DNA from: Nitrospirota bacterium
Lineage (GTDB): Bacteria > Nitrospirota > Thermodesulfovibrionia > Thermodesulfovibrionales > Dissulfurispiraceae
Length of the DNA: 64,000 nt
Direction: 5' to 3'
NCBI GenBank assembly: GCA_963790025.1
Contig: CAWBMP010000004.1
Span: forward strand, 960,001 to 1,024,000
Shown here: piece by piece, positions 1 to 64,000 of the stretch
Layout of the letters: each line of letters begins with the position of its first letter
Numbering within the stretch: position 1 is the first letter of the stretch
The notes under the pieces: generated by a model
Databases searched by the model: none
What the model saw: the letters and a program-made list of their open reading frames with translations, nothing else
What the model was told of the DNA's origin: nothing
Program-made: the position numbers and the translations under genes

Positions 1-2357
1 AAGCCGTTTTTGTTTATGCCACCTGCGTAAGCGGGCTCATTGGTGAAGATATAGAGTCGGTTTGTAAAAGGGCTGAAAACAAGCTCGGGGTCCGGGTCAT
101 CCCGGTCAATGCCCCCGGCTTTGTCGGGCCCAAAAACCTGGGCAACAGAATCGCAGGTGAGGTGCTGCTCGACTCCGTGATAGGAAGGGCAGAGCCAGCT
201 TTGACCACTGACTTTGATATCAACCTTATCGGCGAATATAACATTGCTGGTGACATGTGGTTTGTCGAGCCCGTGCTTAAAGCTGCGGGAATCAGGGTCC
301 TGTCCAGGATCACAGGCAATGCCACCTTCGAAGAGATAACCCATGCACACAGGGCAAAACTTAATGTAGTGGTATGCAGTCGCGCATTGATCAATGTGGC
401 GCGGACGATGGATACAAAATACGGGATCCCTTATGTCGAGGTCTCTTTCTTCGGCAGGACTGAGATGGCAAAGGCCTTGCGCGCAATTGCGGAAAATCTG
501 CAGGGCGCGGAAAGGGCACAGCTTCCAGGCTTGAATGAAAAGGTTGAGGCGGTCATTGCAGAAGAGGAACGACGACTCGAAGAGGGCTTAAAAAAGTTTG
601 AGCATCTCAGGGGGAAAAAGGCGGTACTTTATACAGGCGGCGTCAAAAGCTGGTCTTTTATCTCGGCCCTTATGGACCTGGGGATAGGCATTGTCGCTGT
701 GGGGACAAAGAAGAGCACCGTCGAAGATGAGGAGAAGATGATATCTCTGCTGGGAGAGAATGCGCCGCTGGTGGAAGACGTGGCCCCAAAAAAACTTCTG
801 GGCCTGATGATCGAAAGGAAGGCGGACATCCTTGTAGCGGGTGGAAGAAATCAGTATCTTGCAATAAAAGAGGGATTCCCCTTTGTGGATGTGAACCAGG
901 AGAGACATACGGCGTATGCAGGATATGAAGGTCTCCTGAATTTGGCGCAGGATATTAGTAATAGTATTGAATTCTATGACAATGGTAAAAGGCAAAAGGT
1001 AAAAAGCGAAAGGCATAAAAAAGAAATCGGATCACATACGCCGGAAGACAGCGGGCTTGCAGCCTTTAACCCTTCACCTTTAACCATTAACCCTCTGAAA
1101 CATTCTCAGACCATAGGCGCTGCTATCGCTATGCAGGGGGTTGATGAGGCGCTGCCGGTGATCCATGGCGCACAGGGCTGCACATTTCTTGCAAAGGTGC
1201 TTCTGACAAAGCATTTCAGGGAGCCCATCGCCCTTGCCGGCACAAAGCAATTTGCCGAAGATATCATCATGGGAAGCGAGGAAAGCATCATCGGCGTGGT
1301 CGAGGGATTTATCGAAAAACAAAGCCCCGCAGTGGTTGGGGTCCTTTCCTCCGGACTATCAGAGGTGAAAGGTGATGATATAGGCTCAGCGATAAAGAAT
1401 ATCAGTTCTCCCCATGGCCCCTCCGGACCGGCATCGAAGGTGATAGCCATTACGACCCCTGATTACGAAGGGGGATTGGAAACAGGTTACACAGCTGCAG
1501 TGGAGGCCCTTACAGGCCTGGCCGCCAGGGGCACTCAAATGACAAAAGGTAGTATCAATGTTCTGGCCGGTTCACACCTGACACCCGCCGACTTCTCTGA
1601 GTTGAGGGAGATAATCGAAACGTTTGGCTTGCATCCTGTAATTCTCCCTGACCTCTCAGCCCTGGACGGCAGCAGACAGGGATTTTCCGCACTCGCAACC
1701 GGAGGAACAGAACTGGATGAGATCGAAACCATGGGCAGCGCCGAATTCACCCTTGCGATTGGAATGAGCATGGAGTCCCCGGCAAGGCGATTAAAGGAGC
1801 GGTTCGGCATTGAATACAAAGTGCTTGAGAGCATTGCAGGTCTGGGTGATACAGATCTATTGATGGAGACGCTTTCCCTGCTTAGCGGCAACGATGTACC
1901 GCTAAAGAACTTGAGACAGCGGCGCATTTTGGTTGACGGGATGAGAGATGCTCATTTTTACTTCGGCAAGAAAAAAGTGAGTTTGGCACTCGAACCTGAC
2001 CTTTCGGTGCAGACCTCGCGATGGCTCTCGGAAATGGGCGCTGAGGTAGTGCTTTCAGTCATTCCTCACGCTGCAGTGTCGGAAAAAAGTATCCAGGCAC
2101 GGAAGGTAATTATTGGAGGCCTGTGGAACATCAGGGATGACATAAAGGGACACAAAAGCGACCGTGGCAATGACTGTGATCTCCTGATCTCGAATTCTCA
2201 CGCGGAGGACACTGCCATGTGCTGCGGCATACCTCTTTACCAGTTGGGTTTTCCCCTCTATAAAATATTGAGTGGAAATTCCAGGATAACCATCGGGTAC
2301 AGGGGAACGCTCGGACTTATTAACGATGTGGCGACAATTTTTGCAGGAAAACACTAA
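1..2357 (+). CDS. nifEN: Fused nitrogenase FeMo-co scaffold NifE-NifN (5' truncated by window edge)
   Basis: Frame is open from the window edge (AVFVYATCVSGLIGED...). NifE motifs (YTGGVKSW) run without a stop into NifN motifs (INPLKHSQ, HGAQGC). Confidence 0.93.
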   Translation, partial: AVFVYATCVSGLIGEDIESVCKRAENKLGVRVIPVNAPGFVGPKNLGNRIAGEVLLDSVIGRAEPALTTDFDINLIGEYNIAGDMWFVEPVLKAAGIRVLSRITGNATFEEITHAHRAKLNVVVCSRALINVARTMDTKYGIPYVEVSFFGRTEMAKALRAIAENLQGAERAQLPGLNEKVEAVIAEEERRLEEGLKKFEHLRGKKAVLYTGGVKSWSFISALMDLGIGIVAVGTKKSTVEDEEKMISLLGENAPLVEDVAPKKLLGLMIERKADILVAGGRNQYLAIKEGFPFVDVNQERHTAYAGYEGLLNLAQDISNSIEFYDNGKRQKVKSERHKKEIGSHTPEDSGLAAFNPSPLTINPLKHSQTIGAAIAMQGVDEALPVIHGAQGCTFLAKVLLTKHFREPIALAGTKQFAEDIIMGSEESIIGVVEGFIEKQSPAVVGVLSSGLSEVKGDDIGSAIKNISSPHGPSGPASKVIAITTPDYEGGLETGYTAAVEALTGLAARGTQMTKGSINVLAGSHLTPADFSELREIIETFGLHPVILPDLSALDGSRQGFSALATGGTELDEIETMGSAEFTLAIGMSMESPARRLKERFGIEYKVLESIAGLGDTDLLMETLSLLSGNDVPLKNLRQRRILVDGMRDAHFYFGKKKVSLALEPDLSVQTSRWLSEMGAEVVLSVIPHAAVSEKSIQARKVIIGGLWNIRDDIKGHKSDRGNDCDLLISNSHAEDTAMCCGIPLYQLGFPLYKILSGNSRITIGYRGTLGLINDVATIFAGKH

Positions 2358-2418
2358 ACAAACAGGTTTAGGCAAAGGTAAAGGCAGAGAATCTGCCTGA
2401 CAATAAGGAGGTGCGGAC

Positions 2419-2817
2419 ATGAAGGTAGCATTTGCCACAACCGATGGAATTAATGTTGATGAGCATTTCGGCAGGGCGGGGCAGTTCGCAGTATATGAGT
2501 TGACCGATAAGGAGTACCGGTTTGTCGAAATAAGGAAATTCGCGGAAGGCAGGGACACCGAAATAGAGGCGACAAGGGACATGGGGGCTGAACATGAAAG
2601 CAAGGTGGAGAAAAAGGTCGGCAAATTGGCGGACTGCAAGATTATTTACCTCACCGAAATCGGGGGCCCCTCTGCGGCACGGCTCGTTAAGAAAGGCATC
2701 ATGCCGATAAAGGTAAAAGAGATTGCTTCCATAAAGGAATCACTTGAGAAACTGCTTGCCACAGCGCGGACATCACCGCCGCCGTGGTTTAAGAAGGCTC
2801 TTAATGACACGCGGTAA
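2419..2817 (+). CDS. nifX: NifX, FeMo-co carrier
   Basis: MKVAFAT..VDEHFG, IGGPSAA; follows nifEN; SD AAGGAGG. Confidence 0.9.
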   Translation: MKVAFATTDGINVDEHFGRAGQFAVYELTDKEYRFVEIRKFAEGRDTEIEATRDMGAEHESKVEKKVGKLADCKIIYLTEIGGPSAARLVKKGIMPIKVKEIASIKESLEKLLATARTSPPPWFKKALNDTR

Positions 2818-2870
2818 CAAGCCCGCTTGCAAGCTTGTAAGCCAAAAAATTTAAAGGAGAGAAAAAAACT

Positions 2871-3188
2871 ATGAAAATGATACGAGCATTTATACGGCCT
2901 GAAAAAGAGCAAGAGGTAGTTCTGGCACTTGAGGGGTCGGGTTTCCCGTCGCTGTCCAAGATGCCGGTCTTCGGAAGGGGGAAACAGAAAGGCCTCACAG
3001 TTGGCCCCGTGCATTACGACGAACTTCCCAAAACACTTCTCATGATGGTTGTCGAAGACCAGGATGTGGCCAAAGTAATAGGCATAATCAATGACAAGGC
3101 ACGGACAGGGTTCATAGGGGATGGAAAGATATTCACAAGCCCCGTAGACGGTGCTTACACTGTAAGAACAGGGGAGGCTGTATTATGA
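2871..3188 (+). CDS. nifI1: PII-family nitrogenase regulator NifI1
   Basis: PII fold (GRGKQKG, GDGKIF), short T-loop, YDELPK; tandem PII pair inside nif cluster. Confidence 0.85.
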   Translation: MKMIRAFIRPEKEQEVVLALEGSGFPSLSKMPVFGRGKQKGLTVGPVHYDELPKTLLMMVVEDQDVAKVIGIINDKARTGFIGDGKIFTSPVDGAYTVRTGEAVL

Positions 3189-3604
3189 AGGAGATTACCG
3201 CAATCATCAGGAGAGACAAGCTCCCTGAGACAAAGAAGGTCCTTGACGAGCTGGGATACCCCTCTGTCAGTATTCAGAGCATTGACGGAAGAGGGAAACA
3301 AAGGGGAGCAGTATGCGATAACGACCTCGATCCCGAACTGCCGGACAAATATTGCATGTCGGTAAAATTAAAACCAACACCTTCGACATACGCAATAGAG
3401 CATACACTGCCCAAAGTTGCTCTTTTCGTGCCGAAAAGAATGCTGACAATGATTGTACCCGATGATGTAGTAAGCAAGATCGTGAAATCGCTCATCAGGG
3501 TCAACCAGACAGGCAAGACAGGAGACGGCAAGATATTTGTCTCACCAATAGAAAACGCCTTACGGGTGAGGACAGGCGAAAAAGACGGAGAGGCAATAGC
3601 GTAA
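3185..3604 (+). CDS. nifI2: PII-family nitrogenase regulator NifI2
   Basis: PII motifs with long T-loop insertion; overlaps nifI1 stop (ATGA). Confidence 0.85.
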   Translation: MKEITAIIRRDKLPETKKVLDELGYPSVSIQSIDGRGKQRGAVCDNDLDPELPDKYCMSVKLKPTPSTYAIEHTLPKVALFVPKRMLTMIVPDDVVSKIVKSLIRVNQTGKTGDGKIFVSPIENALRVRTGEKDGEAIA

Positions 3605-3637
3605 TAAAACATAATTCTTTGATCAAGAGGTGATACT

Positions 3638-3913
3638 ATGAGCATTGTCGGATATACAAGGGGCGGTGACACATGGACGCCGCAATTTATAGAATCTATC
3701 GATGTCGAAAAATGCATTGGCTGCGGTCGCTGCTACAAGGTCTGCAGCAGGGACGTGCTGGAGCTTATCGAAAAACCCTTCGAGGGTGAAGATGAATACG
3801 GTGACGACATGGGCAACAAAGTGATGTCCATTGCCAATCCCGAGAACTGTATCGGATGCGAGGCGTGCAGGCGTGCCTGTACAAAAAAATGCCATGTGCA
3901 TATCGCACTGTAA
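3638..3913 (+). CDS. fdxB: nif-specific ferredoxin III, 2x[4Fe-4S]
   Basis: TRGGDTWTP N-terminus; CIGCGRC..C and CIGCEAC..C. Confidence 0.88.
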   Translation: MSIVGYTRGGDTWTPQFIESIDVEKCIGCGRCYKVCSRDVLELIEKPFEGEDEYGDDMGNKVMSIANPENCIGCEACRRACTKKCHVHIAL

Positions 3914-3930
3914 CTACACCCTTCACTGAA

Positions 3931-3953
3931 TCCCCTCCCTTCTAGGGAGGGGA
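3931..3953. terminator. GC-rich hairpin (REP-like or terminator) after fdxB
   Basis: TCCCCTCCCT-TCT-AGGGAGGGGA perfect stem; no U-tract. Confidence 0.45.
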
Positions 3954-3977
3954 GGACACAAAAGTAGTATAGATATA

Positions 3978-4069
3978 ACTATTTTGTAGTATATGATACA
4001 TTTTGAGTTCTAACCAAAAATTAAGTTCTTCCGCTTACCAATGACTTATATGATGGCACGCCGCTTGCT
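3978..4069 (+). promoter_or_regulatory. sigma54 promoter of the nifB-hesA genes with IHF-like site and enhancer
   Basis: TGGCACG-CCGC-TTGCT at 4054-4069; TACCAATGACTTA at 4036-4048; TGT-N10-ACA at 3985-4000. Confidence 0.85.
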
Positions 4070-4118
4070 ATTTAATGTCTGTTCATAAACAGACACTAAA
4101 TATTCAGGAGGTACTCCG

Positions 4119-5012
4119 GTGATACCACTTAGAGTGAGCAAGAAAGGAAGTATATTGGAGCAGCATCCATGCTTTTCGGAGAGCGCCCATCATAAATTTG
4201 GACGCATACATCTTCCGGTGGCCCCGGCGTGCAATATCCAGTGCAAATACTGCATAAGGAAATTCGATTGCGCAAACGAATCCAGGCCCGGGATTACCAG
4301 CAAGGTACTTACCGTTGACGAATCGCTGGAAAGAGTCCGGACCCTTGTGGACCGGAGCGAAAAACTCAGCGTTGTGGGAATAGCAGGGCCCGGCGACCCT
4401 CTGGCCAACAGCTCAACGTTCGATGTGATGAGTGCAGTGCATAGAGAATTCCCAGAACTTATTTTGTGTATATCTACAAACGGTCTCCTCATCCCCGACA
4501 GGCTTGAGACCTTGCTAAAGACGGGAGTGAGGAGTTTAACCATAACTATAAATGCCGTAAGCCCGGAGACCGCAGAAAAAATCTATGCCTGGATCATTTA
4601 TGAGGGGAAACGCTATGAAGGCAGGGAGGCGGCCGAACGCCTGTTATATGCCCAATGGAGGGGGCTAAATAATGCTATTGACGCGGGTTTCATCGTAAAG
4701 ATCAATACCGTCTATATCCCGGGGACCAACGACACGGACATACCTCTGATCGCCAGGAAAGCCGGAGAATGGGGCGCTGATATTATGAATATTCTGCCGC
4801 TTATTCCCCAGGCTTCGTTCGGGCATTTGGCGCGGCCATCAAGGGAAATGATTGCAAAAATGCGCGGGGAGTGCATAAAGTACATACCACAGATGACCCA
4901 CTGCAAACAATGCAGGGCTGATGCATGTGGAATTCTCGGTGAAGACAAAGATATGGAGCTTGAGATGCTGAACGCACAAATCGGAGAGGAGTACTGTGAA
5001 AGCGTCTTTTGA
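4119..5012 (+). CDS. nifB: NifB, radical-SAM-only architecture (no NifX-like domain)
   Basis: HPC, CNIQCKYC, ESRP, AGPG, TITIN and CKQCRADACG motifs. Confidence 0.88.
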   Translation: MIPLRVSKKGSILEQHPCFSESAHHKFGRIHLPVAPACNIQCKYCIRKFDCANESRPGITSKVLTVDESLERVRTLVDRSEKLSVVGIAGPGDPLANSSTFDVMSAVHREFPELILCISTNGLLIPDRLETLLKTGVRSLTITINAVSPETAEKIYAWIIYEGKRYEGREAAERLLYAQWRGLNNAIDAGFIVKINTVYIPGTNDTDIPLIARKAGEWGADIMNILPLIPQASFGHLARPSREMIAKMRGECIKYIPQMTHCKQCRADACGILGEDKDMELEMLNAQIGEEYCESVF

Positions 5013-5694
5013 AAGGTATCGAAGGCAATTAATGCTCGGCGGCTTTACCCCGGCCCATCAGCAGAAGCTTAAGGATTCCACTGTGCTTGTCGCCGGGATC
5101 GGCGGGCTCGGCGGAACTGCCGCGCTCTATCTCGCTGTTGCGGGTATCGGGAAAATGATTTTTGCCCACTCAGGCAACCTGACCCTTTCCAATATGAACA
5201 GGCAGTTATTGATGAGAGATGCCTGGATAGGAAAAAGCAGGGTTGTTCAGGGGATGAAGAGCATTGAAGAGATAAACCCGGAAGTAGAGGTTGAAATATA
5301 TGACGAAAGGACTTCTGAAGATAATATTGATAAACCCACTTTTCGCGAGCGGAGAGTGCTGAATAAGGCATGTGTAAAAAAGGGGATACCTCTGGTCGAA
5401 GCGGCAATGAATGGAATGGAAGGATACATTTTCAATATCATACCGGGGCAAACGCCGTGTCTTAATTGCCTGTATCCGGTCGATGATCCTGGATGGGAGG
5501 AACTCGGATTCCCGGTCCTCGGTGCGGTATCAGGCGTATTGGGATGCATAATGAGTATAGAGGCGATAAAGCTCCTTACAGGCTATGGAAAACCGCTGCG
5601 TTCGCAAATGCTCATGTTCAATACGATCGATATGGAATTTAAAAAATTCAATACCAGGAAAGACGCAAACTGTAATGTGTGTGGACATTCATGA
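4996..5694 (+). CDS. hesA: HesA/MoeB/ThiF family adenylyltransferase (possible internal deletion)
   Basis: RYRRQ, GIGGLG, SNMNRQ, two CxxC Zn motifs; nif context. Confidence 0.8.
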   Translation: MKASFERYRRQLMLGGFTPAHQQKLKDSTVLVAGIGGLGGTAALYLAVAGIGKMIFAHSGNLTLSNMNRQLLMRDAWIGKSRVVQGMKSIEEINPEVEVEIYDERTSEDNIDKPTFRERRVLNKACVKKGIPLVEAAMNGMEGYIFNIIPGQTPCLNCLYPVDDPGWEELGFPVLGAVSGVLGCIMSIEAIKLLTGYGKPLRSQMLMFNTIDMEFKKFNTRKDANCNVCGHS

Positions 5695-5815
5695 GCCTGT
5701 TTCATTAAAGCCATGAATTTTATTGAGTTGACCGTGAGTTTTTTTTAGTTTACCTTATTAATAAGATAGTCCTGAAAAATTTAAGAAGAAAGAAATTCAG
5801 GTAGGGGGTTATGCT

Positions 5816-6241
5816 ATGAAAATCAGCGCGAGAAATATTTTGGAAGGTACGGTCAGCGACGTTAAAAAGGGTCAGGTGATGGCTGTCATCAAAATCACAT
5901 TGCCATCGGGGACCGGGATTTCCTCGATTATCACCAATGAGAGCGCCGACCGTTTGGGTTTGAAAAATGGCGTCAAGGCGGAAGCCATTATCAAGGCCAG
6001 TTCGGTGATATTGGGGAAAGAAGTGGCCGGCATAAACATAAGTGCAAGAAACATTATTAAGGGCACGGTGCAAAAAGTAAAGGAGGGCATGGTGATGGCC
6101 GAGATAGTGCTGGATATCGGAGGAGGGAACCCCATTACCTCAACCATTTCCGATGAAAGCGTGAAACGCATGGAGGTTAAAGTTGGAGATGAGGCATACG
6201 CAATCATCAAAGCAACGAGTGTGATGATAGGAGTCGCCTGA
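5816..6241 (+). CDS. Tandem Mop/TOBE molybdate-binding protein
   Basis: Two ISARN...IIKAS/T repeats. Confidence 0.9.
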   Translation: MKISARNILEGTVSDVKKGQVMAVIKITLPSGTGISSIITNESADRLGLKNGVKAEAIIKASSVILGKEVAGINISARNIIKGTVQKVKEGMVMAEIVLDIGGGNPITSTISDESVKRMEVKVGDEAYAIIKATSVMIGVA

Positions 6242-6268
6242 CAATAATTCGGAGGAGGAACCCTGCTG

Positions 6269-7042
6269 ATGTTAAAAAAAATACTCTTTATACTGATTTC
6301 TGCGGTAGTTTTTTCGGCACCGTCGCTTGCTTTCGCAGAGGGCCAGAAGGAGATAATCGTTTCGGCTGCCATAAGCCTGAAAAACGCCTTTGAAGACATC
6401 GGGAAGCTCTATGAAACAAGAAATGCGGGAACAAAAATAACATTCAATTTCGGCGCTTCCGGAGACCTTATGAAGCAGATCGAGGGCGGCGCGCCTGTCG
6501 ATGTCTTTGCCTCTGCGGCCCAAAAGGACATGGATGACGCCGAGAAGAAGGGATTAATAGCGGTCGTATCCAGGGTCAACTTTGCCGCCAACAGCATTGT
6601 ACTTGTAATCCCTGTCAATACGAAGGTCGTGATAAAGTCCTTTGGCGATCTGAAATCCGGAAGCATCCGGAAAATCGCCGTGGGCAATCCGAGGACCGTG
6701 CCTGCCGGAAGGTATGCGGAAGAAGTCTTTACTTACTATAAGATGCTTAATGAGATAAAGGACAAATTGGTCTTCACCGAAAATGTGCGCCAGGCGCTTG
6801 ATTACGTGGTTAGGAACGAGGTTGATGCAGGAGTCGTGTATTCGACCGATGCGATGGTCAGGATAAGGGAATTGACCATTGCGGCAACAGCACCGGAGTC
6901 GAGCCACAAGCCGGTCGTATATCCTATTGCCGTGGTAAAAACGTCCAAGAACAGCGACGTTGCCAAAGCATTCATTTCCCTTGTCACTTCAGAGGAAGGG
7001 AAAAAGATATTGGCGAAATACGGATTTAAAGCTGGGAAATAA
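6269..7042 (+). CDS. modA: Molybdate ABC transporter substrate-binding protein
   Basis: Signal peptide; AAISL, GASG, VPAGRYA. Confidence 0.93.
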   Translation: MLKKILFILISAVVFSAPSLAFAEGQKEIIVSAAISLKNAFEDIGKLYETRNAGTKITFNFGASGDLMKQIEGGAPVDVFASAAQKDMDDAEKKGLIAVVSRVNFAANSIVLVIPVNTKVVIKSFGDLKSGSIRKIAVGNPRTVPAGRYAEEVFTYYKMLNEIKDKLVFTENVRQALDYVVRNEVDAGVVYSTDAMVRIRELTIAATAPESSHKPVVYPIAVVKTSKNSDVAKAFISLVTSEEGKKILAKYGFKAGK

Positions 7043-7066
7043 ATATGAAATTGACACAGTGTAAAA

Positions 7067-7732
7067 ATGGATAGTTCAGTACTCTTTTCAATGAGACTCT
7101 CTTTGCAGGTAGCGACCACGGCGACGGTCTTCATCGTGGTTATCGGGGTCGCCGCTGCCTATCTGCTTGCTCGAAAGGACTTCAGGGGCAAGGAAGTATT
7201 GGACATAGCCATTACCTTGCCTCTCGTGCTTCCCCCAACTGTCACGGGCTATTACCTGATAGTGCTCTTCGGCAGAAACGGATTGATCGGCAGATTCATT
7301 TACGAGTGGACAGGCTGGTCTATCATGTTCACATGGTATGCTGCCGTTCTAGCCTCATTTGTTGTGGCCCTGCCCCTCATGGTAAAAACAACGCGGGCGG
7401 CCATTGAATCAGTGGACAAGAACCTCATCAATGCCTCCTTCACGCTGGGCCATTCCGAATTCGAGACCGCGCTTAAGGTCATCCTGCCCCTCGCAAGGAA
7501 AGGCATAGTGGCTGGGACTGTGCTCTCTTTTGCACGGGCCCTCGGCGAGTTCGGAGCTACCCTGATGCTGGCAGGGGACTTGCCAGGCAAGACGGATACC
7601 ATGCCCATCGCCATTTATTCTCTTGCCGGAAGCGGAGATTGGTCGAAAGCCAATGGGATGGTCATTCTGTTGACTTTGATGTCAGGGGCCTTTCTATATT
7701 TAGCAAACAGGTACAGTAAAAGGATTATCTGA
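7067..7732 (+). CDS. modB: Molybdate ABC permease
   Basis: LPLVLPPTVTG, FARALGEFGAT. Confidence 0.93.
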   Translation: MDSSVLFSMRLSLQVATTATVFIVVIGVAAAYLLARKDFRGKEVLDIAITLPLVLPPTVTGYYLIVLFGRNGLIGRFIYEWTGWSIMFTWYAAVLASFVVALPLMVKTTRAAIESVDKNLINASFTLGHSEFETALKVILPLARKGIVAGTVLSFARALGEFGATLMLAGDLPGKTDTMPIAIYSLAGSGDWSKANGMVILLTLMSGAFLYLANRYSKRII

Positions 7733-8463
7733 TGGGTCTCGCGATAAAACTCAAGAAAAAGCTCAACGGCTTCAGCCTCGATGTCGAATGGGAGATAGGC
7801 AATGAGCTTGCTGTTCTTTTCGGCTATTCCGGTGCAGGGAAGTCGATAACTCTGCAGATGATTGCAGGGCTCATGACTGCCGACGAGGGATCGATTCGCA
7901 TAGATTCTGCAACAATATTTGACAGCCTGTCCAGGGTCAATGTGCCTGCTCAGCATCGTCATTTGGGTTATGTATTTCAAGACCTGGCGCTTTTTCCGCA
8001 TATGACAGTGTCCGAAAATATTGAATATGGTGCCAATGGCATGGCGAAAGGTGAAAAGCCGGGCAAGATAAAGCAGATGGTCGACATCTTTCATCTTCAG
8101 GGACTTGAACACAAATACCCTTCGGAGATATCGGGAGGACAGAAGCAGAGGGTCGCCTTTGCGCGTGCCCTCATTCGCAAACCGCCTCTGCTCCTGCTTG
8201 ATGAACCGTTTTCCGCGCTCGACAATCCTCTCCGGATCGAGATGCGGCAATTTCTGAACGATGTGAGAAAAACGTTCAATGTCCCTGTTGTCCTTGTCAC
8301 ACACGATACTGTTGAAGCCCACTCCATGGCGGACACCATCATTGTCTACGTAAACGGCAAGGTCGCCCAATCGGGACCTCCCTCCGAGGTATTCAACAAT
8401 CCCGTAAACGAAGAAGTTCAAGCGCTGGTGGACACCGGGCGTTACGGCTTTATAGCGTCGTGA
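7732..8463 (+). CDS. modC: Molybdate ABC ATPase
   Basis: GYSGAGKS, ISGGQKQ, LLLDEPF. Confidence 0.9.
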   Translation: MGLAIKLKKKLNGFSLDVEWEIGNELAVLFGYSGAGKSITLQMIAGLMTADEGSIRIDSATIFDSLSRVNVPAQHRHLGYVFQDLALFPHMTVSENIEYGANGMAKGEKPGKIKQMVDIFHLQGLEHKYPSEISGGQKQRVAFARALIRKPPLLLLDEPFSALDNPLRIEMRQFLNDVRKTFNVPVVLVTHDTVEAHSMADTIIVYVNGKVAQSGPPSEVFNNPVNEEVQALVDTGRYGFIAS

Positions 8464-8527
8464 GTTATCGGGTTATTTGTCTTTTGCGCTGTTATGCACA
8501 AAGCTAAGCCCAAATGATGGAGTAAAA

Positions 8528-8989
8528 ATGATAATAGAACCTATTGGCGTAATTCATTCGCCATACGAAGAAAAAAACGAATGTCCCATCCAACCCCTAT
8601 ACGCGCCTGATGCAATAGGCTTTGTCGAGGTATTTGAAAAATACTGTGCAGGATTAAAAGATGTAGAGACCTTTTCTCATATATATCTGCTCTATCATTT
8701 TGACAGGGCTGGAGAAATAAAACTAATAAGGCCACCTTTCCTGGATGATGAATCCCACGGATTATTTGCGACGAGGCACCCGTGCAGACCAAATGGGATT
8801 GGAATGTCCATAGTAAAATTAAAGAAGATAGAAAATAATGTTCTGATAGTGGAAGGCATTGATGTGTTAAACATGACCCCATTGCTCGACATAAAGCCAT
8901 ACATACCGCGTTTCGATCACATCGAAACAGCGAATGAAGGGTGGACGGCCAACAAACAATGGAGGCCAAAGCCAAAGGGAAGAGAGTAA
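8528..8989 (+). CDS. TrmO/TsaA (YaeB) family SAM-binding protein
   Basis: IEPIGVIHSPY, GLFATRHPCRPNGIG, TPLLDIKPY. Confidence 0.85.
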   Translation: MIIEPIGVIHSPYEEKNECPIQPLYAPDAIGFVEVFEKYCAGLKDVETFSHIYLLYHFDRAGEIKLIRPPFLDDESHGLFATRHPCRPNGIGMSIVKLKKIENNVLIVEGIDVLNMTPLLDIKPYIPRFDHIETANEGWTANKQWRPKPKGRE

Positions 8990-9045
8990 AGAAGTACTAA
9001 CAACACCCACTCATTCTTCTACCCCATTTTTGTAGCATTATGCCT

Positions 9046-9136
9046 ACAAAGTTGTAGCGACTCACAATTTTGTCATAGCACTTCCATTGAGGTTAATTTA
9101 CAAATCAAACAGTTACAGGTTGGCACGGTTTTGGCT
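9046..9136 (+). promoter_or_regulatory. sigma54 promoter with IHF site and two ACA-N4-TGT boxes
   Basis: TGGCACGGTTTTGGCT 9121-9136; AATCAAACAGTTA 9103-9115; boxes 9046-9055 and 9064-9073. Confidence 0.85.
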
Positions 9137-9158
9137 ATTCTTTTGACGAGGTGATGAG

Positions 9159-9371
9159 ATGAGCGCTATGTCTACATTAAAAGAAAAAGTGAAGGAAATG
9201 GAAAGAGAGGCCATTGTCGATGCCCTCGTGGAGTGCAGCTGGATAATGGCCAAGGCAGCCCGGAAACTGGGCATTACTGAAAGGATGATCGGGTACAAGA
9301 TCAAAAAATATGGAATAAAGAGAGGTGAGGAAAGACAGGAAAGCAGCAAAGACATTCATGTGATGCAGTAA
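9159..9371 (+). CDS. Stand-alone Fis-type HTH resembling the NifA C-terminal DNA-binding domain
   Basis: EREAIVDAL..CSWIMAKAARKLGITERMIGYKIKKYGI; SD GAGGT. Confidence 0.8.
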   Translation: MSAMSTLKEKVKEMEREAIVDALVECSWIMAKAARKLGITERMIGYKIKKYGIKRGEERQESSKDIHVMQ

Positions 9372-9418
9372 ATAGAAGAACAGGCTTGAGCCTGTAAAAC
9401 ATCACCAGGGAGGATACA

Positions 9419-10342
9419 GTGAAAAGAATCAGCAATTTTACCAGTGCTATTATCGTTTTAGCTTTAATCGCTTCAGTATCAGCCGGCGAAGTGTATGCAG
9501 AAGATCAAAAGCCTGCAACCGAGGTGCCGGCGGCAACTGCTCCGGCTGCAGCGCCTGCGGCAGCGGCGGCCCCTGCTCCACCGGCGGTCACCGGCAGCGC
9601 TTCACTCGCTGTTCTTAACCACTATATGTTCCGCGGCTATGAACTCAACAACGGCAGCGTCGTCATCCAGCCGACCGCTACTATCAATTACTCGGGCTTC
9701 TCGGCAACGTTCTGGAGCAACATCGATTCAAGAGAGAAAGCAACACAGTCTTTTACACCTGACAGACCGGGCAAGACAAGCTACAATGAAACCGATTTGA
9801 CCCTGAACTATACATACAATATCGACAAGCTTGCCCTTACCGGCGGCTATACCTATTATGGGATCAAGTATAACAACAATGCGGAGACACAGGAACTCTA
9901 CCTGAGCGCTGCGTATGACATGATTGCCCACCCGACTCTGGCGGTCTACAGGGACATCGACAATTTCCCCGGCACCTATTTAAACCTCTCTTTCTCGCAA
10001 TCGCTCCCTGTGTTTAAGATGGCCAGTGGCGACGCCACAGTCGATCTGGGTGCGGGGTTCGGATACGAGGCAGGGGACAGCAATGTCTGGAAGACATATG
10101 TTGCCAACAGAGGCTATGTCGGCAGCAACTACAGCGCGTTTCATGACGGCCATGTGCAGGTCGGCTTTACAGCACCTTTGACATCCAAGTTCTCTGTACA
10201 GCCCATTGTACAATACTGGTTCCCGCTTTCGGGTGACGCAAGCAAGACGATAACGGACAGGACCGGAGTTCACGACTTTAACCCTGATGGCCATCTTGCC
10301 GATAAATTTGTCTATGGCCTTAACCTGAATTTTAACTTTTAA
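9419..10342 (+). CDS. Putative outer-membrane beta-barrel protein
   Basis: Signal peptide, Pro/Ala linker, YMFRG motif, alternating beta-strand pattern, C-terminal Phe. Confidence 0.7.
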   Translation: MKRISNFTSAIIVLALIASVSAGEVYAEDQKPATEVPAATAPAAAPAAAAAPAPPAVTGSASLAVLNHYMFRGYELNNGSVVIQPTATINYSGFSATFWSNIDSREKATQSFTPDRPGKTSYNETDLTLNYTYNIDKLALTGGYTYYGIKYNNNAETQELYLSAAYDMIAHPTLAVYRDIDNFPGTYLNLSFSQSLPVFKMASGDATVDLGAGFGYEAGDSNVWKTYVANRGYVGSNYSAFHDGHVQVGFTAPLTSKFSVQPIVQYWFPLSGDASKTITDRTGVHDFNPDGHLADKFVYGLNLNFNF

Positions 10343-10365
10343 ATAGCAAGAAAAGGAGTATCACT

Positions 10366-12276
10366 ATGGCAAACGAACAAAAAACAGCTCCTCCCGCCAC
10401 AAGGGGAACATTAGGCCTCACAGGCCTTACAATGAACGCAATGGCCCTGATTGCTCCCGGAGCGTTCCTGTGGTTGACTTTTCAGATGCAAGCTCTTTAC
10501 GGCGCCCCGATGGCCGGCATTTCCATGTGGGCCGGCATTCTCTTCGCACTGCTGCTTTGCTTCGCTACTGCAATCAGCTACTCGGAATTGGCGAAGCTGT
10601 TTCCTGGTCCCGGTTCTTCGTACCTGTATGCGGAGCAGGCATACCTCTCGAAAACACATGCATACAAGTTCGCCCGTGTAGCGAAGTTCATCACAGGATG
10701 GGCTAGCCACCTTTATTACTGGGTATATCCGGGAGTCATGGTCGGAGTCACAGCGATCCTGGGCGGATGGCTGGCGAACCAGTTCTGGCCGGACACCTTC
10801 AGCGGCACCTATAACAGCCCCCTGTTCATGTGGATTTTCTGCATCGTGTTTGCTCTCGGAGTTGCATACATTGCTTATCGGGGCGTGACAGGCACGACTG
10901 CAGTCAATGTGGTGATTAATATAATCCAGATTTCTGCGCTCCTCGTTTTCTCGGTTATCGCCATAGGCTACCGCGTCCAGCATCCGCAAGGTTCGACCGG
11001 GTACCATCTGTCCAGCGGAATTGCCGTAAACTATCAGGTAGCCCAGGTGGTACAGAAGGACGATAAGGGCAATCCGGTTCCTATGCTCGATCCAGCCGGC
11101 AAGCCGACCGTAGACAAGGACGGCAACCCCGTATTTAACATGGTGGACGCGGCCGATGAGAAGACAGGTACGCCTGTGATGGCCGACAAGGACGGCAAGC
11201 CTGTAACCGATCCCAAGCTGGCCGCTCCGTTCACCATCGACTATACGGATGGAGCTATGACCAAGGACGATAAAGGCAACCCGGTGTTCAACTACCACAA
11301 AGACGCCACATCCGTTATCGCCCCGCATGGGTTCAACTTTGTCTTTATTCAGGCGGCCATTGCGATTTTGATCCTGGTAGGCTTCGAGTCAGTGACTGCT
11401 ATGGGCGAGGAGGCAAAACGTCCGAAGAAAGACATTCCCCGGGCAGTGCTCCTTTCGCTGGCGATCCAAGGCGCATTCTGTTATCTGATCGAGTATTTCG
11501 GCGCCAACTACCTACTGCACAACGGCTACACCCTGGCCAATGCAGGCGCTTCCGGCGCACCAATCGGCGATATGATGGTCATCGTCGGCACCTGGCTGTT
11601 CGGCAGTTACACGGCAGGCAAGGCGTTCATGCTGGTCCAGGCATTCACGGTGTTCCTGGCCCTGATTGGCACAACGTTGTCCTGTCTCAGTACCGGCGCA
11701 CGTGTCACCTATGCAATGGGCCGCGATGAGGAAGTGCCGTCGCATTTCGGGCTTTTGCACGGCAAACATATGTCGCCCCACAAGGCGATATGGACACTGG
11801 CCTATCTTTCCATTATCATCGGCATCATAACTGTAACGCTGTACATGGGCGGCCAGGCGACTGATCCCGCGGCCTTGGACAAGCACAACTTCTGGTACAG
11901 CATAGGGATCTTTTCACCTCATACATACGTTACGATGCCCAATACGCTGCTTATCGTGACACTGGTCAGCAATTTCGGGACATTCCTGCTTTACATGATC
12001 ACGTGCTGGATAGCGATGGTGGCCTTCAAAGAGCACCACAGCTTCAGCGGGATCAAGCACGTAGTCATACCCGTTCTCGGATTGCTGGCAAACCTTGCGA
12101 TTATGATCTTCTACCTGGTCGGACCGTTTACTGTCGCAGGCATGAGCTGGAAGGAACCGTATATAGCGCTGGGTTTCTGCGCGGTCTGGGGAATATACGG
12201 AGCTATCTATTTCGCGAAAAGCAGCAAGGCCAAAGGCAAGGAAGTGCTTCTCACCAGCAAACCTGCGGCCTCGTAA
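10366..12276 (+). CDS. APC-superfamily amino acid/amine permease with large loop insertion
   Basis: About 12 TM segments; SYSELA..FP..GSSY.Y, GFES....GEEAK.PKKDIPRA. Confidence 0.88.
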   Translation: MANEQKTAPPATRGTLGLTGLTMNAMALIAPGAFLWLTFQMQALYGAPMAGISMWAGILFALLLCFATAISYSELAKLFPGPGSSYLYAEQAYLSKTHAYKFARVAKFITGWASHLYYWVYPGVMVGVTAILGGWLANQFWPDTFSGTYNSPLFMWIFCIVFALGVAYIAYRGVTGTTAVNVVINIIQISALLVFSVIAIGYRVQHPQGSTGYHLSSGIAVNYQVAQVVQKDDKGNPVPMLDPAGKPTVDKDGNPVFNMVDAADEKTGTPVMADKDGKPVTDPKLAAPFTIDYTDGAMTKDDKGNPVFNYHKDATSVIAPHGFNFVFIQAAIAILILVGFESVTAMGEEAKRPKKDIPRAVLLSLAIQGAFCYLIEYFGANYLLHNGYTLANAGASGAPIGDMMVIVGTWLFGSYTAGKAFMLVQAFTVFLALIGTTLSCLSTGARVTYAMGRDEEVPSHFGLLHGKHMSPHKAIWTLAYLSIIIGIITVTLYMGGQATDPAALDKHNFWYSIGIFSPHTYVTMPNTLLIVTLVSNFGTFLLYMITCWIAMVAFKEHHSFSGIKHVVIPVLGLLANLAIMIFYLVGPFTVAGMSWKEPYIALGFCAVWGIYGAIYFAKSSKAKGKEVLLTSKPAAS

Positions 12277-12308
12277 TTAATGTCGAACTCTCCCAAAAGG
12301 AGCACGTC

Positions 12309-12343
12309 AGGGCGGTCACCTGTTAGGGTGGCCGTCCTTTTTT
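12309..12343 (+). terminator. Intrinsic terminator
   Basis: AGGGCGGTCACCT-GTT-AGGGTGGCCGTCC followed by T6. Confidence 0.75.
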
Positions 12344-12392
12344 GCACCATACTCTTTCAATATCTTAAAATAAATGGTAAAGTGCTTTAACT

Positions 12393-14192
12393 ATGGAACT
12401 GACCTACTATGAACTATCTTCACCCGGACCTGCCCGCGATAACAACGAGGATTTCGTGGGTTTCTGGCAGCCGGAAACCCTGGAAGAGAAGCGGGACCGC
12501 GGTGCGGTCGCAGTACTGGCCGACGGCGTCGGCGGGTTGCACCGTGGAGAAGTGGCCAGCCGACTGGCCGTGGAGACCGCGCTAAAAACGTTTCACGAGG
12601 CCCCGGAGGGAAAAACTCCGCAGCAATTGCTCACGCAGATGTTCAACGAGGCCAATCTTGCCGTATACGATAAAGGCATGGAAGACCACGGCAAGTCCCG
12701 GATGGCGACAACCCTGGCCATCGTCGTGCTTCGCAACGACGAAATCGTAGTTGGCAATGTGGGAGATTCGCGAGTCTATTTGGTCCATAAGGCCGAGATC
12801 AGGCAATTGTCCACAGACCATACCTACGTCGGCATGCAGCAAAAGTTCGGATTGATCTCGGAGCAGGACGCCAAGACCAGTGAAAACCGTTCCGTCCTGA
12901 CCCGCAGCGTCGGGAACGAGCCGGTGATCCGTCTTGACGTGGAGAGCACTACAGTGTTCAAGGGCGACCACGTCGTGCTTTGTTCCGACGGCTTGTATGC
13001 GCATGTCACAGACAGCGAGATCGCCGACATCGTGTCCAGGCTTTCTCCGGCCCAGGCTTGCCGTCAGCTCATCTCCTTGGCCGAGCAGCGCGGGACCGAC
13101 GACAATCTGTCCGTGCAGGTTCTGCAAATTAACGATGTCGAGAAAATGTCGTATTATCGTGGCGTTCCTCTGTATCAGGAGCCGGCAGAGACTACGATTT
13201 CTTATGAGCTCCAGCCGGGGAAGACCCTTGACAACCGTTTCTTCATCACAGAGACCATCACCCGCAGTGGTATGGCTACCATATTCAAGGCGACAGACCT
13301 CACAACCAAGGAAACAGTGGCTGTGAAGGTGCCTTTCATGGAGTTCGAGAGCGATCCAGGCTTTTATTCACGTTTTCAACGCGAAGAAGAGATAGGGCGC
13401 CTGTTGGACCATCCCTATATCCTGAAATTCATCCCTGTGGAGGAACAGCGCAGCCGTCCATACATCGTTACCGAATATCTTCGTGGCTATACGCTCTCGC
13501 ACCTGCTCAACAGCGTCCGTCCGATGCCCGAGAAAGACGCCGTAAAACTGGCCGGCGACATTTGCGAAGCATTGGCTTATATGCACGAGCACGGTGTAAT
13601 TCACCGGGACCTCAAGCCTCAGAACATCATGATCTGTTACGACGGTACGATCCGGATCATGGACTTCGGCATCGCCAAGGCTGCTGAGGGCAGAAGAATC
13701 ACATTTACCGGTTTCACACCGGCGGTCGGCACCCCCGATTACATGGCCCCCGAGCAGGTCAAGGGAAAGCGCGGGGACGAGCGTACCGACATTTACAGCC
13801 TCGGCGCAATGCTCTACGAAATGGTGGTCGGCATGACGCCGTTCGATAGCGAGAATGAAAACCCGTTCGTGATCATGAACGCCCGAGTCACCGGCGACCC
13901 CGTGGCCCCCCGAAAACGCAATCCAAAAATCATGCCTCAAGTCGAGGAGATCATACTTCACGCCATGGAGCGCGATCCCGGGAAGCGTTATCAAACAGCC
14001 GCCGCAATGAAAGCGGATTTGGACAATCCTGAAGCGGTGCATTTGACCGGACGATGCGACCGGCTTCAGACACCGACTCCCTGGAAGCGCGGATGGAAAA
14101 AAGCATTGTGGATTGCGCTGGGCATATCGGGCGCGCTCGCTATCCTGCTCCTGCTGGTCCTACTGATCATCCACCGCGGCACCGCACACTAA
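12393..14192 (+). CDS. PP2C phosphatase / Hanks Ser-Thr kinase fusion with C-terminal TM anchor
   Basis: NEDF, ADGVGG, GDSR, CSDG, DNLS; then VAVK, HRDLKPQN, DFG, GTPDYMAPE; hydrophobic C-terminus. Confidence 0.92.
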   Translation: MELTYYELSSPGPARDNNEDFVGFWQPETLEEKRDRGAVAVLADGVGGLHRGEVASRLAVETALKTFHEAPEGKTPQQLLTQMFNEANLAVYDKGMEDHGKSRMATTLAIVVLRNDEIVVGNVGDSRVYLVHKAEIRQLSTDHTYVGMQQKFGLISEQDAKTSENRSVLTRSVGNEPVIRLDVESTTVFKGDHVVLCSDGLYAHVTDSEIADIVSRLSPAQACRQLISLAEQRGTDDNLSVQVLQINDVEKMSYYRGVPLYQEPAETTISYELQPGKTLDNRFFITETITRSGMATIFKATDLTTKETVAVKVPFMEFESDPGFYSRFQREEEIGRLLDHPYILKFIPVEEQRSRPYIVTEYLRGYTLSHLLNSVRPMPEKDAVKLAGDICEALAYMHEHGVIHRDLKPQNIMICYDGTIRIMDFGIAKAAEGRRITFTGFTPAVGTPDYMAPEQVKGKRGDERTDIYSLGAMLYEMVVGMTPFDSENENPFVIMNARVTGDPVAPRKRNPKIMPQVEEIILHAMERDPGKRYQTAAAMKADLDNPEAVHLTGRCDRLQTPTPWKRGWKKALWIALGISGALAILLLLVLLIIHRGTAH

Positions 14193-14271
14193 GAACATAC
14201 AATGTGCTGCGTTCAGCTTTATAGCGCCAAGGCCAGTACGCTGGACTCTTTACGCAGAACGCGCTTAACCT

Positions 14272-14362
14272 ACAATGTTGTAGTGTCATACAATTTTGTC
14301 GTAAGACTCCCAGAAAAGTCCATTTAAAAATCAAGCAGTTGCCGGCTGGCATGGTTTTGGCT
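14272..14362 (+). promoter_or_regulatory. sigma54 promoter with IHF site and two ACA-N4-TGT boxes
   Basis: TGGCATGGTTTTGGCT 14347-14362; AATCAAGCAGTTG 14329-14341; boxes 14272-14281 and 14290-14299. Confidence 0.85.
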
Positions 14363-14418
14363 ATTATTCAGCGAAGTGCCCAGTATTCATAAATAGAGGG
14401 AACACTGGAGGATTGCAG

Positions 14419-14742
14419 ATGACTTTTATGGCCTGGTTTATTTTCATTTGTGCGGCAATTCTGGAGGTCGGCGGTGATGCGGTTGTTCGCAGAGGACTGC
14501 GCGGGAACAATCTAATGATAATTATGACTGGATTCGTCGTACTCGGTTCTTATGGCGTAGTTGTAAATATGGTTAAATGGGATTTTTCAAAACTACTCGG
14601 TGTATATGTCGCAGTCTTTGCGCTGATAAGCATTTTATTCGGTAAGTTCGTCTTTCAAGAAAACATACCGAATTCGACGTGGATCGGATTGGCAGTTATT
14701 ATTTGCGGCGGGATGATAATCCAATTTGGGAATAAAATATAA
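14419..14742 (+). CDS. Small 4-TM SMR/YnfA-like membrane protein
   Basis: AAILEVGG in TM1, four hydrophobic helices, SD GGAGGA. Confidence 0.7.
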   Translation: MTFMAWFIFICAAILEVGGDAVVRRGLRGNNLMIIMTGFVVLGSYGVVVNMVKWDFSKLLGVYVAVFALISILFGKFVFQENIPNSTWIGLAVIICGGMIIQFGNKI

Positions 14743-14780
14743 AAACCAGGTGTAGGCATAGACATAGAATGGAGGCTGAA

Positions 14781-16415
14781 ATGAAGAAGGTATTGATGTT
14801 CTTATTATTAATAGTATTGTTGAGCGGGCTCACAATGCCGGTGGTGCGGGCATATGCGGATGAACAGTCGCACCCTGGAGCTGCTGCTCCTCCTGCAGCG
14901 GCACCGTGCCCGGCGACTGAACTTCCTAAGCCTGATCCGTCCGGCGCCAATACAGGCGGAGCCGCCGATGTTGTGGGAGCCTCAGCCAATGCCCCTACTG
15001 CTGAAGAAATGAAAAAACTGGCTACCAATGAGCCGCTTGCTATGAAACTGGCGGATGTCGTAGGCCATAACAGAATCGCAATTAATTTTGTATGGACGTT
15101 GATCTGCGGCTATCTTGTCTTTTTCATGCAGACGGGCTTTGCCATGGTGGAGACCGGTTTTACGAGGGCAAAGAATGCAGCTCATACCATGGCGATGAAC
15201 ATGATGGTGTTTGTTTTCGGGGTGCTCGGTTACTGGATTTGCGGCTATGCTTTTCAGATGGGTGGCGTAGGCCCCGGGCCTCTGAGCGGCGGAACGGCAT
15301 TGTTGACTAATGAATACACCCTGAATCTTTTCGGAAAGGACTTCGGCATCTTCGGCACAACGGGATTTTTCCTTTCAGGCGTGAGCTATGATGCCTCGAT
15401 CGTCACGCTCTTTCTGTTCCAGGTGGTCTTCATGGATACCGCGGCTACAATACCTACCGGAGCTATGGCTGAACGCTGGACGTTTAAATCATTCATGGTT
15501 TTCGGGTTCTTTATCGCTATGTTCACATACCCTATTTATGCAAATTGGGTATGGGGCGGCGGGTGGCTGTCACAACTCGGCAAGAACTTCGGGCTTGGCC
15601 ATGGGGTCCTCGATTTCGCGGGCTCATCAGTAGTGCATATGGTCGGCGGCGTTTCGGCGCTGGCAGGAGCGATAGCCCTTGGCCCCCGCATCGGAAAATT
15701 CAGGCCTGATGGAACTCCCAATGCAATACCGGGACACCACATTCCCATGGCTATAATCGGGTGCTTAATACTTTTCTTCGGTTGGTTCGGATTCAATCCC
15801 GGCTCGACCCTGGCCGGCGGTGATTTGAGGATCGGGATAATAGCTGTAAATACCATGCTCGCATCCTGCGCAGGCTCCTTCTCGGCAATGGCGTACATGT
15901 GGATCTTTTATGGCAAGCCGGACCTTTCCCTGTCAGCTAACGGACTCCTTGCAGGACTTGTTGCCATAACAGCGCCGTGCGCATTCGTAAGTACGGTTGG
16001 AGCAGTGATTATAGGGCTTATTGCAGGCGTGCTTTGCTGCATGAGCATCTTCTTTGTTGAAAGGACACTAAAAGTTGACGACCCTGTGGGCGCAATATCC
16101 GTTCACGGCACATGCGGGGCCTGGGGCCTTATCGGGCTCGGACTTTTCGCTGACGGGACATACGGCGACGGCCTGAACAACGTCGCCGGTACCGTAAAAG
16201 GACTTTTTTATGGCGGCTCTTCACAATTCGTGGCTGAGGTCATTGGTGTTTGCGTTAATTTCATCTTTGTTTTTGTGGTAATGTTCGTATTCTTCAAGGT
16301 GCTTGATAAAATAATTCCCCTGCGGGTATCGCCTGAAATAGAGATCGAAGGACTCGACTTGAACGAAGTCAATGTTACCGCATATCCAAACTTCAACCTT
16401 AAGACCCACAGGTAG
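14781..16415 (+). CDS. amt: Ammonium transporter with signal peptide and N-terminal extension
   Basis: FMQTGFAMVETG, DFAGSSVVH, GWFGFNPGS, DDPVGAISVH. Confidence 0.95.
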   Translation: MKKVLMFLLLIVLLSGLTMPVVRAYADEQSHPGAAAPPAAAPCPATELPKPDPSGANTGGAADVVGASANAPTAEEMKKLATNEPLAMKLADVVGHNRIAINFVWTLICGYLVFFMQTGFAMVETGFTRAKNAAHTMAMNMMVFVFGVLGYWICGYAFQMGGVGPGPLSGGTALLTNEYTLNLFGKDFGIFGTTGFFLSGVSYDASIVTLFLFQVVFMDTAATIPTGAMAERWTFKSFMVFGFFIAMFTYPIYANWVWGGGWLSQLGKNFGLGHGVLDFAGSSVVHMVGGVSALAGAIALGPRIGKFRPDGTPNAIPGHHIPMAIIGCLILFFGWFGFNPGSTLAGGDLRIGIIAVNTMLASCAGSFSAMAYMWIFYGKPDLSLSANGLLAGLVAITAPCAFVSTVGAVIIGLIAGVLCCMSIFFVERTLKVDDPVGAISVHGTCGAWGLIGLGLFADGTYGDGLNNVAGTVKGLFYGGSSQFVAEVIGVCVNFIFVFVVMFVFFKVLDKIIPLRVSPEIEIEGLDLNEVNVTAYPNFNLKTHR

Positions 16416-16427
16416 CGTTGTGCATAA

Positions 16428-16463
16428 GGCGTTCAGCGTACTGGCTTTTTTGACGCTGAACGC
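16428..16463. terminator. Hairpin after amt built from heptamer repeats
   Basis: GGCGTTCAGCGT...ACGCTGAACGCC. Confidence 0.55.
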
Positions 16464-16521
16464 CGTGCGCTTTGCATTTTATCTTCCAAACTCTTTTATC
16501 ACTTTTGGTATAATTAACTGA

Positions 16522-16767
16522 ATGACTCCAAAACTAAAAAACCAGAGAAAATTTTCCCCTATTGCGAGAGCGGCAGTTGAGACGTGTTTTATAATATTTC
16601 TCTTTTATTCCAATCTTCTGATGGGAGAATTTACTAATACAAACGGACATGGAAAGAGCTTGCTCTTTGCTGTTCAGGATATTTTTACAGCTGCTAATTT
16701 TGCAGTTGCCGTTATCACTGCCCTGATTGGTTATGGAGTTTTTGAATATCTTCGAAAGAAACTTTAA
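16522..16767 (+). CDS. Small 2-TM hypothetical protein
   Basis: Two hydrophobic segments; TG-N-TATAAT ends 7 nt before the ATG. Confidence 0.6.
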   Translation: MTPKLKNQRKFSPIARAAVETCFIIFLFYSNLLMGEFTNTNGHGKSLLFAVQDIFTAANFAVAVITALIGYGVFEYLRKKL

Positions 16768-16790
16768 TGACCCGTAGTTTCTTTGAATGA

Positions 16791-17249
16791 TTACAAATTA
16801 CCAATTCTTCTCTCCGATAAAATTTCTCTTTGCCTCACAAAAATATACCTTTCAATATGAGACTCGGTTTCTTTCTCTAAATCTACAAACATTACACTTA
16901 TCTTGTGGTCCTGGGAATTCTCGATCCGCTCGACCCTGAGGACCCTGGCATTTACCGTAACGGGCTCAAAAAGAGGATATGTCCTCCTGAAATGTAAAGT
17001 TATCTCTATATGAGTATTGACATGATAATGCCGCCGGGATAAAAACTGGAGGCCGTTTGCACTGATGTCAACCGTATAGTGCTCGCCAAGCACTCCGGTT
17101 TTTTCCGTCGTTATATCACCTGTGAGATTGTCCTCTTCAGACTCCTTTATTGCCTTGACTTTGATTCGCAGGCGTTCGTGTAGTCTAAAAAACTGACGCT
17201 TGTTACTAACTTTTCCTCCATGTTTGTTATCGTTGGGTTCCGCAACCAT
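16791..17249 (-). CDS. PilZ-domain protein
   Basis: KRQFFR (RxxxR) and DISANG (DxSxxG). Confidence 0.85.
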   Translation of the reverse strand: MVAEPNDNKHGGKVSNKRQFFRLHERLRIKVKAIKESEEDNLTGDITTEKTGVLGEHYTVDISANGLQFLSRRHYHVNTHIEITLHFRRTYPLFEPVTVNARVLRVERIENSQDHKISVMFVDLEKETESHIERYIFVRQREILSERRIGNL

Positions 17250-17404
17250 ATGCGATTACTCTATAATATTTGTCATAAAAAAGTTAAGAAGTTTTTGCAG
17301 CTATGAATTCTTAATGAACCAACTCTTAGTTTACCCAGGCAATATGTAACAATGGTTAAAAAGCAAAATACTCAGTAAATCAAGGATAGCTGAGATAAAT
17401 CCAG

Positions 17405-17509
17405 ACAATTTTGTTAATACAAAATTGTCATAATAACAAAATTGTAGCACCGTAAAATCTAGTCTCTCTAATAAAATCAAATGGTTATATGCCTGGCACA
17501 GTTTTAGCT
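17405..17509 (+). promoter_or_regulatory. sigma54 promoter of glnA copy 1 with IHF site and three boxes
   Basis: TGGCACAGTTTTAGCT 17494-17509; AATCAAATGGTTA 17475-17487; boxes at 17405, 17419, 17436. Confidence 0.85.
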
Positions 17510-17557
17510 CTCATATTTGATACGTGAGTAATGCGATAAAGACAGGCATACGCTTGC

Positions 17558-19025
17558 ACTAAAAATAAAGGAGGGAATATGACACCAAAAGATGTACTGA
17601 AGATGGCGCAGGAAAACAAGGCTGTAATGGCAAACTTCAAGTTTCTTGATTATCCCGGGATATGGCAGCACTTTGGAGCACCAATCTCGGAATTAACGGA
17701 GGATGTATTTGAGAGCGGACTGGGTTTTGACGGCTCCTCGATAAGGGGCTGGCAGGCTATACATACGTCTGATATGCTGATAATTCCGGACCCATCCACG
17801 GCCTTTATCGACCCCTTCATGGAATACCCGACCATAAGCCTCATCTGCAATATCATGGACCCGATCACCAAAGAGTTTTATACAAGAGACCCCCGCTATA
17901 TTGCTCAAAAGGCGGAGGCCTATTTGAAATCTACCGGGATTGGTGATACGGCGTATTTCGGTCCTGAGGCAGAGTTCTTTATTTTTGACGACATCATGTT
18001 CGACCAGAACTCACACAGCGGCTATTATTTCATCGATTCAGTTGAAGGTATCTGGAATTCGGGCCGTGATGAAAAGCCGAACCTCGGCTATAAGCCAAGG
18101 CATAAAGAAGGCTATTTCCCTGTTCCTCCAACCGACAGTCTCGTCAACCTGAGAACAGAGATGGTCATGGAAATGCTGAAATGCGGCATCTATGTGGAAA
18201 AAGAACACCATGAAGTGGCCACTGCGGGGCAGGCCGAGATAGATATGAGATTTGAGTCCCTGCTCAAGATGGCGGACAATCTCATGCTCTTCAAATACAT
18301 AATCAAGAATGTCGCAAAGAGGCATAACAAGACAGTTACATTCATGCCGAAGCCCCTTTTCGGCGACAACGGTTCGGGGATGCATACACACCAGAGCATA
18401 TGGAAAAACGGAAAGCCTGTTTTTGCAGGCAATGGCTATGCAGGCCTTAGCGAAACAGCACTCTACTACATCGGCGGCATACTGAAGCACGCAAAATCCC
18501 TGGCAGCCATTACCAATCCAACAACCAATTCATACAAAAGATTGACCCCGGGCTTTGAAGCGCCGGTGAACCTTGCCTACTCTGCAAGAAACCGTTCGGC
18601 TGGAGTCAGGATACCAACTTACTCTCCAAGCCCGAAAGCAAAGAGGGCAGAAGTAAGGTTCCCTGACCCCTCATGTAATGGCTATCTTGCCTTTGCAGCC
18701 ATGCTGATGGCAGGACTTGACGGCATCGAAAATAAGATACATCCGGGCGAGCCGCTCGATAAAGATATTTACGAACTCGGCCCCGAAGAGCTTGCATCGG
18801 TGCCGACCATGCCTGGAAGCCTCGAGGAGGCCCTCGGCAACCTTGAAGAAGACCACGATTACCTGAGGAAAGGCGATGTCTTTACCGAAGACGCACTGGA
18901 AACGTGGATAAGCTACAAGAGGTCAAAAGAAGTGGATGCCCTACGACTGAGGCCGCACCCTTATGAGTTTTTCCTGTATTACGATATTTAAGATACTCTT
19001 TACATAATGACAAAAAAAGGGGGAC
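17558..19025 (+). repeat. About 1.47 kb direct repeat, copy 1 (RBS + glnA + start of terminator)
   Basis: Matches 23936-25403 at constant offset 6378; one substitution seen. Confidence 0.95.
17579..18991 (+). CDS. glnA: Glutamine synthetase type I, copy 1
   Basis: [30 protein letters not shown], adenylylation loop DIYEL. Confidence 0.98.
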
Positions 19026-19046
19026 CCTGTAGAGTCCCCTTTTTTT
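19012..19046. terminator. Bidirectional intrinsic terminator
   Basis: A7-GGGGGACCCT-GT-AGAGTCCCC-T7. Confidence 0.85.
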
Positions 19047-19098
19047 ACTTTTGTATTATTCCAGACCGCAATATAGCCGTTTCTTCAAAAACGTACAA

Positions 19099-19202
19099 AC
19101 AATAATGTAGCGACAATTTTGTTATATATACAAAATTGTACCATCGTGAAAAGGCAACATTCTCATAAAATCAATATGTTATACATTGGCATGGTTCTGG
19201 CA
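19099..19202 (+). promoter_or_regulatory. sigma54 promoter of amtB-glnK with IHF site and three boxes
   Basis: TGGCATGGTTCTGGCA 19187-19202; AATCAATATGTTA 19169-19181; boxes at 19099, 19113, 19130. Confidence 0.85.
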
Positions 19203-19269
19203 ACAAAAAAGTAGCTTGGCTGTTGCAGTCCGGGCATTCTCATGCACATTTTATGGTTTGGAGGAAGTA

Positions 19270-20628
19270 ATGAAAACAATGAAGGGCATTACATTTGTTG
19301 TCGTAGTAATAATGGCTCTGCTTTCTTTCTCGGCAGTCTTGCTCTATGCTGAAGATCAGAAACCGGCCGGCGCTCAGGCACCAGCTGCGCAACAGGCGCC
19401 GGCACCGGCACCGAAGATTGATACAGGGGACACTGCCTGGATGATCGTGGCTACGGCATTAGTTATGCTTATGACGATACCGGGCCTGGCCTTGTTCTAT
19501 GGCGGCATGGCGAAAGGTAAAAACGTACTGAATACTCTGGCAATGTCTTTTGCCACATTCGCCATCGTCAGCGTTCTCTGGGTAATTTATGGTTATACTT
19601 TTGCGTTCGGCACCGATGTAGGAGGCTTTATCGGCAGAGCCGAGAAACTGTTACTCTCGGGAGTAGGCGTAAATAGTATCAGCGACCTGGCAAAGACAAT
19701 ACCCGAGTTTATATTCATCGCATACCAGCTGACCTTTGCGGCGATCACGGTTGCGCTGGCGAGCGGCTCATATGTGGAAAGGATGAAGTTCTCGGCCTGG
19801 GTGCTGTTCTCAATACTCTGGTTAACCATTACCTATCTGCCGATAGCCCATTGGGTATGGGGCAACGGCTTTCTCATGAAGATGGGAGCCCTCGATTTTG
19901 CGGGTGGCACTGTCGTTCATATCAATGCCGGTGTCGCTGGACTCGTAGGTGCGATAATGCTTGGAAAAAGGAAGGACCCCACCTATAAACCAAACAACCT
20001 TCCTTTTGTAGTCATTGGCGCAGGACTCTTGTGGTTCGGCTGGTTCGGATTCAACGCCGGGTCTGCTCTTGCAGCCAACGGCCTTGCAGGGGCCGCCTTT
20101 CTTAATACAAATACAGCCACCGCGATGGCGACAGTGGCGTGGATGGTAACTGAATGGATACATGGCGGGAAGCCTACCGTCCTGGGTCTGGCTTCAGGGG
20201 CCGTCGCAGGACTTGTCACGATCACACCCGCTGCCGGTTTCGTAAATATTACCGGGGCCATAGTAATTGGGACAGCGGCGGGGATAATTCCCTTTTTCTG
20301 TGTTGCGAAACTCAAACCCTTGCTCGGCTACGACGACGCCCTCGACGCCTTCGGTGTTCACGCAATAGGCGGTACGATTGGAGCGCTTCTTACCGGTATA
20401 TTTGCCGATCCTGCCATCAATGACGCGGGCAAGGGTCTTCTTTATGGAAATCCGGGTCAGTTACTCATACAGCTTAAAGCTGTGGGAGTAACAATAGCGT
20501 ATACCGCGATAACAACCGCAATCATTTTTATGATAATCAAGGCAGTGACTGGTATCAGGGTCGATGCTGAGGAAGAGATGACAGGGCTCGACGAAAGTGC
20601 ACACGGCGAAAGGGCATATAACCTGTAA
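19270..20628 (+). CDS. amtB: Ammonium transporter AmtB
   Basis: GLALFYGG, DFAGGTVVH, GWFGFNAGS, DDALDAFGVH; start moved to ATG after GGAGG. Confidence 0.96.
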   Translation: MKTMKGITFVVVVIMALLSFSAVLLYAEDQKPAGAQAPAAQQAPAPAPKIDTGDTAWMIVATALVMLMTIPGLALFYGGMAKGKNVLNTLAMSFATFAIVSVLWVIYGYTFAFGTDVGGFIGRAEKLLLSGVGVNSISDLAKTIPEFIFIAYQLTFAAITVALASGSYVERMKFSAWVLFSILWLTITYLPIAHWVWGNGFLMKMGALDFAGGTVVHINAGVAGLVGAIMLGKRKDPTYKPNNLPFVVIGAGLLWFGWFGFNAGSALAANGLAGAAFLNTNTATAMATVAWMVTEWIHGGKPTVLGLASGAVAGLVTITPAAGFVNITGAIVIGTAAGIIPFFCVAKLKPLLGYDDALDAFGVHAIGGTIGALLTGIFADPAINDAGKGLLYGNPGQLLIQLKAVGVTIAYTAITTAIIFMIIKAVTGIRVDAEEEMTGLDESAHGERAYNL

Positions 20629-20707
20629 AGACAGTGCCAGTTTGTAGTGTCAGTAAACAGGGTCCTCCACTGACACTGAATACTGACGCTAAACATAAAG
20701 GAGATAA

Positions 20708-21049
<342 letters not shown>

Positions 21050-21065
21050 AGAGCTTGATTTTCCC

Positions 21066-21235
21066 ACATTTTTGTAGAAGGTACATTTTTGTAGGAATCG
21101 CGCTATGCTCTTGTTTTGAAGAATTAAAACTTCGCTTGTTCCCTGAAAATCCTACATTTTTGTAGGATTTTCAGGGAACTTATCTTATTATTATCCTTAA
21201 ATATCAATTAGTTAATAAGTGGCATGGTTCTGGCA
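21066..21235 (+). promoter_or_regulatory. sigma54 promoter of third amt with IHF site, three boxes and long palindrome
   Basis: TGGCATGGTTCTGGCA 21220-21235; TATCAATTAGTTA 21202-21214; ACATTTTTGT at 21066, 21083, 21154. Confidence 0.85.
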
Positions 21236-21285
21236 ATTCAAAAAAGTTTGTAATCATAGTTTTTTTGACTAAAAGGAGCCAGATC

Positions 21286-22599
21286 ATGAAGTTCAAAAAA
21301 ATTCTTCCTTATTTTTCAATATTTTTTTTGTTATTCCCTCTGAATACGTTTGCCCAAATCTCCGGTGAATCTTCCGGTAAAATAGACTCAGGGGATACCG
21401 CTTTTCTGCTTTTGTCTGCAGCGCTGGTCATGCTGATGACGCCTGCACTTGCGATCTTTTATGGTGGTATGGTGAGGAGAAAAAACGTCCTCGGAACAAT
21501 AATGCAAAGCTTTGTTGCCATTGCAATCATAAGTATACAATGGATTCTGTATGGTTATAGTCTCTCTTTTGGGCCCGATGTGCATGGAATAATAGGCAAT
21601 CTTGACTGGATAGGACTGAGAGGTGTGGGAGTTGCGCCTAACCCGGGTTATGCACCGACAGTACCTCATATAGCTTTCATGATATACCAGTGTATGTTTT
21701 CCGTCATTACCCCTGCGTTGATTACAGGTGCATTTGCAGAGCGTATGAAATTTTCTGCTTTTTTAGCTTTCGCCATCCTGTGGTCGACGTTAGTATATGA
21801 TCCAATCTGCCACTGGATATGGGCCAACGGCGGCTGGCTCAAAAATATGGGCGCTCTCGATTTTGCCGGAGGGATGGTAGTGCACATCACGTCAGGCATA
21901 TCAGCCCTGGCTGCTGCTCTCATTATTGGTAAAAGAAAGGGACATGCACACGACTTTACGCCTCACGACCTCCCTTTAACCGTTCTCGGCGCCGGACTTT
22001 TATGGTTCGGATGGTTTGGGTTTAATGCTGGAAGCGCCCTTTCCTCAGGCGCACTGAGCGCAATGACCTTCGCTGTTACGCATATTTCAGCGGTGGGGGC
22101 TACACTCATATGGGTTGTTATAGAGTGGCTTCACAGAGGGAAGCCCACCATGTTCGGGGCCGCAACAGGCGCCATCGCAGGACTCGCAACAATTACCCCT
22201 GCATCAGGATTTGTGGGACCCATGTCCGCCTTGATCATTGGATTATGTGCCGGGACCATTTGCTACCTGGCGCTGAACATGAAAAGCCGTTTCGGTTACG
22301 ATGACTCGCTGGATGCCTTCGGGGTGCATGGAATCGGCGGTATAATCGGCACCCTCGCCACCGGACTTTTTGCTCAAAAACTAATAAATCCGGCTGGGGC
22401 CGACGGCCTGTTCTTCGGCAATTCAGGAGTCTTTGTAACCCAGGTTATCAGTATATCCATAACAATTGTCTACTCATTCTGCGTTACCGCCCTGATCCTG
22501 AAAGTTCTGGATAGACTTATAGGATTAAGAGTCGACGACGAATCAGAAGTTCTCGGACTTGATTTATCTCAGCACGGCGAGAGCGGATACACATTGTAA
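21286..22599 (+). CDS. amtB: Ammonium transporter AmtB paralog
   Basis: DFAGGMVVH, GWFGFNAGS, DDSLDAFGVH. Confidence 0.96.
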   Translation: MKFKKILPYFSIFFLLFPLNTFAQISGESSGKIDSGDTAFLLLSAALVMLMTPALAIFYGGMVRRKNVLGTIMQSFVAIAIISIQWILYGYSLSFGPDVHGIIGNLDWIGLRGVGVAPNPGYAPTVPHIAFMIYQCMFSVITPALITGAFAERMKFSAFLAFAILWSTLVYDPICHWIWANGGWLKNMGALDFAGGMVVHITSGISALAAALIIGKRKGHAHDFTPHDLPLTVLGAGLLWFGWFGFNAGSALSSGALSAMTFAVTHISAVGATLIWVVIEWLHRGKPTMFGAATGAIAGLATITPASGFVGPMSALIIGLCAGTICYLALNMKSRFGYDDSLDAFGVHGIGGIIGTLATGLFAQKLINPAGADGLFFGNSGVFVTQVISISITIVYSFCVTALILKVLDRLIGLRVDDESEVLGLDLSQHGESGYTL

Positions 22600-22724
22600 T
22601 CGATTGCCTGAAATGTTGGCGGTAGCGGCCTTTTATTCGGGCAATTGCTGATGACTTTTGTTGCCGAACTCTCTGTTTTTAATCATTGCTATTCTGCCAC
22701 ATCACTTGCTATCATATTGTCCAT

Positions 22725-23429
22725 ATGTCCGTAATGATCTGCAAGAATATGGAAAACGAGGGCCCAGGCACTATTGAGGATTTTCTCAAGAAAGAGAATA
22801 TCGCTTATACTGTTTTGGAGATGCCGGGGACCGAAAATATCCCCAGTCCTGACGATTTCGATACTCTTCTGATGATGGGCGGCCCGATGAGTGTCAATGA
22901 GGATGATCTCTATCCCTATATTAATAAAGAGGAAGCGCTTGTAAAGGATTTTATTGCTAAAAGCAAACGCGTGCTCGGTGTATGTCTTGGAGCGCAGATA
23001 ATGGCAAAGGCACTCGGATCGCGAGTTTACAAAGGCGCTGAACAAGAGATAGGCTGGTATGATATAAACATTACCGGGGAGGGTTTGAGTGATGGACGCA
23101 TATTGCGTCTTGCCACTCATCCTCAGGATGGAAACATTTGTACGAAATTCAAAGTCTTCCACTGGCATGGTGAGACGTTCGATGTCCCTGACGGTGCTGT
23201 CGGGCTTGCAAGTTCGGCACTTTATCCGAATCAGGCATTCAGGTACGGCAAAAATGCATATGCATTTCAGTTCCATATTGAAGTAAAAAAGGGTATGATA
23301 TACGAGTGGCTGAAAAATGAGACAGTCGATCTTGAAAAAATAAGGGCTGAAACAGAAAGGCTTTATGATGTCTATACTGCCCGGGCACATAAGTTTTACG
23401 AAGCATTTTTTGGCCCATATAAAACATAA
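22725..23429 (+). CDS. Type 1 glutamine amidotransferase
   Basis: MGGPMSV, GVCLGAQ, FHWHGE, QFHIE triad. Confidence 0.9.
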   Translation: MSVMICKNMENEGPGTIEDFLKKENIAYTVLEMPGTENIPSPDDFDTLLMMGGPMSVNEDDLYPYINKEEALVKDFIAKSKRVLGVCLGAQIMAKALGSRVYKGAEQEIGWYDINITGEGLSDGRILRLATHPQDGNICTKFKVFHWHGETFDVPDGAVGLASSALYPNQAFRYGKNAYAFQFHIEVKKGMIYEWLKNETVDLEKIRAETERLYDVYTARAHKFYEAFFGPYKT

Positions 23430-23509
23430 ATCCACAGCATTCCATTGTGTTTTGGCTTAGGGCCTCTACTTTTTTTGCTGTGGTTAAGATTTGACACTAC
23501 AGGAGGTGA

Positions 23510-23851
<342 letters not shown>

Positions 23852-23935
23852 AAGAGTAAATGGGTAAATGGGCGAATGGGTATATGAGTTAAAGACATCA
23901 TATACTCATGCACTCATATACTCATCAAATCATTT

Positions 23936-25403
23936 ACTAAAAATAAAGGAGGGAATATGACACCAAAAGATGTACTGAAGATGGCGCAGGAAAACAAGGC
24001 TGTAATGGCAAACTTCAAGTTTCTTGATTATCCCGGGATATGGCAGCACTTTGGAGCACCAATCTCGGAATTAACGGAGGATGTATTTGAGAGCGGACTG
24101 GGTTTTGACGGCTCCTCGATAAGGGGCTGGCAGGCTATACATACGTCTGATATGCTGATAATTCCGGACCCATCCACGGCCTTTATCGACCCCTTCATGG
24201 AATACCCGACCATAAGCCTCATCTGCAATATCATGGACCCGATCACCAAAGAGTTTTATACAAGAGACCCCCGCTATATTGCTCAAAAGGCGGAGGCCTA
24301 TTTGAAATCTACCGGGATTGGTGATACGGCGTATTTCGGTCCTGAGGCAGAGTTCTTTATTTTTGACGACATCATGTTCGACCAGAACTCACACAGCGGC
24401 TATTATTTCATCGATTCAGTTGAAGGTATCTGGAATTCGGGCCGTGATGAAAAGCCGAACCTCGGCTATAAGCCAAGGCATAAAGAAGGCTATTTCCCTG
24501 TTCCTCCAACCGACAGTCTCGTCAACCTGAGAACAGAGATGGTCATGGAAATGCTGAAATGCGGCATCTATGTGGAAAAAGAACACCATGAAGTGGCCAC
24601 TGCGGGGCAGGCCGAGATAGATATGAGATTTGAGTCCCTGCTCAAGATGGCGGACAATCTCATGCTCTTCAAATACATAATCAAGAATGTCGCAAAGAGG
24701 CATAACAAGACAGTTACATTCATGCCGAAGCCCCTTTTCGGCGACAACGGTTCGGGGATGCATACACACCAGAGCATATGGAAAAACGGAAAGCCTGTTT
24801 TTGCAGGCAATGGCTATGCAGGCCTTAGCGAAACAGCACTCTACTACATCGGCGGCATACTGAAGCACGCAAAATCCCTGGCAGCCATTACCAATCCAAC
24901 AACCAATTCATACAAAAGATTGACCCCGGGCTTTGAAGCGCCGGTGAACCTTGCCTACTCTGCAAGAAACCGTTCGGCTGGAGTCAGGATACCAACTTAC
25001 TCTCCAAGCCCGAAAGCAAAGAGGGCAGAAGTAAGGTTCCCTGACCCCTCATGTAATGGCTATCTTGCCTTTGCAGCCATGCTGATGGCAGGACTTGACG
25101 GCATCGAAAATAAGATACATCCGGGCGAGCCGCTCGATAAAGATATTTACGAACTCGGCCCCGAAGAGCTTGCATCGGTGCCGACCATGCCTGGAAGCCT
25201 CGAGGAGGCCCTCGGCAACCTCGAAGAAGACCACGATTACCTGAGGAAAGGCGATGTCTTTACCGAAGACGCACTGGAAACGTGGATAAGCTACAAGAGG
25301 TCAAAAGAAGTGGATGCCCTACGACTGAGGCCGCACCCTTATGAGTTTTTCCTGTATTACGATATTTAAGATACTCTTTACATAATGACAAAAAAAGGGG
25401 GAC
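23936..25403 (+). repeat. About 1.47 kb direct repeat, copy 2
   Basis: Matches 17558-19025. Confidence 0.95.
23957..25369 (+). CDS. glnA: Glutamine synthetase type I, copy 2
   Basis: Translation identical to copy 1. Confidence 0.98.
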
Positions 25404-25426
25404 TCTACAGAGCCCCCCTTTTTTTT
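25390..25426. terminator. Bidirectional intrinsic terminator
   Basis: A7-GGGGGACTCT-AC-AGAGCCCCCC-T8 between convergent genes. Confidence 0.85.
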
Positions 25427-25430
25427 CGTT

Positions 25431-25868
25431 CTACCCATATCTTTCAGTGATACATGTTTCGAGTGTACGTATGGTGACCTCCTGGTCGGAAATAATTTCA
25501 TTAACCACGTCCCCTATAGTTATAATGCCTACAACTAGATCACTGTCGATGACGGGTAAACAACGGATTTTTTTTGCCGAAATCAGGGCCATGCATTCAG
25601 CCATCGTATTCCCCGGGTTAACATAAAACACCTGTTGTGTCATCACTTCGCTGACACACGTATCCTTTGAAGACTTTCCCTGAAGGATGACTTTTCTAGC
25701 GTAATCACGTTCCGAAAAAATCCCGACAAGTTTGCAGTTATCAATGACTAATACGGTCCCGATATCCTTTGCGGCCATCAATTCAAGGGCCGCGAATGCA
25801 GTTAACTCGGGAGAAACCGACCAGACATTTCGGCTATGGGTCTTCAAGAACTCCCTAACGTTTTTCAT
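25431..25868 (-). CDS. Tandem CBS-domain protein
   Basis: LVGIFSERDYARK, VGIITIGDVV. Confidence 0.9.
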   Translation of the reverse strand: MKNVREFLKTHSRNVWSVSPELTAFAALELMAAKDIGTVLVIDNCKLVGIFSERDYARKVILQGKSSKDTCVSEVMTQQVFYVNPGNTMAECMALISAKKIRCLPVIDSDLVVGIITIGDVVNEIISDQEVTIRTLETCITERYG

Positions 25869-25904
25869 GTGACATTCTCTCCATGTCCATAGATACTGAT
25901 TTGC

Positions 25905-26432
25905 TTATTTATTTCCGATAGCTTTTGTCGTGGACTGAATCATTGCCGTATCTTCAGCCCTGCCGAGAAGCATGTCCATATCGAGCAATATAATAAGCCG
26001 CTCATCCAGCTTGGCGATCCCTTTTATGAACTCGGCCCTTATATTGGATGCCATAGGCGGTGTAGGCTCAACTGTCGAAGAGGGAATTCTAAGCACTTCA
26101 GATACCGAATCGACGACAAGGCCCATTGTTATACCCTGCACATCCATTATCATTATGCGAGTATGCTCGTCATTCTCCCTTTCGGCAAGGCCAAACTTTC
26201 GTCTGATATTCACTACCGGTATCACCTTGCCCCTAAGGTTAATCACACCCTCAACATAAGGCGGGGAGTTAGGCACCCGTGTAATTTCTTTCATCCGGTT
26301 AATTTCCTGCACCTTGAGAATAGCTACGGCGTATTCCTCGCTGCCAAGATTAAAGGTAACAAGTTGGAGAAGTTCGTCACTCCCCGCTGTCTTTATTGCT
26401 TCTGAGGAATCTGTTGATACCATTTCGCCCAT
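25905..26432 (-). CDS. cheW: Chemotaxis adaptor CheW
   Basis: QLVTFNL..EEYA, GVINLRGKVIPV, GLVVDSVSEV. Confidence 0.95.
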   Translation of the reverse strand: MGEMVSTDSSEAIKTAGSDELLQLVTFNLGSEEYAVAILKVQEINRMKEITRVPNSPPYVEGVINLRGKVIPVVNIRRKFGLAERENDEHTRIMIMDVQGITMGLVVDSVSEVLRIPSSTVEPTPPMASNIRAEFIKGIAKLDERLIILLDMDMLLGRAEDTAMIQSTTKAIGNK

Positions 26433-26602
26433 GCGACACCTCCAGCTATAAAAAATTATAAATGCTGAATGCAGGATGTTGCCTTAATGAGAAAACCATC
26501 CATGCAACATTTAACCTTTAAAACTCAGCATTGCTTCTCTCTTTAATTGGTTTTATTATACTGAATTGCTTAGTTTTTTTCATTACGCATCCCTTGTGAC
26601 TG

Positions 26603-29419
26603 CTAAGCTATGTGGTCCCACATGCCGCTGACCAGGGCCTTTCTCCCGCGCAGTGTCACCAGGAGTTCCTCGTCGCTCATACCACCGAGATCAGCCATAC
26701 CATGCAGGACAGATCCCTTGTCTTTCAATACCGCTTCATTTTTCAGACGCAGCATTGTTTCGATATTGCGGTAAAAGACATAGCTATCGCTGAGCATGCG
26801 CGAATCGTCTTCCATAAGAATACCCGCCCTACAAATGCGCCTTATTGCTTCAAAGGTATGCTGTACCAACAGTTCAGGGTGGTCCCTGCAGTGCTTCATT
26901 TGCAGATACTGTATCATAAATTCAAGCTCGATAAGCCCCCCTTCACCCCGCTTTATATCATATAATCCGGAGCTTATCGATTCCTTCGAAAGTTCCTTGC
27001 CGATTCTTTCGAGCATTCTTTTTATTTCCGCTACAGTTACGTCGCTGCCTTTGGCAAGCAATACTTCCCTTCTCATCGCCATGAAAGACCTGTTCGTATT
27101 TTTGTCGCCGGTTATAGGGCGCGCCTTCAAAAGGGCCTGCAATTCCCACAGCCCGGCGGAGCGGCGATAGTAAGCAGCAAGCCCGTCGATCGAGCTTACA
27201 AGCGGACCCTTATTGCCGTCGGGACGCAGCCGCGTATCCATTTTATAGGCAATGCCATCTTTTGTATGCAACATGGCAATTTTCAGTATATGCTCTGCTG
27301 CTTTTATGTCATCAATTGACGGCTCATAACGTGTCAAAAATACTATGTCGAGATCTGAATTAAACGTAATTTCGCGCCCGCCCAGCTTGCCGTAACTTAT
27401 GATTGAGAGTGCCGATGTTTCGGAACTGTGCTCCTGTACCAATAGTGCCGCTACAGCCTCCGCGACATTGCTCAGCGATTTCATAAGCTGCAGTATATTC
27501 AGCTGCCTGCCCAAAAACAGAATTCCCAGCCTGACCTCCTCAAGCCTTCTAAATAGCCGGACAGCCGTAGCTGCCCCGTGCAGTCCGGCAAGCATTGCGA
27601 GTTCTTTCTTCAGTCCATCGAGTCTCTTTACTCTTACTTCACCTTCCACAAGGGAGTCCAGGTATGCAGTATTGCTCATGAGTATCTTTGAGAGGTACTC
27701 GCTATGGGAGAAGACAAAAATGAGAAGAGATATTAATTCTCTCCGCCCGGCAATTGTTTCCAGATATGATTCCTTTGTAGACATAAGAGCGGCGAAATCC
27801 ACGAGTTGGAGCAGCGCGAGATCCGTGTCAAAGCTTTGCAGTGCCTCTTCAATAAATTGCGGCATGATATCTTCCAGCAGCCTTCTGCCCCTTATCGTCT
27901 GGAAAAAGTTGACCGTATTCCTGAGCTTCATTAAATAGTGAATCGCTCTCCTGGTATCTTTAACCCCCTTTTTCGCAAGCTCTTCGGCCATAAGTTCCTC
28001 AACAGGCATATCGATATCCCAGAACTCGGCGCTCATAATGCCAAGATAGGTTGACCTGTGAATATCTCCGTTTTTCACGAAAAGCAAAGAATCATATATT
28101 GACCGAACCTTGTGCCTTCTGTTTGACAGTTCCTGCAAAAAGGCTGTCCCGCTTCCGAATCCCATACGCCTGCCGACTATCTCAAACTCCTTATCGCCAA
28201 CCGGAATCGTGTGGGTCTGAAGGTCATTCATCTGCTGGAGGCGGTGTTCGAGCGTCCTCAAAAAAACATAGTTGTCAGTCAGATGGCGAAAATCCTCATA
28301 GCCGATCAGTCTCTTCTGCATAAGCCGGTCGAGAATAAGAAAAGTGCTCCTTTCCCTCAGAAATACTTCTTTTCCCCCGTAAATCAGTTGGAAAATCTGT
28401 ATAAAAAATTCTATTTCACGTATACCGCCGTAGCCCCTCTTTATGTCTCTGCCGAGAGTGCCGGACTTAATCTGTTCGACCTGGGACTTCATACGTCTTA
28501 TTTCGTCGATGGCGTCGAAGTCAAGGTATTTCCTGTAGACAAAAGGCCTCACCATCTGAAGGAATTCTTTCCCCAGTGCCGGATTGCCGGCCACAACACG
28601 GGCCCGGAGAAGCGCTGCCCGCTCCCACAGCTGTCCCCATGACTCATAATAGTCCTCGTGCCCCCTCAGCGACAGGGCCAGACTGCCAAGTTGCCCCTGC
28701 GGTCTAAGCCGTAAATCGACACGGTAAGCAAAACCATCACTGGTATTAGCGGAAAGGAAACGTGCATACTCTTCCACAAGTTTGGAGTAATATTCGGCAG
28801 CAGTAATCTTGTTTATCGTTACGCCGCGACTCATCTTCAATCCTGTCGTTTCACCTTCATCTTTATATACAAAGATGATGTCTACATCCGAACTGTAATT
28901 GAGTTCTTGCGCCCCCAGTTTCCCGAGACCTATGACGACCAGAGCGTTGTTCCTGGGCCGCCCATACCGTTGTTCAATAAAAGACTCTATAAAAATCAGG
29001 GATTCATCCAATACCGTATCGGCAAGATTGCTTATATCGAGCATCGATGATTGAAGGTCCGCCAGCTTGAGAATGTCCTTGAGGGTGACAGTGAGCATTT
29101 CCTGTTTTCTGAAGTGCCGCAGTGCTCTCATGCCTTCATCTATCGAGGCACATGTACTGAACATGCTCTTCAGCTTTTTCCGCAGATATGCCTTTTCAAA
29201 AGAAAGACCGAGGCTATTGATCGCATGGAATAAAACATCCGGGTATTGTATTGAGTAATTCGCAAGGAACTGACTGTAAGAAAACAGCATGGATACCCGG
29301 TACAGATTTTGTTCCAGTTTATCCGCGTACCCTGGGTTTTGCGAGAGAAAGGCCTCTATATTATTGCCGGCGCGTTCGGGATCGGGGCAGAAAGACAAAT
29401 CAAAACCGGTGACCCTCAT
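26603..29419 (-). CDS. glnE: Glutamine synthetase adenylyltransferase / adenylyl-removing enzyme
   Basis: Two nucleotidyltransferase domains: GKLGAQELNYSSDVD + DLRLRP; GKLGGREITFNSDLD + DTRLRP. Confidence 0.95.
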   Translation of the reverse strand: MRVTGFDLSFCPDPERAGNNIEAFLSQNPGYADKLEQNLYRVSMLFSYSQFLANYSIQYPDVLFHAINSLGLSFEKAYLRKKLKSMFSTCASIDEGMRALRHFRKQEMLTVTLKDILKLADLQSSMLDISNLADTVLDESLIFIESFIEQRYGRPRNNALVVIGLGKLGAQELNYSSDVDIIFVYKDEGETTGLKMSRGVTINKITAAEYYSKLVEEYARFLSANTSDGFAYRVDLRLRPQGQLGSLALSLRGHEDYYESWGQLWERAALLRARVVAGNPALGKEFLQMVRPFVYRKYLDFDAIDEIRRMKSQVEQIKSGTLGRDIKRGYGGIREIEFFIQIFQLIYGGKEVFLRERSTFLILDRLMQKRLIGYEDFRHLTDNYVFLRTLEHRLQQMNDLQTHTIPVGDKEFEIVGRRMGFGSGTAFLQELSNRRHKVRSIYDSLLFVKNGDIHRSTYLGIMSAEFWDIDMPVEELMAEELAKKGVKDTRRAIHYLMKLRNTVNFFQTIRGRRLLEDIMPQFIEEALQSFDTDLALLQLVDFAALMSTKESYLETIAGRRELISLLIFVFSHSEYLSKILMSNTAYLDSLVEGEVRVKRLDGLKKELAMLAGLHGAATAVRLFRRLEEVRLGILFLGRQLNILQLMKSLSNVAEAVAALLVQEHSSETSALSIISYGKLGGREITFNSDLDIVFLTRYEPSIDDIKAAEHILKIAMLHTKDGIAYKMDTRLRPDGNKGPLVSSIDGLAAYYRRSAGLWELQALLKARPITGDKNTNRSFMAMRREVLLAKGSDVTVAEIKRMLERIGKELSKESISSGLYDIKRGEGGLIELEFMIQYLQMKHCRDHPELLVQHTFEAIRRICRAGILMEDDSRMLSDSYVFYRNIETMLRLKNEAVLKDKGSVLHGMADLGGMSDEELLVTLRGRKALVSGMWDHIA

Positions 29420-30252
29420 TCACGCCACAACCGCGGGTCGAGCGCGTCGCGTAATCCTTCCCCGACAAGATTATAACTCAGCACCGTAATAAGAATGGCA
29501 AAGCCCGGGAAAAGCGAAAGCCACCACGCAACAGTAATATTATCCTTTCCCGATGTAAGGATATTCCCCCAGCTCGGTTCAGGCGGCTGTACGCCAAGCC
29601 CCAGGAATGACAGGGCCGATTCGGTCAGTATCGCCCCGGCAATACCAAACGTAGCGGCCACAAACACGGGAGAAAGGGCATTTGGGATGATGTGCCTGAA
29701 AATAATTCTGGGATTGCTCGCGCCGATTGCCCTTGCAGCCGAAACGAAGTCGCGCTCTTTGAGTGTCAAAAATTCCGCCCTGACAAGCCGGGAAACGTCC
29801 ATCCAACCAGTAAGCCCAATAATAATCATTATCGTGGAAATGCTCGGCTCGACAATCGCAATGACTGCCAGTATCAGGAAGAATGTTGGAAAGCAAAGCA
29901 TTATATCGACAAACCGCATAAGCAGAGAATCTATTATGCCTCCGTAATATCCCGCCATAGCGCCGAGGACAGTTCCTATCGTTATTGCAATGCCTACGGC
30001 GATAAAACCAACTTTCAGGGATGAGCGGCTGCCCCATATCATTCGCGACAAAACATCCCTGCCCAATTCATCGGTCCCGAACGGATGGGCCGCATTGGGA
30101 GTTGACAGGACATCGTAAACGTTAATAGCGGTCGGACTGTAAGGAGCGATAATGGGAGCAAACAGCGCGACCATGGCAAGGAGCAGAATAATAATCGCCC
30201 CTGTCACAGAGAGTGGATTCTTCTTGAACCTGTTCCAGATTATACGAAGCAT
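29416..30252 (-). CDS. Peptide/nickel ABC permease (DppC/OppC-like)
   Basis: HPFGTDELGRD, ESALSFLGLG. Confidence 0.92.
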   Translation of the reverse strand: MLRIIWNRFKKNPLSVTGAIIILLLAMVALFAPIIAPYSPTAINVYDVLSTPNAAHPFGTDELGRDVLSRMIWGSRSSLKVGFIAVGIAITIGTVLGAMAGYYGGIIDSLLMRFVDIMLCFPTFFLILAVIAIVEPSISTIMIIIGLTGWMDVSRLVRAEFLTLKERDFVSAARAIGASNPRIIFRHIIPNALSPVFVAATFGIAGAILTESALSFLGLGVQPPEPSWGNILTSGKDNITVAWWLSLFPGFAILITVLSYNLVGEGLRDALDPRLWRE

Positions 30253-31223
30253 TACTTCACCCGGATCCTCGGGTCTACAAGGGAATAGGATATGTCGGCA
30301 ATCAAATTGCCGAAGAGAGTCAGTATAGCGCCAATGACCAATATGCCCATGATAGTGGGATAATCTCTTGACATGGTAGAGGCGTAAAAGAGTTGCCCCA
30401 TTCCCGGTATGGCAAAAATTGTTTCGAATATAACCGAACCGCCGATAAGGCCCGGAACCGAGAGGCCGAGGATAGTGACGATGGGCAAAAGGGCGTTCCT
30501 CACCGCATGCCGGACAATGACCTCCGACTCCTTCAGGCCCTTTGCCCTTGCAGTCCTTATATAGTCCTGTCTGATCACCTCAAGCACGCTCGAACGGCTG
30601 TATCTGCTGAATCCAGCAATGCCCCCAAAGGCGCTCAAACTTACCGGCAGAACGAGGTGACGGGCCCAATCCCCCAACCTTCCCAATGGTCCCATGCCTG
30701 AAACATCTATATTCTGTATTCCCGAAATAGGCAATAGTCCCAGATCGACTCCGAATATGATCATCAAGATCAACGCGAGCCAGAAAGTAGGCGTGGAAAA
30801 TCCCAGGAACACAAATACCGTAGTCAGCTTATCAAAAACCGAGTACTGCTTCACCGCAGACAGTACGCCTATTGGGATGGCCGTAACAATAATCAGCAGC
30901 AGCGAAAGAAGATTGATAACCAGTGTAACCCGAATCCGTTCCTTTATTTTATCGGTGACCTTCTTACCGTCGACAAAAGAAGTTCCGAAGTCCAGTTTCA
31001 CAAACCTATTGAGCCATTCAAAATACTGGACGTGCAGCGGTTTATCGAGACCATAAAGCCTCTTGAGGTTCTCTCTTGCCTGGGCAGATGACTTGAGGGA
31101 CATTTCGGTTTCAACCTCAACAGGTCCGCCAGGCGCCAGATGTATGACAGCAAAGGTGATCAGCGTAATCCCGAAAATGAGCGGGACCATTAACAGAAGG
31201 CGTTTAAAGATATATACCGACAT
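30252..31223 (-). CDS. Peptide/nickel ABC permease (DppB/OppB-like)
   Basis: [22 protein letters not shown]. Confidence 0.92.
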
Positions 31224-31420
31224 ATCAACTTACCCGTTTCAGCTCCTTTTCATTTACCCGCGTCGAGCGACACAGTTTCTCAACTCCGACAATTCTTATT
31301 ATACTATAGCTGCGGCGGTTGCAGATCACAAAACCCGGCAATTGTAGATTGTGGGAATATCCACTATACTACATTTAACACGGCGACAAATGAAACCAAA
31401 AAGCCAAAAGGAGAAATATT

Positions 31421-32455
31421 ATGCGTTATCGTCTGTTTGGCAGGACAGGTCTGTACGTTTCCGAACTTTGTCTTGGAACCATGACATTCGCCGGGCAGGG
31501 AGGATTCTGGGGTCTTATAGGCAAGCTTTCTGCGCAAGAGGCCGAAGCGCTCATCGGAACGGCACTTGATGCCGGCGTAAACTTAATTGACACTGCTGAC
31601 GTCTATTCCGAAGGGGAGTCGGAGAAGTTCGTAGGTTCGGCGCTTGCTTCTCTTGGGCGGCCCCGCGATCAGGTCCTCGTTGCCACCAAGGTCCACTTTC
31701 GTATGGGCGCGGGGCCGAATCAGGTGGGCCTATCGCGCGCACATATTTTTGCTGCTGTCGAGGCCAGCCTGCGCCGCCTGAAGCTGGACTTCATCGACCT
31801 CTATCAGATCCATGGGTGCGACCTCGACACGCCTATAGAAGAGACGGTGCGGGCACTCGATGACTTGGTCCGCGCAGGCAGGGTGCGCTATACCGGTTTC
31901 TGCAATCTGCCGGCCTGGTTGGCGATGAAGGCCCTCGGACATGCCGACGCGAATGGTCTTTCACGCTTTGTCAGCGCACAGATGTACTACTCCATCGCAG
32001 GCCGCGACATCGAACGCGAGGTGGTACCCATGGCCCTCGATCAGGGCCTCGCAATTCTTCCATGGAGCCCGCTGGCTGGGGGTTTGCTCTCAGGCAAGTT
32101 TGATCTTGAGAAACCGGGACCGGAGGGCGCGAGACGCACCTCTTTCGATTTTCCGCCAGTTGATAAAGTTCGTGCTGCGGCGGTAATCAAGGTGATGCGT
32201 GCCGTCGCCGGGGAGATGGGCATCTCCGTTGCAAAAGTCGCTCTCGCCTGGCTTCTGTCACGACCCTTCGTTACAAGCGTCATCATCGGAGCAAAGTCGC
32301 ACGAGCAACTCTCAGATAATCTGGCCTCAAGCGACGTACGTTTAGCCCAGGAGCACATAATCCAACTCAATGAAGCAAGTGCGTTGCCCTCAGAGTATCC
32401 AGGCTGGATGGTAGAAAGACAGAACAGGGATCGGCGTCCGGCAACAGCAGTCTGA
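31421..32455 (+). CDS. Aldo/keto reductase
   Basis: LCLGTMTF, DTADVY, ATK, DLYQIH, PWSPLAGG. Confidence 0.93.
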   Translation: MRYRLFGRTGLYVSELCLGTMTFAGQGGFWGLIGKLSAQEAEALIGTALDAGVNLIDTADVYSEGESEKFVGSALASLGRPRDQVLVATKVHFRMGAGPNQVGLSRAHIFAAVEASLRRLKLDFIDLYQIHGCDLDTPIEETVRALDDLVRAGRVRYTGFCNLPAWLAMKALGHADANGLSRFVSAQMYYSIAGRDIEREVVPMALDQGLAILPWSPLAGGLLSGKFDLEKPGPEGARRTSFDFPPVDKVRAAAVIKVMRAVAGEMGISVAKVALAWLLSRPFVTSVIIGAKSHEQLSDNLASSDVRLAQEHIIQLNEASALPSEYPGWMVERQNRDRRPATAV

Positions 32456-32485
32456 TCGCAACCTCAGGCGAGACAAATGGCGCAT

Positions 32486-33238
32486 TTAAGCTTCGTCATC
32501 TATGTCGCCGCTACGATAGTACTTGTGCATCTCATCGGTATAGTTGCCGTCTTCATTATATATGATAAGCGGCTTTTCGATTTTCATGCCGGTCCTGGCC
32601 CCTTTGGCAGCCTCAATTAGAAGCATCTTTGCATCGCTATTGACGGTCGAATGGACACAACGCACGCGTTTCACTTCCAGCCCATTGTCCTTCATGACAC
32701 TAACGATTTCGGCCATCCGCTCCGGCAAATGAATAAGGCACAATCTTCCGTGGTGCTTCAGGAGGGCCGAGCCGGCCTTCACCAAATCTGCCAGGGAAAG
32801 CAGTATTTCATGCCTGGCAATGGCCTTTTCATCATCGGGATTGATCAGTCCGGATTTCATCCTTCTGTATGGCGGGTTTGAAACAACGAGGTCGTATGCC
32901 GGAGGACCCAGCGCCGAGGCGCCGAATCCATTTTCCGGCGAAAACATTTTTATGTCCATTCTGATTACCTTTACACGGTCTTCAAGCCTGTTCATTTCAA
33001 TATTTCTCTCGGCGAGCAGTGCGAGTTTTTCCTGCAATTCGACTAATACTACTTTTGAGCCGGCGTCTTTCTTGGCAAGGAGAAGTCCTATAATCCCGGA
33101 ACCGGCGCCGAAATCTGCGATCTTCCCGACAACCGGGCAGCGTGCAAAAGAGGCAAGCAGCAGCGCATCAACCGAAAAACGGTAGCCGTTTTTATGCTGA
33201 TAGACCTTGACACCTTTTAAAAAGTCGAGTGTAGTCAT
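32486..33238 (-). CDS. tRNA1(Val) A37 N6-methyltransferase family (YfiC/TrmN6-like)
   Basis: GYRFSVDALLL, DFGAGSG, SNPPY, ARHE. Confidence 0.88.
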   Translation of the reverse strand: MTTLDFLKGVKVYQHKNGYRFSVDALLLASFARCPVVGKIADFGAGSGIIGLLLAKKDAGSKVVLVELQEKLALLAERNIEMNRLEDRVKVIRMDIKMFSPENGFGASALGPPAYDLVVSNPPYRRMKSGLINPDDEKAIARHEILLSLADLVKAGSALLKHHGRLCLIHLPERMAEIVSVMKDNGLEVKRVRCVHSTVNSDAKMLLIEAAKGARTGMKIEKPLIIYNEDGNYTDEMHKYYRSGDIDDEA

Positions 33239-33315
33239 CCTGGATAAGTTATTCCTGGGTAATGAAGGAAATATATACATATGATTTTAAGAAGTCAAGA
33301 GTCCCAAGGTTGACC

Positions 33316-34760
33316 TGTCAAGCCAATTTAGAAATGTCCTATTTTTACCAAAATAGAAATGTCCGGTTTTTACGCTGCTGCTTTCCTCAACCTTTTCCTC
33401 AACTCTTGCCTTTTGAATATAAGGTCTTGTGATGTTCTCCAGAGATGATCTTTTGCCGGCACGCTATTTTGTGAATATCGTCTAATGGTGCTTTTCTCTT
33501 TATTCATCTTTTCCGGCCGGGCATCAATTTCTTTATACTTAATGCGCCTATCCTGGTACATTACTAACATCGTGCCGTCAATGCGTTCTTCGACTATTAC
33601 TCTCGTCTTCTTTGGAAACGCCTCTTTAAGCTGATAGATTTTTTTATTGTGCCGTATAGTATTGTCATTTCCTACTGTATGCTCTGACCGTATACATAAT
33701 ATCCTGTTGAGGTTAAGTCCCTTTGGAATAGCCCTATGAATATCTTCCTTATGATGCGGATGAACCATAAATTTCTTATTAAAGTCAGCCCAATAATGTT
33801 CTTCCATGAACATGTTTGCTTCTTCTATTGTGTTGATTCCGCGCAGTCGCAGTTCCTTTACCAGTCGGTCCTGTAACGTTTCATACAGCCTCTCCACGCG
33901 CCCTTTCGCCTGAGGAGAATAAGCATGAATGCGTTTTACTCCAAGTTCTGCCAATGCTCTGCCAAACTCGCTCAAGGGTTCAGTGCCGTTAATCTCGTCC
34001 TCTATGGAGGGCTCAGATGAAGATTTATAGGTCTTGTGCCTATCAAAATATACGCTCATAGGAATGCCATATTTCCTTATGTACCGCTTAAAACTGTCCA
34101 TCGCAGGGATTGTGCCCTCGTATTCATAAAACCTGCCATATACTCTGCCCGTTGCGTCATCTATATAGGCCATTAGAACACATTGTGGGCCTCTGTCTTC
34201 AAACCATTTGTGATGTGAGCCATCCATCTGCAACATTTCCCCACAATTCATTTTCCGTGGACGCCATTGTCTATGTATCTTTCTTTTTCGTCTTTTCTGC
34301 CATTCTCCTGCCTCAATAAGCCATAAGCGTAAGGTCTCATCACTTATCTTTATTTCGTCTATCTCAAAGAGCTTTTCTGCTGCCAGAGTAGGCCCAAATC
34401 CTTTATACCGCTCCTTATATAACTTGATAACCCTTTCTTTGAGCTTCCTTGGCCTTTGTCTGTTCGATTGTCTGCCGCGAGATCGGTGCCTTATTCCTGT
34501 ATCCCCTTCCTCGCTTATACGTTTAACTATTCTCCTTATCTGTCTTTCACTCATTGAAATAATTTCGGCTGCCAGCCTCTGAGTTATCTCTCCTTCGATT
34601 ACTTTGTGAATTACATGCAATATCCTCAATTCCTTCTGCCGTACCATGATAATGTCCCCTTCTGCCATCCCGCCTCCCTCTCAAAAAGAGGCAGTATAGC
34701 ATTACCTCAATAGGACATTTCTAAATTGGTACTATAGGACATTATCATTTTGGCGCGACA
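33316..34760 (-). mobile_element. Complete IS1202-like (ISNCY) insertion sequence, 1445 bp, 17-bp target duplication
   Basis: Ends TGTCAAGCCA / TGGCGCGACA; paired subterminal GGACATT repeats; DR GAGTCCCAAGGTTGACC at 33299-33315 and 34761-34777. Confidence 0.93.
33370..34668 (-). CDS. DDE transposase
   Basis: N-terminal HTH; QMDGSHH, IDDATG, YFDRH, PQAKGRVER, TLQDRL. Confidence 0.95.
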   Translation of the reverse strand: MAEGDIIMVRQKELRILHVIHKVIEGEITQRLAAEIISMSERQIRRIVKRISEEGDTGIRHRSRGRQSNRQRPRKLKERVIKLYKERYKGFGPTLAAEKLFEIDEIKISDETLRLWLIEAGEWQKRRKRKIHRQWRPRKMNCGEMLQMDGSHHKWFEDRGPQCVLMAYIDDATGRVYGRFYEYEGTIPAMDSFKRYIRKYGIPMSVYFDRHKTYKSSSEPSIEDEINGTEPLSEFGRALAELGVKRIHAYSPQAKGRVERLYETLQDRLVKELRLRGINTIEEANMFMEEHYWADFNKKFMVHPHHKEDIHRAIPKGLNLNRILCIRSEHTVGNDNTIRHNKKIYQLKEAFPKKTRVIVEERIDGTMLVMYQDRRIKYKEIDARPEKMNKEKSTIRRYSQNSVPAKDHLWRTSQDLIFKRQELRKRLRKAAA

Positions 34761-34822
34761 GAGTCCCAAGGTTGACCGAAACCACTTTCCTTCGCTATCA
34801 TATGATCTGAAAGGAACCCTTA

Positions 34823-35716
34823 ATGCGCCCATTCAAAGAAATCAAGCATGATTACCGTTTTACTGAAGAAGATCAAAAGCGCCTCGTAGCACTTCAGTCT
34901 CTTATGACAGAACACACCGAGGAGATCATGAGCACGCTTAACCTCTGGTTCATGGGCACCAGAGGCGCCGCGACCTTCTTCACGACCGCGACGCTTAAAA
35001 ACCATGTGTTCAAGGCCCAGAAGGTGTGGTTTGAGGGGCTCTTTTCCGGTACCTATGACAACCGGTTCTACGAACGGCTCATAAAGATAGGCGGCGCCCA
35101 TGTGAGGCGAAATGTCGATGTCCACTACTTGCAGCGTGCAGCCAACATCATCAAAAACGCATGCACTGGGGTCCTCTCCGAGGTAGACGAACCGGTGGCG
35201 GAGATCACAAGCAATATGATCAGTGTGGGAAAGATCATTGACATCAGCATGAACGTGATCATAAGCGCGTACATCGAAGAAGAGATACGCCTCTACTCCC
35301 CCATCTACAAAGTAAAAAGCGCTCTGCTCAGCTTTTCTGAGCTCTTCTCACAGGGCACCAATTTCATGCTGGTGTTCGCGCTCATCGGTCTGACGCTCGG
35401 GGTCGTGTGGCTTTTCCTCCGGGATGTGATCAATATCTTCTCCGGTGATCTCGAGCAGGGCATTATCTCTTCCCTCGGGTCCATGCTCCTGATCTGGCTA
35501 ATGATAGAACTCATGAACACCGAGATCTCGCATCTGAAAGGCGGCAAATTTCACATAAGCGTTTTCGTGGGTGTTGCGCTTGTGACGATGATCCGGGAAA
35601 CGATGATCGCCACCCTCCGCCATGAAAAACCGGAGTCAGTTTATTATCTTATAGCCGCCATCCTCGTGATCGGTTTCGTATACTGGATTGTCACCAAAAC
35701 CGAAGATCGGAAATAA
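34823..35716 (+). CDS. Protoglobin-like sensor globin fused to PsiE-like membrane domain
   Basis: Globin-coupled-sensor-like N-terminus (KIGGAHVR), then four TM helices (LIWLMIELM, VALVTMIRE). Confidence 0.72.
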   Translation: MRPFKEIKHDYRFTEEDQKRLVALQSLMTEHTEEIMSTLNLWFMGTRGAATFFTTATLKNHVFKAQKVWFEGLFSGTYDNRFYERLIKIGGAHVRRNVDVHYLQRAANIIKNACTGVLSEVDEPVAEITSNMISVGKIIDISMNVIISAYIEEEIRLYSPIYKVKSALLSFSELFSQGTNFMLVFALIGLTLGVVWLFLRDVINIFSGDLEQGIISSLGSMLLIWLMIELMNTEISHLKGGKFHISVFVGVALVTMIRETMIATLRHEKPESVYYLIAAILVIGFVYWIVTKTEDRK

Positions 35717-35727
35717 TAAACTCTGTT

Positions 35728-36786
35728 CTATGCTTCCCTGATCATTATCATCAGCGCTTCGAGCAACTCGTCCTCTTTGACCTGTCTTACCACTTCCCCT
35801 TTTTTAAAGACAAGTCCCATGCCCTTTCCCCCTGCGATGCCGAAATCTGCTTCTCTGGCCTCACCGGGACCGTTAACCACACAGCCCATGACCGCAACGC
35901 TGATCGGTTCTTTAATGTCCTTAATCGCATCTTCCACTTTTTGTGCAAGCGGCTTTAAATCAATACAGCACCTGCCGCATGTAGGGCATGAAATTAGTTC
36001 AGGTCCATGCCGGCGCAGACCGAGAGATTTCAGAATCTCATATGCCACCCGGATCTCTTCCGCCGGCTCGGCGGTTAGCGACACCCTCATCGTATCGCCT
36101 ATCCCTTCGGCAAGCAATATGCCGAGCCCGACAGAACTTTTAATGGTCCCGGTGAAAGGGGGGCCTGCCTCTGAAATGCCGATATGGAGCGGGTAATCAT
36201 ATTTTCCCGAAAACAAGCGGTAGGCTTCGACTGTTTTCATAACATTCGAGGCCTTGAGCGATATCTTTATATTTTGAAAATTCAAGTCTTCAAGTATCCT
36301 GATATGGGCCTCGGCACTTTCCACAAGGGCCTCTGGAGTCGGATGTCCGAACTTCTCAAGCAGGGTTTTATCCAGCGAACCGGCATTTACGCCGATCCTT
36401 ATAGGCACGGAGCGTTCAGATGCAGCGAGCACTACCTCTTTTATCTTCCAGAGAGCGCCGATATTGCCCGGATTCAGCCTTAGACCATCTACACCCTGTG
36501 TCAGCGCCTCAAGCGCTAACCTCCAGTCGAAATGTATATCGGCAACAAGAGGGATATTTACTTCCTTCTTGATCGGCCCGAGGGAGCGGGCTGCATCCAT
36601 GTCCGGGACAGCCAGCCGGATAATCTCACATCCCTGCGTTTCGAGATAGTGTATTTGTTCGGCAGTCGCCCTAACATTGCGTGTATCGGTTTTTGTCATT
36701 GATTGAACTGATATAGGGCTGCCCCCGCCTATTGGAACGTCTCCGACATATATCTGCCTGGTTTTTTTTCTATCAATTAGTGACAT
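35728..36786 (-). CDS. ispG: HMBPP synthase
   Basis: VQSMT, ADIHF, RIGVNAGS, CPTCGR, VMGCVVNGPGE. Confidence 0.97.
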   Translation of the reverse strand: MSLIDRKKTRQIYVGDVPIGGGSPISVQSMTKTDTRNVRATAEQIHYLETQGCEIIRLAVPDMDAARSLGPIKKEVNIPLVADIHFDWRLALEALTQGVDGLRLNPGNIGALWKIKEVVLAASERSVPIRIGVNAGSLDKTLLEKFGHPTPEALVESAEAHIRILEDLNFQNIKISLKASNVMKTVEAYRLFSGKYDYPLHIGISEAGPPFTGTIKSSVGLGILLAEGIGDTMRVSLTAEPAEEIRVAYEILKSLGLRRHGPELISCPTCGRCCIDLKPLAQKVEDAIKDIKEPISVAVMGCVVNGPGEAREADFGIAGGKGMGLVFKKGEVVRQVKEDELLEALMIMIREA

Positions 36787-36805
36787 ACATATTCATCCTC
36801 TCTTA

Positions 36806-37804
36806 TTAGGAATCTCCGCCGGACCGTATTCTCCTGATCGCAGCCATATGCTCTTCCAGTGTTTTTGAGAAGTAGTGCTTACCGTTGTTTTCCGACACAA
36901 AATACAGGTAGGGCACCTTCGCAGGGTACAATGCCGCGGTAATAGATTTTATTCCGGGGCACGCTATCGGGCCAGGAGGAAGCCCTTTAATTACATAAGT
37001 ATTGTAATCGGTCTTTCTTTTGAGATCACTCCTCGTTATTTTTCGTCTGCTGCTTTTTACACCGTAGATTGAGGTTGGATCTGCCTGCAGGGGCATGTCC
37101 TTCTTTATCCTGTTATGATAGACAGCGGAAATGATGGGCCGCTCATCATCGCTTATTGCCTCTTTTTCTATAATGGATGCAAGAGTCAACACCCTGTTCT
37201 CGCTCCAGCCGATTTCCTTCATGCGCTCCAGCAACTTTTCTGTATACTCACTTCTGAGCATGCCTACCATGCCTTTCAACAGCACCTTAGGATTTACCCC
37301 TTTGGGAATTCTGTAGGTTTGTGGGAAAATATAACCCTCCAGGCTAGGGGCATCGACATCAAGGAGTTTCAAAAAATCTCTGTCCCTTGTGAGACGATTA
37401 AAATCTTCTATATGCATAATTTTATTTTCAGCAAGCTTATTGCCGATTTCAAGCAGACTGTCTCCCTCGACAATTGTCACATCATATTCTATAATTTTCC
37501 CCTCTTTCAGGCGTTTGAACACCTGAAAAGGGCTCATAGTTCCCCAAAAAGAGTAAAACCCGTACCGTATTTTCCGGTCAAGGCCCGTCAGTCTCCCAAG
37601 TACAATAAAAATATTTTTGTCCCTGATAAGATTGTTCCCGTAGAGAATATTGATGGCCTGCTTATAGGTAGCCCCTTCCGGTATCTCCACCTCAAGCTGT
37701 TTTTTCCCGATATCCGAGGGTACGAAAAGCTGCATGCTCACATACACCAGTGGAAGAATCAAGAGTGTTGCTATGACAATTTTGAAATTCTGTTTTATGC
37801 TCAT
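36806..37804 (-). CDS. mltG: Endolytic transglycosylase
   Basis: N-terminal TM, LEGYIFP, LASIIEKEA, LQADPT, GLPPGPI. Confidence 0.95.
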   Translation of the reverse strand: MSIKQNFKIVIATLLILPLVYVSMQLFVPSDIGKKQLEVEIPEGATYKQAINILYGNNLIRDKNIFIVLGRLTGLDRKIRYGFYSFWGTMSPFQVFKRLKEGKIIEYDVTIVEGDSLLEIGNKLAENKIMHIEDFNRLTRDRDFLKLLDVDAPSLEGYIFPQTYRIPKGVNPKVLLKGMVGMLRSEYTEKLLERMKEIGWSENRVLTLASIIEKEAISDDERPIISAVYHNRIKKDMPLQADPTSIYGVKSSRRKITRSDLKRKTDYNTYVIKGLPPGPIACPGIKSITAALYPAKVPYLYFVSENNGKHYFSKTLEEHMAAIRRIRSGGDS

Positions 37805-37844
37805 AGTATTTAAGGATAACAGATAATAATTAAAAAACAGAAAC

Positions 37845-37868
37845 GGGGCGGTCTGAAAAGACCGCCCC
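37845..37868 (-). terminator. groEL terminator hairpin
   Basis: GGGGCGGTCT-GAAA-AGACCGCCCC flanked by A/T runs. Confidence 0.85.
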
Positions 37869-37899
37869 TGTTTTTATTCTGATTTCTGACTTCTATCGT

Positions 37900-39534
37900 T
37901 TAGTACATTCCTTCCATACCGCCGCCGCCAGGCATCGGAGGCATCTTTTTGTCCTCCTCAGGCAACTCGGTAATCATTACTTCCGTAGTAAGCATCAAGC
38001 CGGCCACTGACGATGCATTCTGCAGTGCGGATCTGGTGACCTTTGTAGGATCGATGATGCCCGCCTTGATCATATCGACAAATTCCTCCTTGTATGCATC
38101 GTATCCGTAATTTACATCTTTCGAAGCCTTCACCTTTTCAACGATAACAGCACTCTCGATGCCGGCATTCTGAATTATTTGCTTTATCGGCTCTTCAAGC
38201 GCCTTCTTGACTATACTCACGCCAAGCTGCTGGTCATGGTCCAGCTTCATCTTATCCAGCGCCTTCATGCACCTGATAAGGGCAACACCTCCGCCAGGCA
38301 CAATACCTTCTTCAACTGCCGCCCTCGTTGCATGGAGAGCGTCTTCAACTCTGGCCTTTTTCTCTTTCATTTCAGATTCGGTCGCGGCACCGACGTTAAT
38401 AACTGCTACGCCCCCGACCAGTTTCGCAAGCCGCTCCTGAAGTTTTTCCCTGTCGTAGTCAGAAGTGGTCTCATCAACCTGGGTCTTGATCTGTTTTACC
38501 CTGCCCTGAATCTGCGCTTCGTTGCCCGCGCCCTCGACAATCGTGGTATTTTCCTTATCGATGGTGATTTTGCGGGCCCTGCCCAAATCATTGATCTTTA
38601 CGTTTTCGAGTTTAAGTCCGAGGTCCTCGGAAATGACTGTACCGCCGGTCAGAATGGCGATATCTTCGAGCATTGCCTTTCTTCTGTCTCCAAAACCCGG
38701 GGCCTTCACCGCCGCAACCTGAAGGGTCCCGCGCAATTTGTTCACAACGAGTGTTGCAAGTGCCTCTCCCTCGACTTCTTCGGAAATGATGACAAGTGGC
38801 TTGCCCATTTTTGCGATCTGTTCAAGAATGGGAAGGAGGTCTTTCATGGTCGAAATCTTTTTGTCGTGCAGAAGAATGAAGGCATCATCAAGTGCACACT
38901 CCATCCTGTCGGGATCGGTGATAAAGTACGGGGAAATATATCCCCTGTCAAACTGCATTCCCTCTACCACGTCCAGGGTCGTTGCCATCCCCTTAGCTTC
39001 TTCAACCGTAATAACGCCGTCTTTGCCGACCTTGTCCATCGCCTCGGCAATCAATTCGCCGACCGAAGGATCACTATTGGCAGAGATGGTGCCTACCTGG
39101 GCAATTTCCTTCTTCTCGGCAACAGGCCTGCTCATTGTTTTTAATTCTTCCACCACGGTTTCGACTGCTCTGTCGATTCCCCGCTTCAGGTCGATGGAAT
39201 TGGCGCCTGCGGTCACATGCCTCATGCCCTCTTTGTAAATAGCATAAGCGAGCACGGTCGCGGTTGTTGTCCCGTCACCTGCCACATCAGAGGTTTTGGA
39301 AGCGACCTCTCTCAGGAGCTGGGCGCCCATATTCTCGTAAGGGTCTTTCAGCTCGATTTCCTTTGCAACGGTAACGCCGTCCTTGGTTATATTCGGCGCA
39401 CCGAATTTCCTGTCTATAATAACATTCCTTCCCCTAGGGCCTAGAGTCGCCTTGACTGCGTCTGTAAGTATGGTCACGCCCTTTAAAATCGTCTGTCTTG
39501 CCGCTTCGTCAAACAGAAGTTGTTTTGCCGCCAT
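37900..39534 (-). CDS. groL: Chaperonin GroEL
   Basis: [23 protein letters not shown], Gly/Met-rich tail. Confidence 0.99.
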
Positions 39535-39557
39535 AATGTTCAGTCCTCCTTTTTTTC

Positions 39558-39821
39558 TTACTCAATTATTCCTAAAAGATCTTCTTCTTTTACGATGAGA
39601 TATTCAACGTTGTCGATCTTGATTTTCGATCCCGAATACTTGTCGAAAAGCACCTGATTTCCGGCTTTCACTTCCTTCACTTCAGAGCCGACTGCATCCA
39701 CCGTTCCCTTTTGGGGTTTCTCCTTTGCAACATCGGGAACATAAATGCCCCCCGCTGTCTTTTCGATGTCCTCTTCTGAATACCTGATGACTACTTTGTC
39801 CTTAAGTGGCTTAATCTTCAT
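39558..39821 (-). CDS. groS: Co-chaperonin GroES
   Basis: [22 protein letters not shown]. Confidence 0.98.
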
Positions 39822-39906
39822 ACCGAACTAACCTCCTTCTAAAAGTAATTTTCAATCCTTAACGGAAAAACCGTTTAAGGTAATGATTGATATTGATGGC
39901 CCATTA

Positions 39907-39933
39907 TTAGCACTCATCACCATTGAGTGCTAA
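39907..39933. promoter_or_regulatory. CIRCE element (HrcA operator)
   Basis: Perfect TTAGCACTC-N9-GAGTGCTAA upstream of groES. Confidence 0.97.
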
Positions 39934-40052
39934 TAATAACGCGAAAACGAGGGTAGTTGCAAGGCTTCACAAGAACAAATATAGCCTACCAGAGATAAAT
40001 ATTAGTGATTTTTAGCTATTTTCTACGATTTCTAGCTCTTTTCTAACAAAAT

Positions 40053-40715
40053 CTATCTTTTTTGCGGCAACCACAACTTTATTGTGCCCAGGCCTGCCAG
40101 AAAGCCGCCTACGTGAGCAAACCATGCAACCCCGCCATGTTGAAGAGAGCCGGCACTAAGGAGTCCGCTGATGACCTGCAGCAGTATCCAAAAACCGATG
40201 ACAAAAACTGCGGGGATTCGAACAACTTGCCAGAAAAATCCAAAGAAAAGAAGGGTATGCACCTTTGCTCTAGGGAAAAGCAGGATGTAGGCGCCCAATA
40301 TGCCTGATATTGCACCACTGGCGCCGATCATGGGCATCATCGATTTGGGATCAGTCAGCGCATACGCATATACCGCGACAATACCTGAAAATAGGTAAAA
40401 CAATAAAAACATGAAGTGGCCGAGCTCATCTTCAATATTATCGCCAAATATCCACAGGAAAAGCATATTCCCCGCTACATGCAAAAAACCGCCATGAAGG
40501 AACATGGAGGTAAATATACTTTCAAGCGGAGACACCTGCTGTGCGCTGTGAAAAGTAATAAGGTTATGAGGTATGGCCCCATAGAGCAAGGCAATCTGCT
40601 CACCCTCAACTGGGGTCATCATTTCCCAGAGAAACACTATAATATTGGCAATAATCAGCCCCACGGTGACGAATGGAAAAGTGCGGGACGGATTATCTAC
40701 TTTAAAGGGAATCAT
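40053..40715 (-). CDS. Rhomboid intramembrane serine protease
   Basis: MFLHGG..H..GNM, GASGA, AHVGG. Confidence 0.93.
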   Translation of the reverse strand: MIPFKVDNPSRTFPFVTVGLIIANIIVFLWEMMTPVEGEQIALLYGAIPHNLITFHSAQQVSPLESIFTSMFLHGGFLHVAGNMLFLWIFGDNIEDELGHFMFLLFYLFSGIVAVYAYALTDPKSMMPMIGASGAISGILGAYILLFPRAKVHTLLFFGFFWQVVRIPAVFVIGFWILLQVISGLLSAGSLQHGGVAWFAHVGGFLAGLGTIKLWLPQKR

Positions 40716-40966
40716 TTATGCACCATAATTTGATTAGTTTGCTTCTGTAACTTACTCATATTTAAGTTATATTGTATTCTGTCTTGATTGCTTTTGTAAA
40801 AGTTCATCCCTCCGTGACAATTATGAATCAGGGCACGCAAGCCTTGGGAATGTCAAAAAAGCAAAAATTTTTTAGGTGTGTGGAAGCCTGGAATAGTAAA
40901 TGAACCACGCTCCGGGTTGTAACCGGGAGCGTGGCTCATTTATTGTTTGGGTCAAGAGCAGCGCGG

Positions 40967-41266
40967 TCAGCAGAAGAATGTTTGCAGTTTTCCCCTGAGT
41001 CCTTTTGCGGTTTGCAGAAGTGTTGTCGACATCTTCCTTATCGTCGCCAGGCCACAAGTAATGACGTCTTTGGTCGTCACTTCCCAGCCCTCTTTAATTT
41101 TTCCCGATATCAATCTCAAAATTTTCGCTATGGCTTCATGGAAACGTTCGATGAGTTTCTCCAGAAGGTAAGCGATATAAACTTCTATGGCGAGAGCTGC
41201 AAAGCTTGCCAACTCCTGATGATGATTACGGAAATCTTTTACAAGCTGCTCTATTAAATGATTCAT
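40967..41266 (-). CDS. Hypothetical helical protein
   Basis: Strong SD AAAGGAGG, last gene of cassette, followed by hairpin at about 40905-40935. Confidence 0.6.
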   Translation of the reverse strand: MNHLIEQLVKDFRNHHQELASFAALAIEVYIAYLLEKLIERFHEAIAKILRLISGKIKEGWEVTTKDVITCGLATIRKMSTTLLQTAKGLRGKLQTFFC

Positions 41267-41276
41267 AGTTCCTCCT

Positions 41277-42044
41277 TTAAATATTGAAAGTGGCGCTTAC
41301 CGGGCAGTGGTCTGAAACAGTTGACCAGTAGTTATAATCATCTTCGTGGCTTTTGCAGTCCAGGCGGCAGGCCCCTCCAACGGACACACCTTTAAAATGC
41401 GGGACAAGGGCAGGAGAAACAAGGATATGGTCAACCCTGCTTCCGTACTTCTCGGTCATGGTGTAAGCATCTCCAGCAGTAGCCAGCACAAATCTGGTAG
41501 CCTTTACAAAAGACTTGAGTTCCTCAAGGTTCTCGCCTCGACCACTAAAGCAGTTCATGTCGCCCAGGAGCAGCATGCGCTTATCGGCGGCAAGCTCTTT
41601 AATTATCCTGGTGAGCACTTTCCACTGCATCCTTCTTGTGTTCATATCCTTTTTCTTCTTTCCGGACTTCAGGTGGACGACAAGGACTTCAAAAAGAAGA
41701 CCTGTCTCAGTGAATTCAAATTCACCAAGCAGCGCAGGTCTTACTCTTCTGCCAACATCCACCTCGTCGTACGTTTTGAAACCAAGAGATTTCACGCGTA
41801 AGCCGTTGTAGAGCAGGCCGACCTTCTGGCTTGGATACTTCGTGGCAACAAATTTCCACTCTTCGCCGAGGAAATAAGTCGCATCCTTCTGAAAAAGACC
41901 GGGGTCCGTGATTTCCTGAACACCTGCAACGTCACATCCCTCCATCTCGCTGAAAAGGGCCATGTTGTCTTTTTCATAGCCCGCCTTTCCAAACCACTCT
42001 ATATTTAGAGTGGTTACTGTAAGTCCTTCTGTTTTTTTCTCCAT
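41277..42044 (-). CDS. Endonuclease/exonuclease/phosphatase (EEP) family protein
   Basis: TLNIEWF, VQEI, VHLKSG, GDMN, DHILV, SDHCPV; no signal peptide. Confidence 0.9.
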   Translation of the reverse strand: MEKKTEGLTVTTLNIEWFGKAGYEKDNMALFSEMEGCDVAGVQEITDPGLFQKDATYFLGEEWKFVATKYPSQKVGLLYNGLRVKSLGFKTYDEVDVGRRVRPALLGEFEFTETGLLFEVLVVHLKSGKKKKDMNTRRMQWKVLTRIIKELAADKRMLLLGDMNCFSGRGENLEELKSFVKATRFVLATAGDAYTMTEKYGSRVDHILVSPALVPHFKGVSVGGACRLDCKSHEDDYNYWSTVSDHCPVSATFNI

Positions 42045-42065
42045 TTCTTCTCCTTTTTTGGGCAC

Positions 42066-42104
42066 AAAAAAGCCGGTGATCCGTATAACCGATACCAGCC
42101 CTTT
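42066..42104 (-). terminator. Terminator/attenuator directly before the RBS of the EEP gene
   Basis: Minus strand GGCTGGT...ACCGGC-TTTTTTGTG then AAAAGGAG. Confidence 0.7.
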
Positions 42105-42144
42105 AGGGGTTATTTGTCTGAGGCGAAAATTCTAACTGCGGATT

Positions 42145-43119
42145 TTAGTGAGGCAGGGCTACTGTAAAGAAAACAAAGGCGTGGTCCGATGCGAAGACCT
42201 TTTCCTCAACTTCAGAAAAGCGTTCGAAGTCAAAGGGGACTGTGTTCCCATCCTCGAAAACAGCCGTTCCGCTACCCTTGGGCAATCCTCTTCTCTCGAT
42301 ATAAGGGATTCCTCTGCTGCTCTTCGAAAGAGCCGGGCTAAGTAGTATGTAGTCGAAATGCGTGACGATGTGGTGTGCGGTCCAGTAATGTGTCCACCGT
42401 TCATACTCCGGCAGCCGTGCAATAACGTCTTCCATCCCAAGTTCAAAAAGTGGCTGGAGCGCCGATGAATCCGGAGTGTCGTTAAGGTCACCAGCCACAA
42501 CAAAGGCAGCCGATTCAAATAACTCATCAGGAAACCGGCCCTTAATGATCTCTGCAACTCGTTCAGCCTGCATTCTTCTTTTGACACAAGCAGCCTCTTT
42601 CTCGTCATCTGTTCTTCCTGAACGGGATTTGAAGTGGTTAGCAAAAATCGTGAGCGGGGCGCCGTTGACATCCAGGGTTATCTCCAAACAATCCCTGCTG
42701 AAGAGGTATTCTCCATGCTCGGTTCTCTCATCTTTGTGGCTCCTCACGCTTACAACAGGAAACATACTCATAACGCCGACATTCACCAGCCGCTCATAGT
42801 GTCCGGCAACAAGCATGGTATATTGATACGCATCATCCAGGAAACTTTTATTGAAAACATCAAGCGCCGCCATGCTTTCAACTTCCTGAAGTATTACCAC
42901 GTCCGGCAAACTGCCGTTGCCGCATTTCAGAGCTAACGCCGCAAGCTCTCGAGATTCCGGATGACTCAGAATTTGACTGTCGTCCGTGGCGGCAGGAAGA
43001 TACCTGTAATCTTTGGGCACCTCCTCATAATGAAATTGACCGGGTGCCTTAAACCCTGTTTTGTACAGCACAAACATGTTATGCATATTGGCAGTGCAGA
43101 CCGTTACGGTTTTCATCAT
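42145..43119 (-). CDS. EEP family protein
   Basis: TANMHN, LQEVE, SRDCLE, NHFKS, GDLND, DYILLS, SDH. Confidence 0.9.
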   Translation of the reverse strand: MMKTVTVCTANMHNMFVLYKTGFKAPGQFHYEEVPKDYRYLPAATDDSQILSHPESRELAALALKCGNGSLPDVVILQEVESMAALDVFNKSFLDDAYQYTMLVAGHYERLVNVGVMSMFPVVSVRSHKDERTEHGEYLFSRDCLEITLDVNGAPLTIFANHFKSRSGRTDDEKEAACVKRRMQAERVAEIIKGRFPDELFESAAFVVAGDLNDTPDSSALQPLFELGMEDVIARLPEYERWTHYWTAHHIVTHFDYILLSPALSKSSRGIPYIERRGLPKGSGTAVFEDGNTVPFDFERFSEVEEKVFASDHAFVFFTVALPH

Positions 43120-43131
43120 TTCCTCCTTTCA

Positions 43132-44151
43132 TTAATTGCTGCGCTCAGACTCTGCTGATGCTCTTTCAAAAGCGGCGTCAGTCATTGAGCCTATGTAGTC
43201 CGCAACCATCCTTTTGATTGATGTGGTTGAAATGTAGCCCCTGTCCATTGCTTTGACCCATCGGCCAATGTCCGAGTCCATTCCCCTGCGAAGCTGTTCG
43301 CAACATGAATAAAAAAGGAATCGGAAACTGCTTTCCCGTTTCTTCCTCAACTGTTCAGATGCCGCATAGGAATATATGGCCCGGTAATTAAACGCGAGCA
43401 ATCCCTCAATCGCCTTAAACACCCTTTTCGAAAAAGCGACCATGGAGCTGCTGCTCTGTCTGACCAAGTCATCAATCAGGATGTCCCTGATAGAAGCTTC
43501 CGTATCGCCAAGCACACAAGCGATTTGATCAGGTATATCGCCCCGGGTTATGAGGCCCACTGCAATGGCGTCCTCGATGTCACGGCCTAAATAGGCAATG
43601 ACATCAGAGGCGCGCACTATGCAGCCCTCGAGAGTCATCGGCATAATCAGAGTGCTGTAGTGCGCCACTTTAAAACAGCTATTGAGTTCTGTTTCGAAAC
43701 ATGTCCAGGTCTTGCGGTAATTGGGGACATACTGTCTGCGTAACATCTCGCCGTTGTGGCAGAGGATTCCATCCAGCACCGGCAGCGACAACTCCAGTCC
43801 GTTTTCAAGCACCGTGAGTATCCTTGCGCTCTGGGCGTTATGGGCAAAGAATCCGCAGCCCGACTCCATGCACAGGGCATTCAGATATGCCTCTCCTTCG
43901 TGACCATATGGCGTATGCCCCAGGTCGTGACCAAGTGCGATTGCCTCGGTGAGATATTCGTCACACCTTAATAAACGGGCTATCCAGCGGGCCACGTGAC
44001 TGACGAGTTGCACATGTAGCCACCTCCGGGTGATTCCATCTCCTGCTCCCGCCTGAAACGCCTGGGTCTTGTCATACCGGGCATACGCTTTTGACCCAAT
44101 AATCACCCCGCTTTCCTTAAAATAGTCGGCTCCGGCCTGCATTGTTTTCAT
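43132..44151 (-). CDS. HD-domain dNTP triphosphohydrolase (dGTPase-like), divergent N-terminus
   Basis: KTQAF, GHDLGHTPYGHEGE, HNAQS, SDVIAY..RDIEDA, DYIGSMTD. Confidence 0.88.
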   Translation of the reverse strand: MKTMQAGADYFKESGVIIGSKAYARYDKTQAFQAGAGDGITRRWLHVQLVSHVARWIARLLRCDEYLTEAIALGHDLGHTPYGHEGEAYLNALCMESGCGFFAHNAQSARILTVLENGLELSLPVLDGILCHNGEMLRRQYVPNYRKTWTCFETELNSCFKVAHYSTLIMPMTLEGCIVRASDVIAYLGRDIEDAIAVGLITRGDIPDQIACVLGDTEASIRDILIDDLVRQSSSSMVAFSKRVFKAIEGLLAFNYRAIYSYAASEQLRKKRESSFRFLFYSCCEQLRRGMDSDIGRWVKAMDRGYISTTSIKRMVADYIGSMTDAAFERASAESERSN

Positions 44152-44175
44152 ACTCTTCGTTCCTCCTTTTCAAAC

Positions 44176-44217
44176 AAAAAAAAGGCTGATGCCCTAACGT
44201 TCGGGCAGTCAGCCTTT
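44176..44217 (-). terminator. Terminator/attenuator directly before the RBS of the dNTPase gene
   Basis: Minus AAAGGCTGACTGCCC-GAACGTTA-GGGCATCAGCC-T8-GTTTG-AAAAGGAGG. Confidence 0.85.
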
Positions 44218-44241
44218 CTTTAAATGGCTATTACTCTTTGC

Positions 44242-44409
44242 CTATACTTTGCTAAGGATCCACCCTAGCCTCTTCCGGTCCGATTCAGGCAACGTTGAAA
44301 GTGCCCGTATTACGAGCCAAGGCTTCTCTTTTATCAGTGCTTCTATCCTTTTATAGCTGCTCGTGCCGGTAGTTCCCTTGTCTCTTGCTATGTGTCTGCC
44401 GCCGTTCAT
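44242..44409 (-). CDS. Small basic hypothetical protein (55 aa)
   Basis: SD AAGGAGG with normal spacing; lies between two terminators. Confidence 0.5.
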   Translation of the reverse strand: MNGGRHIARDKGTTGTSSYKRIEALIKEKPWLVIRALSTLPESDRKRLGWILSKV

Positions 44410-44429
44410 TGTGCACCTCCTTTTCAAAC

Positions 44430-44478
44430 AAAAAAGGCGGCCGGCTTTTCACTCCGAAGGAGCTACTTGCCGGCCGCC
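44430..44478 (-). terminator. Terminator/attenuator directly before RBS
   Basis: Minus GGCGGCCGGC...GCCGGCCGCC-T6-GTTTG-AAAAGGAGG. Confidence 0.85.
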
Positions 44479-44504
44479 ATGATTGCTGCAATTAAGAAGT
44501 TATG

Positions 44505-44816
44505 TTACTGCGGTGATATCCCGCTGCGTACCATATGTAACCGAGTTTTGCCGTCACATATGTCCATGGCAGCGATAAGCATGGAAAGTACTCTTTCTGT
44601 TGCAAGCTGAAGTTCCTTTTCAGACCACTCGGGGTGGGCAGCTTTGTTGGCCCTATAAACTTCCATGAAGTTGTAAGACTTTTTGATCGTGTTGCAATTA
44701 ACGCGGATGGAAGAGTTAATCGCCCCTCCTGTCGCCACGTTATCCCCGGCAACTGCAAGACCTGCCGGTATTAAGGCTAAAGCTAAAGCAATTGCGAGAC
44801 TGTAATGTGTTTTCAT
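44505..44816 (-). CDS. Small exported hypothetical protein
   Basis: SD AAGGAGG; signal peptide MKTHYSLAIALALALIPAGLAVA; two Cys. Confidence 0.65.
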   Translation of the reverse strand: MKTHYSLAIALALALIPAGLAVAGDNVATGGAINSSIRVNCNTIKKSYNFMEVYRANKAAHPEWSEKELQLATERVLSMLIAAMDICDGKTRLHMVRSGISPQ

Positions 44817-44862
44817 AACTTCCTCCTTAGGGCTTGCGAATAAATAACTTGCCCTTAAAAAC

Positions 44863-44908
44863 AAAAAAAGGCACAGCCCCTTCCAATGGTTGGGAGACTG
44901 TGCTCTTT
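44863..44908 (-). terminator. Leader terminator/attenuator upstream of first cassette gene
   Basis: Minus GCACAGTCTC..GGGGCTGTGC-C-T7-G. Confidence 0.75.
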
Positions 44909-45753
44909 CTGTGTTGCCTAATTTTTAACTTATTGTTTTTCGCAAAAAATATTTAAGCGGCAGGATAAAAATTCTCCAATACTGTTTTTTTGAGATGATG
45001 TTGATATGTCGCTTGAGGAGTAGATTGATCCAAGGTTGATATAAAACCTTTTGGAAATCAATCAAAAAAAACTTTATGAAAATTGTCGTTAGATTCGTCA
45101 GTGAAGGTTATTTCTAAAAATACTATAATAATAAAGGGCTGCCTTGTAAATAAAAAAGGGACATTAACAGTGAAACCAATTGAAATGTCTATGAATTACG
45201 TTTGATAAAAACTACGCTCCCCCCATTTGCCCCAAGATGGCGGAAGAAACTCGTAAAAACAAAGAGATACTCTTTAAAAGAACCTTCAAAAACAAAAGAA
45301 CTCTTAAAAGAATAAAACGAAAATATTTATTCATACATAATCGGTATATAATTTCACTCATTCCCAATTACTTTTCAATGTGTTCACAGTTTCCCAGTAA
45401 CTCTCTAGTCATGACTATAGTCACCTGTTGACTTACTAATCAGTCATTACTCCAGTCACCCTTCTTCTGCCTTTTGGTAGTGTTGAAAGGTTAGAGGTTA
45501 GACAACCTCAAACCTTTCAACTTGCTATCAATAAGAAAGCTACATGCTAACAAAAAAGCGTCTTCCTTACTGCTGAAAGCATATTGCTATCGAAAGTAAT
45601 ATCTATTTACGTACAGCATACAGCGTTCAGTGTTCAGCGTACTCCGTTGCAAACAAGACAGTTAATTATTGCAGTTTCAGTCGGTTAGAGCTTTTTAACT
45701 GTACGCCGAACACAGTACGGTGAACATGTTACGCAAAAGGGGGGTAGAGTATT

Positions 45754-46737
45754 ATGAAGATAGGAATTGATGTAGGATACGGGTATACCAAGGTCGTCAC
45801 AACGCATTCCTCAATTATCTTTCCATCCCGTGTGGGTCCTGCCAGGGAGTTGTCGTACTCGCTCAAAGAAGGCACTGACGTTATGGGAGAAACTGTCGAA
45901 TATGAGGGCGAACGATATTTTGTAGGGGAGAAGGCAAGACATAGCGATGTTACCTACACCCTCATGACAAGAGGCTGGATCGAGAGCAAGATGTATGGGG
46001 CATTGCTTACTTCGGCCCTTACCAGGGCAATGAACGGCAGATATGCTTTAGCTGACCCTGAAGAAATAATTATTGTCACCGGCCTTCCCGTAGATTATAT
46101 GAGAGATAAAACCAAAGCCGAAGAGAGCCTCGGAAAGGCGTGCGATGGGATTGGCCTCCGTATCACAGGCATCAATATAATACCGCAGCCTTTCGGCTCT
46201 TTTTTTGACATGTTTTACGATAATAACGGTGATATTGCCGGCAGCGCACCTTTCTTAAAAAGGATTGGGATAGTCGATATCGGTTATCACACCACGGATT
46301 ATATTCTTATCGAGGAGGCTCAACGCAATATCGAGAAGGCCTCTGGCAGCGTTCCTACTGGGGCCCATGAGATATACGATATTGTAGCCAGAGAATTAAA
46401 GAACATGTTCGACAGAGATACAGTTACTGCGGAAGAGGCCGAGCACTGCGTTAAAACCAAACATTATAAAGTCTCGGGTCAAAACAAAGATATGGGTACC
46501 CTGGTTGGCCGAGTGCTGTCACAAGTGGGGCAAAAGATAACTGGTATTGTTAAATCTAAATGGAACCTTGAAGGAGAAATTGACATTGTCCTGCTAACCG
46601 GAGGCGGAGCTGCGCTTATTCAGCCGCACATCTCATCTATAGCGCATACTCACTTCCTGATAAATGAACCCCAGATGGCCAATGCGCGAGGATATTATAA
46701 GAGGAGCGTCATCCTGGAACGAAAAATTAAAGGTTAG
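45754..46737 (+). CDS. ParM/StbA-family actin-like ATPase
   Basis: GIDVGYGYTK, TGLP, PQP, DIGYHTTD, LTGGGA, ANARGY. Confidence 0.9.
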   Translation: MKIGIDVGYGYTKVVTTHSSIIFPSRVGPARELSYSLKEGTDVMGETVEYEGERYFVGEKARHSDVTYTLMTRGWIESKMYGALLTSALTRAMNGRYALADPEEIIIVTGLPVDYMRDKTKAEESLGKACDGIGLRITGINIIPQPFGSFFDMFYDNNGDIAGSAPFLKRIGIVDIGYHTTDYILIEEAQRNIEKASGSVPTGAHEIYDIVARELKNMFDRDTVTAEEAEHCVKTKHYKVSGQNKDMGTLVGRVLSQVGQKITGIVKSKWNLEGEIDIVLLTGGGAALIQPHISSIAHTHFLINEPQMANARGYYKRSVILERKIKG

Positions 46738-46752
46738 CGGAGACATGGGCGG

Positions 46753-47049
46753 ATGGAAAAAACAGCAATATGCTTCATACGATTGTACCCTGATAATCCG
46801 GAGGATGCCCTTATTATTGCCGGCCTCGGCACAAGAAAAAGAAAAGGGGAGAAATCCAGGGTCATAAAAGACATACTTTATGCTCATTTCAGAAATAAGA
46901 AGAGCAGTCTCCCGGAACCGCCAACCGAATCACGCAAGGGGATTAAAGGACCATCGTCTCAGCTCCATCCGAAAAGCACTGCGCTGTCGGATGATGAAAA
47001 AGTGACATTAAAAAAGAACCTCGACGAACTTTCAGATATGCTTATGTAG
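46753..47049 (+). CDS. Putative ParR-like adaptor
   Basis: Small basic gene right after the ParM-like gene; RHH-like N-terminus, Pro-rich linker, acidic C-terminal helix. Confidence 0.6.
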   Translation: MEKTAICFIRLYPDNPEDALIIAGLGTRKRKGEKSRVIKDILYAHFRNKKSSLPEPPTESRKGIKGPSSQLHPKSTALSDDEKVTLKKNLDELSDMLM

Positions 47050-47075
47050 TTCACCCGCGAAGAATTTGGTTCCCT

Positions 47076-47867
47076 CTAAAAAGCACTCTTCACCACTCCG
47101 CCATCAACCCTCAATGGAGCACCCGTAGTTGCAGACGAAAGCGGGCTGGCGATATAGGTTACCAATGCAGCAACCTCCTCGCACGAGGCAAACCGCTTGA
47201 TTAGAGATGTGGGCCGGACCTTCTCGAAAAATTCTCTTTCGACTTCCTCGATAGTTTTACCTTGGGCCTTTGAATATGTCTCGACAAAATCACCTACCCC
47301 CCGGGATTTTGTTGGTCCTGGAAGCACGGTATTTACCGTGATGCCTGTACCGGCCACTGCCTCAGCCACGCCGCGGGCCACCCCCAGCATTGCTGTCTTG
47401 GTTACGCCATAATGAATCATGTCACCAGGAATTTGCACACCGCTCTCGCTGGAAATAAAGATGATGCGCCCCCAGTTGCGGCGCTTCATTCCGGGGAGAA
47501 AAAGCCGGGTCAGGCGAATTCCGCTTAAAACATTTACCTCAAATATACGCCGCCAGTCATCATCCGAGGTGTCTTCAAAAGACCGCAGCTCATAGATGCC
47601 CAGGTTGTTGACCAGTATTTCTACATCGGGATATCCCCTAGCAAGTTCATTAGCCGCTTCAGCCGTACTCAGATCACCGGCAAATCCATAAAGTGTGCCT
47701 TTGCCGGTTTCCCGTAACTTTGCTACCGCCGTATCTACCGAAGCCTTTCCGCGGCCATTGACGATCACGCGGGCACCTTCCCGCGCAAGTGATTCTGCTA
47801 TCGCATAACCAATCCCGGCCGTGCTGCCGGAAACAAGAGCAAGTTTATTTTTGATCTTTAAATCCAT
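47076..47867 (-). CDS. SDR oxidoreductase
   Basis: GSTAGIG, LVNN, YGVTK, DGG. Confidence 0.93.
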   Translation of the reverse strand: MDLKIKNKLALVSGSTAGIGYAIAESLAREGARVIVNGRGKASVDTAVAKLRETGKGTLYGFAGDLSTAEAANELARGYPDVEILVNNLGIYELRSFEDTSDDDWRRIFEVNVLSGIRLTRLFLPGMKRRNWGRIIFISSESGVQIPGDMIHYGVTKTAMLGVARGVAEAVAGTGITVNTVLPGPTKSRGVGDFVETYSKAQGKTIEEVEREFFEKVRPTSLIKRFASCEEVAALVTYIASPLSSATTGAPLRVDGGVVKSAF

Positions 47868-48082
47868 GATCTACCCCCTCTCCGCCTTTTTTTATGATTA
47901 TATCGCTCTCTTGTTTGTCAATCAACCTGGACCCTGACCTTGTAGTTGGTTGTACGAAAGCCCTGCAGCATTTTCTTAAAGCCGCTGCAATTTTATGATA
48001 CAATCATCTAAGGTACAGCAGCGTGTAATTTAAAACTTTGGGACCTGAACGCTGTGATCCTCTTAATCAAATGGGAGAAGGC

Positions 48083-49132
48083 ATGGATGAAGAACGTCTG
48101 CAACATCTGATGAAACTTATCAAGGGCGATGGAGAAGTAAAAAGCGTAGAGGGTCGCTGCGAAGTAAAGGAAAATGATAAATCCGACGTGGAGCTTCTCG
48201 ACGTATACTCGCGTGCAGTTATAACGGTAGTCGACGCTGTAGGGCCGGCAGTTCTGAGTGTTTCTGTCGGCGCGCAATCCCGGGCGAACAAAACAGAACA
48301 GATCGGATCGGGCTCTGGTGTTATGATCGCTCCGGACGGCTATATCCTAACGAACGATCACGTTGTGCATAACGCTACACAGCTATCTGTAACACTTACG
48401 GATGGAACAACACTCCCGGCGACAGTTGTCGGTGTCGACCCGGCTACAGATCTGGCTGTGATCCGTGCTGACGGTTCCGGGCTGCCGTATGCAACACTCG
48501 GCGATTCAGGCTCATTGCGTGTGGGGCAATTAATCATTGCAATAGGTAACCCCTTTGGGTTCCAGTCCACGGTATCTACCGGCGTTGTGAGTGCTCTTGG
48601 CCGGGCCTTGCGAAGCCGTCAAGAACGGCTCATTGAGAATATTATTCAACATACGGCGCCTCTGAATCCCGGAAACTCTGGCGGTCCGCTGGTCGATTCC
48701 AGAGGGAGGATCGTCGGCATTAACACAGCGATCATCATGATGGCCCAGGGGATAGGTTTTTCCATTCCGTCAAATACAGCCGAATGGGTAGTGTCTCAAT
48801 TGCTTACTCATGGCCGGGTGCGCCGGGGGTATCTGGGCATTACTGCACAGCAGCGGCCTCTCACCAGACGATTGGTCAGATTTCATAATCTGAATAGCGA
48901 TTTTGCCGTCGAGGTTGTGTCGGTCATACCTGACAGTCCAGCCGCTAAGAGCGGCATACTGGAGGGTGATATAATAGTGGCTATTAACGATCAGGGTGTG
49001 ACAAGCGTGGACCACATCCATCGCTTTCTCGGTGAATGGCCTGTGGGAAAGTCGGTGAAGCTCACTGTTATCCGTTGGCAGGAGCGGCTCGAAAAAGAGA
49101 TTATTCCCTCTGAGGAAAAAAGTCTGAATTAG
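48083..49132 (+). CDS. HtrA-like trypsin protease with one PDZ, no obvious signal peptide
   Basis: GSG, TNDHV, DLAV, NPGNSGGPL, RGYLGI. Confidence 0.92.
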   Translation: MDEERLQHLMKLIKGDGEVKSVEGRCEVKENDKSDVELLDVYSRAVITVVDAVGPAVLSVSVGAQSRANKTEQIGSGSGVMIAPDGYILTNDHVVHNATQLSVTLTDGTTLPATVVGVDPATDLAVIRADGSGLPYATLGDSGSLRVGQLIIAIGNPFGFQSTVSTGVVSALGRALRSRQERLIENIIQHTAPLNPGNSGGPLVDSRGRIVGINTAIIMMAQGIGFSIPSNTAEWVVSQLLTHGRVRRGYLGITAQQRPLTRRLVRFHNLNSDFAVEVVSVIPDSPAAKSGILEGDIIVAINDQGVTSVDHIHRFLGEWPVGKSVKLTVIRWQERLEKEIIPSEEKSLN

Positions 49133-49168
49133 CTTAACAAACCTGACATCAATAAGGAGGATTGCGTC

Positions 49169-49666
49169 ATGTCAACTTCTGAAGCGGCTCAATTATCAGA
49201 GGCTATTCTACTTAGAGTAAAAGAAGTGAAGGAAATTTATGCGGGGTTGGATGAGAACACTGCCTCCAGCGCTCCTTCCGGTCGATGGTCACCCAAACAA
49301 ATCCTTTCTCACCTCTGTGGCCCTGAAGGACGCGGTCATTTACCGCTCATTAAGGTTTTTCTGGAACATGACACCCCTCGAATAGACCTTGACATCGGGA
49401 ATGATTTCTTTTCGGGGAAGCGTTCGCGGATAACCGTTACAGAGCTTTTGTCGGAGTTTGAACAAGATTACAGCAGAATAGCAGAATTTGCCTCTGGTTT
49501 AACAGGAGAACAGCTGAACAGGAAAGCTCATATTCCTGCACTGAAAGAATCGCCATTGGGCGAGTACCCTACGTTGGCAACATGGATTAAAGGGCTGGGG
49601 GAGTACCACGTCGGCTCTCATATAGACCATTTGCGGGAGATTTTAAAGGCCCTCGGGGCGGCATAG
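49169..49666 (+). CDS. DinB-like protein
   Basis: WSPKQILSHL ... H..SHIDHL. Confidence 0.75.
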   Translation: MSTSEAAQLSEAILLRVKEVKEIYAGLDENTASSAPSGRWSPKQILSHLCGPEGRGHLPLIKVFLEHDTPRIDLDIGNDFFSGKRSRITVTELLSEFEQDYSRIAEFASGLTGEQLNRKAHIPALKESPLGEYPTLATWIKGLGEYHVGSHIDHLREILKALGAA

Positions 49667-49693
49667 GTTTCCATGAAATGCCATACGTAAGTT

Positions 49694-50635
49694 CTATTTA
49701 AAAATAAGTTCCGGTTTTTTCATGAACACGCGTGTATCGGGCGGTACCGAGTCTGTAATCCACACGTTCCCCCCGATTACCGAACGGGCGCCAATCACTG
49801 TATCGCCACCCAATATGGTCACGCCTGAATAGACGATTACGTCATCCTCAAGTGTTGGATGGCGTTTTTCATTGCGGAGCTGTCCCACTTCATCTTTCGA
49901 GAGAGAAAGTGCCCCAAGCGTGACTCCCTGATATATCCGTACGCGGTCTCCGATTTTCGTTGTTTCCCCGATAACCACACCGGTCCCGTGGTCGATGAAA
50001 AAACTCTCCCCGATTCGGGCGCCAGGATGAATGTCGATGCCTGTCACGCTGTGCGCATATTCAGACATTATACGGGGGACCAGCGGAACATTTTGCCTAT
50101 AGAGCTGGTGTGCCATCCGGTGCACGGTAACTGCAAAGAGACCGGGATAACTGAATATCACTTCATCGTAGCTCTTCGCTGCAGGATCACCGTCATAGGC
50201 AGCGCGAACGTCCTTGGCGAGCAAGGTCCTCATATGAGGAAGCTCCTGCATAAAATTTACAGTAATCTCCTCGCCTTGCTCTTCGCATACGACGCACTCA
50301 AGGTTACGGCGGCGGCATTCATGACGTATTGCAAAGGTGACCTGTTTCGACAACTTTTCAAAAAACGTCGTTACTTCCTGCCCATAATAGTAGACCAGAT
50401 TAACTTTATCTATTCGCGTGGGGGAGAAGTAACCTGGATACAATAATCCACACGCCATATGCGTAATCTCTATGATAGATTCCTTTGAAGGCAGTGGTTC
50501 CAGGTCTACATGGTCAAAACAATTTTGTGCATGGCAGACTGCTACAAGGTTCTCCACTATTACAGGAATTTGGTCGCGAAACTGCCTATGTTTTTCTATA
50601 CTGATACTACACTGCTCAGAATCAGTCCTGTCCAT
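49694..50635 (-). CDS. cysE: Serine O-acetyltransferase
   Basis: GDPAA, GIDIHPGA, IDHGTGVVIGET, KRHPT. Confidence 0.92.
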   Translation of the reverse strand: MDRTDSEQCSISIEKHRQFRDQIPVIVENLVAVCHAQNCFDHVDLEPLPSKESIIEITHMACGLLYPGYFSPTRIDKVNLVYYYGQEVTTFFEKLSKQVTFAIRHECRRRNLECVVCEEQGEEITVNFMQELPHMRTLLAKDVRAAYDGDPAAKSYDEVIFSYPGLFAVTVHRMAHQLYRQNVPLVPRIMSEYAHSVTGIDIHPGARIGESFFIDHGTGVVIGETTKIGDRVRIYQGVTLGALSLSKDEVGQLRNEKRHPTLEDDVIVYSGVTILGGDTVIGARSVIGGNVWITDSVPPDTRVFMKKPELIFK

Positions 50636-50725
50636 TGCCGGCCCTTATGCCTCCACAAAATCATAAATTCATGAGAGGCGTACCAGGTACGCCCCTCGAA
50701 ACAATATCTCCCTTTCACTCTACCC

Positions 50726-51319
50726 CTAAACACCTGCTGCCGCAGTCAGCGCCGAGTATGGCACAGCACGGCGGGCCCATTCGCTCCCCGGGTATTTCTC
50801 CGTCAGGGTATCGTAAGCCCTGCGCAATGGTGAAGCCTCATGAAACTTCTTGTACTCGGCCACACCCAGATAAAAAATAGCCTCTGGAGTTGCCCCTGCA
50901 TTTGGATGCTGCTCTATGACTGAAGTGAATGCCTTGATCGCGTCGTTAAAGTGGTCGGTGTCGAAAAAGACCTTTGCCCTGCCAAGTTCAAGATGGGCAA
51001 GCAGGTCATCAATGGGGACATATCCCACTATCCGGTGGTGCTCTTTCCCCGACTTACCGTGGATTATAAGGGTCGGGGTCCATTTGATGTTAAATTGTTC
51101 CATAAGCTCAACCGGCTTATCAAAGAAGCACTGGGTTTTCAGAGGAATGAAATTATCCTGGATAAACTTCTGGACCTGCTCACTTGAATACGGACCCGTA
51201 TTCATTGCAGCGCAACCAATTCAACCGTCAAACCAGAAATCATGATAGATCGGCTTGCCTTCCCTTTTAGCCTTTTTTATTGCCTCGTTGAAGTTCCCTT
51301 CCCATATTATCTCGGCCAT
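50726..51319 (-). CDS. Selenocysteine thioredoxin-fold + TPR-like protein (UxxC), 197 aa
   Basis: SD GGAGG, MAEIIWE...DFWFDG-U-IGC; in-frame TGA 51223-51221; hairpin TGAATACG-GGTC-CGTATTCA 16 nt downstream; WTPT cis-Pro motif. Confidence 0.85.
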
Positions 51320-51359
51320 AACGCACCTCCGTTTGGATTAATGGTTAGCTCCATATCAA

Positions 51360-54300
51360 TCATTTATCATGAAACTGACCTGATGTCAAACACCCTGTTC
51401 CTGCACGCACCCGTTTGCCGGTGATTATCCTTGACGCATTGCTTTCAAGTGTATCTATCCTACCCTCAAATGCTGCATTAGCCAAAATCGTGGTTGTCCT
51501 CTGAAATGCTGCCGACGCAAGAAAACTTTTTGAGTACAGCGGTATCTGACTGATGCCGAGGAGCACGGGAGTCGCTGTCGGAGGCTTCAAGCCTCTTCGC
51601 CGGGTCCTGTCACACTCATCTTCAAATTCGCTCTTATGAATAATATCACCTGTCAGAAACCTTGCCCCCCGGCTGTCTGTAACTTTCACAAATCCGGTCA
51701 TCTGGCTAAGTATTATTTCAAAATGCTTGTCATGTATTACCACTCCCTGTTTGCGGTATATCTTCTGGGCTTCATCGAGTAAATATTTCCACACTGCTCC
51801 GCCACCTGCAGCATGCAACAGATCATGGGGGTTGACTGCACCGTCAATGTTACTGAGCTCCGCCGCTCTGCGCGGCCTTCTTGCTTCAAGAAGGTCAATA
51901 ACCTCCGGAAGCCCGCCGGTTATGTCCATGGGAGTGACAACTGCTCCACCGGTATGAAATGTTCGCAGGGTAAGCTGGGTCCCGGGCTCACCTATGGACT
52001 GAGCTGCGATAATACCCACCGCGTCCCCTGTCTCTGCGGGCCTGCGGCTGCCGACATTGAATCCGTAGCAGCGCGCACAAACGCCGCGTTGCGCCTTGCA
52101 GGTAAGCACAGACCGCACTTTGACCTTTTCTATTTTTGCCTTGCTGATTTTTGCCGCTGTCGCTTTATCCAAAACGGTGCCATACGATACGAGCACAGTG
52201 CAGGAGTCTATGTCCAGAACGTTATCTGCCAATGCCCTGCCGGTTATTCTCTCCTCCAGAGAAATTTCTACTGTACCGCCGTTCTTCAGCGGTCCAAGGT
52301 AAATGCCTTCGAGCGTCCCGCAATCATCCGTAGTTACGATGAGGTCACGCGCAGCACTCACCAGCCTTCTCGTAAAATAGCCCGCCGCCGGCGTCTTCAT
52401 GGGGCCATCCACCCTGCCCTTTCGCGCCCCGTGCGTGGAAAGAAAAAACTGGAATGCACTTAACCCTTCTCTGAAATTCGATGTAATCGGCATTTCTACA
52501 ATTTCACCCGTGGGCTTGGCCATCAAACCCCTCATGCCGTTTATTTGGCGTATCTGGTTGAAGTCGCCTCTCGCGCCAGAATCACACATCATAAAAAGGG
52601 CATTGGATTCTACATGCCGGTCTTCTTTTAATACGCGCATCGCTTCAGATGTTATCCTGTCGGTTGCTCTCGTCCATACGTCGATTTCCTTATTATGCCT
52701 TTCGTTGTCAGACATCAAACCGGTTTCATAATGGCTCCTCACCTCCGCTGCTTCCTCCTCTGCCTCAGCAACAATGGCCGCCTTTTCGGAAGGGACGAGC
52801 ATGTCATCAAGACAAAGCGATATGCCCGACAACGTCGCATATTTAAACCCAATGCCTTTTATCTCATCCAGAAACCTGATCGTCTCCCTGACGCCGCACT
52901 TTTCATAGCACAACTCGATTAAGCCGGCAAGTTCCTTTTTATTTAAGACTTTATTTATTACCGCGAAGGGTATACCTGCTGGAGTTATGGCATAGAACAG
53001 CACCCTTCCAGCCGTTGTTCTTACCAAGGCGCCATCTATTCTGACCTGAATGCTGGAATGTTCTTCTACAATATTGTTTGCATATGCAATACACACCTCG
53101 TCCACATCCGAGAAAAGCATTCCTTCCCCTTTTCCCCTTTTTCCCGATTTCCCATCGCTGGTCAAATAATAAATACCCAGGACAATGTCCTGAGACGGCA
53201 ATAAAGCAGGCCTGCCGTTGGCCGGATGGAATAAATTGTTAGTGGACATCATGAGGACCCTCGCCTCTATCTGTGCTTCAAGTGAGAGAGGCACATGCAC
53301 TGCAATGGTATCTCCGTCAAAATCGGCATTGAAGCCCGAACACACAAGAGGATGGAGCCTTATTGCAGCGCCTTCAACAAGGACAGGATCAAAGGCTTGC
53401 ATGCTTAATTTATGCAAAGTCGGCGCCCGGTTTATTATGACTGGATGCTCGGCAATTATATCATCGAGGGCGTCCCAGACTTCTGGTTTCTCTTTTTCAA
53501 AAAGCCGCTTTGCCTGTTTCAGCCTTGGGGCAAACCCATTTTTAATAAGCCACCGGTATATAAATGGCCTGAAAAGCTCAAGTGCCATTGCCTTCGGAAT
53601 GCCGACCTGATGGATTTTCAATTCCGGCCCTATAGTAATATGTGCCCTTCCGGAATAGTCGACCCTTTTGGCAAGAAGATTATGTCTGAATATTCCACTC
53701 TTAGAGCTTATCATCTCTGAGAGCGATTTAAGCGGCCTTTTTTGAGACCGGTTTTTGACGGCAACATTCCTGCCATTGTCGAGCAGGCTGTCAACTGCGG
53801 CCTGAAGAAGCCTTTTTGCATTCTGAAGTATTATTTCTGGAGCGCCGAGGTGAATAAGTCTTCGCAAGCTTTGATTTTTGTAAATGACCTTGCTATAAAG
53901 CAGATTAAGATCGGAGGCAACAGTAGTCCCGGCGTCAGGAAAAATTATGGGGCGCAGGTCAGGGGGCAATACAGGCAGCATGTCTAAAATCATCCACTCC
54001 GGTTTGTTTCCGGACTTCAGGAGTTTCTCGATCAAAGAGAGTCTGCTTCTTTTTCTCAGGGATAACGTGCCATTCTCTTTAAGTCCCTTCGGAATGGCAT
54101 CCAGGTCAAGGCCTGTAAGTAGTTTCCTGATCGCTTCCGCACCGGTTTCAACATGGAAATGATCGCATGAAGTCCGGTATTTTCTGTACTCTTCATGTGT
54201 AATTGTCTGGTTCTGTTTGAGACCGCTGTCGCCCGGATCAATTACAACATAAAATTCGTATTGCACGATTTTTTGGACCTGCCGGGGAGGCAGTCCCAGT

Positions 54301-54671
54301 ATCCTTGCAAGAACGCTTTTAGGCCCTTTGTAATACCAGATGTGCGCAACAGGCGCAGCGAGAGTTATGTGGCCGAGTCTTTTTCTTCTCTCTTCCGGTT
54401 CCAGCAGCCCCGTACCGCAAGTCTTACATGAGGCTGCTCCACCGTTATCTGTGCCACAAGAACATTTACCCTTTCTTACCGGGCCGAATATTCCTTCGCA
54501 GAATAACCCATTTTTTACCGGGCCGCCATTTTTTAAACTGAATGTTTCCGGCGAAGACACCTCGCCATAAGATAATAAACTCTTCCCGAGGGGACTTAAA
54601 AGACCGATTCTAAGAGAATCAAATGCCTGATTATCGATCATAGGTTGTTGGCTGCAGGGACATGCCTCCAT
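51360..54671 (-). CDS. rpoC: Orphan divergent RNA polymerase beta-prime paralog (1103 aa; start uncertain)
   Basis: GLFCEGIFGP, PVLPPDLRP, KRVDYSGR, NRAPTLH, NADFDGD, SGARG, GEPGTQLTLRTFH, DITGGLP, DKHFE, AGTG. Confidence 0.95.
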   Translation of the reverse strand: MEACPCSQQPMIDNQAFDSLRIGLLSPLGKSLLSYGEVSSPETFSLKNGGPVKNGLFCEGIFGPVRKGKCSCGTDNGGAASCKTCGTGLLEPEERRKRLGHITLAAPVAHIWYYKGPKSVLARILGLPPRQVQKIVQYEFYVVIDPGDSGLKQNQTITHEEYRKYRTSCDHFHVETGAEAIRKLLTGLDLDAIPKGLKENGTLSLRKRSRLSLIEKLLKSGNKPEWMILDMLPVLPPDLRPIIFPDAGTTVASDLNLLYSKVIYKNQSLRRLIHLGAPEIILQNAKRLLQAAVDSLLDNGRNVAVKNRSQKRPLKSLSEMISSKSGIFRHNLLAKRVDYSGRAHITIGPELKIHQVGIPKAMALELFRPFIYRWLIKNGFAPRLKQAKRLFEKEKPEVWDALDDIIAEHPVIINRAPTLHKLSMQAFDPVLVEGAAIRLHPLVCSGFNADFDGDTIAVHVPLSLEAQIEARVLMMSTNNLFHPANGRPALLPSQDIVLGIYYLTSDGKSGKRGKGEGMLFSDVDEVCIAYANNIVEEHSSIQVRIDGALVRTTAGRVLFYAITPAGIPFAVINKVLNKKELAGLIELCYEKCGVRETIRFLDEIKGIGFKYATLSGISLCLDDMLVPSEKAAIVAEAEEEAAEVRSHYETGLMSDNERHNKEIDVWTRATDRITSEAMRVLKEDRHVESNALFMMCDSGARGDFNQIRQINGMRGLMAKPTGEIVEMPITSNFREGLSAFQFFLSTHGARKGRVDGPMKTPAAGYFTRRLVSAARDLIVTTDDCGTLEGIYLGPLKNGGTVEISLEERITGRALADNVLDIDSCTVLVSYGTVLDKATAAKISKAKIEKVKVRSVLTCKAQRGVCARCYGFNVGSRRPAETGDAVGIIAAQSIGEPGTQLTLRTFHTGGAVVTPMDITGGLPEVIDLLEARRPRRAAELSNIDGAVNPHDLLHAAGGGAVWKYLLDEAQKIYRKQGVVIHDKHFEIILSQMTGFVKVTDSRGARFLTGDIIHKSEFEDECDRTRRRGLKPPTATPVLLGISQIPLYSKSFLASAAFQRTTTILANAAFEGRIDTLESNASRIITGKRVRAGTGCLTSGQFHDK

Positions 54672-54773
54672 TATTTTGTCGCAACAAGACGCTATAGTAA
54701 ATATTACTTTCTTAATTGATATTTACGGCATTTGTTTTACGATATGTATATCGATGATATTTTAGGAGGACAA

Positions 54774-55019
54774 ATGGTAACAACTACAATATCACCTAAA
54801 TATGAGGAAGAAGCACTTGTTGCAGCAGGTCTTATCAACAGGACATCGGTTATTAAGCTCACTGAAAGCATTGCTATCTTCGCAGCAGACCTGAGCCTGA
54901 AATGCGGGCTGCCGATGGCCGATGCTGTTGTATACGCCACTGCACGGGAGGAAGATTGCCAGGTAGTGACTGGTGATGCCCATTTTAAGGGGCTCGACAA
55001 AGTTGAGTTTATTTCATAA
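54774..55019 (+). pseudogene. Collapsed vapBC: AbrB-type antitoxin N-terminus fused to the C-terminal half of a PIN toxin
   Basis: SD AGGAGG; MVTTTISPKY then ...LPMADAVVYATA..VVTGDAHF; PIN N-terminal acidic motif missing. Confidence 0.7.
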
Positions 55020-55122
55020 TTGGGGAGTGTACTAAGTACGTCCCTTAGTGTGGTGTCCCCGGCACTGTCCCACATGCTATTATATATAAACGGTATGGAA
55101 ATCGATTATTTGGAGGAAGCAC

Positions 55123-55833
55123 ATGAGAGTATTTGTCGTTGCAGTATTGGGCCTTATTCTTTTTGCCGGGCAGTCTTTCGCGGGAGATAATAAACAGATG
55201 AGTGAAAAGGAAAAACTGAGTTACAGCCTTGGATATGCACAGGGCAGCAACATGGCTGGTTTTTTCAAAACCCAGTCTGTTGACATAGATACAAATGTTT
55301 TTGTCGAGGCCTTCAAAGCCGGCCTTTCCGGAACCAAACCGCTTCTGACGGACCAGGAAATACATCAAACCCTGGCGGACTTTCAGAAAAGCATGGCGGC
55401 CAAACAGGGGAAAGTCATGCAGGAATCAGCTGAAGCTAATAAAAAAGCTGGGGAAACGTTTCTTGCTGAAAATAAGAAAAAGGCTGGTGTTATAACACTG
55501 CCAAGCGGCCTTCAATATATAGTCCTGAAGGAAGGCACAGGGGAAACTCCTAAAGCAACGGACAAGGTCACAGTCAATTATCGGGGGACCCTCATCGACG
55601 GGAGAGAATTTGACAGTTCCTACAAACGCGGAGAGCCCGCAGTGTTTCCTGTCAATAAAGTGATCCCTGGCTGGACCGAGGCGCTGCAATTAATGAGAGT
55701 TGGTTCGAAATGGAAGGTCTTTATACCCTCAAATCTAGCTTACGGCGAAAGGACCGCAGGCCAGATGATAACGCCCAACTCAACCCTTATCTTTGAGGTC
55801 GAGCTTCTTTCTATAGAATCAGATAAACAGTAA
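55123..55833 (+). CDS. FKBP-type PPIase (Mip/FkpA-like), exported
   Basis: Signal peptide, SYSLG, SGLQY, YRGTL, FDSS, VIPGWTEAL. Confidence 0.95.
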   Translation: MRVFVVAVLGLILFAGQSFAGDNKQMSEKEKLSYSLGYAQGSNMAGFFKTQSVDIDTNVFVEAFKAGLSGTKPLLTDQEIHQTLADFQKSMAAKQGKVMQESAEANKKAGETFLAENKKKAGVITLPSGLQYIVLKEGTGETPKATDKVTVNYRGTLIDGREFDSSYKRGEPAVFPVNKVIPGWTEALQLMRVGSKWKVFIPSNLAYGERTAGQMITPNSTLIFEVELLSIESDKQ

Positions 55834-55925
55834 GAACTGATAGTGAAGGGCCCACAAAAAAAGGGTACACATCCTTTATTTTCCGCAAATTAACATCCCT
55901 GCGAAAAAATGGGGACCTGTACCCA

Positions 55926-56188
55926 TCAATTATATTCTCTATACACTTCCTTGCGATGTATCACTGCGATAATGAAAAAAGTATTTTTGTCTGGCTTTAT
56001 CCAATATATTACTCTATAATAGTCAACCCTGAGTCTGAATTTTTTTTGAATTTTCCTTCTATAGGCTTGCAATCGGCTGATGGATCGCAAACCAACCTGC
56101 TTACGGCATTCAGTATGCTGATTGCATTTTGCTTATCGATTTTTTTTAGCTGTCTGTGGGTATTGGAGGTCAGGCCTATACTGTTCAC
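55926..56188 (-). pseudogene. RelE/ParE-family toxin split by a frameshift in an A8 tract
   Basis: RQLKKIDKQ..CKPIEGKFKK in one frame; FRLRVDYYRVIY..VIHRKEVY in the -1 frame; T8 at 56040-56047. Confidence 0.8.
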
Positions 56189-56536
56189 CTTTCCCGGTAA
56201 CTGCGAGTGTGGATGTCTAACGGTATAGTCCTGACCCCCAGTTTGCAGTTTGCAGTTTTCGGTATTCATAGCAACAATGTTTAAATGTTTACAGAGAGTG
56301 CGTGTTCCTGTCAACATCAAACGACACCCTAAGCTACTTCTTTGATAAGTAAATAATGATTAAATGTACTGGATTAGGTAATATAACGATGAAAGTATTA
56401 TGTATACTATGCCGGAAGATGTGCGGGCGGAATAAAAGGATAGGAGTAGTGTTCGAGACGTGACATGAATAGTGTGTTGAAGGTTTTGGTTTCGATGTTC
56501 CTGATGACAGGGTTGTGTGGGTGCGGTTGAGGTAAG

Positions 56537-57127
56537 ATGAAACAATTCATTCTCTCAACAATTGTGACAGTGGCGCTATGCGCTACGGCGTGCACGATTG
56601 CTGGAAGAGACTTTGTTAGAGCCGATTGGGAAAAACTAAATTATGGGGAGATGACACGCGAGCAAATAATTCAGGAATTTGGTGAGCCACTTCACGAAAC
56701 CCCACTTGAAATTAATAATTCTTCATGTACAGCTTTAGTTTATGATTTCGGCGGACCGACAGTAGGAACACGAACCCAGGTGTTTTACTTTTTCTCTAAT
56801 AGACTCATAGGGTATTTTTTTACCGGCGATCTTAAGGGCGCAGGTATTGACCCTGAGTCTTTTTCAAAAATCTCTCTTATACAAAAAGGGGTGACAAGAA
56901 TGGGCCAGGTCGATGCCCTTTTTGGAAAGGCACGTGGAATCTTTATATACCCGATGACGAAGAATAAAGAGGACAGGACTTTTGTTTATGCGTACTTGCA
57001 TGGGGGATTCAGTCGTCCAGATGAAAGAATGTTGATTATTAATTATGATACCCAAGGAATAGTGAAAGATTTTAAATATTCCATTATATTAGGCCTCAAG
57101 TCTTTCCTCGACTTTATAGTGATGTAA
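56537..57127 (+). CDS. Putative lipoprotein with two BamE/SmpA-like repeats
   Basis: Hydrophobic leader ending ATAC; GEMTREQIIQEFGEP and GVTRMGQVDALFGKA. Confidence 0.65.
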   Translation: MKQFILSTIVTVALCATACTIAGRDFVRADWEKLNYGEMTREQIIQEFGEPLHETPLEINNSSCTALVYDFGGPTVGTRTQVFYFFSNRLIGYFFTGDLKGAGIDPESFSKISLIQKGVTRMGQVDALFGKARGIFIYPMTKNKEDRTFVYAYLHGGFSRPDERMLIINYDTQGIVKDFKYSIILGLKSFLDFIVM

Positions 57128-57184
57128 TTCCTTTCGATGCGGCACTTATAACCTGAAGTGCCGCGCATTCTCTCCAGAAATTTT

Positions 57185-58825
57185 TTACTCTGTATATGGA
57201 TAATTATACTGTTGCAAATCCCTCGTGGGTTGATGAAACATTTCATTGTAAACCTGTTTAAACCTCGGATCATCTGACCCTATCTGTGTAACCACCGTAG
57301 CTCCGCAGCCTTTCGTGTGCGAAGCCCCGCCGCATGCCAGAGCCTGCCGGAGGTCAATTTTGCCGATGAACGTCCCATATTTGCAAGGAGTCGCGTCGAA
57401 CGCTGCATTCAACCATTGCGCATCAGTACGGCTGGCCACTATTGCGCCATCGCCGGTAGTGCTCGGCGTTGTGAGGTCATAAGACGAATCGAAAAATGGC
57501 GTTATATCTGCAGTAGTTTGGGTTGTTGGTGAAAACCCGGATGCTACGAGCCCGCCGACAGCACCGGCACTGCCTCCAATAAGCGCTCCCGTCCATACTG
57601 CATTAAGCCCAGCGGAAGAAGCTGCGCCAGCAGTGGCACCGGCCCCGCCCCCAGCGCCGGCACCCCCAGGTATAAGAGCACCAATTGCTGCACCACCAAC
57701 CGCCATAATAACAATACACGCAATAAACACAAACAGGCCCGTAAATCCCGACTGAGACTTCGACCACTGATACAACAATATCTCCGAATTATCAAAGTTC
57801 GCGCCCTGTCCAGTAACCTGAGTAAATCCAACCTGGTTCCCATCAACCCACGTCGGGTTATAAACAAAATCGGCATACGAACCACTATGTGCTTTCATTG
57901 CAACTGTCCAGTCCTGGCTAAGCCAGTACGACACAGTCACTTTCACTGTTTTCGTAAAAAAACCACCGTGTGATTCTTTTTTTATGTCCTGCCGTATCTT
58001 CGAATTAGCCACAAACGCCACAGCCGCCTTATGTGTCATCAATGCAAGCGCCACCAGATTGTACAGTCCTGCCTGCGTGATGTTATGGAAATCACCGTCT
58101 CCGTTGTCGAAATCCCTGAGCCCCCGGTGTGTGTAACACGGGTCGCTGTTGAACCGCTGGTGAAAGTAATAGTTGCTGTGATTGATCTTGTCCTGATCAG
58201 CGCCGAAGATAAAGTAAGGCTGCAACATCGTTCTGCCGAAGTCATACTCGGCAACATCGTGCATGATCCGGGTATTATCGACATTCGGCGGGTCGGATGT
58301 GGACAACTGGTGCTCCGTCGGATCGCACCCTGGTCCGGAATTATAATCCAGCCAAGCGAAATTATAATAATGCTTCCCCATGAAATGATGAAAATTGCCG
58401 GGTGTGATCTGCAGAAGATCCGCCCTGATGTTGGGACCTACCTGCGCCATACGCATCAGCGCGAGAGTCGCGGTATTTGTGGCTGGGTCATATTTAGCGA
58501 GGACCATAGGCGGCGGTGCGCTCGGCAGGACAATTGTATTTGATAGCTGATTGCTGGGAATATTGAGGTATACAGCGTCTTCCCTGCCTGCCATTCGGGC
58601 CCACGCATACTTCAACATCCCATGGGGCGCCGACGTGTCCGTAGGAAGCGGCGGCACTGGCCCCGGAGTGCCTTGATATATGCCGCCGGCATATGCGCTT
58701 GCTATTCCCACTTGCAGGCCCAGTTCTTTAGTCTCCTCATGCGGCATGAAGATCAGAAATGTCCACGTGAATAGTGTCACAAGGAATGCGCTGATTGTCT
58801 TATGAACCCATGTCTTTTGTGCCAT
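57185..58825 (-). CDS. Exported hypothetical protein with Gly/Ala-rich hydrophobic hairpin
   Basis: 546-aa ORF, SD GAGGA, N-terminal hydrophobic leader, internal FVFIACIVIMAVGGAAIG..GALIGGSAGAVGG. Confidence 0.75.
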   Translation of the reverse strand: MAQKTWVHKTISAFLVTLFTWTFLIFMPHEETKELGLQVGIASAYAGGIYQGTPGPVPPLPTDTSAPHGMLKYAWARMAGREDAVYLNIPSNQLSNTIVLPSAPPPMVLAKYDPATNTATLALMRMAQVGPNIRADLLQITPGNFHHFMGKHYYNFAWLDYNSGPGCDPTEHQLSTSDPPNVDNTRIMHDVAEYDFGRTMLQPYFIFGADQDKINHSNYYFHQRFNSDPCYTHRGLRDFDNGDGDFHNITQAGLYNLVALALMTHKAAVAFVANSKIRQDIKKESHGGFFTKTVKVTVSYWLSQDWTVAMKAHSGSYADFVYNPTWVDGNQVGFTQVTGQGANFDNSEILLYQWSKSQSGFTGLFVFIACIVIMAVGGAAIGALIPGGAGAGGGAGATAGAASSAGLNAVWTGALIGGSAGAVGGLVASGFSPTTQTTADITPFFDSSYDLTTPSTTGDGAIVASRTDAQWLNAAFDATPCKYGTFIGKIDLRQALACGGASHTKGCGATVVTQIGSDDPRFKQVYNEMFHQPTRDLQQYNYPYTE

Positions 58826-59107
58826 AAGAATCCTCTTTTTATTGTCCCGTCCCCTGTAGGGGGGTAAAAACCAGGGGACGGGAATGTTAGGCCTTCATCA
58901 GGATATTACTTTTAAATTCTTCTCAGTGTACCCAGGAGATTATTTCTCCATTATGATTTATTGTTTCATTGTGCAATAGGAGGGACATCGATTACATAAA
59001 ATTCTTGACATTTTTATATAATCCTTCTTAATTTACCGTATGTGCTTTGATTATTCGGGGTGATTAGTTCCAGAACTCTGCGCACTACTATGCTTAAGGA
59101 GGTATGT

Positions 59108-62100
59108 ATGGGCGTATCCAGAAGAGATTTCCTGAAGATTTCCGGCGGATCTGTTCTTGCGGGGTCTTTGGGAGTGGGAGTTAAACAGGCAGAAGCAGAT
59201 ACAGCAGAGCTTAAAATCAAAAATGCAAAAGAGACCCTTACCATATGCCCATTTTGCTCCGTGGGTTGCGGCATTGTTGTACACTCGGCAAACGGCAAAG
59301 TCATAAATACCGAGGGCGATCCAGATCACCCCATAAACGAAGGCACGCTCTGCTCAAAAGGCTCCTCGATGTATCAGGTCATAAACAATCCGTCCCGGCT
59401 CACAAAGCCGCTCTACCGTGCACCAGGCGCCGCTCAATGGAAAGAGGTTGAGTGGGAATGGGCCTTTGATGAGATTGCAAATAGAATAAAAGATACGCGT
59501 GACAGGACGTTCAAAACCACCTCAAAGTCAAAAGTGAAAGAAAAGGGCCCTGATGGAAATGAAGTAGAGGTAGAGAAGGAATTCTTGGTCAACCGGACCG
59601 ACGGGATCGCCCATGTGGGAAGCGCCGCCCTTGATAATGAGGAATGCTATCTGATACAGAAATGGGTCCGCTCTCTGGGACTTGTTTATGTAGAGCACCA
59701 GGCCCGAATATGACACTCCGCAACTGTAGCGGCTCTGGCAGAGTCGTTCGGACGCGGTGCAATGACAAACCACTGGATAGACCTCAGGAATGCCGATGTT
59801 ATTCTCGTAATGGGTGGAAACCCTGCGGAAAACCATCCCATATCAATGAAATGGATCATGATGGCCAGGGAGAGAGGCGCAAAACTCATAGTCGTTGATC
59901 CGCGTTTTACCCGTACTGCAGCAAAGGCCGATATATATGCCTCACTTCGTTCAGGGACCGATATCGCTTTCCTCGGCGGCATGATTAAATACATTTTCGA
60001 TCACAACCTCTACTTCAGGGATTATGTCGTGAATTATACCAATGCAGCATTTCTTGTTAATCCTGACTTCAAAGGCCCTGGAGAATTGGAAGGACTCTTC
60101 TCCGGATATGACCCCAAAGCCAGAAAATATGATAAAAAGACATGGTCCTTCCAGATGGACGCAAGCGGCGTACCGAAGAAAGACCCGACACTCAAAGATC
60201 CCCATTGTGTTTTTCAGCTGCTAAGGAAACAGTATGCACGTTATACTCTCGATAAAGTTTCAAGCATTACCGGGACCCCGAAGGAAGACCTCCTGAAGGT
60301 ATACAAAACTTATGCCTCAACCGGAAGGCCGGACAGGGCAGGCACCGAATGTTACGCAATGGGCTGGACCCAGCATACGGTAGGGACCCAGAATATAAGG
60401 ACCATGTCAATAATCCAGCTCCTTCTCGGCAATATTGGAATAGCCGGGGGTGGAGTAAACGCCCTGAGAGGCGAATCCAATGTCCAGGGTTCTACAGATC
60501 ACGGGCTGCTTTTCCACGTATTGCCGGGTTATCTTCCGGTGCCCAGTGCTACAGTTGTTGATCTGAAAGCCTACATAGACAAATTCACCCCGAAGACAAA
60601 AGAGCCTAAAAGCGTGAATTGGATGAGCAATATAGGCAAATACATGACGAGTTACCTGAAAGCTATATACGGGGACCATGCGACAAAGGAAAATGATTTC
60701 GGATATGCCTGGCTTCCCAAGCCCGATGAAGGAATGAACGCATCATGGCTCATGATTTTTGACCAGATGTTCAAGGGGAAATTCGATGGTTTCTTTGCCT
60801 GGGGACAAAATCCCGCATGTTCGGGTGCGAATTCTATCAAGACGAGAAAGGCACTGGCAAAGCTGAAATGGATGGTGAATGTAAATCTGTTTGATAATGA
60901 AACAGGCTCGTTCTGGAGGGGCCCCGGAGTGAATCCAAAAGAAATTCAGACTGAGGTCTTCATGCTTCCATGCTGCTCATCGGTTGAAAAGGAAGGCAGC
61001 ATCTCTAATTCAGGGCGCTGGGCACAATGGCGATACAAGGCGATACCTCCTATCGGCCAATCCAAACCGGACAGTGACATCATGAATGAACTCTTCTTCA
61101 GAGTAAAAAAACTCTACGCCCGCAAAGGCGGTGCATTCCCAGCCCCGATACTGAACCTGACATGGAACTATGGTGAAAGAGGTCCGGACGGGAAGGTCAA
61201 AGAGATCAATACTCACCTCATCGCCAGGGAGATTAACGGGTACTATCTTGAAGACCTATTTGACAAGAAAGCCACTCCTCCAAAGCAGCTCGGGAAGAAG
61301 GGAGAACTCTGCGCCACCTTCGTGCATCTTCAGGACGACGGATCTACGTCATGCGGCAACTGGATATATAGCCAGAGTTATACTCAGAAAGACGGGAAAA
61401 TCATTAATATGATGGCGAGGAGGAAAAAGACCGATCCTACAGGGCTGGGACTTTATCCTGAATGGTCGTGGTGCTGGCCAGTGAACAGGAGGATAATCTA
61501 CAATCGCGCATCCGTTGACCCGCAAGGCAGGCCGTGGGACCAGAAAAGGGTCCTTCTTAAATGGAACGCCGAAAAAGAAGATCCCAACACAAAAAAGCCC
61601 GGCGTATGGGAAGGAGATGTGCCTGACGGCCCTGCTCCTCCGTTAGCTTCGGAAAAAGGGAAATACCCTTTCATCATGAAGCCGGATGGCGTGGGTTCTG
61701 TGTTCGGGCCGGGACTTAATGACGGGCCGTTCCCTGAACATTATGAGGCGCTCGAATGTCCCGTGCATGAAAATCCGATGTCGAAGCAGAGGATCAATCC
61801 CGCAATCAAACTTTTTGCTGATACAGACACGTTCTCGTGTGATTTAAGGTTCCCTTACGTGGCTACAACATATCGCATTTCCGAGCACTGGCAGACAGGT
61901 GTCATGACGAGGCATGAGCCGTGGCTGCTTGAGGCGGTCCCGCAGCAGTTCGTCGAAATGAGCGAGGAGCTTGCCAGGGACAAGAATATTAAATCAGGCG
62001 ATAAAGTAACTATAAAATCCGGTCGCGGCGAAATATGGGCCGTTGCAGTGGTGACAAAAAGATTCAAGCCTTTTAAGATCGCGGGCGGCATAGTGCACCA

Positions 62101-62254
62101 GGTAGGGCTGCCGTGGTGTTTTGGATGGCAGTATCCCGAGGACGGCAGCGGAGGCGACAGTTCCAATATTTTGACCTCCACCATTGGTGACGCAAATACC
62201 ATGATCCCTGAATCCAAGGCCTTCATGGTGAATATCGAGAAGGCAAAGGTATAG
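59108..62254 (+). CDS. fdnG: Formate dehydrogenase alpha subunit, selenocysteine, Tat-exported
   Basis: SRRDFLK; CPFCSVGC; HQARI-U-HSATV (TGA 59711-59713) in frame with ORF 59762-62254; SECIS-like GCGGCTCT-GGC-AGAGTCGT. Confidence 0.95.
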
Positions 62255-62262
62255 GAGGAGAT

Positions 62263-63078
62263 ATGGCAACCGCAATTAAAACAAAAGGCGCATTGATAGA
62301 TTTGACCAAGTGCATTGGATGCAGGGGCTGTCAGATCGCCTGCAAAAACTGGAACAGCCGCTCGGTGAAAAAAACAGTGATGACCGGCAATTTTACCAGC
62401 CCCGTTGATCTTAACTCTGAGACGTATACTATGGTGAAATTTGTTGAGCAGGAGCACGACAACAGGCTCGGATGGGATTTCATAAAACTGCAATGCATGC
62501 ACTGTAATGACCCGGCATGCGCATCCGTGTGTCCCGTAGGCGCTTTAAAAAAGAGCCCTGCCGGACCGGTCATTTATGAAGCCGACCGCTGTATCGGCTG
62601 CCGGTACTGCATGCTGGCTTGTCCGTTCCAGGTCCCCAAATATGAATGGGAAAAGACGTTTCCGCTTGTTCAAAAGTGTACGTTCTGCGCTGACAGGATA
62701 GCAGGTGGGATGACGCCTGCCTGTGCAAAGTCATGTGCACCCGGCGCAATTCTTTTCGGTGATCATGAAAAGGTCGCCGCCGAAGCCGAGCGCCGTATCA
62801 GGGAACACCCCAATAAATATGTGAATCACATTTATGGAAAGGAGGAAGCGGGCGGCACATTATGGATGTACATATCAGGCGTTCCCTTTGAGACCCTGGG
62901 CTTCAGAATGAACATCCCCAAAGTTGCCCTTCCTTCATTAACATGGGCATCTCTGGCAAAACTCCCTTATGCAGTCGGCGGCCTGGTGACCATTCTGTCG
63001 CTTATTGCCTATTTCAGAAACCGCGGAGCAGAACATGAATCTGCCACGCGGAACAACAGCGAGAAGGAGGGACAATAA
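62263..63078 (+). CDS. fdnH: Formate dehydrogenase Fe-S beta subunit with C-terminal TM
   Basis: CIGCRGCQIAC, CMHCNDPACASVCP, CIGCRYCMLACP, KCTFC. Confidence 0.9.
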   Translation: MATAIKTKGALIDLTKCIGCRGCQIACKNWNSRSVKKTVMTGNFTSPVDLNSETYTMVKFVEQEHDNRLGWDFIKLQCMHCNDPACASVCPVGALKKSPAGPVIYEADRCIGCRYCMLACPFQVPKYEWEKTFPLVQKCTFCADRIAGGMTPACAKSCAPGAILFGDHEKVAAEAERRIREHPNKYVNHIYGKEEAGGTLWMYISGVPFETLGFRMNIPKVALPSLTWASLAKLPYAVGGLVTILSLIAYFRNRGAEHESATRNNSEKEGQ

Positions 63079-64000
63079 TGAATACAATCGAAAGCCGGCC
63101 AACTGCATCATTTTTGTCGCCGGGCACGCTGATATTGATAGCGTTAATTTTCATAGGAGGGTTTGCCGCTTTCTACCGCTTCGCAAACGGATTGGGCGCG
63201 GCTACGAACCTTAGCGATAACGTACCCTGGGGCTTATGGATTGCGTGCGATGTCCTGAGTGGAGTGGCGCTTGCAGCCGGAGGTTTTACCATAACAGCGG
63301 CAGTCTATATCTTCAATATGAAAAAATACAAACCTATTGCCCGCCCTGCCATCCTGACTGCATTTATCGGTTATCTGATGGTCATCGTAGGGATCGTCAT
63401 CGACATAGGACAGCCCCTCAGGATAATGCATCCCATCTATATGTGGCAGCACCGTTCCGTCATGTTCGAGGTTGTCATATGCGTTGCTCTTTATACAGCG
63501 GTGCTCACGCTCGAATTCGCCCCATCTTTTCTTGAACGGTTCAGGCTTCATGGATTGCTGAAAATCCTCAAATTCTTCACTTTCCCGATTGTGATAGCAG
63601 GCATCACCCTTTCGTTCCTTCACCAGTCTTCGTTGGGTGCCCTCTACTTAATAGTACCAGCTAAGATGAGCAAGCTCTGGTACTCTCCTGTCATGCCTCA
63701 GATGTTTTATTTATCAGCTATCTGTGTGGGATTGGCAATGACGAATTTTGAGACTATAATGAGCGCCAGGGTATTCAAAAAAGAATATGAACACGACATT
63801 ATCAGTGGACTTGCAAAGGGGACTTCGATAGCGCTTCTCATATATCTTGTACTTAAAGTAATAGACCTGCAAGTCAGAGGGGCTTTACCGCTGCTTTTTG
63901 GCGGAAGTGCGGCTGCCAAAATGTTCCTCTCCGAAATAACAATTGGTGTCATCGCGCCAATGGTGATGCTCTGGATCAAAAATATTCGCGAGTCGATCGG
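63078..64000 (+). CDS. NrfD/HybB-family membrane anchor (3' truncated; absent from ORF track)
   Basis: ATG overlaps fdnH stop; RFANGLGAATNLSDNVPWGLWI..DV..GVALAAGG, SVMFEV, LSFLHQSSLG. Confidence 0.9.
   Translation, partial: MNTIESRPTASFLSPGTLILIALIFIGGFAAFYRFANGLGAATNLSDNVPWGLWIACDVLSGVALAAGGFTITAAVYIFNMKKYKPIARPAILTAFIGYLMVIVGIVIDIGQPLRIMHPIYMWQHRSVMFEVVICVALYTAVLTLEFAPSFLERFRLHGLLKILKFFTFPIVIAGITLSFLHQSSLGALYLIVPAKMSKLWYSPVMPQMFYLSAICVGLAMTNFETIMSARVFKKEYEHDIISGLAKGTSIALLIYLVLKVIDLQVRGALPLLFGGSAAAKMFLSEITIGVIAPMVMLWIKNIRESI

Follow-up and report, generated by a model that had tools for sequence, protein, structure and literature searches.

Operons in which strong intrinsic terminators recur, each close ahead of a ribosome-binding site (RBS), are a hallmark of processive antitermination systems. 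To our knowledge only a handful of such systems is known, namely lambda N/Q, put, EAR, LoaP/RfaH and conAn. In the NusG-paralog systems RfaH/ops and LoaP, and with the cis-acting put/EAR RNAs, a signal in the leader permits RNA polymerase to pass termination sites further downstream. Hairpins repeated between genes are also typical of REP/BIME elements, which can attenuate transcription or stabilise mRNA. As reported (PMC13401043, PMC8191782), the conjugation operon of the plasmid pLS20 (Bacillus subtilis) combines bipartite conAn processive antitermination with a leader attenuator. It is described as having one promoter followed by a long leader, with an intrinsic terminator 0–26 bp ahead of the SD of the first gene, first genes of small size, several internal intrinsic terminators and a special long-stem element at the operon end; the ConAn1 family has the accession PF17362 (PMC8191782). 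In type III toxin–antitoxin loci (ToxIN), the balance between upstream and downstream product is reported to be set by a terminator in front of a potentially harmful gene (PMC3401426), and intra-operonic terminators can be regulatory targets (PMC11005410).

Here, we describe a chromosomal cassette from an uncultured Nitrospirota lineage (Dissulfurispiraceae), located in a stretch of 64,000 nucleotides (the window). It comprises six co-directional genes (g1–g6) that form one unit of about 4 kb without conjugation genes; all cassette features are given on the minus strand. The first gene, g1 (44505..44816), encodes 103 aa that, by eye, begin with a hydrophobic, signal-like stretch; a 62% identical copy is found in locus L018 of genome G005, and in other relatives just its RBS and last codons are left. 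The second, g2 (44242..44409), encodes a 55-aa orphan protein present in 9/9 loci (alignment A3). Its 26 relatives all belong to Dissulfurispiraceae/Nitrospirae and none of them is named; its AF2 model (pLDDT 74) shows four short helices and gave no Foldseek match. A dGTP triphosphohydrolase-like HD protein of 339 aa (Pfam HD and HD_assoc) is encoded by g3 (43132..44151). It matches the PADLOC dGTPase model (4.7e-42, 142.7 bits), scores 87.5 bits against NCBIfam antiphage_dGTPase (model cut-off 400), lies under the cut-off of all NCBIfam dGTPase models, housekeeping equivalogs included, and is 36% identical to the other dGTPase-like gene of the same genome. No hairpin lies between g3 and g4 (42145..43116), which encodes an EEP (endonuclease/exonuclease/phosphatase) protein (Pfam PF03372, 3.9e-10); in relatives this slot is occupied by a PLD-like nuclease. 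A second EEP protein of 255 aa (PF03372, 4.2e-08) is encoded by g5 (41277..42044), of which L019 and L021 keep a 3'-end remnant, recognised by eye, behind their PLD gene. The last gene, g6 (40967..41266), encodes a 99-aa helical protein with tblastn matches in 8/8 relatives at 37–63% identity (in L018 to residues 1–57 only). Neither g1 nor g6 has a family match in Pfam, PHROGs and other family searches, and g6 has no Atlas match either. After g6 follows a long terminal hairpin (40901..40938; -29.3 kcal/mol, z -9.02) without a good U-tract.

In four elements of the cassette the stem of a hairpin is followed at once by a U-tract on the sense strand. T1 (44857..44912; U7GU5; -25.4 kcal/mol, z -4.33) lies in the leader before g1, T2 (44426..44478; U6GU3; -32.7 kcal/mol, z -5.51) abuts the SD of g2 and belongs to a hairpin family designated A, T3 (44172..44221; U8GU3; -27.1 kcal/mol, z -6.36) abuts the SD of g3, and T4 (42066..42104; U6; -16.1 kcal/mol, z -1.23) precedes the SD of g5. 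The first U lies 53, 26, 32 and 27 nt, respectively, ahead of the next start codon, and each of these starts has an AAGGAG(G)-type SD. From their sequence T1–T4 are predicted to terminate transcription. A simple terminator scan picked up T1 and T3 only and revealed no terminator enrichment (15 sites in 9 kb vs 10.0 +/- 3.8 expected).

An earlier note on this DNA had proposed four hairpins before strong SDs, with unrelated stems, a 20-mer shared by two of them and, in three, no room for a promoter between U-tract and RBS, and had suggested folding each of them. T1, T2 and T3 are each more stable than all shuffles (0/200 folded as well), as expected of intrinsic-terminator stem-loops, whereas T4, with 26/200 shuffles folding as well, is weak and does not pass this test; the claim of four hairpins therefore holds for T1–T3 and, as regards the SD, for all four. 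The exact 20-mer is indeed present at 44162-44181 and 44416-44435 with no third copy in the 3.45-Mb genome, and comparison with relatives shows it to be a conserved U-tract plus RBS tail. Likewise, the gap of 0–10 nt between U-tract and SD at T2–T4 leaves no room for a promoter. The stems are unrelated inside the window, and each hairpin is unique in the genome, but homologues of T2 and T4 exist in genomes of relatives, T4 corresponding to the hairpin between X and g6 in L013 and L014.

Upstream of T1 a sigma70-like promoter, P1 (45122..45150; TTTACA-17-TATAGT), is the best promoter-like match in 38000-47000 (10/12) and the sole sense-strand sigma70-like site across the cassette. Both hexamers are conserved in those relatives whose contigs extend that far. 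Between P1 and T1 lies a leader of which roughly 190 nt are conserved (44913..45115; alignment A4). Between about -40 and +140 it shares 76–85% identity with six relatives, compared with 63–72% for the HD coding sequence. The leader contains one conserved hairpin (GAUUGAU...AUCAAUC); the structure evidence is weak, with little covariation in the leader and a z of only -1.86. Rfam gave no match within 40500-45800, leader included, and TRF detected no tandem array in 44913-45115, the nearest one being found upstream of P1 (45244-45312).

The cassette is syntenic in eight further species of its Dissulfurispiraceae genus, adjoining groESL–rhomboid. Every locus (9/9) contains four to seven sense-strand hairpin plus U-tract elements directly before RBSs, and T1 is conserved in sequence in 6/9 loci. 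At the g2-to-HD junction a hairpin with U-tract occurs in 8/9 loci in the form of four unrelated stems with a conserved tail, which argues for selection on structure and not on sequence. T3 is lost altogether in L014, the elements before and after the PLD slot are lost in the window locus, and L018 has lost two elements. Such variation in number is more in keeping with tuning elements than with a gate that is either open or shut. The loci are mosaic in gene content: g1, g0, EEP and PLD are each present in some and missing from others, with 3' remnants left where a gene was deleted, and the HD protein never occurs without a nuclease and orphan small proteins. Family A comprises 17 copies in the nine loci, all on the sense strand, one of them in the genome of the window. 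Its alignment reveals two compensatory pairs with 94.5% of cells paired, and the internal loops (AAGUA / GUGAAAAAG) and an apical mini-hairpin are retained. A canonical U-tract directly 3' of the stem is found in 13/17 copies; internal copies have perfect U-tracts, and in four loci the copy after g6 has none. With covariance model R1, strong matches among 61 family genomes were restricted to this locus in six genus genomes. The 5' arm GGCGGCAG may resemble the ops core.

As the earlier note had proposed, the genome was searched for further terminator–RBS units, using our own scan for a terminator followed by a codirectional SD and start within 60 nt. This yielded 61 units at a hairpin dG <= -9 and 15 at <= -15. 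Three of the latter 15 fall within 700 bp in this cassette, and no other pair of such units lies within 5 kb anywhere in the genome; T4 is below the criteria of the scan. Twelve further sites that were checked (a hairpin folding at -11.4 to -29.7 kcal/mol with a U-tract, 18–58 nt before the start codon) separate ordinary genes such as fliR–flhB, L31–DUF1385, asd–DEAD helicase and SMC–RRM protein, so that read-through appears to be routine in this organism. At housekeeping genes these units are single and never serial.

Known antitermination factors were sought as well. ConAn1 is absent from g1, g2 and g6 (Pfam, E <= 0.01), phage N/Q-like proteins gave no PHROGs or Pfam match for these three, and a NusG-like domain was found neither in them nor, as a NusG paralog, in the locus. 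The genome has two PF02357 matches, both on contig C2, where its sole NusG paralog lies beside a sugar-epimerase-like ORF. The statement of the earlier note that no antiterminator is visible is thus correct for known families, but it overlooks two candidates, the leader of about 190 nt and g2. Its stronger claim, expression only under processive antitermination or another read-through switch, is sound in that the cassette is one unit with no promoter room and one upstream promoter. That processive antitermination is the only way finds no support, given the missing ConAn1, N/Q and NusG-paralog genes in the locus, the ordinary genes at the twelve sites and the absence of T3 from L014.

One conserved promoter upstream and hairpins kept in position in nine species argue that read-through of the putative terminators is required for expression of the cassette and is built into the operon. 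We tentatively prefer, at slightly less than an even chance, that the hairpins act as serial attenuators holding the HD and nuclease genes low, possibly with conditional read-through. P1 alone would drive the operon through the conserved leader, and by default most transcripts would stop within the leader or behind g1 and g2, the small genes nearest the promoter. Much less would thereby be made of the dGTPase-like HD protein and of the nucleases (the two EEP proteins in this cassette, the PLD-like nuclease in relatives), with a steep drop in level, and the same hairpins would shield the proximal messages at their 3' ends. Distal genes would be expressed by read-through, for which basal leak could in principle suffice; a conditional boost is plausible. 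The purpose, we infer, would be restraint of potentially harmful nucleases. Such attenuation is consistent with the shuffle results and U6–U8 tracts of T1–T3, the sole promoter-like site upstream of T1, the compensatory pairs of family A, the element number varying between loci, the twelve units before ordinary genes in the same genome, and the precedent of ToxIN, where a terminator sets levels before a harmful gene (PMC3401426). Against it speak the seriality, housekeeping units being single, the conservation of leader and T2 family beyond the needs of plain terminators, and family A at the operon end without a U-tract, odd if termination were the sole role. Moreover, if each of four to seven serial terminators is efficient, passive leak leaves very little distal transcript, which favours a switch.

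Such a switch would be provided by a dedicated, self-contained system of processive antitermination, in which leader RNA and/or g2 modify the RNA polymerase started at P1, possibly at the family-A hairpin, so that it ignores downstream terminators, functionally like conAn, put/EAR RNAs and lambda N. The architecture paralleling pLS20 (PMC13401043), a leader better conserved than the HD coding sequence, the lineage-restricted g2 in all nine loci but not elsewhere, a hairpin family confined to this locus and up to seven terminators in series point in this direction; we nevertheless regard it as rather unlikely, because g1, g2 and g6 lack ConAn1 (PF17362), phage N/Q and NusG-like domains, the leader has little covariation and no Rfam match, g2 is without structural match, the hairpins are individually dispensable (L014, L018, window) and terminator–RBS units precede ordinary genes elsewhere. 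The retained loops of family A (AAGUA / GUGAAAAAG) and its mini-hairpin, its copies without U-tract after g6 in four loci, and the hairpin before g1 in L018, which has other stems but the same loop motifs (by eye), would rather suit a post-transcriptional role. The hairpins would then be 3'-end stabilisers, processing sites or sites of a locus-specific RNA-binding protein and cut the polycistron into messages of differing stability, with termination secondary. Stability elements need no U-tract, but canonical ones are present on 13/17 family-A copies and on all other intergenic hairpins, which makes this role improbable.

Mosaic gene content with 3' remnants and the poorly known promoter rules of Nitrospirota could also indicate separate transcription units with unrecognised promoters, or hairpins as neutral relics of shuffling, both devoid of regulatory logic. 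This is very improbable given the 0–10 nt between U-tract and SD at T2–T4, hairpins kept at the same junctions in nine species while their stems turn over, and the sense-strand location of all copies. The earlier note had also speculatively linked read-through to an rpoC paralog (51360-54671), which is real (1103 aa, 47–49% identical to the canonical rpoC on contig C2) and close to the cassette in four genomes (G003, G006, G007, G009). A terminator-resistant polymerase formed by it and reading the cassette is extremely improbable, and as an obligatory link it fails: in the proposed co-occurrence check over nine cassette-bearing genus genomes the paralog is intact in five, broken in two (split in G007; TAG stop and frame changes in G004) and not found in two (G002, 98% complete, and G005), and G002, G004, G005 and G007 all retain the cassette with its hairpins.

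Beyond the serial attenuators preferred here, the hallmark of processive antitermination is seen in a chromosomal operon that is small, conserved throughout a genus and devoid of matches to the known factors, accompanied by a conserved leader, a locus-only hairpin family and an orphan small protein. That leader, family-A hairpin and g2 constitute a new self-contained terminator-override module, licensing the cassette only on a signal such as phage attack, is unlikely; if true, Nitrospirota would have a processive antitermination or a terminator recognition of a new kind. With regulated read-through these compact 4 kb would lend themselves to the study of a new override mechanism, and with passive read-through they would be a clean natural case of multi-step attenuation with a steep expression gradient before nucleotide- and DNA-degrading enzymes. 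By its sequence the cassette (dGTPase-like HD plus swappable PLD or EEP nuclease) may be considered a candidate defence module outside known systems.

The cassette resembles REP/BIME elements in having hairpins repeated between genes and differs from them in that this genome contains a single copy of family A, whose strong matches in the genus are confined to this locus. From RfaH/LoaP systems it is distinguished by a NusG paralog that is neither in nor beside it. With regard to the anti-phage dGTPase of nucleotide-depletion defence, g3 matches the PADLOC dGTPase model (4.7e-42), stays at 87.5 bits vs the NCBIfam cut-off of 400 and always occurs with a nuclease and orphan small proteins. Like in ToxIN, terminators precede potentially harmful genes, although the leader has no antitoxin repeat array, a ToxN-like toxin is lacking and four to seven serial elements stand in place of one. 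Compared with pLS20, the cassette is without ConAn1 and conjugation genes, only 4 kb long, chromosomal and from Nitrospirota, and the likeness is one of architecture. Both have one promoter with a long leader behind it, a terminator close to the first SD, first genes of small size, further intrinsic terminators inside the operon and a long-stem element at the end; the conAn-type leader–terminator layout is thus present, with T1 and T2 before the first genes, T3 and T4 internal, and up to seven elements in relatives.

Each of four hairpins on the minus strand of the window, T1 to T4, is followed by a U-tract and lies shortly before a Shine–Dalgarno (SD) sequence. T1 (44857-44912) folds at -25.4 kcal/mol (z -4.3), T2 (44426-44478) at -32.7 kcal/mol (z -5.5) and T3 (44172-44221) at -27.1 kcal/mol (z -6.4); for each of them none of 200 shuffles folds as well and a U6–U8 tract stands on the 3' side. 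T4 (42066-42104; -16.1 kcal/mol, z -1.2) is weak, with 26 of 200 shuffles folding as well. Apart from this weak member the elements, which the earlier note had read from the sequence by inspection, are confirmed more strongly than its reader could see. From the first U to the next start codon there are 53 nt at T1, 26 at T2, 32 at T3 and 27 at T4, and at T2 and T3 the SD directly continues the U-tract. A fifth long hairpin (40901-40938, minus strand, -29.3 kcal/mol) follows the last gene, g6, without a good U-tract. A simple terminator scan of 9 kb gave no enrichment over shuffles (15 sites versus 10.0 ± 3.8) and picked only T1 and T3. Further terminator–SD units, for which the note had proposed a genome-wide search, do exist (61 at dG ≤ -9, 15 at ≤ -15), but clustering at dG ≤ -15 is found only here: three of the 15 fall within 700 bp in the cassette, and nowhere else in the genome do two lie within 5 kb. 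Every hairpin of the cassette is single-copy in this genome and a reading as dispersed REP-like repeats was therefore rejected. An integron attC reading was dropped by eye, with no integrase nearby and core-site motifs unmatched, and the sole Rfam match at E ≤ 5 was a chance snoRNA outside the elements.

The cassette consists of six co-directional minus-strand ORFs, g1 to g6, flanked by a rhomboid gene (40053-40715) and a divergent ParM-like gene (45754-46737). Its first gene, g1 (44816-44505, 103 aa), has a signal-like N-terminus as judged by eye and is followed by g2 (44409-44242, 55 aa). The third, g3 (44151-43132), encodes an HD plus HD_assoc protein whose metal-binding motif ALGHDLGHTPYGH is readable straight from the sequence; it is matched by the PADLOC dGTPase model (4.7e-42), scores below every curated NCBIfam dGTPase cut-off and shares only 36% identity with the other dGTPase-like gene of the genome. 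Two members of the endonuclease/exonuclease/phosphatase (EEP) family, g4 (43116-42145) and g5 (42044-41277), have equally legible catalytic motifs and precede g6 (41266-40967, 99 aa). Searches of Pfam, NCBIfam and PHROGs gave no match for g1, g2 or g6, and the protein atlas none usable for g6. The predicted model of g2 (pLDDT 74) has four short helices and no PDB match by Foldseek at E ≤ 0.001. This protein is confined to the lineage, where 26 of 26 relatives have 55–66 aa and are unnamed; searching genome contigs with g2 revealed no true locus beyond those of the cassette, and one candidate (L030) was rejected as a chance match within a glycosyltransferase-like ORF.

Of the nine other genomes of the genus, eight contain an orthologue of g3 (53–72% identity) and the remaining one is 74% complete; the genome of the window is a five-contig assembly. 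Outside the genus only housekeeping-type dGTPase-like matches and one stand-alone copy were found. The HD relative in genome G034 (L020, 50–52% identity) is isolated, with a hemB-like gene as its neighbour and without the hairpin series. The conserved order is promoter P1, leader, (g1), (g0), g2, HD, X, g6, where g0 is a membrane peptide of 50–53 aa and X, in all eight relatives, a 371-aa PLD-like nuclease with two HKD motifs that matches NCBIfam DrmC (7.8e-24) and NucT. In the window the two EEP genes take the place of X. Remnants of deleted genes are visible by eye: the last codons of g1 are kept in six relatives, and in L019 and L021 an EEP-like 3' end lies downstream of the PLD gene. ParM adjoins the locus in five relatives, the rhomboid gene follows it in four and groESL further on in three. 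Some species have a longer operon: downstream of g6 locus L018 (genome G005) has an extra 321-aa ORF and another unit of hairpin, U-tract and RBS, the hairpin being of the T2 family (family A), and L014 (G006) has about 5 kb of additional genes between g6 and the rhomboid gene.

All loci contain four to seven sense-strand hairpin plus U-tract elements, located in the leader and the intergenic spacers, with the fewest in the window. A family-A hairpin with U-tract precedes (g0)g2 in nine of nine loci. The junction from g2 to HD has such an element in eight of nine, its loss in L014 being apparently a deletion between short repeats. At this T3 position the stems are of four unrelated kinds, one unique to the window, one unique to L013, one common to L015, L017 and L019, and family A in L016, L018 and L021; the tail UUUUUUGUUUG(A/G)AAAGGAG is kept throughout. 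The exact 20-mer that the earlier note saw at two elements (two copies in the 3.45-Mb genome, none beyond) is thus not a chance match, since the U-tract and RBS tail is reused. The HD-to-PLD spacer of the relatives carries two tandem elements of families B and C, and an element before g6 is present in seven of eight relatives, homologous to T4 in L013 and L014. Families C/C' show 87.6% pairing with weak controls (40–51 of 500 shuffles do at least as well). Family A, with 17 copies in nine loci and all in sense orientation, has 94.5% of alignment cells paired and two compensatory pair changes (3–4 of 500 shuffles reach these values). Its covariance model, run against 61 genomes of the taxonomic family, scores above 60 bits in none outside the genus and at no site outside the locus; weaker matches elsewhere resemble generic GC-rich hairpins and lie on both strands, and among metagenome and viral contigs none matched the family-A pattern. 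The conserved internal loops, the restriction to this locus, four copies downstream of g6 without U-tract and a hairpin before g1 in L018 with other stems and, by eye, the same loop motifs hint at a role of family A beyond plain termination.

The sense strand has one sigma70-like site only, P1 (TTTACA-17-TATAGT, 45150-45122), some 210 nt ahead of T1. Its two hexamers and the next 140–190 nt or so are conserved in related genomes, and identity of the P1-leader segment to six relatives is 76–85%, compared with 69–74% for the g2 and 63–72% for the HD coding sequence. The leader holds one conserved hairpin, GAUUGAU...AUCAAUC, with G-U-compatible changes; its covariation is weak and unconvincing, and the entire leader folds at z -1.86 and has no Rfam match. 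Inspection by eye revealed no stretch of the leader that is both conserved and complementary to a hairpin arm; the one candidate, CCTGCCGC in the leader of the window, was rejected as unconserved in relatives. Just upstream of P1 (45244-45312) a 30-nt unit of GTTCTTTTAA-type repeats occurs 2.2 times, is conserved in relatives and may serve P1 as a regulator or UP-type site. Between parM and P1 (45400-45610) two copies of GGTGACT-N6-ATGACT (45460-45442 and 45425-45407) at a distance of 35 nt and two GATAGCAA boxes (45591 and 45529) stand upstream of the ParM-like gene, all conserved in relatives; together with ParM and the following 98-aa ORF (46753-47049) they resemble a chromosomal set of the parMRC type with a putative parC-like site. 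Elsewhere in the window two plus-strand ORFs of equal length (470 aa; 17579-18991 and 23957-25369), with matching internal antisense ORFs and a GGGGAC...GTCCCC hairpin after each, probably represent one insertion sequence present twice.

Terminator read-through is built into the design of this operon. Its provider had speculatively been sought in the beta-prime (rpoC) paralog (51360-54671, minus strand, 1103 aa, rpoC_TIGR 1262 bits), which is shorter than the canonical rpoC on contig C2 and 47–49% identical to it. Among the nine cassette-bearing genomes of the genus the paralog is intact in five (G000, the genome of the window, G001, G003, G006 and G009), split or interrupted in G004 and G007, and not found in G002 (98% complete) and G005 (81% complete). 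Cassette and hairpins therefore persist where it is broken or not found, and as an obligatory link this proposal fails. Copies with at least 73% identity were detected in the genus alone; G018, from another genus, holds a 59% copy.

We tentatively prefer, at somewhat below even chances, serial attenuation from one promoter: transcription would start at P1, the serial hairpins would hold expression of the HD and nuclease genes low, and distal expression would come from basal leak, possibly with a conditional boost. The main rival, rather unlikely, is a dedicated processive antitermination module that would combine the leader with family A and g2. It would account for a series of as many as seven canonical terminators upstream of genes that are conserved and intact, and for a leader and hairpin family conserved more than termination needs; yet g1, g2 and g6 belong to no antiterminator family known to the databases searched, the g2 model resembles no PDB entry, and single species have lost individual elements and kept the operon. 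Moreover, a terminator followed by a start also precedes ordinary genes at 12 other sites checked in the genome (the hairpins have U-tracts, fold at -11.4 to -29.7 kcal/mol and lie 18–58 nt before the start codon), for example from fliR to flhB, L31 to DUF1385, asd to a DEAD-box helicase, SMC to an RRM protein and SWIB to Smr, so that reasoning from the missing promoter space to antitermination would cover those genes also. The earlier view that the six genes are expressed only through such a switch thus keeps its read-through and loses its obligatory gate. The strongest of these hairpins (-29.7 kcal/mol, U7; within contig C4:99887-101758) follows fliR directly and lies 18 nt ahead of flhB's start, a strong terminator-like element within an operon for flagellar export. 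The genome's second gene of the NusG family (163 aa; C2:653048-653329, L043 8839-9330, minus strand) lies on another contig than the cassette, which also speaks against the rival; it is directly upstream of a sugar-epimerase-like ORF starting MTTILVTGAAGFIG and further biosynthesis-sized ORFs, a setting typical of a specialised NusG paralog.

The antitermination module can be set beside the conjugative system of pLS20, where transcription from one promoter runs through a long leader to a terminator 0–26 bp short of the first SD, the small first genes supply the antitermination parts, and there are 6–20 internal terminators and a long-stem end element (PMC13401043). Its ConAn1 corresponds to PF17362 (PMC8191782), and the cassette differs from pLS20 in having no PF17362 match, a further point against the module. 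The architecture of the cassette is like that of pLS20, a striking parallel that argues for a switch.

Follow-up and report, generated by a model that had tools for sequence, protein, structure and literature searches.

Why would a bacterium carry a second gene for beta-prime, the catalytic subunit of RNA polymerase, in which the mobile parts of the active centre have been altered? This question is raised by one locus in a Nitrospirota genome, which we analysed within a stretch of 64,000 nucleotides (the window, Table 1). Work on the moving parts of the polymerase, namely bridge helix, trigger loop, SI3 and jaw, usually relies on mutagenesis, and the paralog described here is a natural experiment in rebuilding them.

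A second beta-prime outside the rpoBC operon

The initial annotation regarded the gene as a paralog of the housekeeping beta-prime, and our analysis agrees. The open reading frame is intact and a profile search against TIGR02386 (rpoC) gave 1262.6 bits at a cut-off of 963.5. All five Rpb1 domains (PF04997, PF00623, PF04983, PF05000 and PF04998) were found above their Pfam cut-offs. The actual start may be the second ATG (M11), since the N-termini of the orthologues point there. The housekeeping RpoC of the same genome is 50% identical to the paralog over its full length. Its gene adjoins the sole rpoB of the genome on a different contig, so that the gene in the window is a real paralog. A single rpoB was likewise counted in each of the genomes G018, G099, G011 and G098; neither a beta paralog matching the beta-prime paralog nor an rpoB near the paralog locus was found. 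All genomes in the comparison are metagenome-assembled. We did not accept the second rpoC of G013 as a paralog: this copy resembles the housekeeping genes, lies on a 4.9-kb contig and probably reflects bin contamination. The second copy in G011 falls within the paralog clade, without the prolines described below and on a very long branch, and was excluded from the fixed-difference counts.

The protein is a second, fast-evolving beta-prime copy of a conjugative DNA-transfer element. It shares with the housekeeping RpoC the five Rpb1 domains, the catalytic triad, two zinc sites, the switch regions, bridge helix and trigger loop. In contrast to the housekeeping copy, it is encoded outside the rpoBC operon in a conjugative element and is dispensable. 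It also lacks the SI3-type insertion and the jaw piece, is 13 residues shorter at E. coli positions 706-718, and carries two bridge-helix prolines plus 52 further clade-typical changes (paralog residue present in at least 85% of the paralogs). In the tree, the paralog clade joins the housekeeping copies of the order close to their base (support 24), and an AU test did not reject an origin of the clade within the family (p 0.074).

Table 1. Features of the paralog and its neighbourhood in window coordinates.
Feature	Position	Strand	Remarks
rpoC paralog (beta-prime') ORF	51360..54671	-	1103 aa, no internal stops
Catalytic NADFDGD motif	53310..53330	-	residues 448-454, intact
Third in-frame loss, approximate site	52602..52613	-	E. 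coli 706-718, after residue 688
Bridge helix HGARKGRVDGPMKTPAAGYFTRRL	52362..52433	-	residues 747-770; P757 and P761 correspond to E. coli 787 and 791
Minimal trigger loop RTFHTGGAVVTPMDITGGLP	51906..51965	-	residues 903-922; SI3-type insertion absent
Jaw junction SNIDG/AVNPH	51825..51854	-	residues 940-949; E. coli 1160-1211 absent
Thioredoxin-like/TPR gene	50726..51205	-	directly downstream of paralog
ParM/ALP-type actin-like partition gene	45754..46737	+	50% identical to G018/G099 gene beside long paralogs
98-aa ORF	46753..47049	+	next after ParM-like gene; no family match
Truncated PIN-domain ORF	54732..55019	+	profile positions 53-119 of 120
546-aa protein	57185..58825	-	no Pfam family

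Two prolines in the bridge helix

The paralog does carry the two bridge-helix prolines that the initial annotation described, and the canonical sequence is found in the housekeeping copy and in E. coli K-12, whose helix (...TANSGY...) matches the earlier quotation. Clade-typical changes close to the prolines are L783R, A784V and L796F (E. coli numbering here and below). With 8 of the 54 clade-typical differences within positions 774-805, the fixed changes cluster most densely in the bridge helix. The bridge-helix segment is conserved inside each group (0.97, 0.89 and 0.85) and differs between groups (0.60).

Both prolines are kept in short and long paralogs, with the exceptions of one member and the second copy of G011; the first proline is missing in one clade member, which has a one-residue gap there. 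Long relatives of 1306-1401 aa carry the prolines while retaining SI3 and mostly the jaw, and the prolines are kept across paralog clades that share just 53-59% identity. By sequence comparison, the prolines are older than the SI3 and jaw deletions.

Using a degenerate DNA pattern for the helix, we recovered ten di-proline stretches from 185,579 species genomes; since all ten belong to the paralog family, the pattern is not due to chance. The matches listed came from nine genomes of two Nitrospirota genera. Four further stretches in a metagenome collection were all of the paralog family, and viral contigs yielded none. A proline anywhere in the bridge helix was found in 3 of 138 other top representatives in which the helix could be located.

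The accessible parts of two archaeal mutant scans describe the central bridge-helix segment as relatively proline-sensitive, most proline substitutions leading to a large loss (PMC2988716, PMC2776397), and A822P, at the position of E. coli 791, as retaining clearly detectable activity (PMC2776397). Since the proline at E. coli 787 falls into the central segment, the paralog enzyme may, by analogy, be slow instead of fast.

In-frame loss of SI3 and jaw

The absence of SI3, noted in the initial annotation, was evident from the alignment: the trigger loop is 181 residues shorter than that of the housekeeping RpoC, the missing parts being E. coli 942-1114 and 1118-1131. The equivalents of R933 and H936 are retained, and M932 is leucine in all paralogs. 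Likewise, a 50-residue jaw piece is gone. The housekeeping copy, which was to be checked for both domains, has SI3 as well as the jaw. The SI3-less Firmicute chains 8i23_D and 6wvj_D keep about 45 residues at the jaw segment. The loss at 706-718 is shared by six of six short copies with gaps listed; the three full-length long copies listed all retain these residues. The alignment gaps bear out that each loss preserves the reading frame and falls at a domain boundary.

Random deletion endpoints among orthologues had been named as evidence against streamlining, and here the picture is divided. The SI3 boundary (942-1114) is identical in the short copies listed, whereas the jaw endpoints differ (1160-1211, 1155-1213, 1155-1216 and 1151-1215). 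The jaw piece is gone as claimed. The extra 14-residue trim of the trigger loop (1118-1131) is found, among the short copies listed, in the window copy alone; P0010 has a private deletion of 1263-1297, and the long paralog G098a lost its jaw independently (1155-1207). Judged by the alignments, SI3 was lost in a single shared event and the jaw in two, whose endpoints differ. Because the jaw endpoints vary and a long paralog lost its jaw separately, the trimming looks stepwise, which speaks against a single clean excision. The copies form a natural graded series under selection, from prolines alone (long paralogs) through prolines without jaw (G098a) and prolines without SI3 and jaw (short clade) to the minimal trigger loop in the window.

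Such changes might allow escape from an inhibitor. The paralog would then be a spare or decoy beta-prime, serving self-protection or an element-borne defence against phage proteins that bind the jaw or small molecules acting at bridge helix and trigger loop. The bridge helix region, where the fixed changes are densest, is the binding site of streptolydigin-type and bridge-helix-cap inhibitors. Phage T7 Gp2 acts through the jaw to inhibit the E. coli polymerase; the two independent jaw losses (short clade and G098a) and the AbiEii and PIN genes on the element would fit. Nevertheless, the prolines are older than the jaw loss, the fate of the paralog tracks the transfer genes and not the host, and neither biosynthetic clusters nor known inhibitor genes turned up in the window and the adjoining 40 kb on its right side. 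We consider inhibitor escape quite improbable.

Active-site conservation and purifying selection

The initial annotation also raised the possibility of a catalytically dead protein, against which the active site argues. The Mg triad (D460/D462/D464), both four-cysteine zinc sites, R425, N458, R731, R933 and H936 are intact in 23 of 23 paralogs, as are K598, H777, R780 and T790; Q504 is kept in 22 of 23. In total, 20 catalytic, zinc-site, bridge-helix and trigger-loop positions are identical in all 23. The flanks of the NADFDGD motif are altered in the paralog clade (A456G, Q465T). Conservation peaks coincide in paralogs and housekeeping copies (0.91 at the active site and 0.89 at the bridge helix of the paralogs), and 230 of the 632 columns that are invariant in housekeeping copies remain invariant throughout the paralogs.

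Other surfaces have changed. R275 and E295, which we take to be sigma-contacting residues of the clamp helix, are altered (R275K in 20 of 22; E295A in 15 of 22, including the window copy), and so is a conserved C-terminal motif (L1347N, K1348A, N1350R). Together with the absence of a partner beta gene, these changes would suit a non-catalytic regulator that ties up beta, sigma or another factor, for instance to slow the host during transfer. However, sequestering needs no Mg triad, NTP-contacting residues, R933/H936 or zinc sites, all of which persist in every paralog across deep divergence, and the maximum of conservation lies at the active site. We regard such a regulator as very improbable.

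Intact paralog copies are under purifying selection. The dN/dS ratio (NG86) was 0.11-0.21 over 10 paralog pairs (dS 0.43-1.53) versus 0.018-0.034 over 12 housekeeping pairs, about sevenfold higher in the paralog, and three-taxon arithmetic gave about 0.15 on the source genome's own paralog branch. The paralogs evolve about 7-10 times faster than the housekeeping copies (end branches about 0.2 versus 0.02).

The paralog and its conjugative element

The gene order of the element is coupling protein, relaxase-like, beta-prime, (thioredoxin/TPR), ParM-like. Directly upstream of the paralog, G018 and G099 encode SLT, a VirB11-like protein, TraC/VirB4, a coupling protein and a 272-aa Replic_Relax-like protein. 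A coupling protein and a Replic_Relax-like gene are also located upstream in L087 and L088, and VirB11, VirB4, coupling protein and/or Replic_Relax-like gene in G006, G001, G009 and G003. Eleven loci were covered in this survey of linkage. In the source genome, the same collinear transfer cluster follows just past the right end of the window. For the VirB4/TraC ATPase and the type IV coupling protein, TraC_F_IV, P-loop_TraG and T4SS-DNA_transf exceeded their Pfam cut-offs in G018, and homologues at 62% and 82% lie in the source genome at C4:1026432-1030993, outside the window. Other mating-pair genes also scored above their cut-offs (TraU with 34-36 bits versus 26.5; SLT, T2SSE/T2SSF and Secretin); matches to TraF and TraG_N were weak. 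The 272-aa protein between coupling protein and paralog matched Replic_Relax in three of four members (best E 1.5e-4) at 22.4 bits, below the cut-off of 25.3, and had an Atlas feature score of 0.95 to clusters with 17-19% PF13814 carriers. A PDB profile search with it returned weak matches alone (E at least 0.018). Neither integrase nor primase domains were seen in the ORFs scanned, and an attachment site was likewise not identified.

The ParM-like gene matched Pfam ALP_N (87.6 bits) and MreB-like_C (62.3 bits) above cut-off and NCBIfam ParM with 98.6 bits, far under the cut-off of 417. A magnetosome MamK identity was dropped in view of the ALP_N/ParM-type matches and the transfer-gene context. 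By its position, the adjacent 98-aa ORF could be a ParR-like adaptor. In G003, G009, G007 and L088, the thioredoxin-like/TPR gene is found together with the paralog; it persists in G002. Homologues of the 546-aa protein (43-46%) are found inside the G018 transfer cluster and near the paralog in L087. In the source genome, the element carries AbiEii and PIN genes. No Rfam match was found within 44000-57200, and a promoter and terminator scan stayed at chance level (7 promoter-like sites versus 6.0 expected). A tblastn search of PLSDB gave 69 records, all at most 47% identical, with the paralog family absent; we rejected these records as relatives, as they are ordinary rpoC genes on large or mislabelled replicons. 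We assign the paralog to a conjugative element of Thermodesulfovibrionales (Nitrospirota) that uses type IV secretion. Taken as a whole, the reading as an accessory beta-prime which this element encodes and which would enter the host core enzyme is probable, if with modest confidence.

In the source genome, the paralog is separated from the coupling-protein/relaxase operon by a PIN remnant and other genes spanning about 11 kb. The PIN-domain ORF lies in a gap of 451 bp on the upstream side of the paralog and probably marks the rearrangement that severed it from this operon. The paralog has three lesions in G004, where the coupling protein is split into at least four frame pieces; in G007 it is frameshifted and the coupling protein contains a TAG; in G002 it is deleted and no coupling protein was found. 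That is, the paralog is broken or lost in three of the eight genomes of the genus with a visible locus, and it decays together with the element in three species.

Could the gene be a relic altogether, a captured rpoC eroding in a dying integrated element, whose deletions are decay that has so far spared the reading frame? The roughly tenfold faster evolution, the variable jaw endpoints, the private deletions here and in P0010, the lesions and loss in G007, G004 and G002 and the severed operon of the source genome all point in this direction. Against it stand the low dN/dS in ten of ten pairs and on the paralog's own branch, the housekeeping-invariant columns, catalytic and zinc residues that are still unchanged, and the prolines that persist between distant clades. 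Moreover, every loss is in frame and affects surface domains alone, which the E. coli enzyme can do without in vitro. A relic therefore appears unlikely to us.

A predicted alternative core enzyme

On balance, we lean towards an alternative beta-prime that is encoded by the element and predicted to enter the host core enzyme. Weighing against this reading are the altered clamp-helix residues, the fast evolution, the breakage or loss in three of eight genomes, the separation from the transfer operon in the source genome, the promoter-like sites at chance level and the relaxase match below cut-off. The paralog would replace the host beta-prime in the alpha2-beta-omega core, and this hybrid core would be a second active polymerase with altered nucleotide addition and pausing. 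Its bridge helix is interrupted by the prolines at 787 and 791 with the co-fixed L783R, A784V and L796F, and in this genus the interacting SI3-jaw pair is missing as well. Given the prolines and the loss of this pair, the resulting enzyme should pause less at hairpins. In the available text of a study of E. coli (PMC4227799), polymerases without SI3 (described there as 188 aa) or without jaw are active and their his pauses are about threefold and fivefold shorter; the pair slows trigger-loop folding and prolongs hairpin pauses, and the effects of both deletions are non-additive because both domains act as one module. A pause-resistant enzyme, as suggested in the initial annotation, is thus a fair prediction. 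In vivo, SI3 is described as essential in E. coli unless A941T suppresses the defect (PMC11077087, in part).

More speculatively, the altered polymerase could serve the element, either by transcribing its long one-directional transfer operon or by transcribing or priming transferred DNA. With a catalytic beta-prime of its own, the element would turn the host core polymerase into an element-dedicated enzyme for an unusual template or task, to which the proline-hinged bridge helix and, in this genus, the missing SI3-jaw module would adapt it; we consider this rather doubtful. Such a task might be to traverse the approximately 50-kb one-directional operon without pausing, or to transcribe or prime the single-stranded DNA that enters during transfer; the paralog occupies the position where transfer primases sit in other elements. 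If true, this would parallel the plant Pol IV/V split in a bacterial mobile element.

In a literature search covering sources outside subscription journals, we came across neither a second Nitrospirota rpoC nor a beta-prime carried by a mobile element; the finding is new. If the paralog assembles with host beta, it would be the first case found of a mobile element that replaces the catalytic polymerase subunit instead of adding a factor. It would represent a new route for elements to control host transcription and provide a ready-made pause-altered enzyme for mechanistic studies.

Comparison with known systems

YonO-type polymerases of phages and plasmids are highly diverged, single-chain or split, and miss most beta-prime domains. 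The paralog, in contrast, has nearly the full length of a beta-prime, shares 50% identity with the host copy and scores above the equivalog cut-off. Actinomycetes possess rifampicin-resistant rpoB paralogs. Two alpha subunits have been described in Francisella (PMC3294249, in part). In both cases, as predicted here, the core enzyme comes in variants because one of its subunits is encoded twice; those duplicates are chromosomal host genes, whereas the paralog is a beta-prime, element-borne and with domain losses. Plasmid- and operon-specific NusG/RfaH paralogs keep the polymerase processive on long transfer or capsule operons. They resemble the paralog by functional analogy, as mobile or operon-linked genes that reprogram elongation, but are accessory polymerase-binding factors without homology to it, while the paralog would replace the catalytic subunit. 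UpxY, according to an abstract, is such an operon-specific NusG-type paralog.

As far as the accessible text on the engineered E. coli enzymes goes, the same two domains were removed there at nearly the same boundaries as in the paralog (942-1131, 1160-1211). The paralog differs in being natural, selected and combined with bridge-helix prolines, in a cell that still has its housekeeping copy. Plant RNA polymerases IV and V likewise have a paralogous catalytic subunit and share other subunits with the main enzyme, a sharing that is predicted here. They also contain a natural bridge-helix proline, otherwise 'exceedingly rare' in the words of the accessible source text (PMC2988716). Their proline aligns with archaeal S824 (E. 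coli 793) and those of the paralog with archaeal 818 and 822. Unlike plant Pol IV/V, the paralog is bacterial, is borne by a mobile element and has kept its catalytic and trigger-loop residues.

A second RpoC without SI3 and part of the jaw

The source genome (5 contigs, 98.8% complete) encodes a second beta-prime copy in the window, hereafter the paralog, which contains all five Rpb1 domains by domain search and scored 1262.6 bits against the rpoC equivalog model (cut-off 963.5). The housekeeping rpoC, encoding 1369 aa, lies on another contig immediately after the sole rpoB found in the genome, and the two RpoC proteins share 50% identity.

In alignments to solved E. coli chains and K-12 RpoC, E. 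coli numbering runs 30 ahead of paralog numbering (n+30) around the bridge helix. The paralog helix reads HGARKGRVDGPMKTPAAGYFTRRL and differs from the housekeeping helix; because of this correspondence, its prolines are assigned to E. coli positions 787 and 791. The paralog is devoid of E. coli 942-1114 and 1118-1131, an SI3-type insertion of 181 aa in the housekeeping copy, and of 1160-1211, which represents 50 aa of the housekeeping jaw. Thus, the two prolines and the losses of SI3 and jaw read by the initial annotation are real, and both missing segments are present in the housekeeping copy. Residues 706-718 are absent as well. Compared with SI3-less Firmicute enzymes, which retain about 45 jaw residues, the paralog has a trigger loop, TFHTGGAVVTPMDITGGLP, that is longer by two residues.

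Features of the window and of related loci (window coordinates unless a locus or C4, the window's own contig, is named)
Feature	Position	Strand	Remark
rpoC paralog	51360-54671	minus	single open frame, 1103 aa
Truncated PIN-domain ORF	54732-55019	plus	second half of profile only; in gap upstream of paralog
Replic_Relax-like gene to secretin	C4:1025647 to near C4:1051700		collinear cluster just beyond right end of window
Two more PIN genes and AbiEii gene	L094:14733-16387, L095:1267-1701		element, just outside window
Four-gene block	47076-50635		source genome only
dGTP triphosphohydrolase-like gene	43132-44151	minus	HD domain; beside ParM end
307-aa protein	L088:4136-5056		no family
Third kind of second rpoC	L033 (G011:C98) 6556-10488		1311 aa
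Molybdopterin oxidoreductase catalytic subunit	59060-62254	plus	two same-frame ORFs, TAT signal, Fe4S4 domain
Single TGA between these ORFs	59711-59713		followed by H-S-A-T-V
Fer4 and NrfD-type subunits	62263-63998		next genes
Glutamine synthetase genes	17579-18991, 23957-25369	plus	same Pfam scores
Identical stretches of this pair	17558-17857, 23936-24235		at least 300 nt, 100% identical; spacing 6378 bp

The paralog belongs to a conjugative element

The paralog gene belongs to a type IV secretion conjugative element, which changes the interpretation of the finding. In G018 and G099, two genomes with long (SI3-containing) paralogs, genes for an SLT transglycosylase, a VirB11-like ATPase, TraC/VirB4, a type IV coupling protein and a 272-aa protein lie upstream on the same strand, and a ParM/ALP-type actin-like gene follows the paralog. 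Farther upstream, this cluster encodes TraU, a TraF-like thioredoxin, pilus-type ATPases, a pilin and a secretin homologue. Similarity to the Replic_Relax family was seen for the 272-aa protein, whose Pfam match is below threshold in three of four members and whose Atlas feature score is 0.95. The order coupling protein, Replic_Relax-like protein, paralog recurred on two metagenome contigs, L087 (long paralog) and L088 (short, SI3-less), and in G006, G001, G009 and G003, while it is decayed in G004. In the source genome, about 11 kb separate the paralog from its transfer cluster and comprise an FKBP gene, a BamE-like gene, a 546-aa transfer-cluster homologue and a molybdopterin oxidoreductase operon. 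The source copy sits on a 1.74-Mb contig amid ordinary chromosomal genes, and all genomes compared are metagenome-assembled. Since the ParM-side flanks are syntenic across the genus and paralog dS matches housekeeping dS, the element seems to have been in place from the ancestor of the genus onwards.

Full-length paralogs were found in G000, G006, G003 and G009, and the G001 frame is open to the contig end. G007 carries one frameshift, G004 a 14-nt duplication, an A-run frameshift and a TAG, and G002 a 64-aa remnant only; searches of G005 (81% complete) and G008 (74% complete) revealed no paralog. The coupling protein of G004 is fragmented, that of G007 contains a stop, and none was found in G002 (98% complete; paralog gone). 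That is, the fate of the paralog tracks the fate of the element, and members of the genus can do without the gene.

Several further genes were observed in these loci. The four-gene block (short-chain dehydrogenase, trypsin-PDZ protease, 165-aa unknown protein, hexapeptide transferase) splits the ParM-side genes from a thioredoxin/TPR gene, neighbours that are adjacent in G003, G009, G007 and L088; this suggests an insertion into the element that is specific to the source genome. The 307-aa protein, encoded between the Replic_Relax-like gene and the short paralog, occurs in six loci (L088, L025, L026, L027, L029, L034) and is absent from the source genome's window plus the next 40 kb and from long-paralog loci. 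The dGTP triphosphohydrolase-like gene is conserved across the genus and gave weaker matches, below cut-offs, to anti-phage dGTPase models. The TGA in the oxidoreductase gene is probably a selenocysteine codon and not a break. Two ammonium-transporter genes lie between the glutamine synthetase copies, with a third amt, glnE and a nitrogenase-type gene nearby.

Old prolines and stepwise deletions

A search of 5.8 billion proteins yielded short relatives (1053-1127 aa, 66-78% identity, about 15 clusters including fragments) and long ones (1306-1401 aa, 53-59% identity), with source names pointing to Nitrospirae/Thermodesulfovibrionales. A profile built from 18 paralogs and run against 1.84 billion cluster representatives gave 2110 bits for the short and 1891 for the long representative, before the score dropped to 1420. 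Within the class (390 genomes), only the source genus and one other gave C-terminal matches of at least 49% identity. In a maximum-likelihood tree of 50 RpoC rows, all paralogs formed one clade (SH-aLRT 100) on a long stem, with 15 short rows in one clade (100), 8 long rows in another (85), and the very divergent second copy of G011 as sister to both. The point at which paralogs join the housekeeping tree had a support of 24, and an origin inside the host family was not rejected (AU test, p 0.074).

Both short and long paralogs share the P-x-K-T-P pattern, except one member in which the first proline falls in a one-residue gap, and the G011 copy with neither proline. Scanning 185,579 species genomes with a degenerate DNA pattern for this helix gave 10 matching stretches; a metagenome collection gave 4 and viral contigs none, and every match belonged to the paralog family. 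Among 138 other high-scoring beta-prime representatives with a locatable helix, three had a core proline, one of them again of the paralog family. Two beta-primes unrelated to this family, P0232 (1213 aa) and P0183 (2029 aa), also carry a bridge-helix-core proline, in P0232 at the E. coli 791 position (…TAQRTPDAGYLMRRL). Clade-typical positions, defined as fixed across 25 housekeeping copies yet changed in at least 85% of paralogs, number 54, and eight of these fall within E. coli 774-805: I774L, L783R, A784V, A787P, A791P, L796F, V803A and Q805R. Others lie in the trigger loop (M932L, K1132M, A1142I), beside the catalytic motif (A456G, Q465T), at R275K and near the C-terminus (L1347N, K1348A, N1350R). 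The third kind of second rpoC, in G011, is about 50% identical and shares L783R, T786G and L796F; it has no bridge-helix prolines, and the DITGGLP motif was not found. Its neighbours are an EcoRI-type restriction-modification pair, methylases and a GGDEF gene, and the same contig holds a coupling-protein-like gene (26% identical) at a distance of about 24 kb.

The prolines are an old, defining feature of the paralog clade; the deletions came later and stepwise. In the six short copies examined for gap coordinates, the 942-1114 gap has the same ends, indicating one SI3-loss event, and among these only the window copy has the extra 14-aa trim. The endpoints of the jaw deletion, initially described as clean, vary among paralogs: 1160-1211 (window copy, G001), 1155-1213 (most), 1155-1216 (one) and 1151-1215 (another), and G098a, a long paralog with SI3, separately lost 1155-1207. 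In E. coli, jaw and SI3 form one interacting module with non-additive deletions (PMC4227799); this could explain why loss of one was followed by loss of the other.

Selection and proposed function

The initial annotation also considered a catalytically dead protein. All 23 paralogs keep the Mg triad, R425, N458, R731, K598 and both zinc sites, as well as H777, R780, T790, R933 and H936, and pairwise dN/dS was 0.11-0.21 versus 0.018-0.034 for housekeeping copies (same genus, similar dS), a roughly sevenfold relaxation of constraint. In paralogs and housekeeping copies alike, conservation was highest around the active site, the F-loop region, the bridge helix and the base of the trigger loop. 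These residues and rates speak against a dead protein, and judged by its sequence the paralog looks functional, not a pseudogene. No second rpoB was found in the source genome, G018, G099, G011 or G098. Our data show an intact, selected, element-linked beta-prime without a partner beta.

We infer that paralog and host beta-prime would compete for the sole beta/alpha/omega set, giving a second core enzyme with a bridge helix permanently bent or locally unwound at 787/791. In two archaeal mutational scans (PMC2988716, PMC2776397), natural bridge-helix prolines are described as exceedingly rare; a proline at S824 (E. coli 793) was superactivating, at A822 (E. coli 791) activity was still clearly detectable, elsewhere losses were mostly large, and the central segment including 818 (E. 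coli 787) was relatively sensitive. Since these results are mixed by position, the paralog enzyme could be fast or slow. Its hinge behaviour must differ, however, and the co-fixed neighbours probably compensate. Weaker hairpin-stabilised pausing would be predicted from the loss of SI3 and jaw, given the E. coli deletion work (PMC4227799). Based on gene position, we tentatively favour a role in transcribing the element's long one-directional transfer operon, or in transcribing or priming incoming single-stranded DNA.

Comparison with known polymerases

A literature search found no earlier description of either a second Nitrospirota rpoC or a beta-prime carried by a mobile element. The paralogs represent graded combinations of bridge-helix, SI3 and jaw states maintained under selection, and possibly a new route by which mobile elements gain control of transcription. 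By score and catalytic features the paralog is a member of the RpoC family, but it departs from typical members in lacking a proline-free bridge helix, the jaw and an rpoBC operon. It may work like a natural version of the dSI3-djaw enzyme. Plant Pol IV/V likewise have paralogous catalytic subunits with a bridge-helix proline, although at positions that differ from those of the paralog.

Follow-up and report, generated by a model that had tools for sequence, protein, structure and literature searches.

Bacteria are taken to have one RNA polymerase beta-prime subunit, and the known means by which mobile elements take over transcription are activators, sigma factors and complete polymerases. Phage multisubunit RNA polymerases bring a beta-prime-like subunit on a mobile element, with both large subunits encoded. 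Late transcription of T4 uses a single -10 box (TATAAATA) and gp55, a sigma2-only protein; the element described here likewise pairs a putative, divergent sigma2-type factor with one short box that lacks a -35, but T4 modifies the host core and encodes no beta-prime, whereas this element encodes a beta-prime and no phage context was found. The pair gp55/gp33 is described as a split sigma in a report that also covers Sig7-8, a sigma encoded by Tn916 (10.64898/2026.10.01.756105), and pBS32 encodes the sigma SigN (PMC6751061, PMC10601692). Both elements are reported to activate their genes through their own sigma with positive feedback and toxic competition for the host core, as would the system proposed here; both use unmodified host core, whereas the present element adds the core subunit on which sigma docks. 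A second core-subunit gene is reported to give an alternative RNA polymerase in actinomycetes (rpoB(R)/rpoB2; PMC5431353), and two rpoA genes are reported in Francisella (PMC3294249); these duplicates are chromosomal beta or alpha paralogs, whereas the present one is a beta-prime that shares about 45-48% identity with its host counterpart and is carried by a transferable element. SetCD is described as acting as a class II activator from a 19-bp site close to the -35 of sigma70 promoters (PMC4344509). In that account SetCD/AcaCD (SXT/R391, IncC and satellite MGIs) resemble this element in having an element-specific motif before transfer operons that is shared with small mobilizable islands; the SetCD motif is the 19-bp site, whereas that of this element is -10-like and 7 bp long, and no SetCD-type activator was identified.

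The window analysed here is a stretch of 64,000 nucleotides from a Nitrospirota bacterium (genome G000 in our comparisons), and its features are collected in Table 1. The beta-prime gene is a stop-free frame of 1103 codons, with either Met1 or Met11 as the start, and its product matches all five Pfam RNA_pol_Rpb1 domains (1-5). The features of the RpoC family are present: NADFDGD, NRAPTLH, R425, R731, the RTFH motif and residues Q929/R933/H936 of the trigger loop, and eight cysteines in both Zn sites. An earlier note, made from the letters of the window, had called this frame an uninterrupted, streamlined beta-prime with an intact catalytic core, and the description holds, SI3 (943-1130, E. 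coli numbering) being reduced to 3 residues and the jaw segment 1149-1190 to 11. The flanks are also as it had them, namely a truncated PIN gene and a thioredoxin-fold gene whose in-frame TGA falls in a UxxC position. The genome has a single canonical rpoB-rpoC pair on contig C2, to whose rpoC the window frame is 47.5% identical; no second rpoB was found in the genome, whereas phage multisubunit polymerases encode both large subunits. With neither a beta subunit of its own nor a viral context found, a phage polymerase was rejected. The 1.7-Mb contig and the identical site in relatives rule out an assembly artefact or contamination.

Table 1 Features of the window and the element (positions in the window unless a contig is named).
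Feature	Position	Strand	Basis or remark
Small conserved gene at element end, adjoining host rhomboid-groES-groEL	40967..41266	-	relatives
HD-domain dGTPase-like gene, conserved near element end	43132..44151	-	Pfam, relatives
Promoter-like box AAGTAATAT upstream of ParM/parR-like pair	45594..45602	+	motif
ParM/Alp actin-like segregation ATPase, conserved element gene	45754..46737	+	Pfam, relatives
Small parR-like partner, convergent with beta-prime in relatives	46753..47049	+	role inferred from position; no Pfam match
Inserted cargo between ParM/parR-like and beta-prime: SDR, HtrA, acetyltransferase, selenoprotein	47076..51319	.	outside core module
Element-borne RNA polymerase beta-prime paralog, 1103 aa	51360..54671	-	ORF translation, Pfam, family comparison
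Altered bridge helix (E. coli-equivalent L783R, T786G, A787P, A791P, L796F)	52374..52418	-	alignment
Catalytic NADFDGD motif, intact	53310..53330	-	sequence
Promoter-like box AAGTAATAT, element-specific, 38 nt before beta-prime ATG	54701..54709	-	motif
Remnant of a TA system (truncated PIN gene), inserted upstream of beta-prime	54732..55019	+	Pfam
GTAATAT box upstream of lipoprotein-like gene 56537-57127	56378..56384	+	motif
Conserved element gene, 546 aa, in pilus/T4SS regions of relatives	57185..58825	-	relatives
Promoter-like box AAGTAATAT upstream of 546-aa element gene	58903..58911	-	motif
Sigma2-fold (sigma-like) protein gene	G000 C4:1091666-1092418		element-encoded

Housekeeping rpoC follows rpoB, is single-copy and has invariant zipper, lid and clamp-helix residues; the window copy has none of these properties, zipper Y46/R47 reading L and K, lid R259 reading T, and clamp-helix R275/R278/E295 reading K, S and A. 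In the bridge helix, the second proline site presumably corresponds, in the alignment as we take it, to an archaeal position whose proline leaves detectable activity. Bridge-helix prolines in the archaeal polymerase are reported to reduce activity at most positions (PMC2776397), and R275 and E295, two of the altered clamp-helix positions, are described as sigma-binding residues (10.1101/2020.09.07.285775). The substitution L783R was rejected as a sign of inactivity because it is present in the rpoB-linked rpoC of Patescibacteria and Thermotogae. In the AlphaFold2 model of the beta-prime alone (mean pLDDT 68.9), confidence was low at the active site, bridge helix and trigger loop.

The beta-prime paralog is a core gene of a conjugative island of about 95 kb. 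The earlier note had called it an orphan, which does not stand: the window itself has ParM and parR-like genes at a distance of 4 kb, and relaxase, coupling protein and T4SS genes start 1.6 kb past its end. The island encodes an F-type T4SS with VirB4, type IV pili, a coupling protein, a MOB_C-type relaxase and ParM (domain matches TraE/K/B/V/U/F/L, TraC, T4CP and Replic_Relax). PD..ExD is invariant in the relaxase, and PF13814 is given as MobC in PMC5357655. No integrase was found in the G000 island, which occupies the same chromosomal position across the host genus; in relatives, an integrase lies at the sigma-like end of the G278 and G283 elements, adjoining tRNA-Val in G283.

In FastTree and quick LG+G4 trees the related beta-prime genes group as a single clade, present in 22 of the 377 Thermodesulfovibrionia genomes and in one Bacteroidales genome. 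Outside the host genus, 16 of 17 loci have the gene immediately after the relaxase; within it, other genes stand between the two. Elements that are 96-97% identical turn up in hosts of different families, whose rpoC genes are 76-79% identical. A strict form of the bridge-helix signature was found in 5 of 401 Nitrospirota genomes, all within the host's order, and a loose form matched at least 120 loci of the genome collection, mostly housekeeping rpoC. The viral contigs contained no relative of the paralog; the plasmid collection gave 71 matching records, all below 60% identity, and the best 30 of the 71 (45-47%) resemble housekeeping rpoC. No paper on this element-borne beta-prime system was found in the literature search.

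The gene belongs to an integrative conjugative element family and is under purifying selection. Omega was 0.12-0.22 in 10 within-genus pairs (0.09-0.45 for other element genes), about 8 times that of housekeeping rpoC, over dS values of 0.4-1.4, close to those of housekeeping rpoC. Intact frames were seen in G000, G003, G006, G009 and, as far as its contig reaches, G001; in G002, G004, G007, G012, G313 and one copy of G266 the gene is disrupted or deleted. The earlier note had proposed that a second beta-prime is under selection, which is supported by these orthologues and by the catalytic residues, of which K334, R339, R346, R352, R425, N458, D460/462/464, K598, T790, Q929, R933 and H936 are kept in 29/29 paralogs; what it overlooked is the conjugative element around the gene, with a sigma2-fold gene and a promoter-like box. 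Conservation is just 0.42-0.65 in the same 29 paralogs at the near-invariant positions of the zipper, Zn ribbon, lid and clamp helix. Judged from these alignments, the catalytic centre is retained and the sigma- and promoter-facing surfaces are remodelled.

The sigma2-fold gene lies on the element, with an XRE repressor gene divergent from its operon. In a structure search with its N-terminal domain, sigma-family chains were 16 of the 17 best matches (best Z 8.2, modest for a helical domain), indicating the fold of sigma70 region 2, in which the aromatic melting residues are present; Foldseek E-values were weak. The best off-target matches of its profile among 20,838 G000 ORFs were region 2 of two RpoD-like genes, and the Atlas has a Sigma70_r2 cluster; the protein has no Pfam sigma match, and PHROGs gave nothing useful. 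The predicted model has a helical segment after a linker, with no sigma4 match reported, and the neighbouring HTH protein has a Sigma70_r4 match in G014 only. The sigma-like gene accompanies the paralog in 14 of 22 paralog-bearing genomes, a co-occurrence expected from linkage alone; the family was not found in the other 8, including G274 (100% complete) and G106 (99%), and an intact paralog is missing in 6 of 20 sigma-like genomes. Complex prediction for the paralog clamp (residues 14-340) and the sigma-like protein gave a score of 0.19 against a mark of 0.32, which says nothing either way.

One directional box, GTA(A/T)TAT, without a conserved -35, precedes element operons. In G000, GTAATAT was found in 10/57 element upstream regions vs 36/2158 elsewhere (motif p-values being post hoc), and in host regions it was evenly split between strands (36/36), GTATAAT giving 77/39. 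The box was recovered de novo in G282, G106 and G266; it lies 34-54 nt upstream of the ParB-relaxase-beta-prime operon in 9 loci, precedes the sigma-like operon in several relatives and is retained upstream of beta-prime in the host genus. For beta-prime in G003, G004 and G009, leaderless transcripts are predicted. TAATAT matches the TAnnnT pattern and could be readable by host sigma70; a scan for sigma70 promoters gave 10 against 10.4 expected, which is the chance level. The box is also present in five small relaxase-ParB-integrase islands, in genomes where neither the paralog nor the sigma-like gene was found; these islands could be satellites; alternatively, the box might function independently of this beta-prime.

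We give somewhat better than an even chance to the reading that the element beta-prime, host alpha2-beta and the element sigma-like factor together transcribe the element promoters. Element induction, at the divergent XRE repressor, would be the trigger; the element beta-prime would assemble with host alpha2-beta into a hybrid core preferring the element factor over host sigma70, and transcription by this enzyme would start from GTA(A/T)TAT promoters at the operons for transfer, pili, partition and the relaxase. The box before the beta-prime gene and, in several relatives, before the sigma-like operon would make this a positive feedback switch with a private polymerase pool. Against this reading stand the 8 paralog-bearing genomes where the sigma-like family was not found, the 6 sigma-like genomes with no intact paralog, the small islands with the box, the missing Pfam match, weak Foldseek E-values and modest Z of the sigma-like protein, the chance that host sigma70 could read the box, the prolines at two bridge-helix positions of the window copy, and the disrupted or deleted copies. 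The fuller proposal, for which we see the chances as evenly balanced, is a core-subunit swap: the element beta-prime would replace that of the host to give an orthogonal polymerase with the element sigma2 factor (possibly split, with the ParB-like HTH neighbour as second part), reading single-box promoters of both the element and satellite islands, and doing so even when the host belongs to another phylum. If true, an element that brings in no more than the core subunit on which sigma docks would open a new route, and would be a natural test of sigma-core specificity, of the zipper, lid and zinc ribbon in promoter choice, and of core subunits of different phyla working together; the prediction is concrete, comprising three genes and a 7-bp box.

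An active hybrid polymerase might instead work with another sigma (host sigma70 or a second, Pfam-recognised sigma70-family gene), the beta-prime swap alone shifting promoter choice or making elongation through the transfer region of about 80 kb pause-resistant. G274 and G106, which have the paralog and the box, with the sigma-like family not found, speak for this, as does the presence of a further sigma gene on the elements of G278, G282 and G274 and of an RpoD-like one on an element of G266; we nevertheless consider it unlikely, as the G000 element has the box yet no Pfam sigma70 region-2 gene (all 4 in the genome lie outside it) and GTAATAT is unbiased by strand at host promoters. Pause resistance would suit the deletion of SI3 and jaw, which have a role in pausing, in the host genus, but all paralogs outside the genus retain both, so their loss is not the function of the family. 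It is improbable that the protein is a sigma-less enzyme tied to DNA processing, which would prime or open DNA for the relaxase or element replication and read no promoter: the relaxase, not the sigma-like gene, is its tightest genetic link, and the lid and sigma-facing surfaces are the most altered parts next to intact catalytic residues, but the conserved sigma2-fold gene and the -10-like box would be left unexplained, the small islands have related relaxases without beta-prime, and selection persists in the host genus, where other genes separate the two.

Still lower we place the reading in which the family is functional elsewhere and the window copy is a weakly constrained passenger of an immobile, decaying island. 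The shared chromosomal site, a dS near that of housekeeping rpoC, the integrase not found in the G000 island, the losses in G002, G004 and G007 and the raised omega would agree with it; the omega itself over such dS, the five intact frames and the retained upstream box would not. The least probable reading is the decoy, suggested as one option by the earlier note, in which the paralog takes up host beta to form slow or sigma70-blind enzymes that depress transcription in the donor cell. Bridge-helix prolines in 17-18 of 29 paralogs, a switch-5 LKEN motif that the host-genus clade has lost and the eroded sigma70 contacts are in its favour, yet the A791 proline is missing from the 11 paralogs outside the proline clade, and a decoy would not need the NTP-binding and trigger-loop residues, all kept in 29/29. 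It fits poorly because the conserved part is the catalytic residues and the changed part the sigma-facing surfaces.

Real catalytic erosion is illustrated by the SNF2-linked beta-prime paralogs of Nitrospirota (G092, G330, G363, G369), likewise stand-alone second rpoC genes in the same class. Of the 39 genomes with at least two beta-prime matches, 20 were counted as the type described here; the others have SNF2-linked genes, fused beta-beta-prime, rpoBC of other lineages or apparent split assemblies, several being only broadly classed. Membership of the window locus in the SNF2-linked cassette was rejected, the locus having neither an adjacent SNF2 gene nor an eroded trigger loop/F-loop. The SNF2-linked paralogs form a separate clade with the mirror pattern, sigma contacts kept and catalytic moving parts eroded.

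The beta-prime ORF, for which the earlier note had claimed an uninterrupted frame of 1103 aa and an intact catalytic motif (NADFDGD), indeed translates without internal stop, contains the motif and matches 5/5 Pfam Rpb1 domains. Its status as a second beta-prime was also borne out: a canonical rpoB-rpoC pair lies on another contig of the source genome (G000), 47.5% identical to the ORF; no second rpoB was found in this genome, which is 98.8% complete. A thioredoxin-fold gene, likely a selenoprotein, and a formate dehydrogenase alpha gene, whose split is probably at a TGA, also lie in the window.

Coordinates of the features discussed (G000 unless another genome is named; C4 is the G000 contig with the window).
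Feature	Location	Remark
Element beta-prime	window 51360-54671 (-)	
NADFDGD motif	window 53310-53330	
Box before beta-prime	window 54701-54709	
Box before ParM	window	
Box before 546-aa gene	window	
Thioredoxin-fold gene	window 50726-51319 (-)	in-frame TGA at UxxC position
Formate dehydrogenase alpha gene	window 59060-62254	split over two ORFs
Island	~C4:1,000,900-1,095,400	
Sigma-like gene	C4:1091666-1092418	250 aa
Two ParB-HTH + sigma-like pairs (G266 C237)	L110:1181-10963	
IrrE/M78 peptidase gene (G006)	L046:8243-9493	adjoins XRE repressor at element head
IrrE/M78 peptidase gene (G003)	L075:68-1468	adjoins XRE repressor at element head
Fused beta-beta-prime (G201 C115)	L095:3805-17657	2296 aa
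Fused beta-beta-prime (G195 C32)	L096:6033-18295	1595 aa

The gene belongs to a conjugative element. The order in relatives is SLT - T2SSE ATPase - TraC/VirB4 - coupling protein - Replic_Relax - (secreted protein) - beta-prime, and ParM and a parR-like gene run convergent to the last of these; PF13814 is assigned to the MobC relaxase superfamily (PMC5357655), and the PD..ExD motif is invariant in the element relaxases. In 16/17 loci with upstream DNA outside the host genus the relaxase is immediately 5' of beta-prime (own ORF calls; spacing -56 to 33 nt in 15 loci, 127 nt in one), G011 being the sole exception, and the pair also appears in 4/8 metagenome matches. The G000 island has the same gene set, with cargo inserted between and the relaxase start 1.6 kb beyond the window end, together with F-type T4SS and type IV pilus genes. 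Some backbones (L118, L117, L272-L275, L268-L271; G278, G282, G274, G106, G378) also carry DnaN, ribonucleotide reductase, dUTPase, SbcCD-like, RuvC, RecG and SSB genes; three of them, in G278, G282 and G274, have a further gene of the sigma70 family, their second. The IrrE/M78 peptidase genes of two elements, each next to the XRE repressor, resemble a protease-controlled induction switch. Movement between families is indicated by G282 (family f2) and G308/G305 (family f6), whose elements are 96.8% and 96.0% identical over 14.8 and 12.8 kb, at an rpoC identity of 76-79%. In G278 and G283, integrases lie at that end of the element which holds the sigma-like gene, the one in G283 adjoining tRNA-Val; none was found in the G000 island. 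In the host genus the island occupies a single chromosomal site and paralog dS follows housekeeping dS; therefore, it is inherited vertically there.

Conservation was compared between 29 paralogs and 52 canonical rows, with residues numbered by aligning them to E. coli rpoC and with region names and most boundaries as conventionally used. All 29 paralogs retain K334, R339, R346, R352, R425, N458, D460, D462, D464, K598, T790, Q929, R933 and H936, and share L783R and M932L. The zipper, Zn ribbon, lid and clamp helices retain a fraction of 0.42-0.65 of their near-invariant positions; for the catalytic barrel, the pore and the base of the trigger loop it is 0.80-0.95. The host-genus clade has lost SI3 and jaw. 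Prolines occur at bridge-helix positions 787 and 791 in 17-18 of the 29, positions which presumably correspond to archaeal A818/A822. Most prolines in the bridge helix of archaeal RNAP lower its activity, natural ones are rare, and A822P retains detectable activity (PMC2988716, PMC2776397), so the window copy may be a slow enzyme. Residues R275 and E295, reported to bind sigma (10.1101/2020.09.07.285775), are K and A in the window copy. Bridge-helix position 783 is R in housekeeping rpoC of Patescibacteria and Thermotogae and S in that of uncultured Bacilli (L159, L160, L167, L195 and many Bacilli loci within L120-L239).

At the head of the transfer operon, the sigma-like gene follows one XRE gene and one for a ParB-like HTH protein. 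Its product has no Pfam match; in the predicted model, the N-terminal domain consists of four helices whose top structural matches are sigma region 2 (sigma-family chains in 16/17 top rows; AlgU, Z 8.2, rmsd 2.7, 78 aligned), with weak agreement from Foldseek. A profile of 55 homologues searched against 20,838 G000 ORFs retrieved, after itself, region 2 of both RpoD-like genes (E 0.002). Strong matches occur in 20/377 genomes (two being remnants), 14 of them among the 22 paralog-bearing ones, counts for which a p-value has no meaning since the genomes are kin and the genes linked; in G011 this position holds a degenerate copy. The residue equivalent to sigma70 E407 is D/E where beta-prime keeps R278 (five lineages) and I/V where position 278 is S/N (three lineages), a weak covariation because it is a single evolutionary change. 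At the G266 C237 locus, a complete RpoD-like sigma70 gene, with a GTAATAT box upstream, lies behind the second of the two ParB-HTH plus sigma-like pairs.

Upstream regions of host-genus elements are enriched in a promoter-like box, GTA(A/T)TAT: the 8-mer AAGTAATA occurs in 26 regions vs 0.44 expected. In post hoc counts, A[AG]GTAATAT precedes 9/57 element genes vs 6/2158 others in G000, and plain GTAATAT 10/57 vs 36/2158; strand counts in host regions are 36/36 for GTAATAT (no bias) and 77/39 for GTATAAT. Independently of G000, GTAATAT is among the top 7-mers in 3/10 other element groups (G282, G106, G266). In G282, G278, G274, G106, G308, G313, G012 and both G266 loci it lies 34-54 nt 5' of the ParB gene in the ParB-relaxase-beta-prime operon. 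The distance is 25 nt in G092, where the site reads GTATTAT, and 311 nt in G283, whereas no exact site came up in G284 or G378; in G018 and G099 the box is mostly GTATTAT. Over 98 sites the box is non-palindromic and has no conserved -35, and several sites lie 12-15 nt 5' of an ATG, as in leaderless starts.

We lean towards a reading in which the element beta-prime, once expressed, would join host alpha2-beta, the hybrid core would pair with the sigma-like factor, and this polymerase would recognise the box as promoter. The motive suggested is that element sigmas competing for host core, Tn916 Sig7-8 and SigN, are described as toxic (10.64898/2026.10.01.756105); here a private core, which would evade or win that competition, is proposed instead. 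Searches of an open-access library, which mostly does not extend to subscription journals, showed no paper describing a conjugative element that encodes a beta-prime; an earlier mention in such journals is possible. We regard an active hybrid polymerase working with another sigma as unlikely. The box also precedes both divergent genes in five small relaxase-ParB-integrase islands (L315, L319, L321-L322, L323, L325; G285, G291, G127, G314, G162), one G127 site falling just within the ORF call, and is absent from 10/16 loci examined, mostly flanking host DNA. Neither paralog nor sigma-like gene was found in these five genomes; the islands are candidate satellites awaiting a helper, much as SetCD boxes occur on MGIs (PMC4344509), and they also fit a box that works without the element beta-prime.

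Sigma-less priming coupled to the relaxase appears improbable beside the box and the sigma-like gene, and draws on the adjacency of the relaxase and beta-prime genes. A passenger gene in a decaying island is less probable still. Broken copies exist (a remnant in G002, splits in G004, G007 and G313, fragments in G012 and one G266 copy), some of which may be sequencing errors, because the G007 housekeeping rpoC is likewise in short open frames. The selection that had been proposed is apparent in a dN/dS of 0.12-0.22 over 10 within-genus pairs, inside the range of the remaining element genes, with 0.013-0.030 for housekeeping rpoC (Nei-Gojobori). Least probable is a decoy, which would accommodate the divergent sigma-facing regions and leaves aside the retained catalytic residues.

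A beta-prime core segment searched against 377 genomes of the class gave at least two matches in 39. Twenty of them were counted as the conjugative-element type, as were G283 and G308; together these span five host families. One further such paralog, mis-assembly being possible, lies on a contig titled Bacteroidales, between host metabolic genes and element backbone; a second, longer beta-prime in that genome (1451 aa) is probably its own. In a quick LG+G4 tree (41 rows, unrooted, long branches), a branch with SH-aLRT 100 sets off 19 element-type paralogs, and SNF2-linked paralogs, another stand-alone type, fall apart from them. The latter (L094, L098, L081, L102; G363, G330, G092, G369) are eroded in the trigger loop and the F-loop; three of them are intact, make up a clade of their own and show the reverse conservation pattern, 0.96-1.0 in the sigma-facing zipper, Zn ribbon, lid and clamp helices and 0.40-0.61 in the rim, F-loop, bridge helix and trigger loop. 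One of this type in G092 sits 3' of an rpoB. Some genomes hold additional loci with rpoB-rpoC or rpoC-rpsL that come from other lineages (L030, G013 C203; L097, L084, L103-L104), probably through binning contamination. Both fused beta-beta-prime polymerase loci have a sigma54-activator-type AAA gene alongside, with a sigma54 DNA-binding-domain gene 3' in G201 and an RT-Cas1 gene close by in G195.

Follow-up and report, generated by a model that had tools for sequence, protein, structure and literature searches.

A diverged second rpoC gene linked to conjugation-type transfer genes in Nitrospirota encodes a putative accessory beta-prime subunit of RNA polymerase

To our knowledge, bacteria are taught as having one RNA polymerase core, which is retargeted solely by sigma and elongation factors; the exceptions known to us concern the beta subunit (some actinomycetes) and the alpha subunit (Francisella). 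A second rpoB of some actinomycetes, including Nonomuraea, gives a drug-tolerant enzyme and two polymerase forms, according to the excerpted text of the report (PMC5431353). Two non-identical alpha subunits are described for Francisella in the available part of another report (PMC3294249). As regards factors of the NusG type, the sections at hand of PMC7819879 state that NGN domains bind the clamp helices, that RfaH activates the F conjugation operon and that ActX is found in plasmid pilus operons.

Here we analyse a second rpoC gene (product P0001) of the genome of an uncultured Nitrospirota bacterium, designated G000 (relatives carry other G numbers). The gene lies in a window of 64,000 nt, the whole stretch of contig C4 considered here (Table 1). 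No description of a bacterial rpoC paralog or rpoC duplication was found in the limited text collection searched. Our reading, to which we give about an even chance, is that P0001 is a functional accessory beta-prime serving as an alternative core subunit, and that its gene belongs, as a fixed member, to a type IV secretion island of conjugation type.

Table 1. The rpoC paralog, its sequence elements and neighbouring genes (window coordinates; aa, residues of P0001)
Feature	Position	Strand	Observation
rpoC paralog (P0001, putative accessory beta-prime subunit)	51360..54671	-	ORF and translation, 1103 aa
Zipper position (aa 44-51)	54519..54542	-	FSLKNGGP replaces INYRTFKP; alignment to housekeeping RpoC
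Zinc-binding domain (aa 70-85)	54417..54464	-	4 Cys retained; neutral or acidic loop, 3 aa shorter, instead of basic loop
Lid (aa 242-252)	53916..53948	-	IIFPDAGTTVA; alignment
Clamp helices (aa 253-297)	53781..53915	-	Rewritten, yet strongly conserved between orthologs
NADFDGD catalytic motif (aa 448-454)	53310..53330	-	Intact; alignment
Bridge-helix region (aa 750-785)	52317..52424	-	Leu to Arg and two Ala to Pro
Trigger loop (aa 896-931)	51879..51986	-	Minimal; Arg903 and His906 retained, Met to Leu at 902
Jaw-deletion junction (aa 942/943)	51843..51848	-	About 50 aa of jaw gone; alignment columns 1147-1196
Thioredoxin-like/TPR gene, 159 aa	50726..51205	-	Pfam PF13098; downstream of paralog
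98-aa gene, ParR-like adaptor by position only	46753..47049	+	No Pfam match; pairs with actin-like gene
ParM/actin-like gene	45754..46737	+	PF17989 ALP_N, PF21522, PF21523; convergent partner of paralog locus in both genera

A second rpoC outside the rpoBC operon

P0001 is 50% identical in alignment to the housekeeping RpoC of the same genome (1369 aa, G000:C2). Its score against the TIGR02386 rpoC profile, 1262.6 bits, is above the family cut-off of 963.5, and all five Rpb1 Pfam domains were found in it. The locus on contig C4 has no rpoB beside it and the rpoB-rpoC pair is located on contig C2; thus the paralog is situated outside the rpoBC operon. We used two sets of hits for comparison, 17 of paralog type (P0003-P0019) and 102 of housekeeping type (P0020-P0121). 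A related-locus search with the whole of P0001 returned solely housekeeping rpoC genes from other phyla (45-54% identity), and the 69 records from a plasmid sequence collection were all housekeeping-like and at most 47% identical to P0001.

In a tree from a quick LG+G4 search, whose long branches leave the family origin and the placing of P0134, P0155 and P0180 provisional, a branch with support 97 set the paralog family (17 rows) together with Nitrospirota housekeeping copies (18 rows) apart from 16 outgroups. Provisionally, the paralog may be taken to have arisen from an rpoC of Nitrospirota type. A second copy at G013:C203, considered as a further paralog, sits inside the housekeeping clade, probably as a contaminant or from a second strain, and was dropped from the counts.

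The other core subunits are single in G000 (one rpoB, one rpoA and one rpoZ). Among relatives, rpoB was found once each in G009, G011 and G018 and as a single split copy in G003; it was not detected in G006, where the contig ends inside the rpoBC region. With one beta, one alpha and one omega, and a paralog that holds just the beta-prime half of the active centre, P0001 would most likely take the place of the housekeeping subunit in a fraction of the cellular core polymerase. The active centre of multisubunit polymerases is formed by two barrel domains. It seems far-fetched that P0001 acts alone or with non-polymerase partners, working on single-stranded DNA after its transfer as an independent polymerase or in the manner of a primase. 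This would agree with a gene apart from rpoB, with a much changed C-terminal third and with the link to DNA-transfer genes, and the prophage enzyme YonO provides a precedent; but P0001 is collinear in homology with the whole of beta-prime, has just one of the two barrel domains, and no second barrel-bearing gene besides the single rpoB was found in G000.

Rewritten surfaces, deleted modules and constraint

The stretch 53780-54550 (residues 41-297) had drawn attention in a preliminary description of this DNA, which held that the promoter- and sigma-contacting surfaces of the paralog are selectively rewritten. The strings it quoted at the zipper, zinc-binding domain, lid and clamp helices are each present in P0001 and, in alignment, each differs from housekeeping RpoC. 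The zipper and the basic zinc-domain loop lie close to promoter spacer DNA, and the clamp helices are the docking site for sigma region 2 and NusG-type factors. At the zipper P0001 has SPETFSLKNGGPVKNG and housekeeping RpoC has KPETINYRTFKPERDG, the motif ETINYR(T/S)F(K/R)PE being kept in 102 of 102 housekeeping-type hits. In the zinc-binding domain (CSCGTDNGGAASCKTC vs CLCGKYKRMKHRGVICDKC) the four Cys (70, 72, 82 and 85) are retained, as described, and all 40 sequences aligned share them; the basic loop is gone, the loop being free of Lys and Arg in P0001 and also in the short-form orthologs compared. The lid reads IIFPDAGTTVA vs LVPLDGGRFAT in the housekeeping copy.

At the clamp helices P0001 carries YSKVIYKNQSLRRLIHLGAPEIILQNAKRLLQAAVD, differing from housekeeping RpoC. 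Alignment to the solved beta-prime chain 7xya_D (NADFDGD counted at 458-464, presumably E. coli numbering) bore out the three substitutions reported earlier, R275K, R293Q and E295A, and added R270S, R271K, N274Y, R278S and E301A; A302 is unchanged. Fixed differences occupy 11 of 36 housekeeping-invariant sites of the helices. A clamp-helix pattern with YRR(V/I)INR(N/D)NRL was matched by 101 of 102 housekeeping-type hits (P0072 did not match), and all 17 paralog-type hits differ in the zipper/clamp-helix motifs (P0015 lacks the N-terminus). Because motifs that are near-universal in the 102 housekeeping-type hits differ in the paralog-type hits, the surface changes are, as judged from these alignments, not chance drift.

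Is the rewriting selective? With sequence segments standing in for surfaces, and with boundaries of the zipper, zinc domain, lid and clamp helices in P0001 that we assumed, changed housekeeping-invariant sites numbered 73/153 in residues 41-297 vs 181/467 elsewhere (OR 1.44, p=0.058) and 47/100 in the four named elements vs 207/520 outside (p=0.18). The C-terminal part, residues 936-1103, was changed more (52/92; OR 2.1, p=0.0012), and the catalytic core was the sole spared part (68/222; OR 0.50, p=9e-5). The named surfaces are thus rewritten, as claimed; their enrichment is weak, and the changes in part show the uniform spread that the preliminary description had itself set against its claim. 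According to the excerpted text of PMC8321222, the C-terminal third of beta-prime is needed for beta binding; as this third is the most changed part of the paralog, assembly with housekeeping beta is not assured.

The bridge-helix region also differs (P0001 GRVDGPMKTPAAGY vs housekeeping GLADTALKTANAGY); its prolines occur in all seven of the aligned forms (three short, four long) and are absent from four outer members (the second copy of G011, P0180, P0134 and P0155). Inhibitors bind at the N-half of the bridge helix, the zinc-domain loop, the lid and the rim-helix region. Changes cluster in these places (Leu to Arg and two Ala to Pro in the bridge-helix N-half), and the gene is located in a transfer-type island; both would suit a resistant-target copy, a beta-prime insensitive to a polymerase inhibitor or to a competitor or phage protein that binds polymerase. 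An analogue would be the rpoB paralogs of Nonomuraea, as far as the available text describes them (PMC5431353). We consider this quite unlikely: 50% divergence over the full length combined with large deletions is far beyond what resistance needs, and the scanned ORFs revealed no genes for toxins or biosynthesis. We also know of no inhibitor for this group.

Two modules of the housekeeping copy are deleted: an insertion of ~185 aa in the trigger loop, missing from P0001 at aa 911-914 (alignment columns 936-1119), and the jaw stretch, which corresponds to the PF21668 RPOC_hybrid match of the housekeeping copy (P0002 1135-1195). The C-terminal tail of housekeeping RpoC is absent as well. Of these parts, the trigger-loop insertion and the jaw influence how the polymerase pauses and how stable its open complex is. 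Both deletions, and the conjugation-type gene context, had been overlooked in the preliminary description.

The paralog is under purifying selection and is not decaying. Pairwise Nei-Gojobori dN/dS (housekeeping frames taken stop-to-stop) was 0.109-0.206 in 10 of 10 pairs from five genomes, with dS of 0.4-1.6; for a given genome pair the paralog and the housekeeping gene had similar dS, which fits vertical descent by co-divergence with the host. By region, dN/dS was 0.059 in the clamp helices, 0.075 in the active site, 0.097 in the trigger loop and 0.19 in the zipper region, the lid being the least constrained of the named elements (0.35 at aa 233-252). In a window scan constraint was strongly patterned (active site 0.042, clamp helices 0.056): aa 410-454, which hold NADFDGD, had the lowest pN/pS of all windows (0.042), the 45-codon window 259-303 at the clamp helices was the second lowest of the non-overlapping ones, and window 253-297 ranked 23 of 1038.

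Full-length open frames of the paralog were found in G000, G003, G006, G009, G018 and G090; the G001 copy lacks its C-terminus at a contig end. In G004 the gene is broken by two frameshifts and one TAG, and in G002 it is deleted except for a 62-aa remnant; no copy turned up in G005 or G008, which are 81% and 74% complete, respectively. The G007 copy is split by a frameshift, which is doubtful because housekeeping rpoC of the same assembly is frameshifted too, and G007 was not counted as a pseudogene. The paralog is dispensable in some relatives. A duplicate heading for loss and without present function, its rewritten surfaces reflecting relaxed constraint, appears very unlikely to us. The paralog dN/dS exceeds the housekeeping value 6-8-fold, the G004, G002 and G007 lesions point in the same direction, 159 housekeeping-invariant sites vary between paralogs, and adjoining transfer genes decay in four genomes; yet dN/dS stays low at considerable dS with frames open in six genomes, the constraint is patterned, the G007 lesion is questionable, and at 95 sites at least 90% of the 11 short forms share a fixed new residue.

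The clamp helices are both rewritten and the second most constrained part of the protein after the active site, which argues for a docking surface that is kept or retargeted, with a partner that is not lost. Loss of primary-sigma binding, with use of a different sigma (e.g. sigma54) or sigma-independent initiation, had been proposed and is unlikely. In its favour, substitution of R275, E295 or A302 impairs holoenzyme formation, as stated in the available part of PMC8321222, and the paralog has K, A and A at these residues, retaining one of three; the zipper and the zinc-domain basic loop are changed, and G000 has genes for sigma54 and four sigma70-family factors. Against it, some partner must still dock at helices under such constraint, R275K is conservative, A302 is retained and both large sigmas of G000 keep DLIQEGNIGLM in region 2.2. 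There is also no carrier-specific sigma gene in the co-occurrence profile, which covered the 508-aa sigma, and no sigma-like gene among the island ORFs scanned.

Candidate dedicated partners were rejected; neither the 508-aa sigma nor the NusG paralog of G000 co-varies with the rpoC paralog. The 508-aa sigma is spread across the order, with 65-69% orthologs in G010, G014, G016 and G024, all without the paralog. A NusG paralog of 163 aa is present in G002, G010, G014 and G036, which have no intact rpoC paralog; conversely, it went undetected in the carriers G006, G007 and G018. The NusG-paralog gene adjoins an epimerase gene. An SNF2 protein, a further candidate partner, was looked for in G000 with PF00176 and gave no match. 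Scans for promoters (6 promoter-like sites vs 5.2 expected) and terminators (3 vs 4.3 expected) gave no evidence of either. The DNA upstream of the paralog is unconserved between orthologs, save for the ribosome-binding/start region in G003, G009 and G004.

Conjugation-type gene context

A trio of genes for TraC/VirB4, a coupling protein and a relaxase-like protein of 260-270 aa is located upstream of the paralog in nine of nine genomes that hold its N-terminal part (G000, G001, G003, G004, G006, G007, G009, G018 and G090). The island gene order is TraU, TraF-like, TraG_N, SLT, VirB11-like, TraC/VirB4, coupling protein, relaxase-like 260-aa protein, paralog, and then a convergent ParM-like gene with a small partner. 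The trio directly adjoins the paralog in G018 (overlapping reading frames) and G090 (38 bp between); in G006 one further gene intervenes, followed by a 43-bp gap. In G000 and G007 the paralog and the transfer genes lie 11-17 kb apart, the space between them being taken up by unrelated genes such as that for formate dehydrogenase. The trio of G000 begins 1.6 kb beyond the window end, and transfer genes at C4:1026432-1037429 (2.4-13.4 kb past it) match PF19044/PF11130, PF02534, PF00437, PF01464, PF07916 and PF06834 and include a TraF-like thioredoxin.

The coupling protein is present in exactly the 8 of 41 relatives with the paralog and in none of the remaining 33, a co-occurrence that rests on related genomes of about two genera with few loss events. 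In G002 the trio is gone along with the paralog. The coupling-protein gene has in-frame stops in G001, G003, G004 and G007 and the paralog is still open in G001 and G003; thus the role of the paralog may not depend on transfer. Against PF13814 (Replic_Relax), the 259-aa relaxase-like ortholog of G006 scored 25.2 bits (cut-off 25.3), and the G000 and G018 copies had no match. No integrase was found among ORFs of at least about 90-110 aa scanned in about 64 kb, and no tRNA gene in window positions 30000-64000.

On the other side, orthologs of the 159-aa thioredoxin-like/TPR gene adjoin the paralog locus in four of the loci compared (G007, G002, G003 and G009) and the gene is retained in G002, where the paralog is deleted. 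The ParM-like gene has orthologs of 78-82% identity in six same-genus genomes (G002, G003, G004, G006, G007 and G009) and of 50% in G018, and adjoins the paralog in G090 also; orthologs of the 98-aa gene adjoin the ParM-like gene in six loci.

Proposed role and comparison with described systems

We infer the function of the paralog, its assembly into core, its altered factor binding and its island role from sequence. In the accessory beta-prime reading, the catalytic centre is retained while the modules for pausing and open-complex stability (trigger-loop insertion and jaw) are deleted; the zipper, the zinc-domain basic loop and the lid have changed, and the clamp helices, once rewritten, have been held fixed by selection. 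A polymerase variant of this kind would be expected to differ in its choice of factors and to pause less, and it may serve transcription linked to the transfer island much as RfaH/ActX-type factors do for conjugation operons via the clamp helices. A bolder version, rather unlikely in our judgement, is that a chromosomal island brings its own beta-prime and thereby commits part of the host polymerase to its own use. This enzyme, lacking the pause-promoting trigger-loop insertion and jaw and docking factors at clamp helices private to it, would transcribe the long transfer operons, or initiate on single-stranded DNA that has been transferred, free of host sigma/NusG control, as a subunit-swap counterpart of RfaH/ActX.

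These data hint at a specialised polymerase that is so far undescribed. With a selected second beta-prime, transcription would be reprogrammed in a novel manner, through exchange of the catalytic subunit. The paralog may also serve as a natural experiment on which beta-prime surfaces can change while the enzyme stays selected, and could make the roles of the zipper, zinc-domain loop, jaw and trigger-loop insertion testable within a single natural protein.

With housekeeping RpoC (TIGR02386) the paralog shares collinear homology, five Rpb1 domains, NADFDGD, the bridge helix, the trigger-loop Arg/His and four zinc Cys; it differs as a second copy outside rpoBC, with changed surfaces, with insertion, jaw and C-terminal tail gone and with two prolines in the bridge-helix region. 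As in Nonomuraea and other actinomycetes with duplicated rpoB, as far as the excerpted account goes (PMC5431353), a second, intact and diverged large catalytic subunit is under selection beside the housekeeping copy and would share the other subunits with it; we infer that the paralog likewise yields a second polymerase form. There, however, the subunit is beta and the differences are far fewer, whereas here beta-prime is 50% diverged, has modules deleted and is tied to transfer genes. The Francisella alpha subunits, in the portion of the report at hand (PMC3294249), similarly represent a polymerase subunit as two diverged paralogs, but both alphas join one enzyme as a heterodimer, whereas two beta-prime forms must be alternatives. 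With RfaH/ActX-type NusG paralogs, as presented in the available sections of PMC7819879, the locus shares a transfer cluster linked to change at the clamp-helix docking site and, presumably for the paralog, a reduced tendency to pause along long operons. RfaH/ActX-type proteins are small and bind the normal clamp helices; here the clamp helices themselves would be swapped by means of a new beta-prime.

A second beta-prime gene and its altered elements

Besides the 1369-aa rpoC on contig C2, located directly 3′ of the sole rpoB of the source genome (G000), a paralogous rpoC (product P0001) is present in the window. The domain search found five Rpb1 domains in its product, which scored 1262.6 bits against the RpoC equivalog model TIGR02386 (cut-off 963.5) and is 50% identical to the housekeeping RpoC of the same genome. 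The window corresponds to G000:C4:960001-1024000, and the names carried by database hits assign the source to Nitrospirota, Thermodesulfovibrionales.

A preliminary description had proposed that residues 41-297 of the paralog were selectively rewritten at the sigma- and promoter-contacting surfaces; every sequence string that it quoted was found in the protein. Clamp-helix residues were numbered by alignment to the solved chain 7xya_D, with NADFDGD counted at 458-464, a numbering that we take to be that of E. coli. Compared with this chain, the paralog carries R270S, R271K, N274Y, R275K, R278S, R293Q, E295A and E301A, with A302 unchanged. The zipper INYR(T/S)F(K/R)PE was kept in 102/102 housekeeping-type database hits, and the clamp-helix pattern with YRR(V/I)INR(N/D)NRL was matched by 101 of the 102 (the exception is P0072); all 17 paralog-type hits deviate from these patterns. 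The contrast between ordinary beta-prime and paralog-type proteins in the zipper and clamp helices is sharp.

Other changes had escaped the preliminary description. By alignment, the trigger loop of the paralog is without the ∼185-aa insertion of the housekeeping copy. Some 50 aa of the jaw are missing as well (the corresponding housekeeping stretch matches PF21668). The C-terminal tail is also absent, and near aa ∼682 the paralog is shorter by ∼10 aa. The sequence of the bridge-helix region, GRVDGPMKTPAAGY, contains two prolines. There, a Leu is replaced by Arg and two Ala by Pro, changes common to the three short forms (paralogs without the insertion and jaw, like P0001) and four long forms (which keep both) that we aligned, and seen neither in four outer family members nor in the housekeeping copies of that alignment.

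Each P0001 residue was classed in an alignment of 103 housekeeping proteins with 11 full-length paralogs of the short form and 5 paralogs of the long form; 620 sites showed at least 95% invariance among the housekeeping proteins (housekeeping-invariant sites). In the paralogs, 366 of these sites are unchanged, 95 are fixed to another residue and 159 are variable. In the enrichment tests, where sites and sequences are not independent and sequence segments stand in for real surfaces, changed sites made up 73/153 in residues 41-297 versus 181/467 elsewhere (odds ratio 1.44, p = 0.058); 47/100 in the four named elements (zipper, zinc domain, lid and clamp helices) versus 207/520 elsewhere (p = 0.18); 52/92 in the C-terminal residues 936-1103 (odds ratio 2.1, p = 0.0012); and 68/222 in the catalytic core segments (odds ratio 0.50, p = 9e-5). 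By these counts, change is widespread and the catalytic centre, the best-kept part of the protein, is spared. The proposed selectivity holds only weakly: enrichment in the flagged stretch is mild, although fixed differences are enriched in the clamp helices (11/36 versus 84/584 elsewhere, p = 0.015). A resistant-target copy of beta-prime is a rival explanation that we consider unlikely.

Features of the source genome and of relatives' genomes (G-numbers; L-numbers are loci within them)
Feature	Location	Strand	Remarks
rpoC paralog	window 51360-54671	-	open frame, 1103 codons
Paralog residues 41-297	window 53780-54550	-	stretch flagged earlier
Bridge-helix region, aa 750-785	window 52317-52424	-	
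PIN-domain ORF	window 54732-55019	opposite to paralog	95 aa
Formate dehydrogenase-like gene	window 59060-62254		in-frame TGA at 59714-59716
Glutamine synthetase, two copies	window 17558-19025 and 23936-25403		470 aa each; PF00120/PF03951
Transfer-gene trio, G000	C4:1031002-1025653		begins 1.6 kb past window end
Stretch with pilus or type II secretion-like set and AbiEii-type toxin gene	G000:C4:1024001-1064000 (L044, L127)		
Group II intron reverse transcriptase/maturase gene	G003, L018 11529-12887		
Locus of second rpoC of G011	G011:C98:44000-63999 (L026)		product 1311 aa
Beta-prime-like open frame	G012:C58:30401-30865		181 codons

Family, selection and loss

Among all representatives at 50% identity, only P0003 (79%) and P0017 (58%) are close clusters; the others are at most 48% identical to the paralog, except P0127 (61%), a fragment of 965 aa that carries motifs of the long form. 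The N-terminal 340 aa, compared with 317 genomes of the order, had matches above the housekeeping level in only eight: G000, G001, G003, G006, G007 and G009 at 70-77%, and G018 and G090 at 53%. In the long forms (1306-1401 aa), the zipper is already changed but the trigger-loop insertion and jaw are still present. A quick tree was built from 51 rows, including 18 Nitrospirota housekeeping rows and 16 outgroups. A single clade (support 100) unites eight short forms, five long forms, P0134, P0155, P0180 and the second rpoC product of G011; P0155 (1114 aa) lost the insertion and jaw independently. Together with the 18 housekeeping rows from Nitrospirota, this clade is set apart from the outgroups (support 97), which fits an origin of the paralog from Nitrospirota rpoC.

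Upstream of the more distant second rpoC of G011 lie genes for two N6/N4 DNA methylases, the closer one at ∼1.4 kb, and the gene immediately downstream encodes a GGDEF protein; within 8 kb of this rpoC, no transfer genes were observed. The open frame in G012, 33% identical to paralog residues 20-173, could be a piece of a further beta-prime-like gene.

In ten genome pairs, compared for both genes, dN/dS was 0.109-0.206 for the paralog and 0.012-0.030 for the housekeeping gene; the two genes have similar dS values, consistent with a paralog that diverged along with its host. Within the paralog, dN/dS rises from the clamp helices (0.059) through the active site (0.075), trigger loop (0.097), zinc domain (0.15) and zipper (0.19) to the lid (0.35). 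The lowest two non-overlapping 45-codon windows among 1038 cover the active site (410-454) and the clamp helices (259-303), so selection maintains the docking helix in its rewritten state.

The paralog gene is dispensable in some relatives. It is broken into three pieces and carries one TAG in G004, only 62 codons of it are left in G002, and it was not found in the assemblies of G005 (81% complete) or G008 (74% complete). A split copy in G007 is doubtful because the housekeeping rpoC of the same assembly is also frameshifted. The rival explanation of a dying duplicate, which we consider unlikely, has these losses on its side and the selection on the clamp helices against it.

Transfer-gene neighbourhood

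In G018 and G090, the paralog lies directly 3′ of genes for a TraC/VirB4 ATPase, a VirD4/TraG-type coupling protein and a 270-aa protein. This trio is also located upstream of the paralog in G001, G003, G004, G006 and G009; the 259-aa G006 ortholog of its third, relaxase-like protein matches Replic_Relax at 25.2 bits, just under the cut-off of 25.3. In G000, VirB11-like, SLT, TraG_N, TraF-like and TraU genes follow beyond the trio, and in G000 and G007 the trio is separated from the paralog by 11-17 kb containing formate dehydrogenase and other genes. Downstream of the paralog, both genera have a convergent ParM/actin-like gene and a small partner gene.

The coupling protein was detected in 8 of 41 relatives, exactly those with the paralog, and in 0 of the 33 others, a co-occurrence that rests on few independent events because the genomes are kin; in G002 both are gone. 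A strict tie of the paralog to transfer is weakened by in-frame stops in the coupling-protein gene of G001, G003, G004 and G007, with no integrase seen among the ORFs scanned around the locus and no tRNA gene near the paralog (window 30000-64000). We therefore regard the island as probably old, vertically maintained and in partial decay, with a paralog frame that is still open.

Several further genes were observed in and around the window. The formate dehydrogenase-like gene reads through its in-frame TGA (…HQARI*HSATV…), at the usual place of selenocysteine. The ORF directly upstream of the paralog is probably what remains of a toxin gene: its match to the PIN domain is confined to the C-terminal half (profile positions 53-119 of 120). 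In G003, the intron maturase gene lies between the relaxase-like gene and the paralog. The pilus or type II secretion-like set of G000, large and located beyond the transfer genes, includes a secretin, several T2SSE ATPases, T2SSF and a pilin-like N-methyl motif. The two glutamine synthetase genes, 6.4 kb apart, are identical at all but 1 of 1413 coding bases; just outside them, similarity falls to background.

Partners and putative role of the paralog

As judged from sequence, the best-supported reading is that the paralog would be an accessory beta-prime swapping into the host core enzyme, where it would replace the housekeeping subunit. The resulting polymerase would have a private clamp-helix surface, with a predicted effect on factor choice, and would be without the pause-shaping trigger-loop insertion and jaw; from their loss, reduced pausing and less long-lived open complexes are predicted. 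G000 has single rpoB, rpoA and rpoZ genes. For factors it has genes of the sigma70 family, four in number (for a 473-aa, a 508-aa, a FliA-like and an ECF sigma), as well as one sigma54 gene and two of the NusG family. No SNF2 gene is present in G000. The segment DLIQEGNIGLM of sigma region 2.2, within which residues contacting the beta-prime coiled coil have been named (PMC8321222), is intact in both large sigmas of G000. Two further rivals are loss of primary sigma binding by the paralog enzyme, which we consider unlikely, and a stand-alone enzyme, which we consider very unlikely.

The two candidates tested yielded no dedicated partner. Orthologs of the 508-aa sigma, at 65-69%, occur in relatives that lack the paralog. 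The 163-aa NusG paralog was detected in G002, G010, G014 and G036, all of them without the beta-prime paralog, but not in the paralog carriers G006, G007 and G018. The 508-aa group-2-like sigma has 5-8 matches, some truncated or with stops, in the same-genus genomes G003, G004, G006 and G008, whereas G000 has one such gene and the primary sigma, a pattern that resembles a sigma expansion specific to this lineage.

No description of a bacterial rpoC paralog was found in the literature searched; duplicated beta (PMC5431353) and duplicated alpha (PMC3294249) have already been published. The paralog may have a role in the island. Its fixed position at the end of the transfer-gene cluster recalls RfaH and ActX, the clamp-helix-binding NusG paralogs on which conjugation operons rely: the F conjugation operon is served by RfaH, and plasmid pilus operons contain ActX (PMC7819879).
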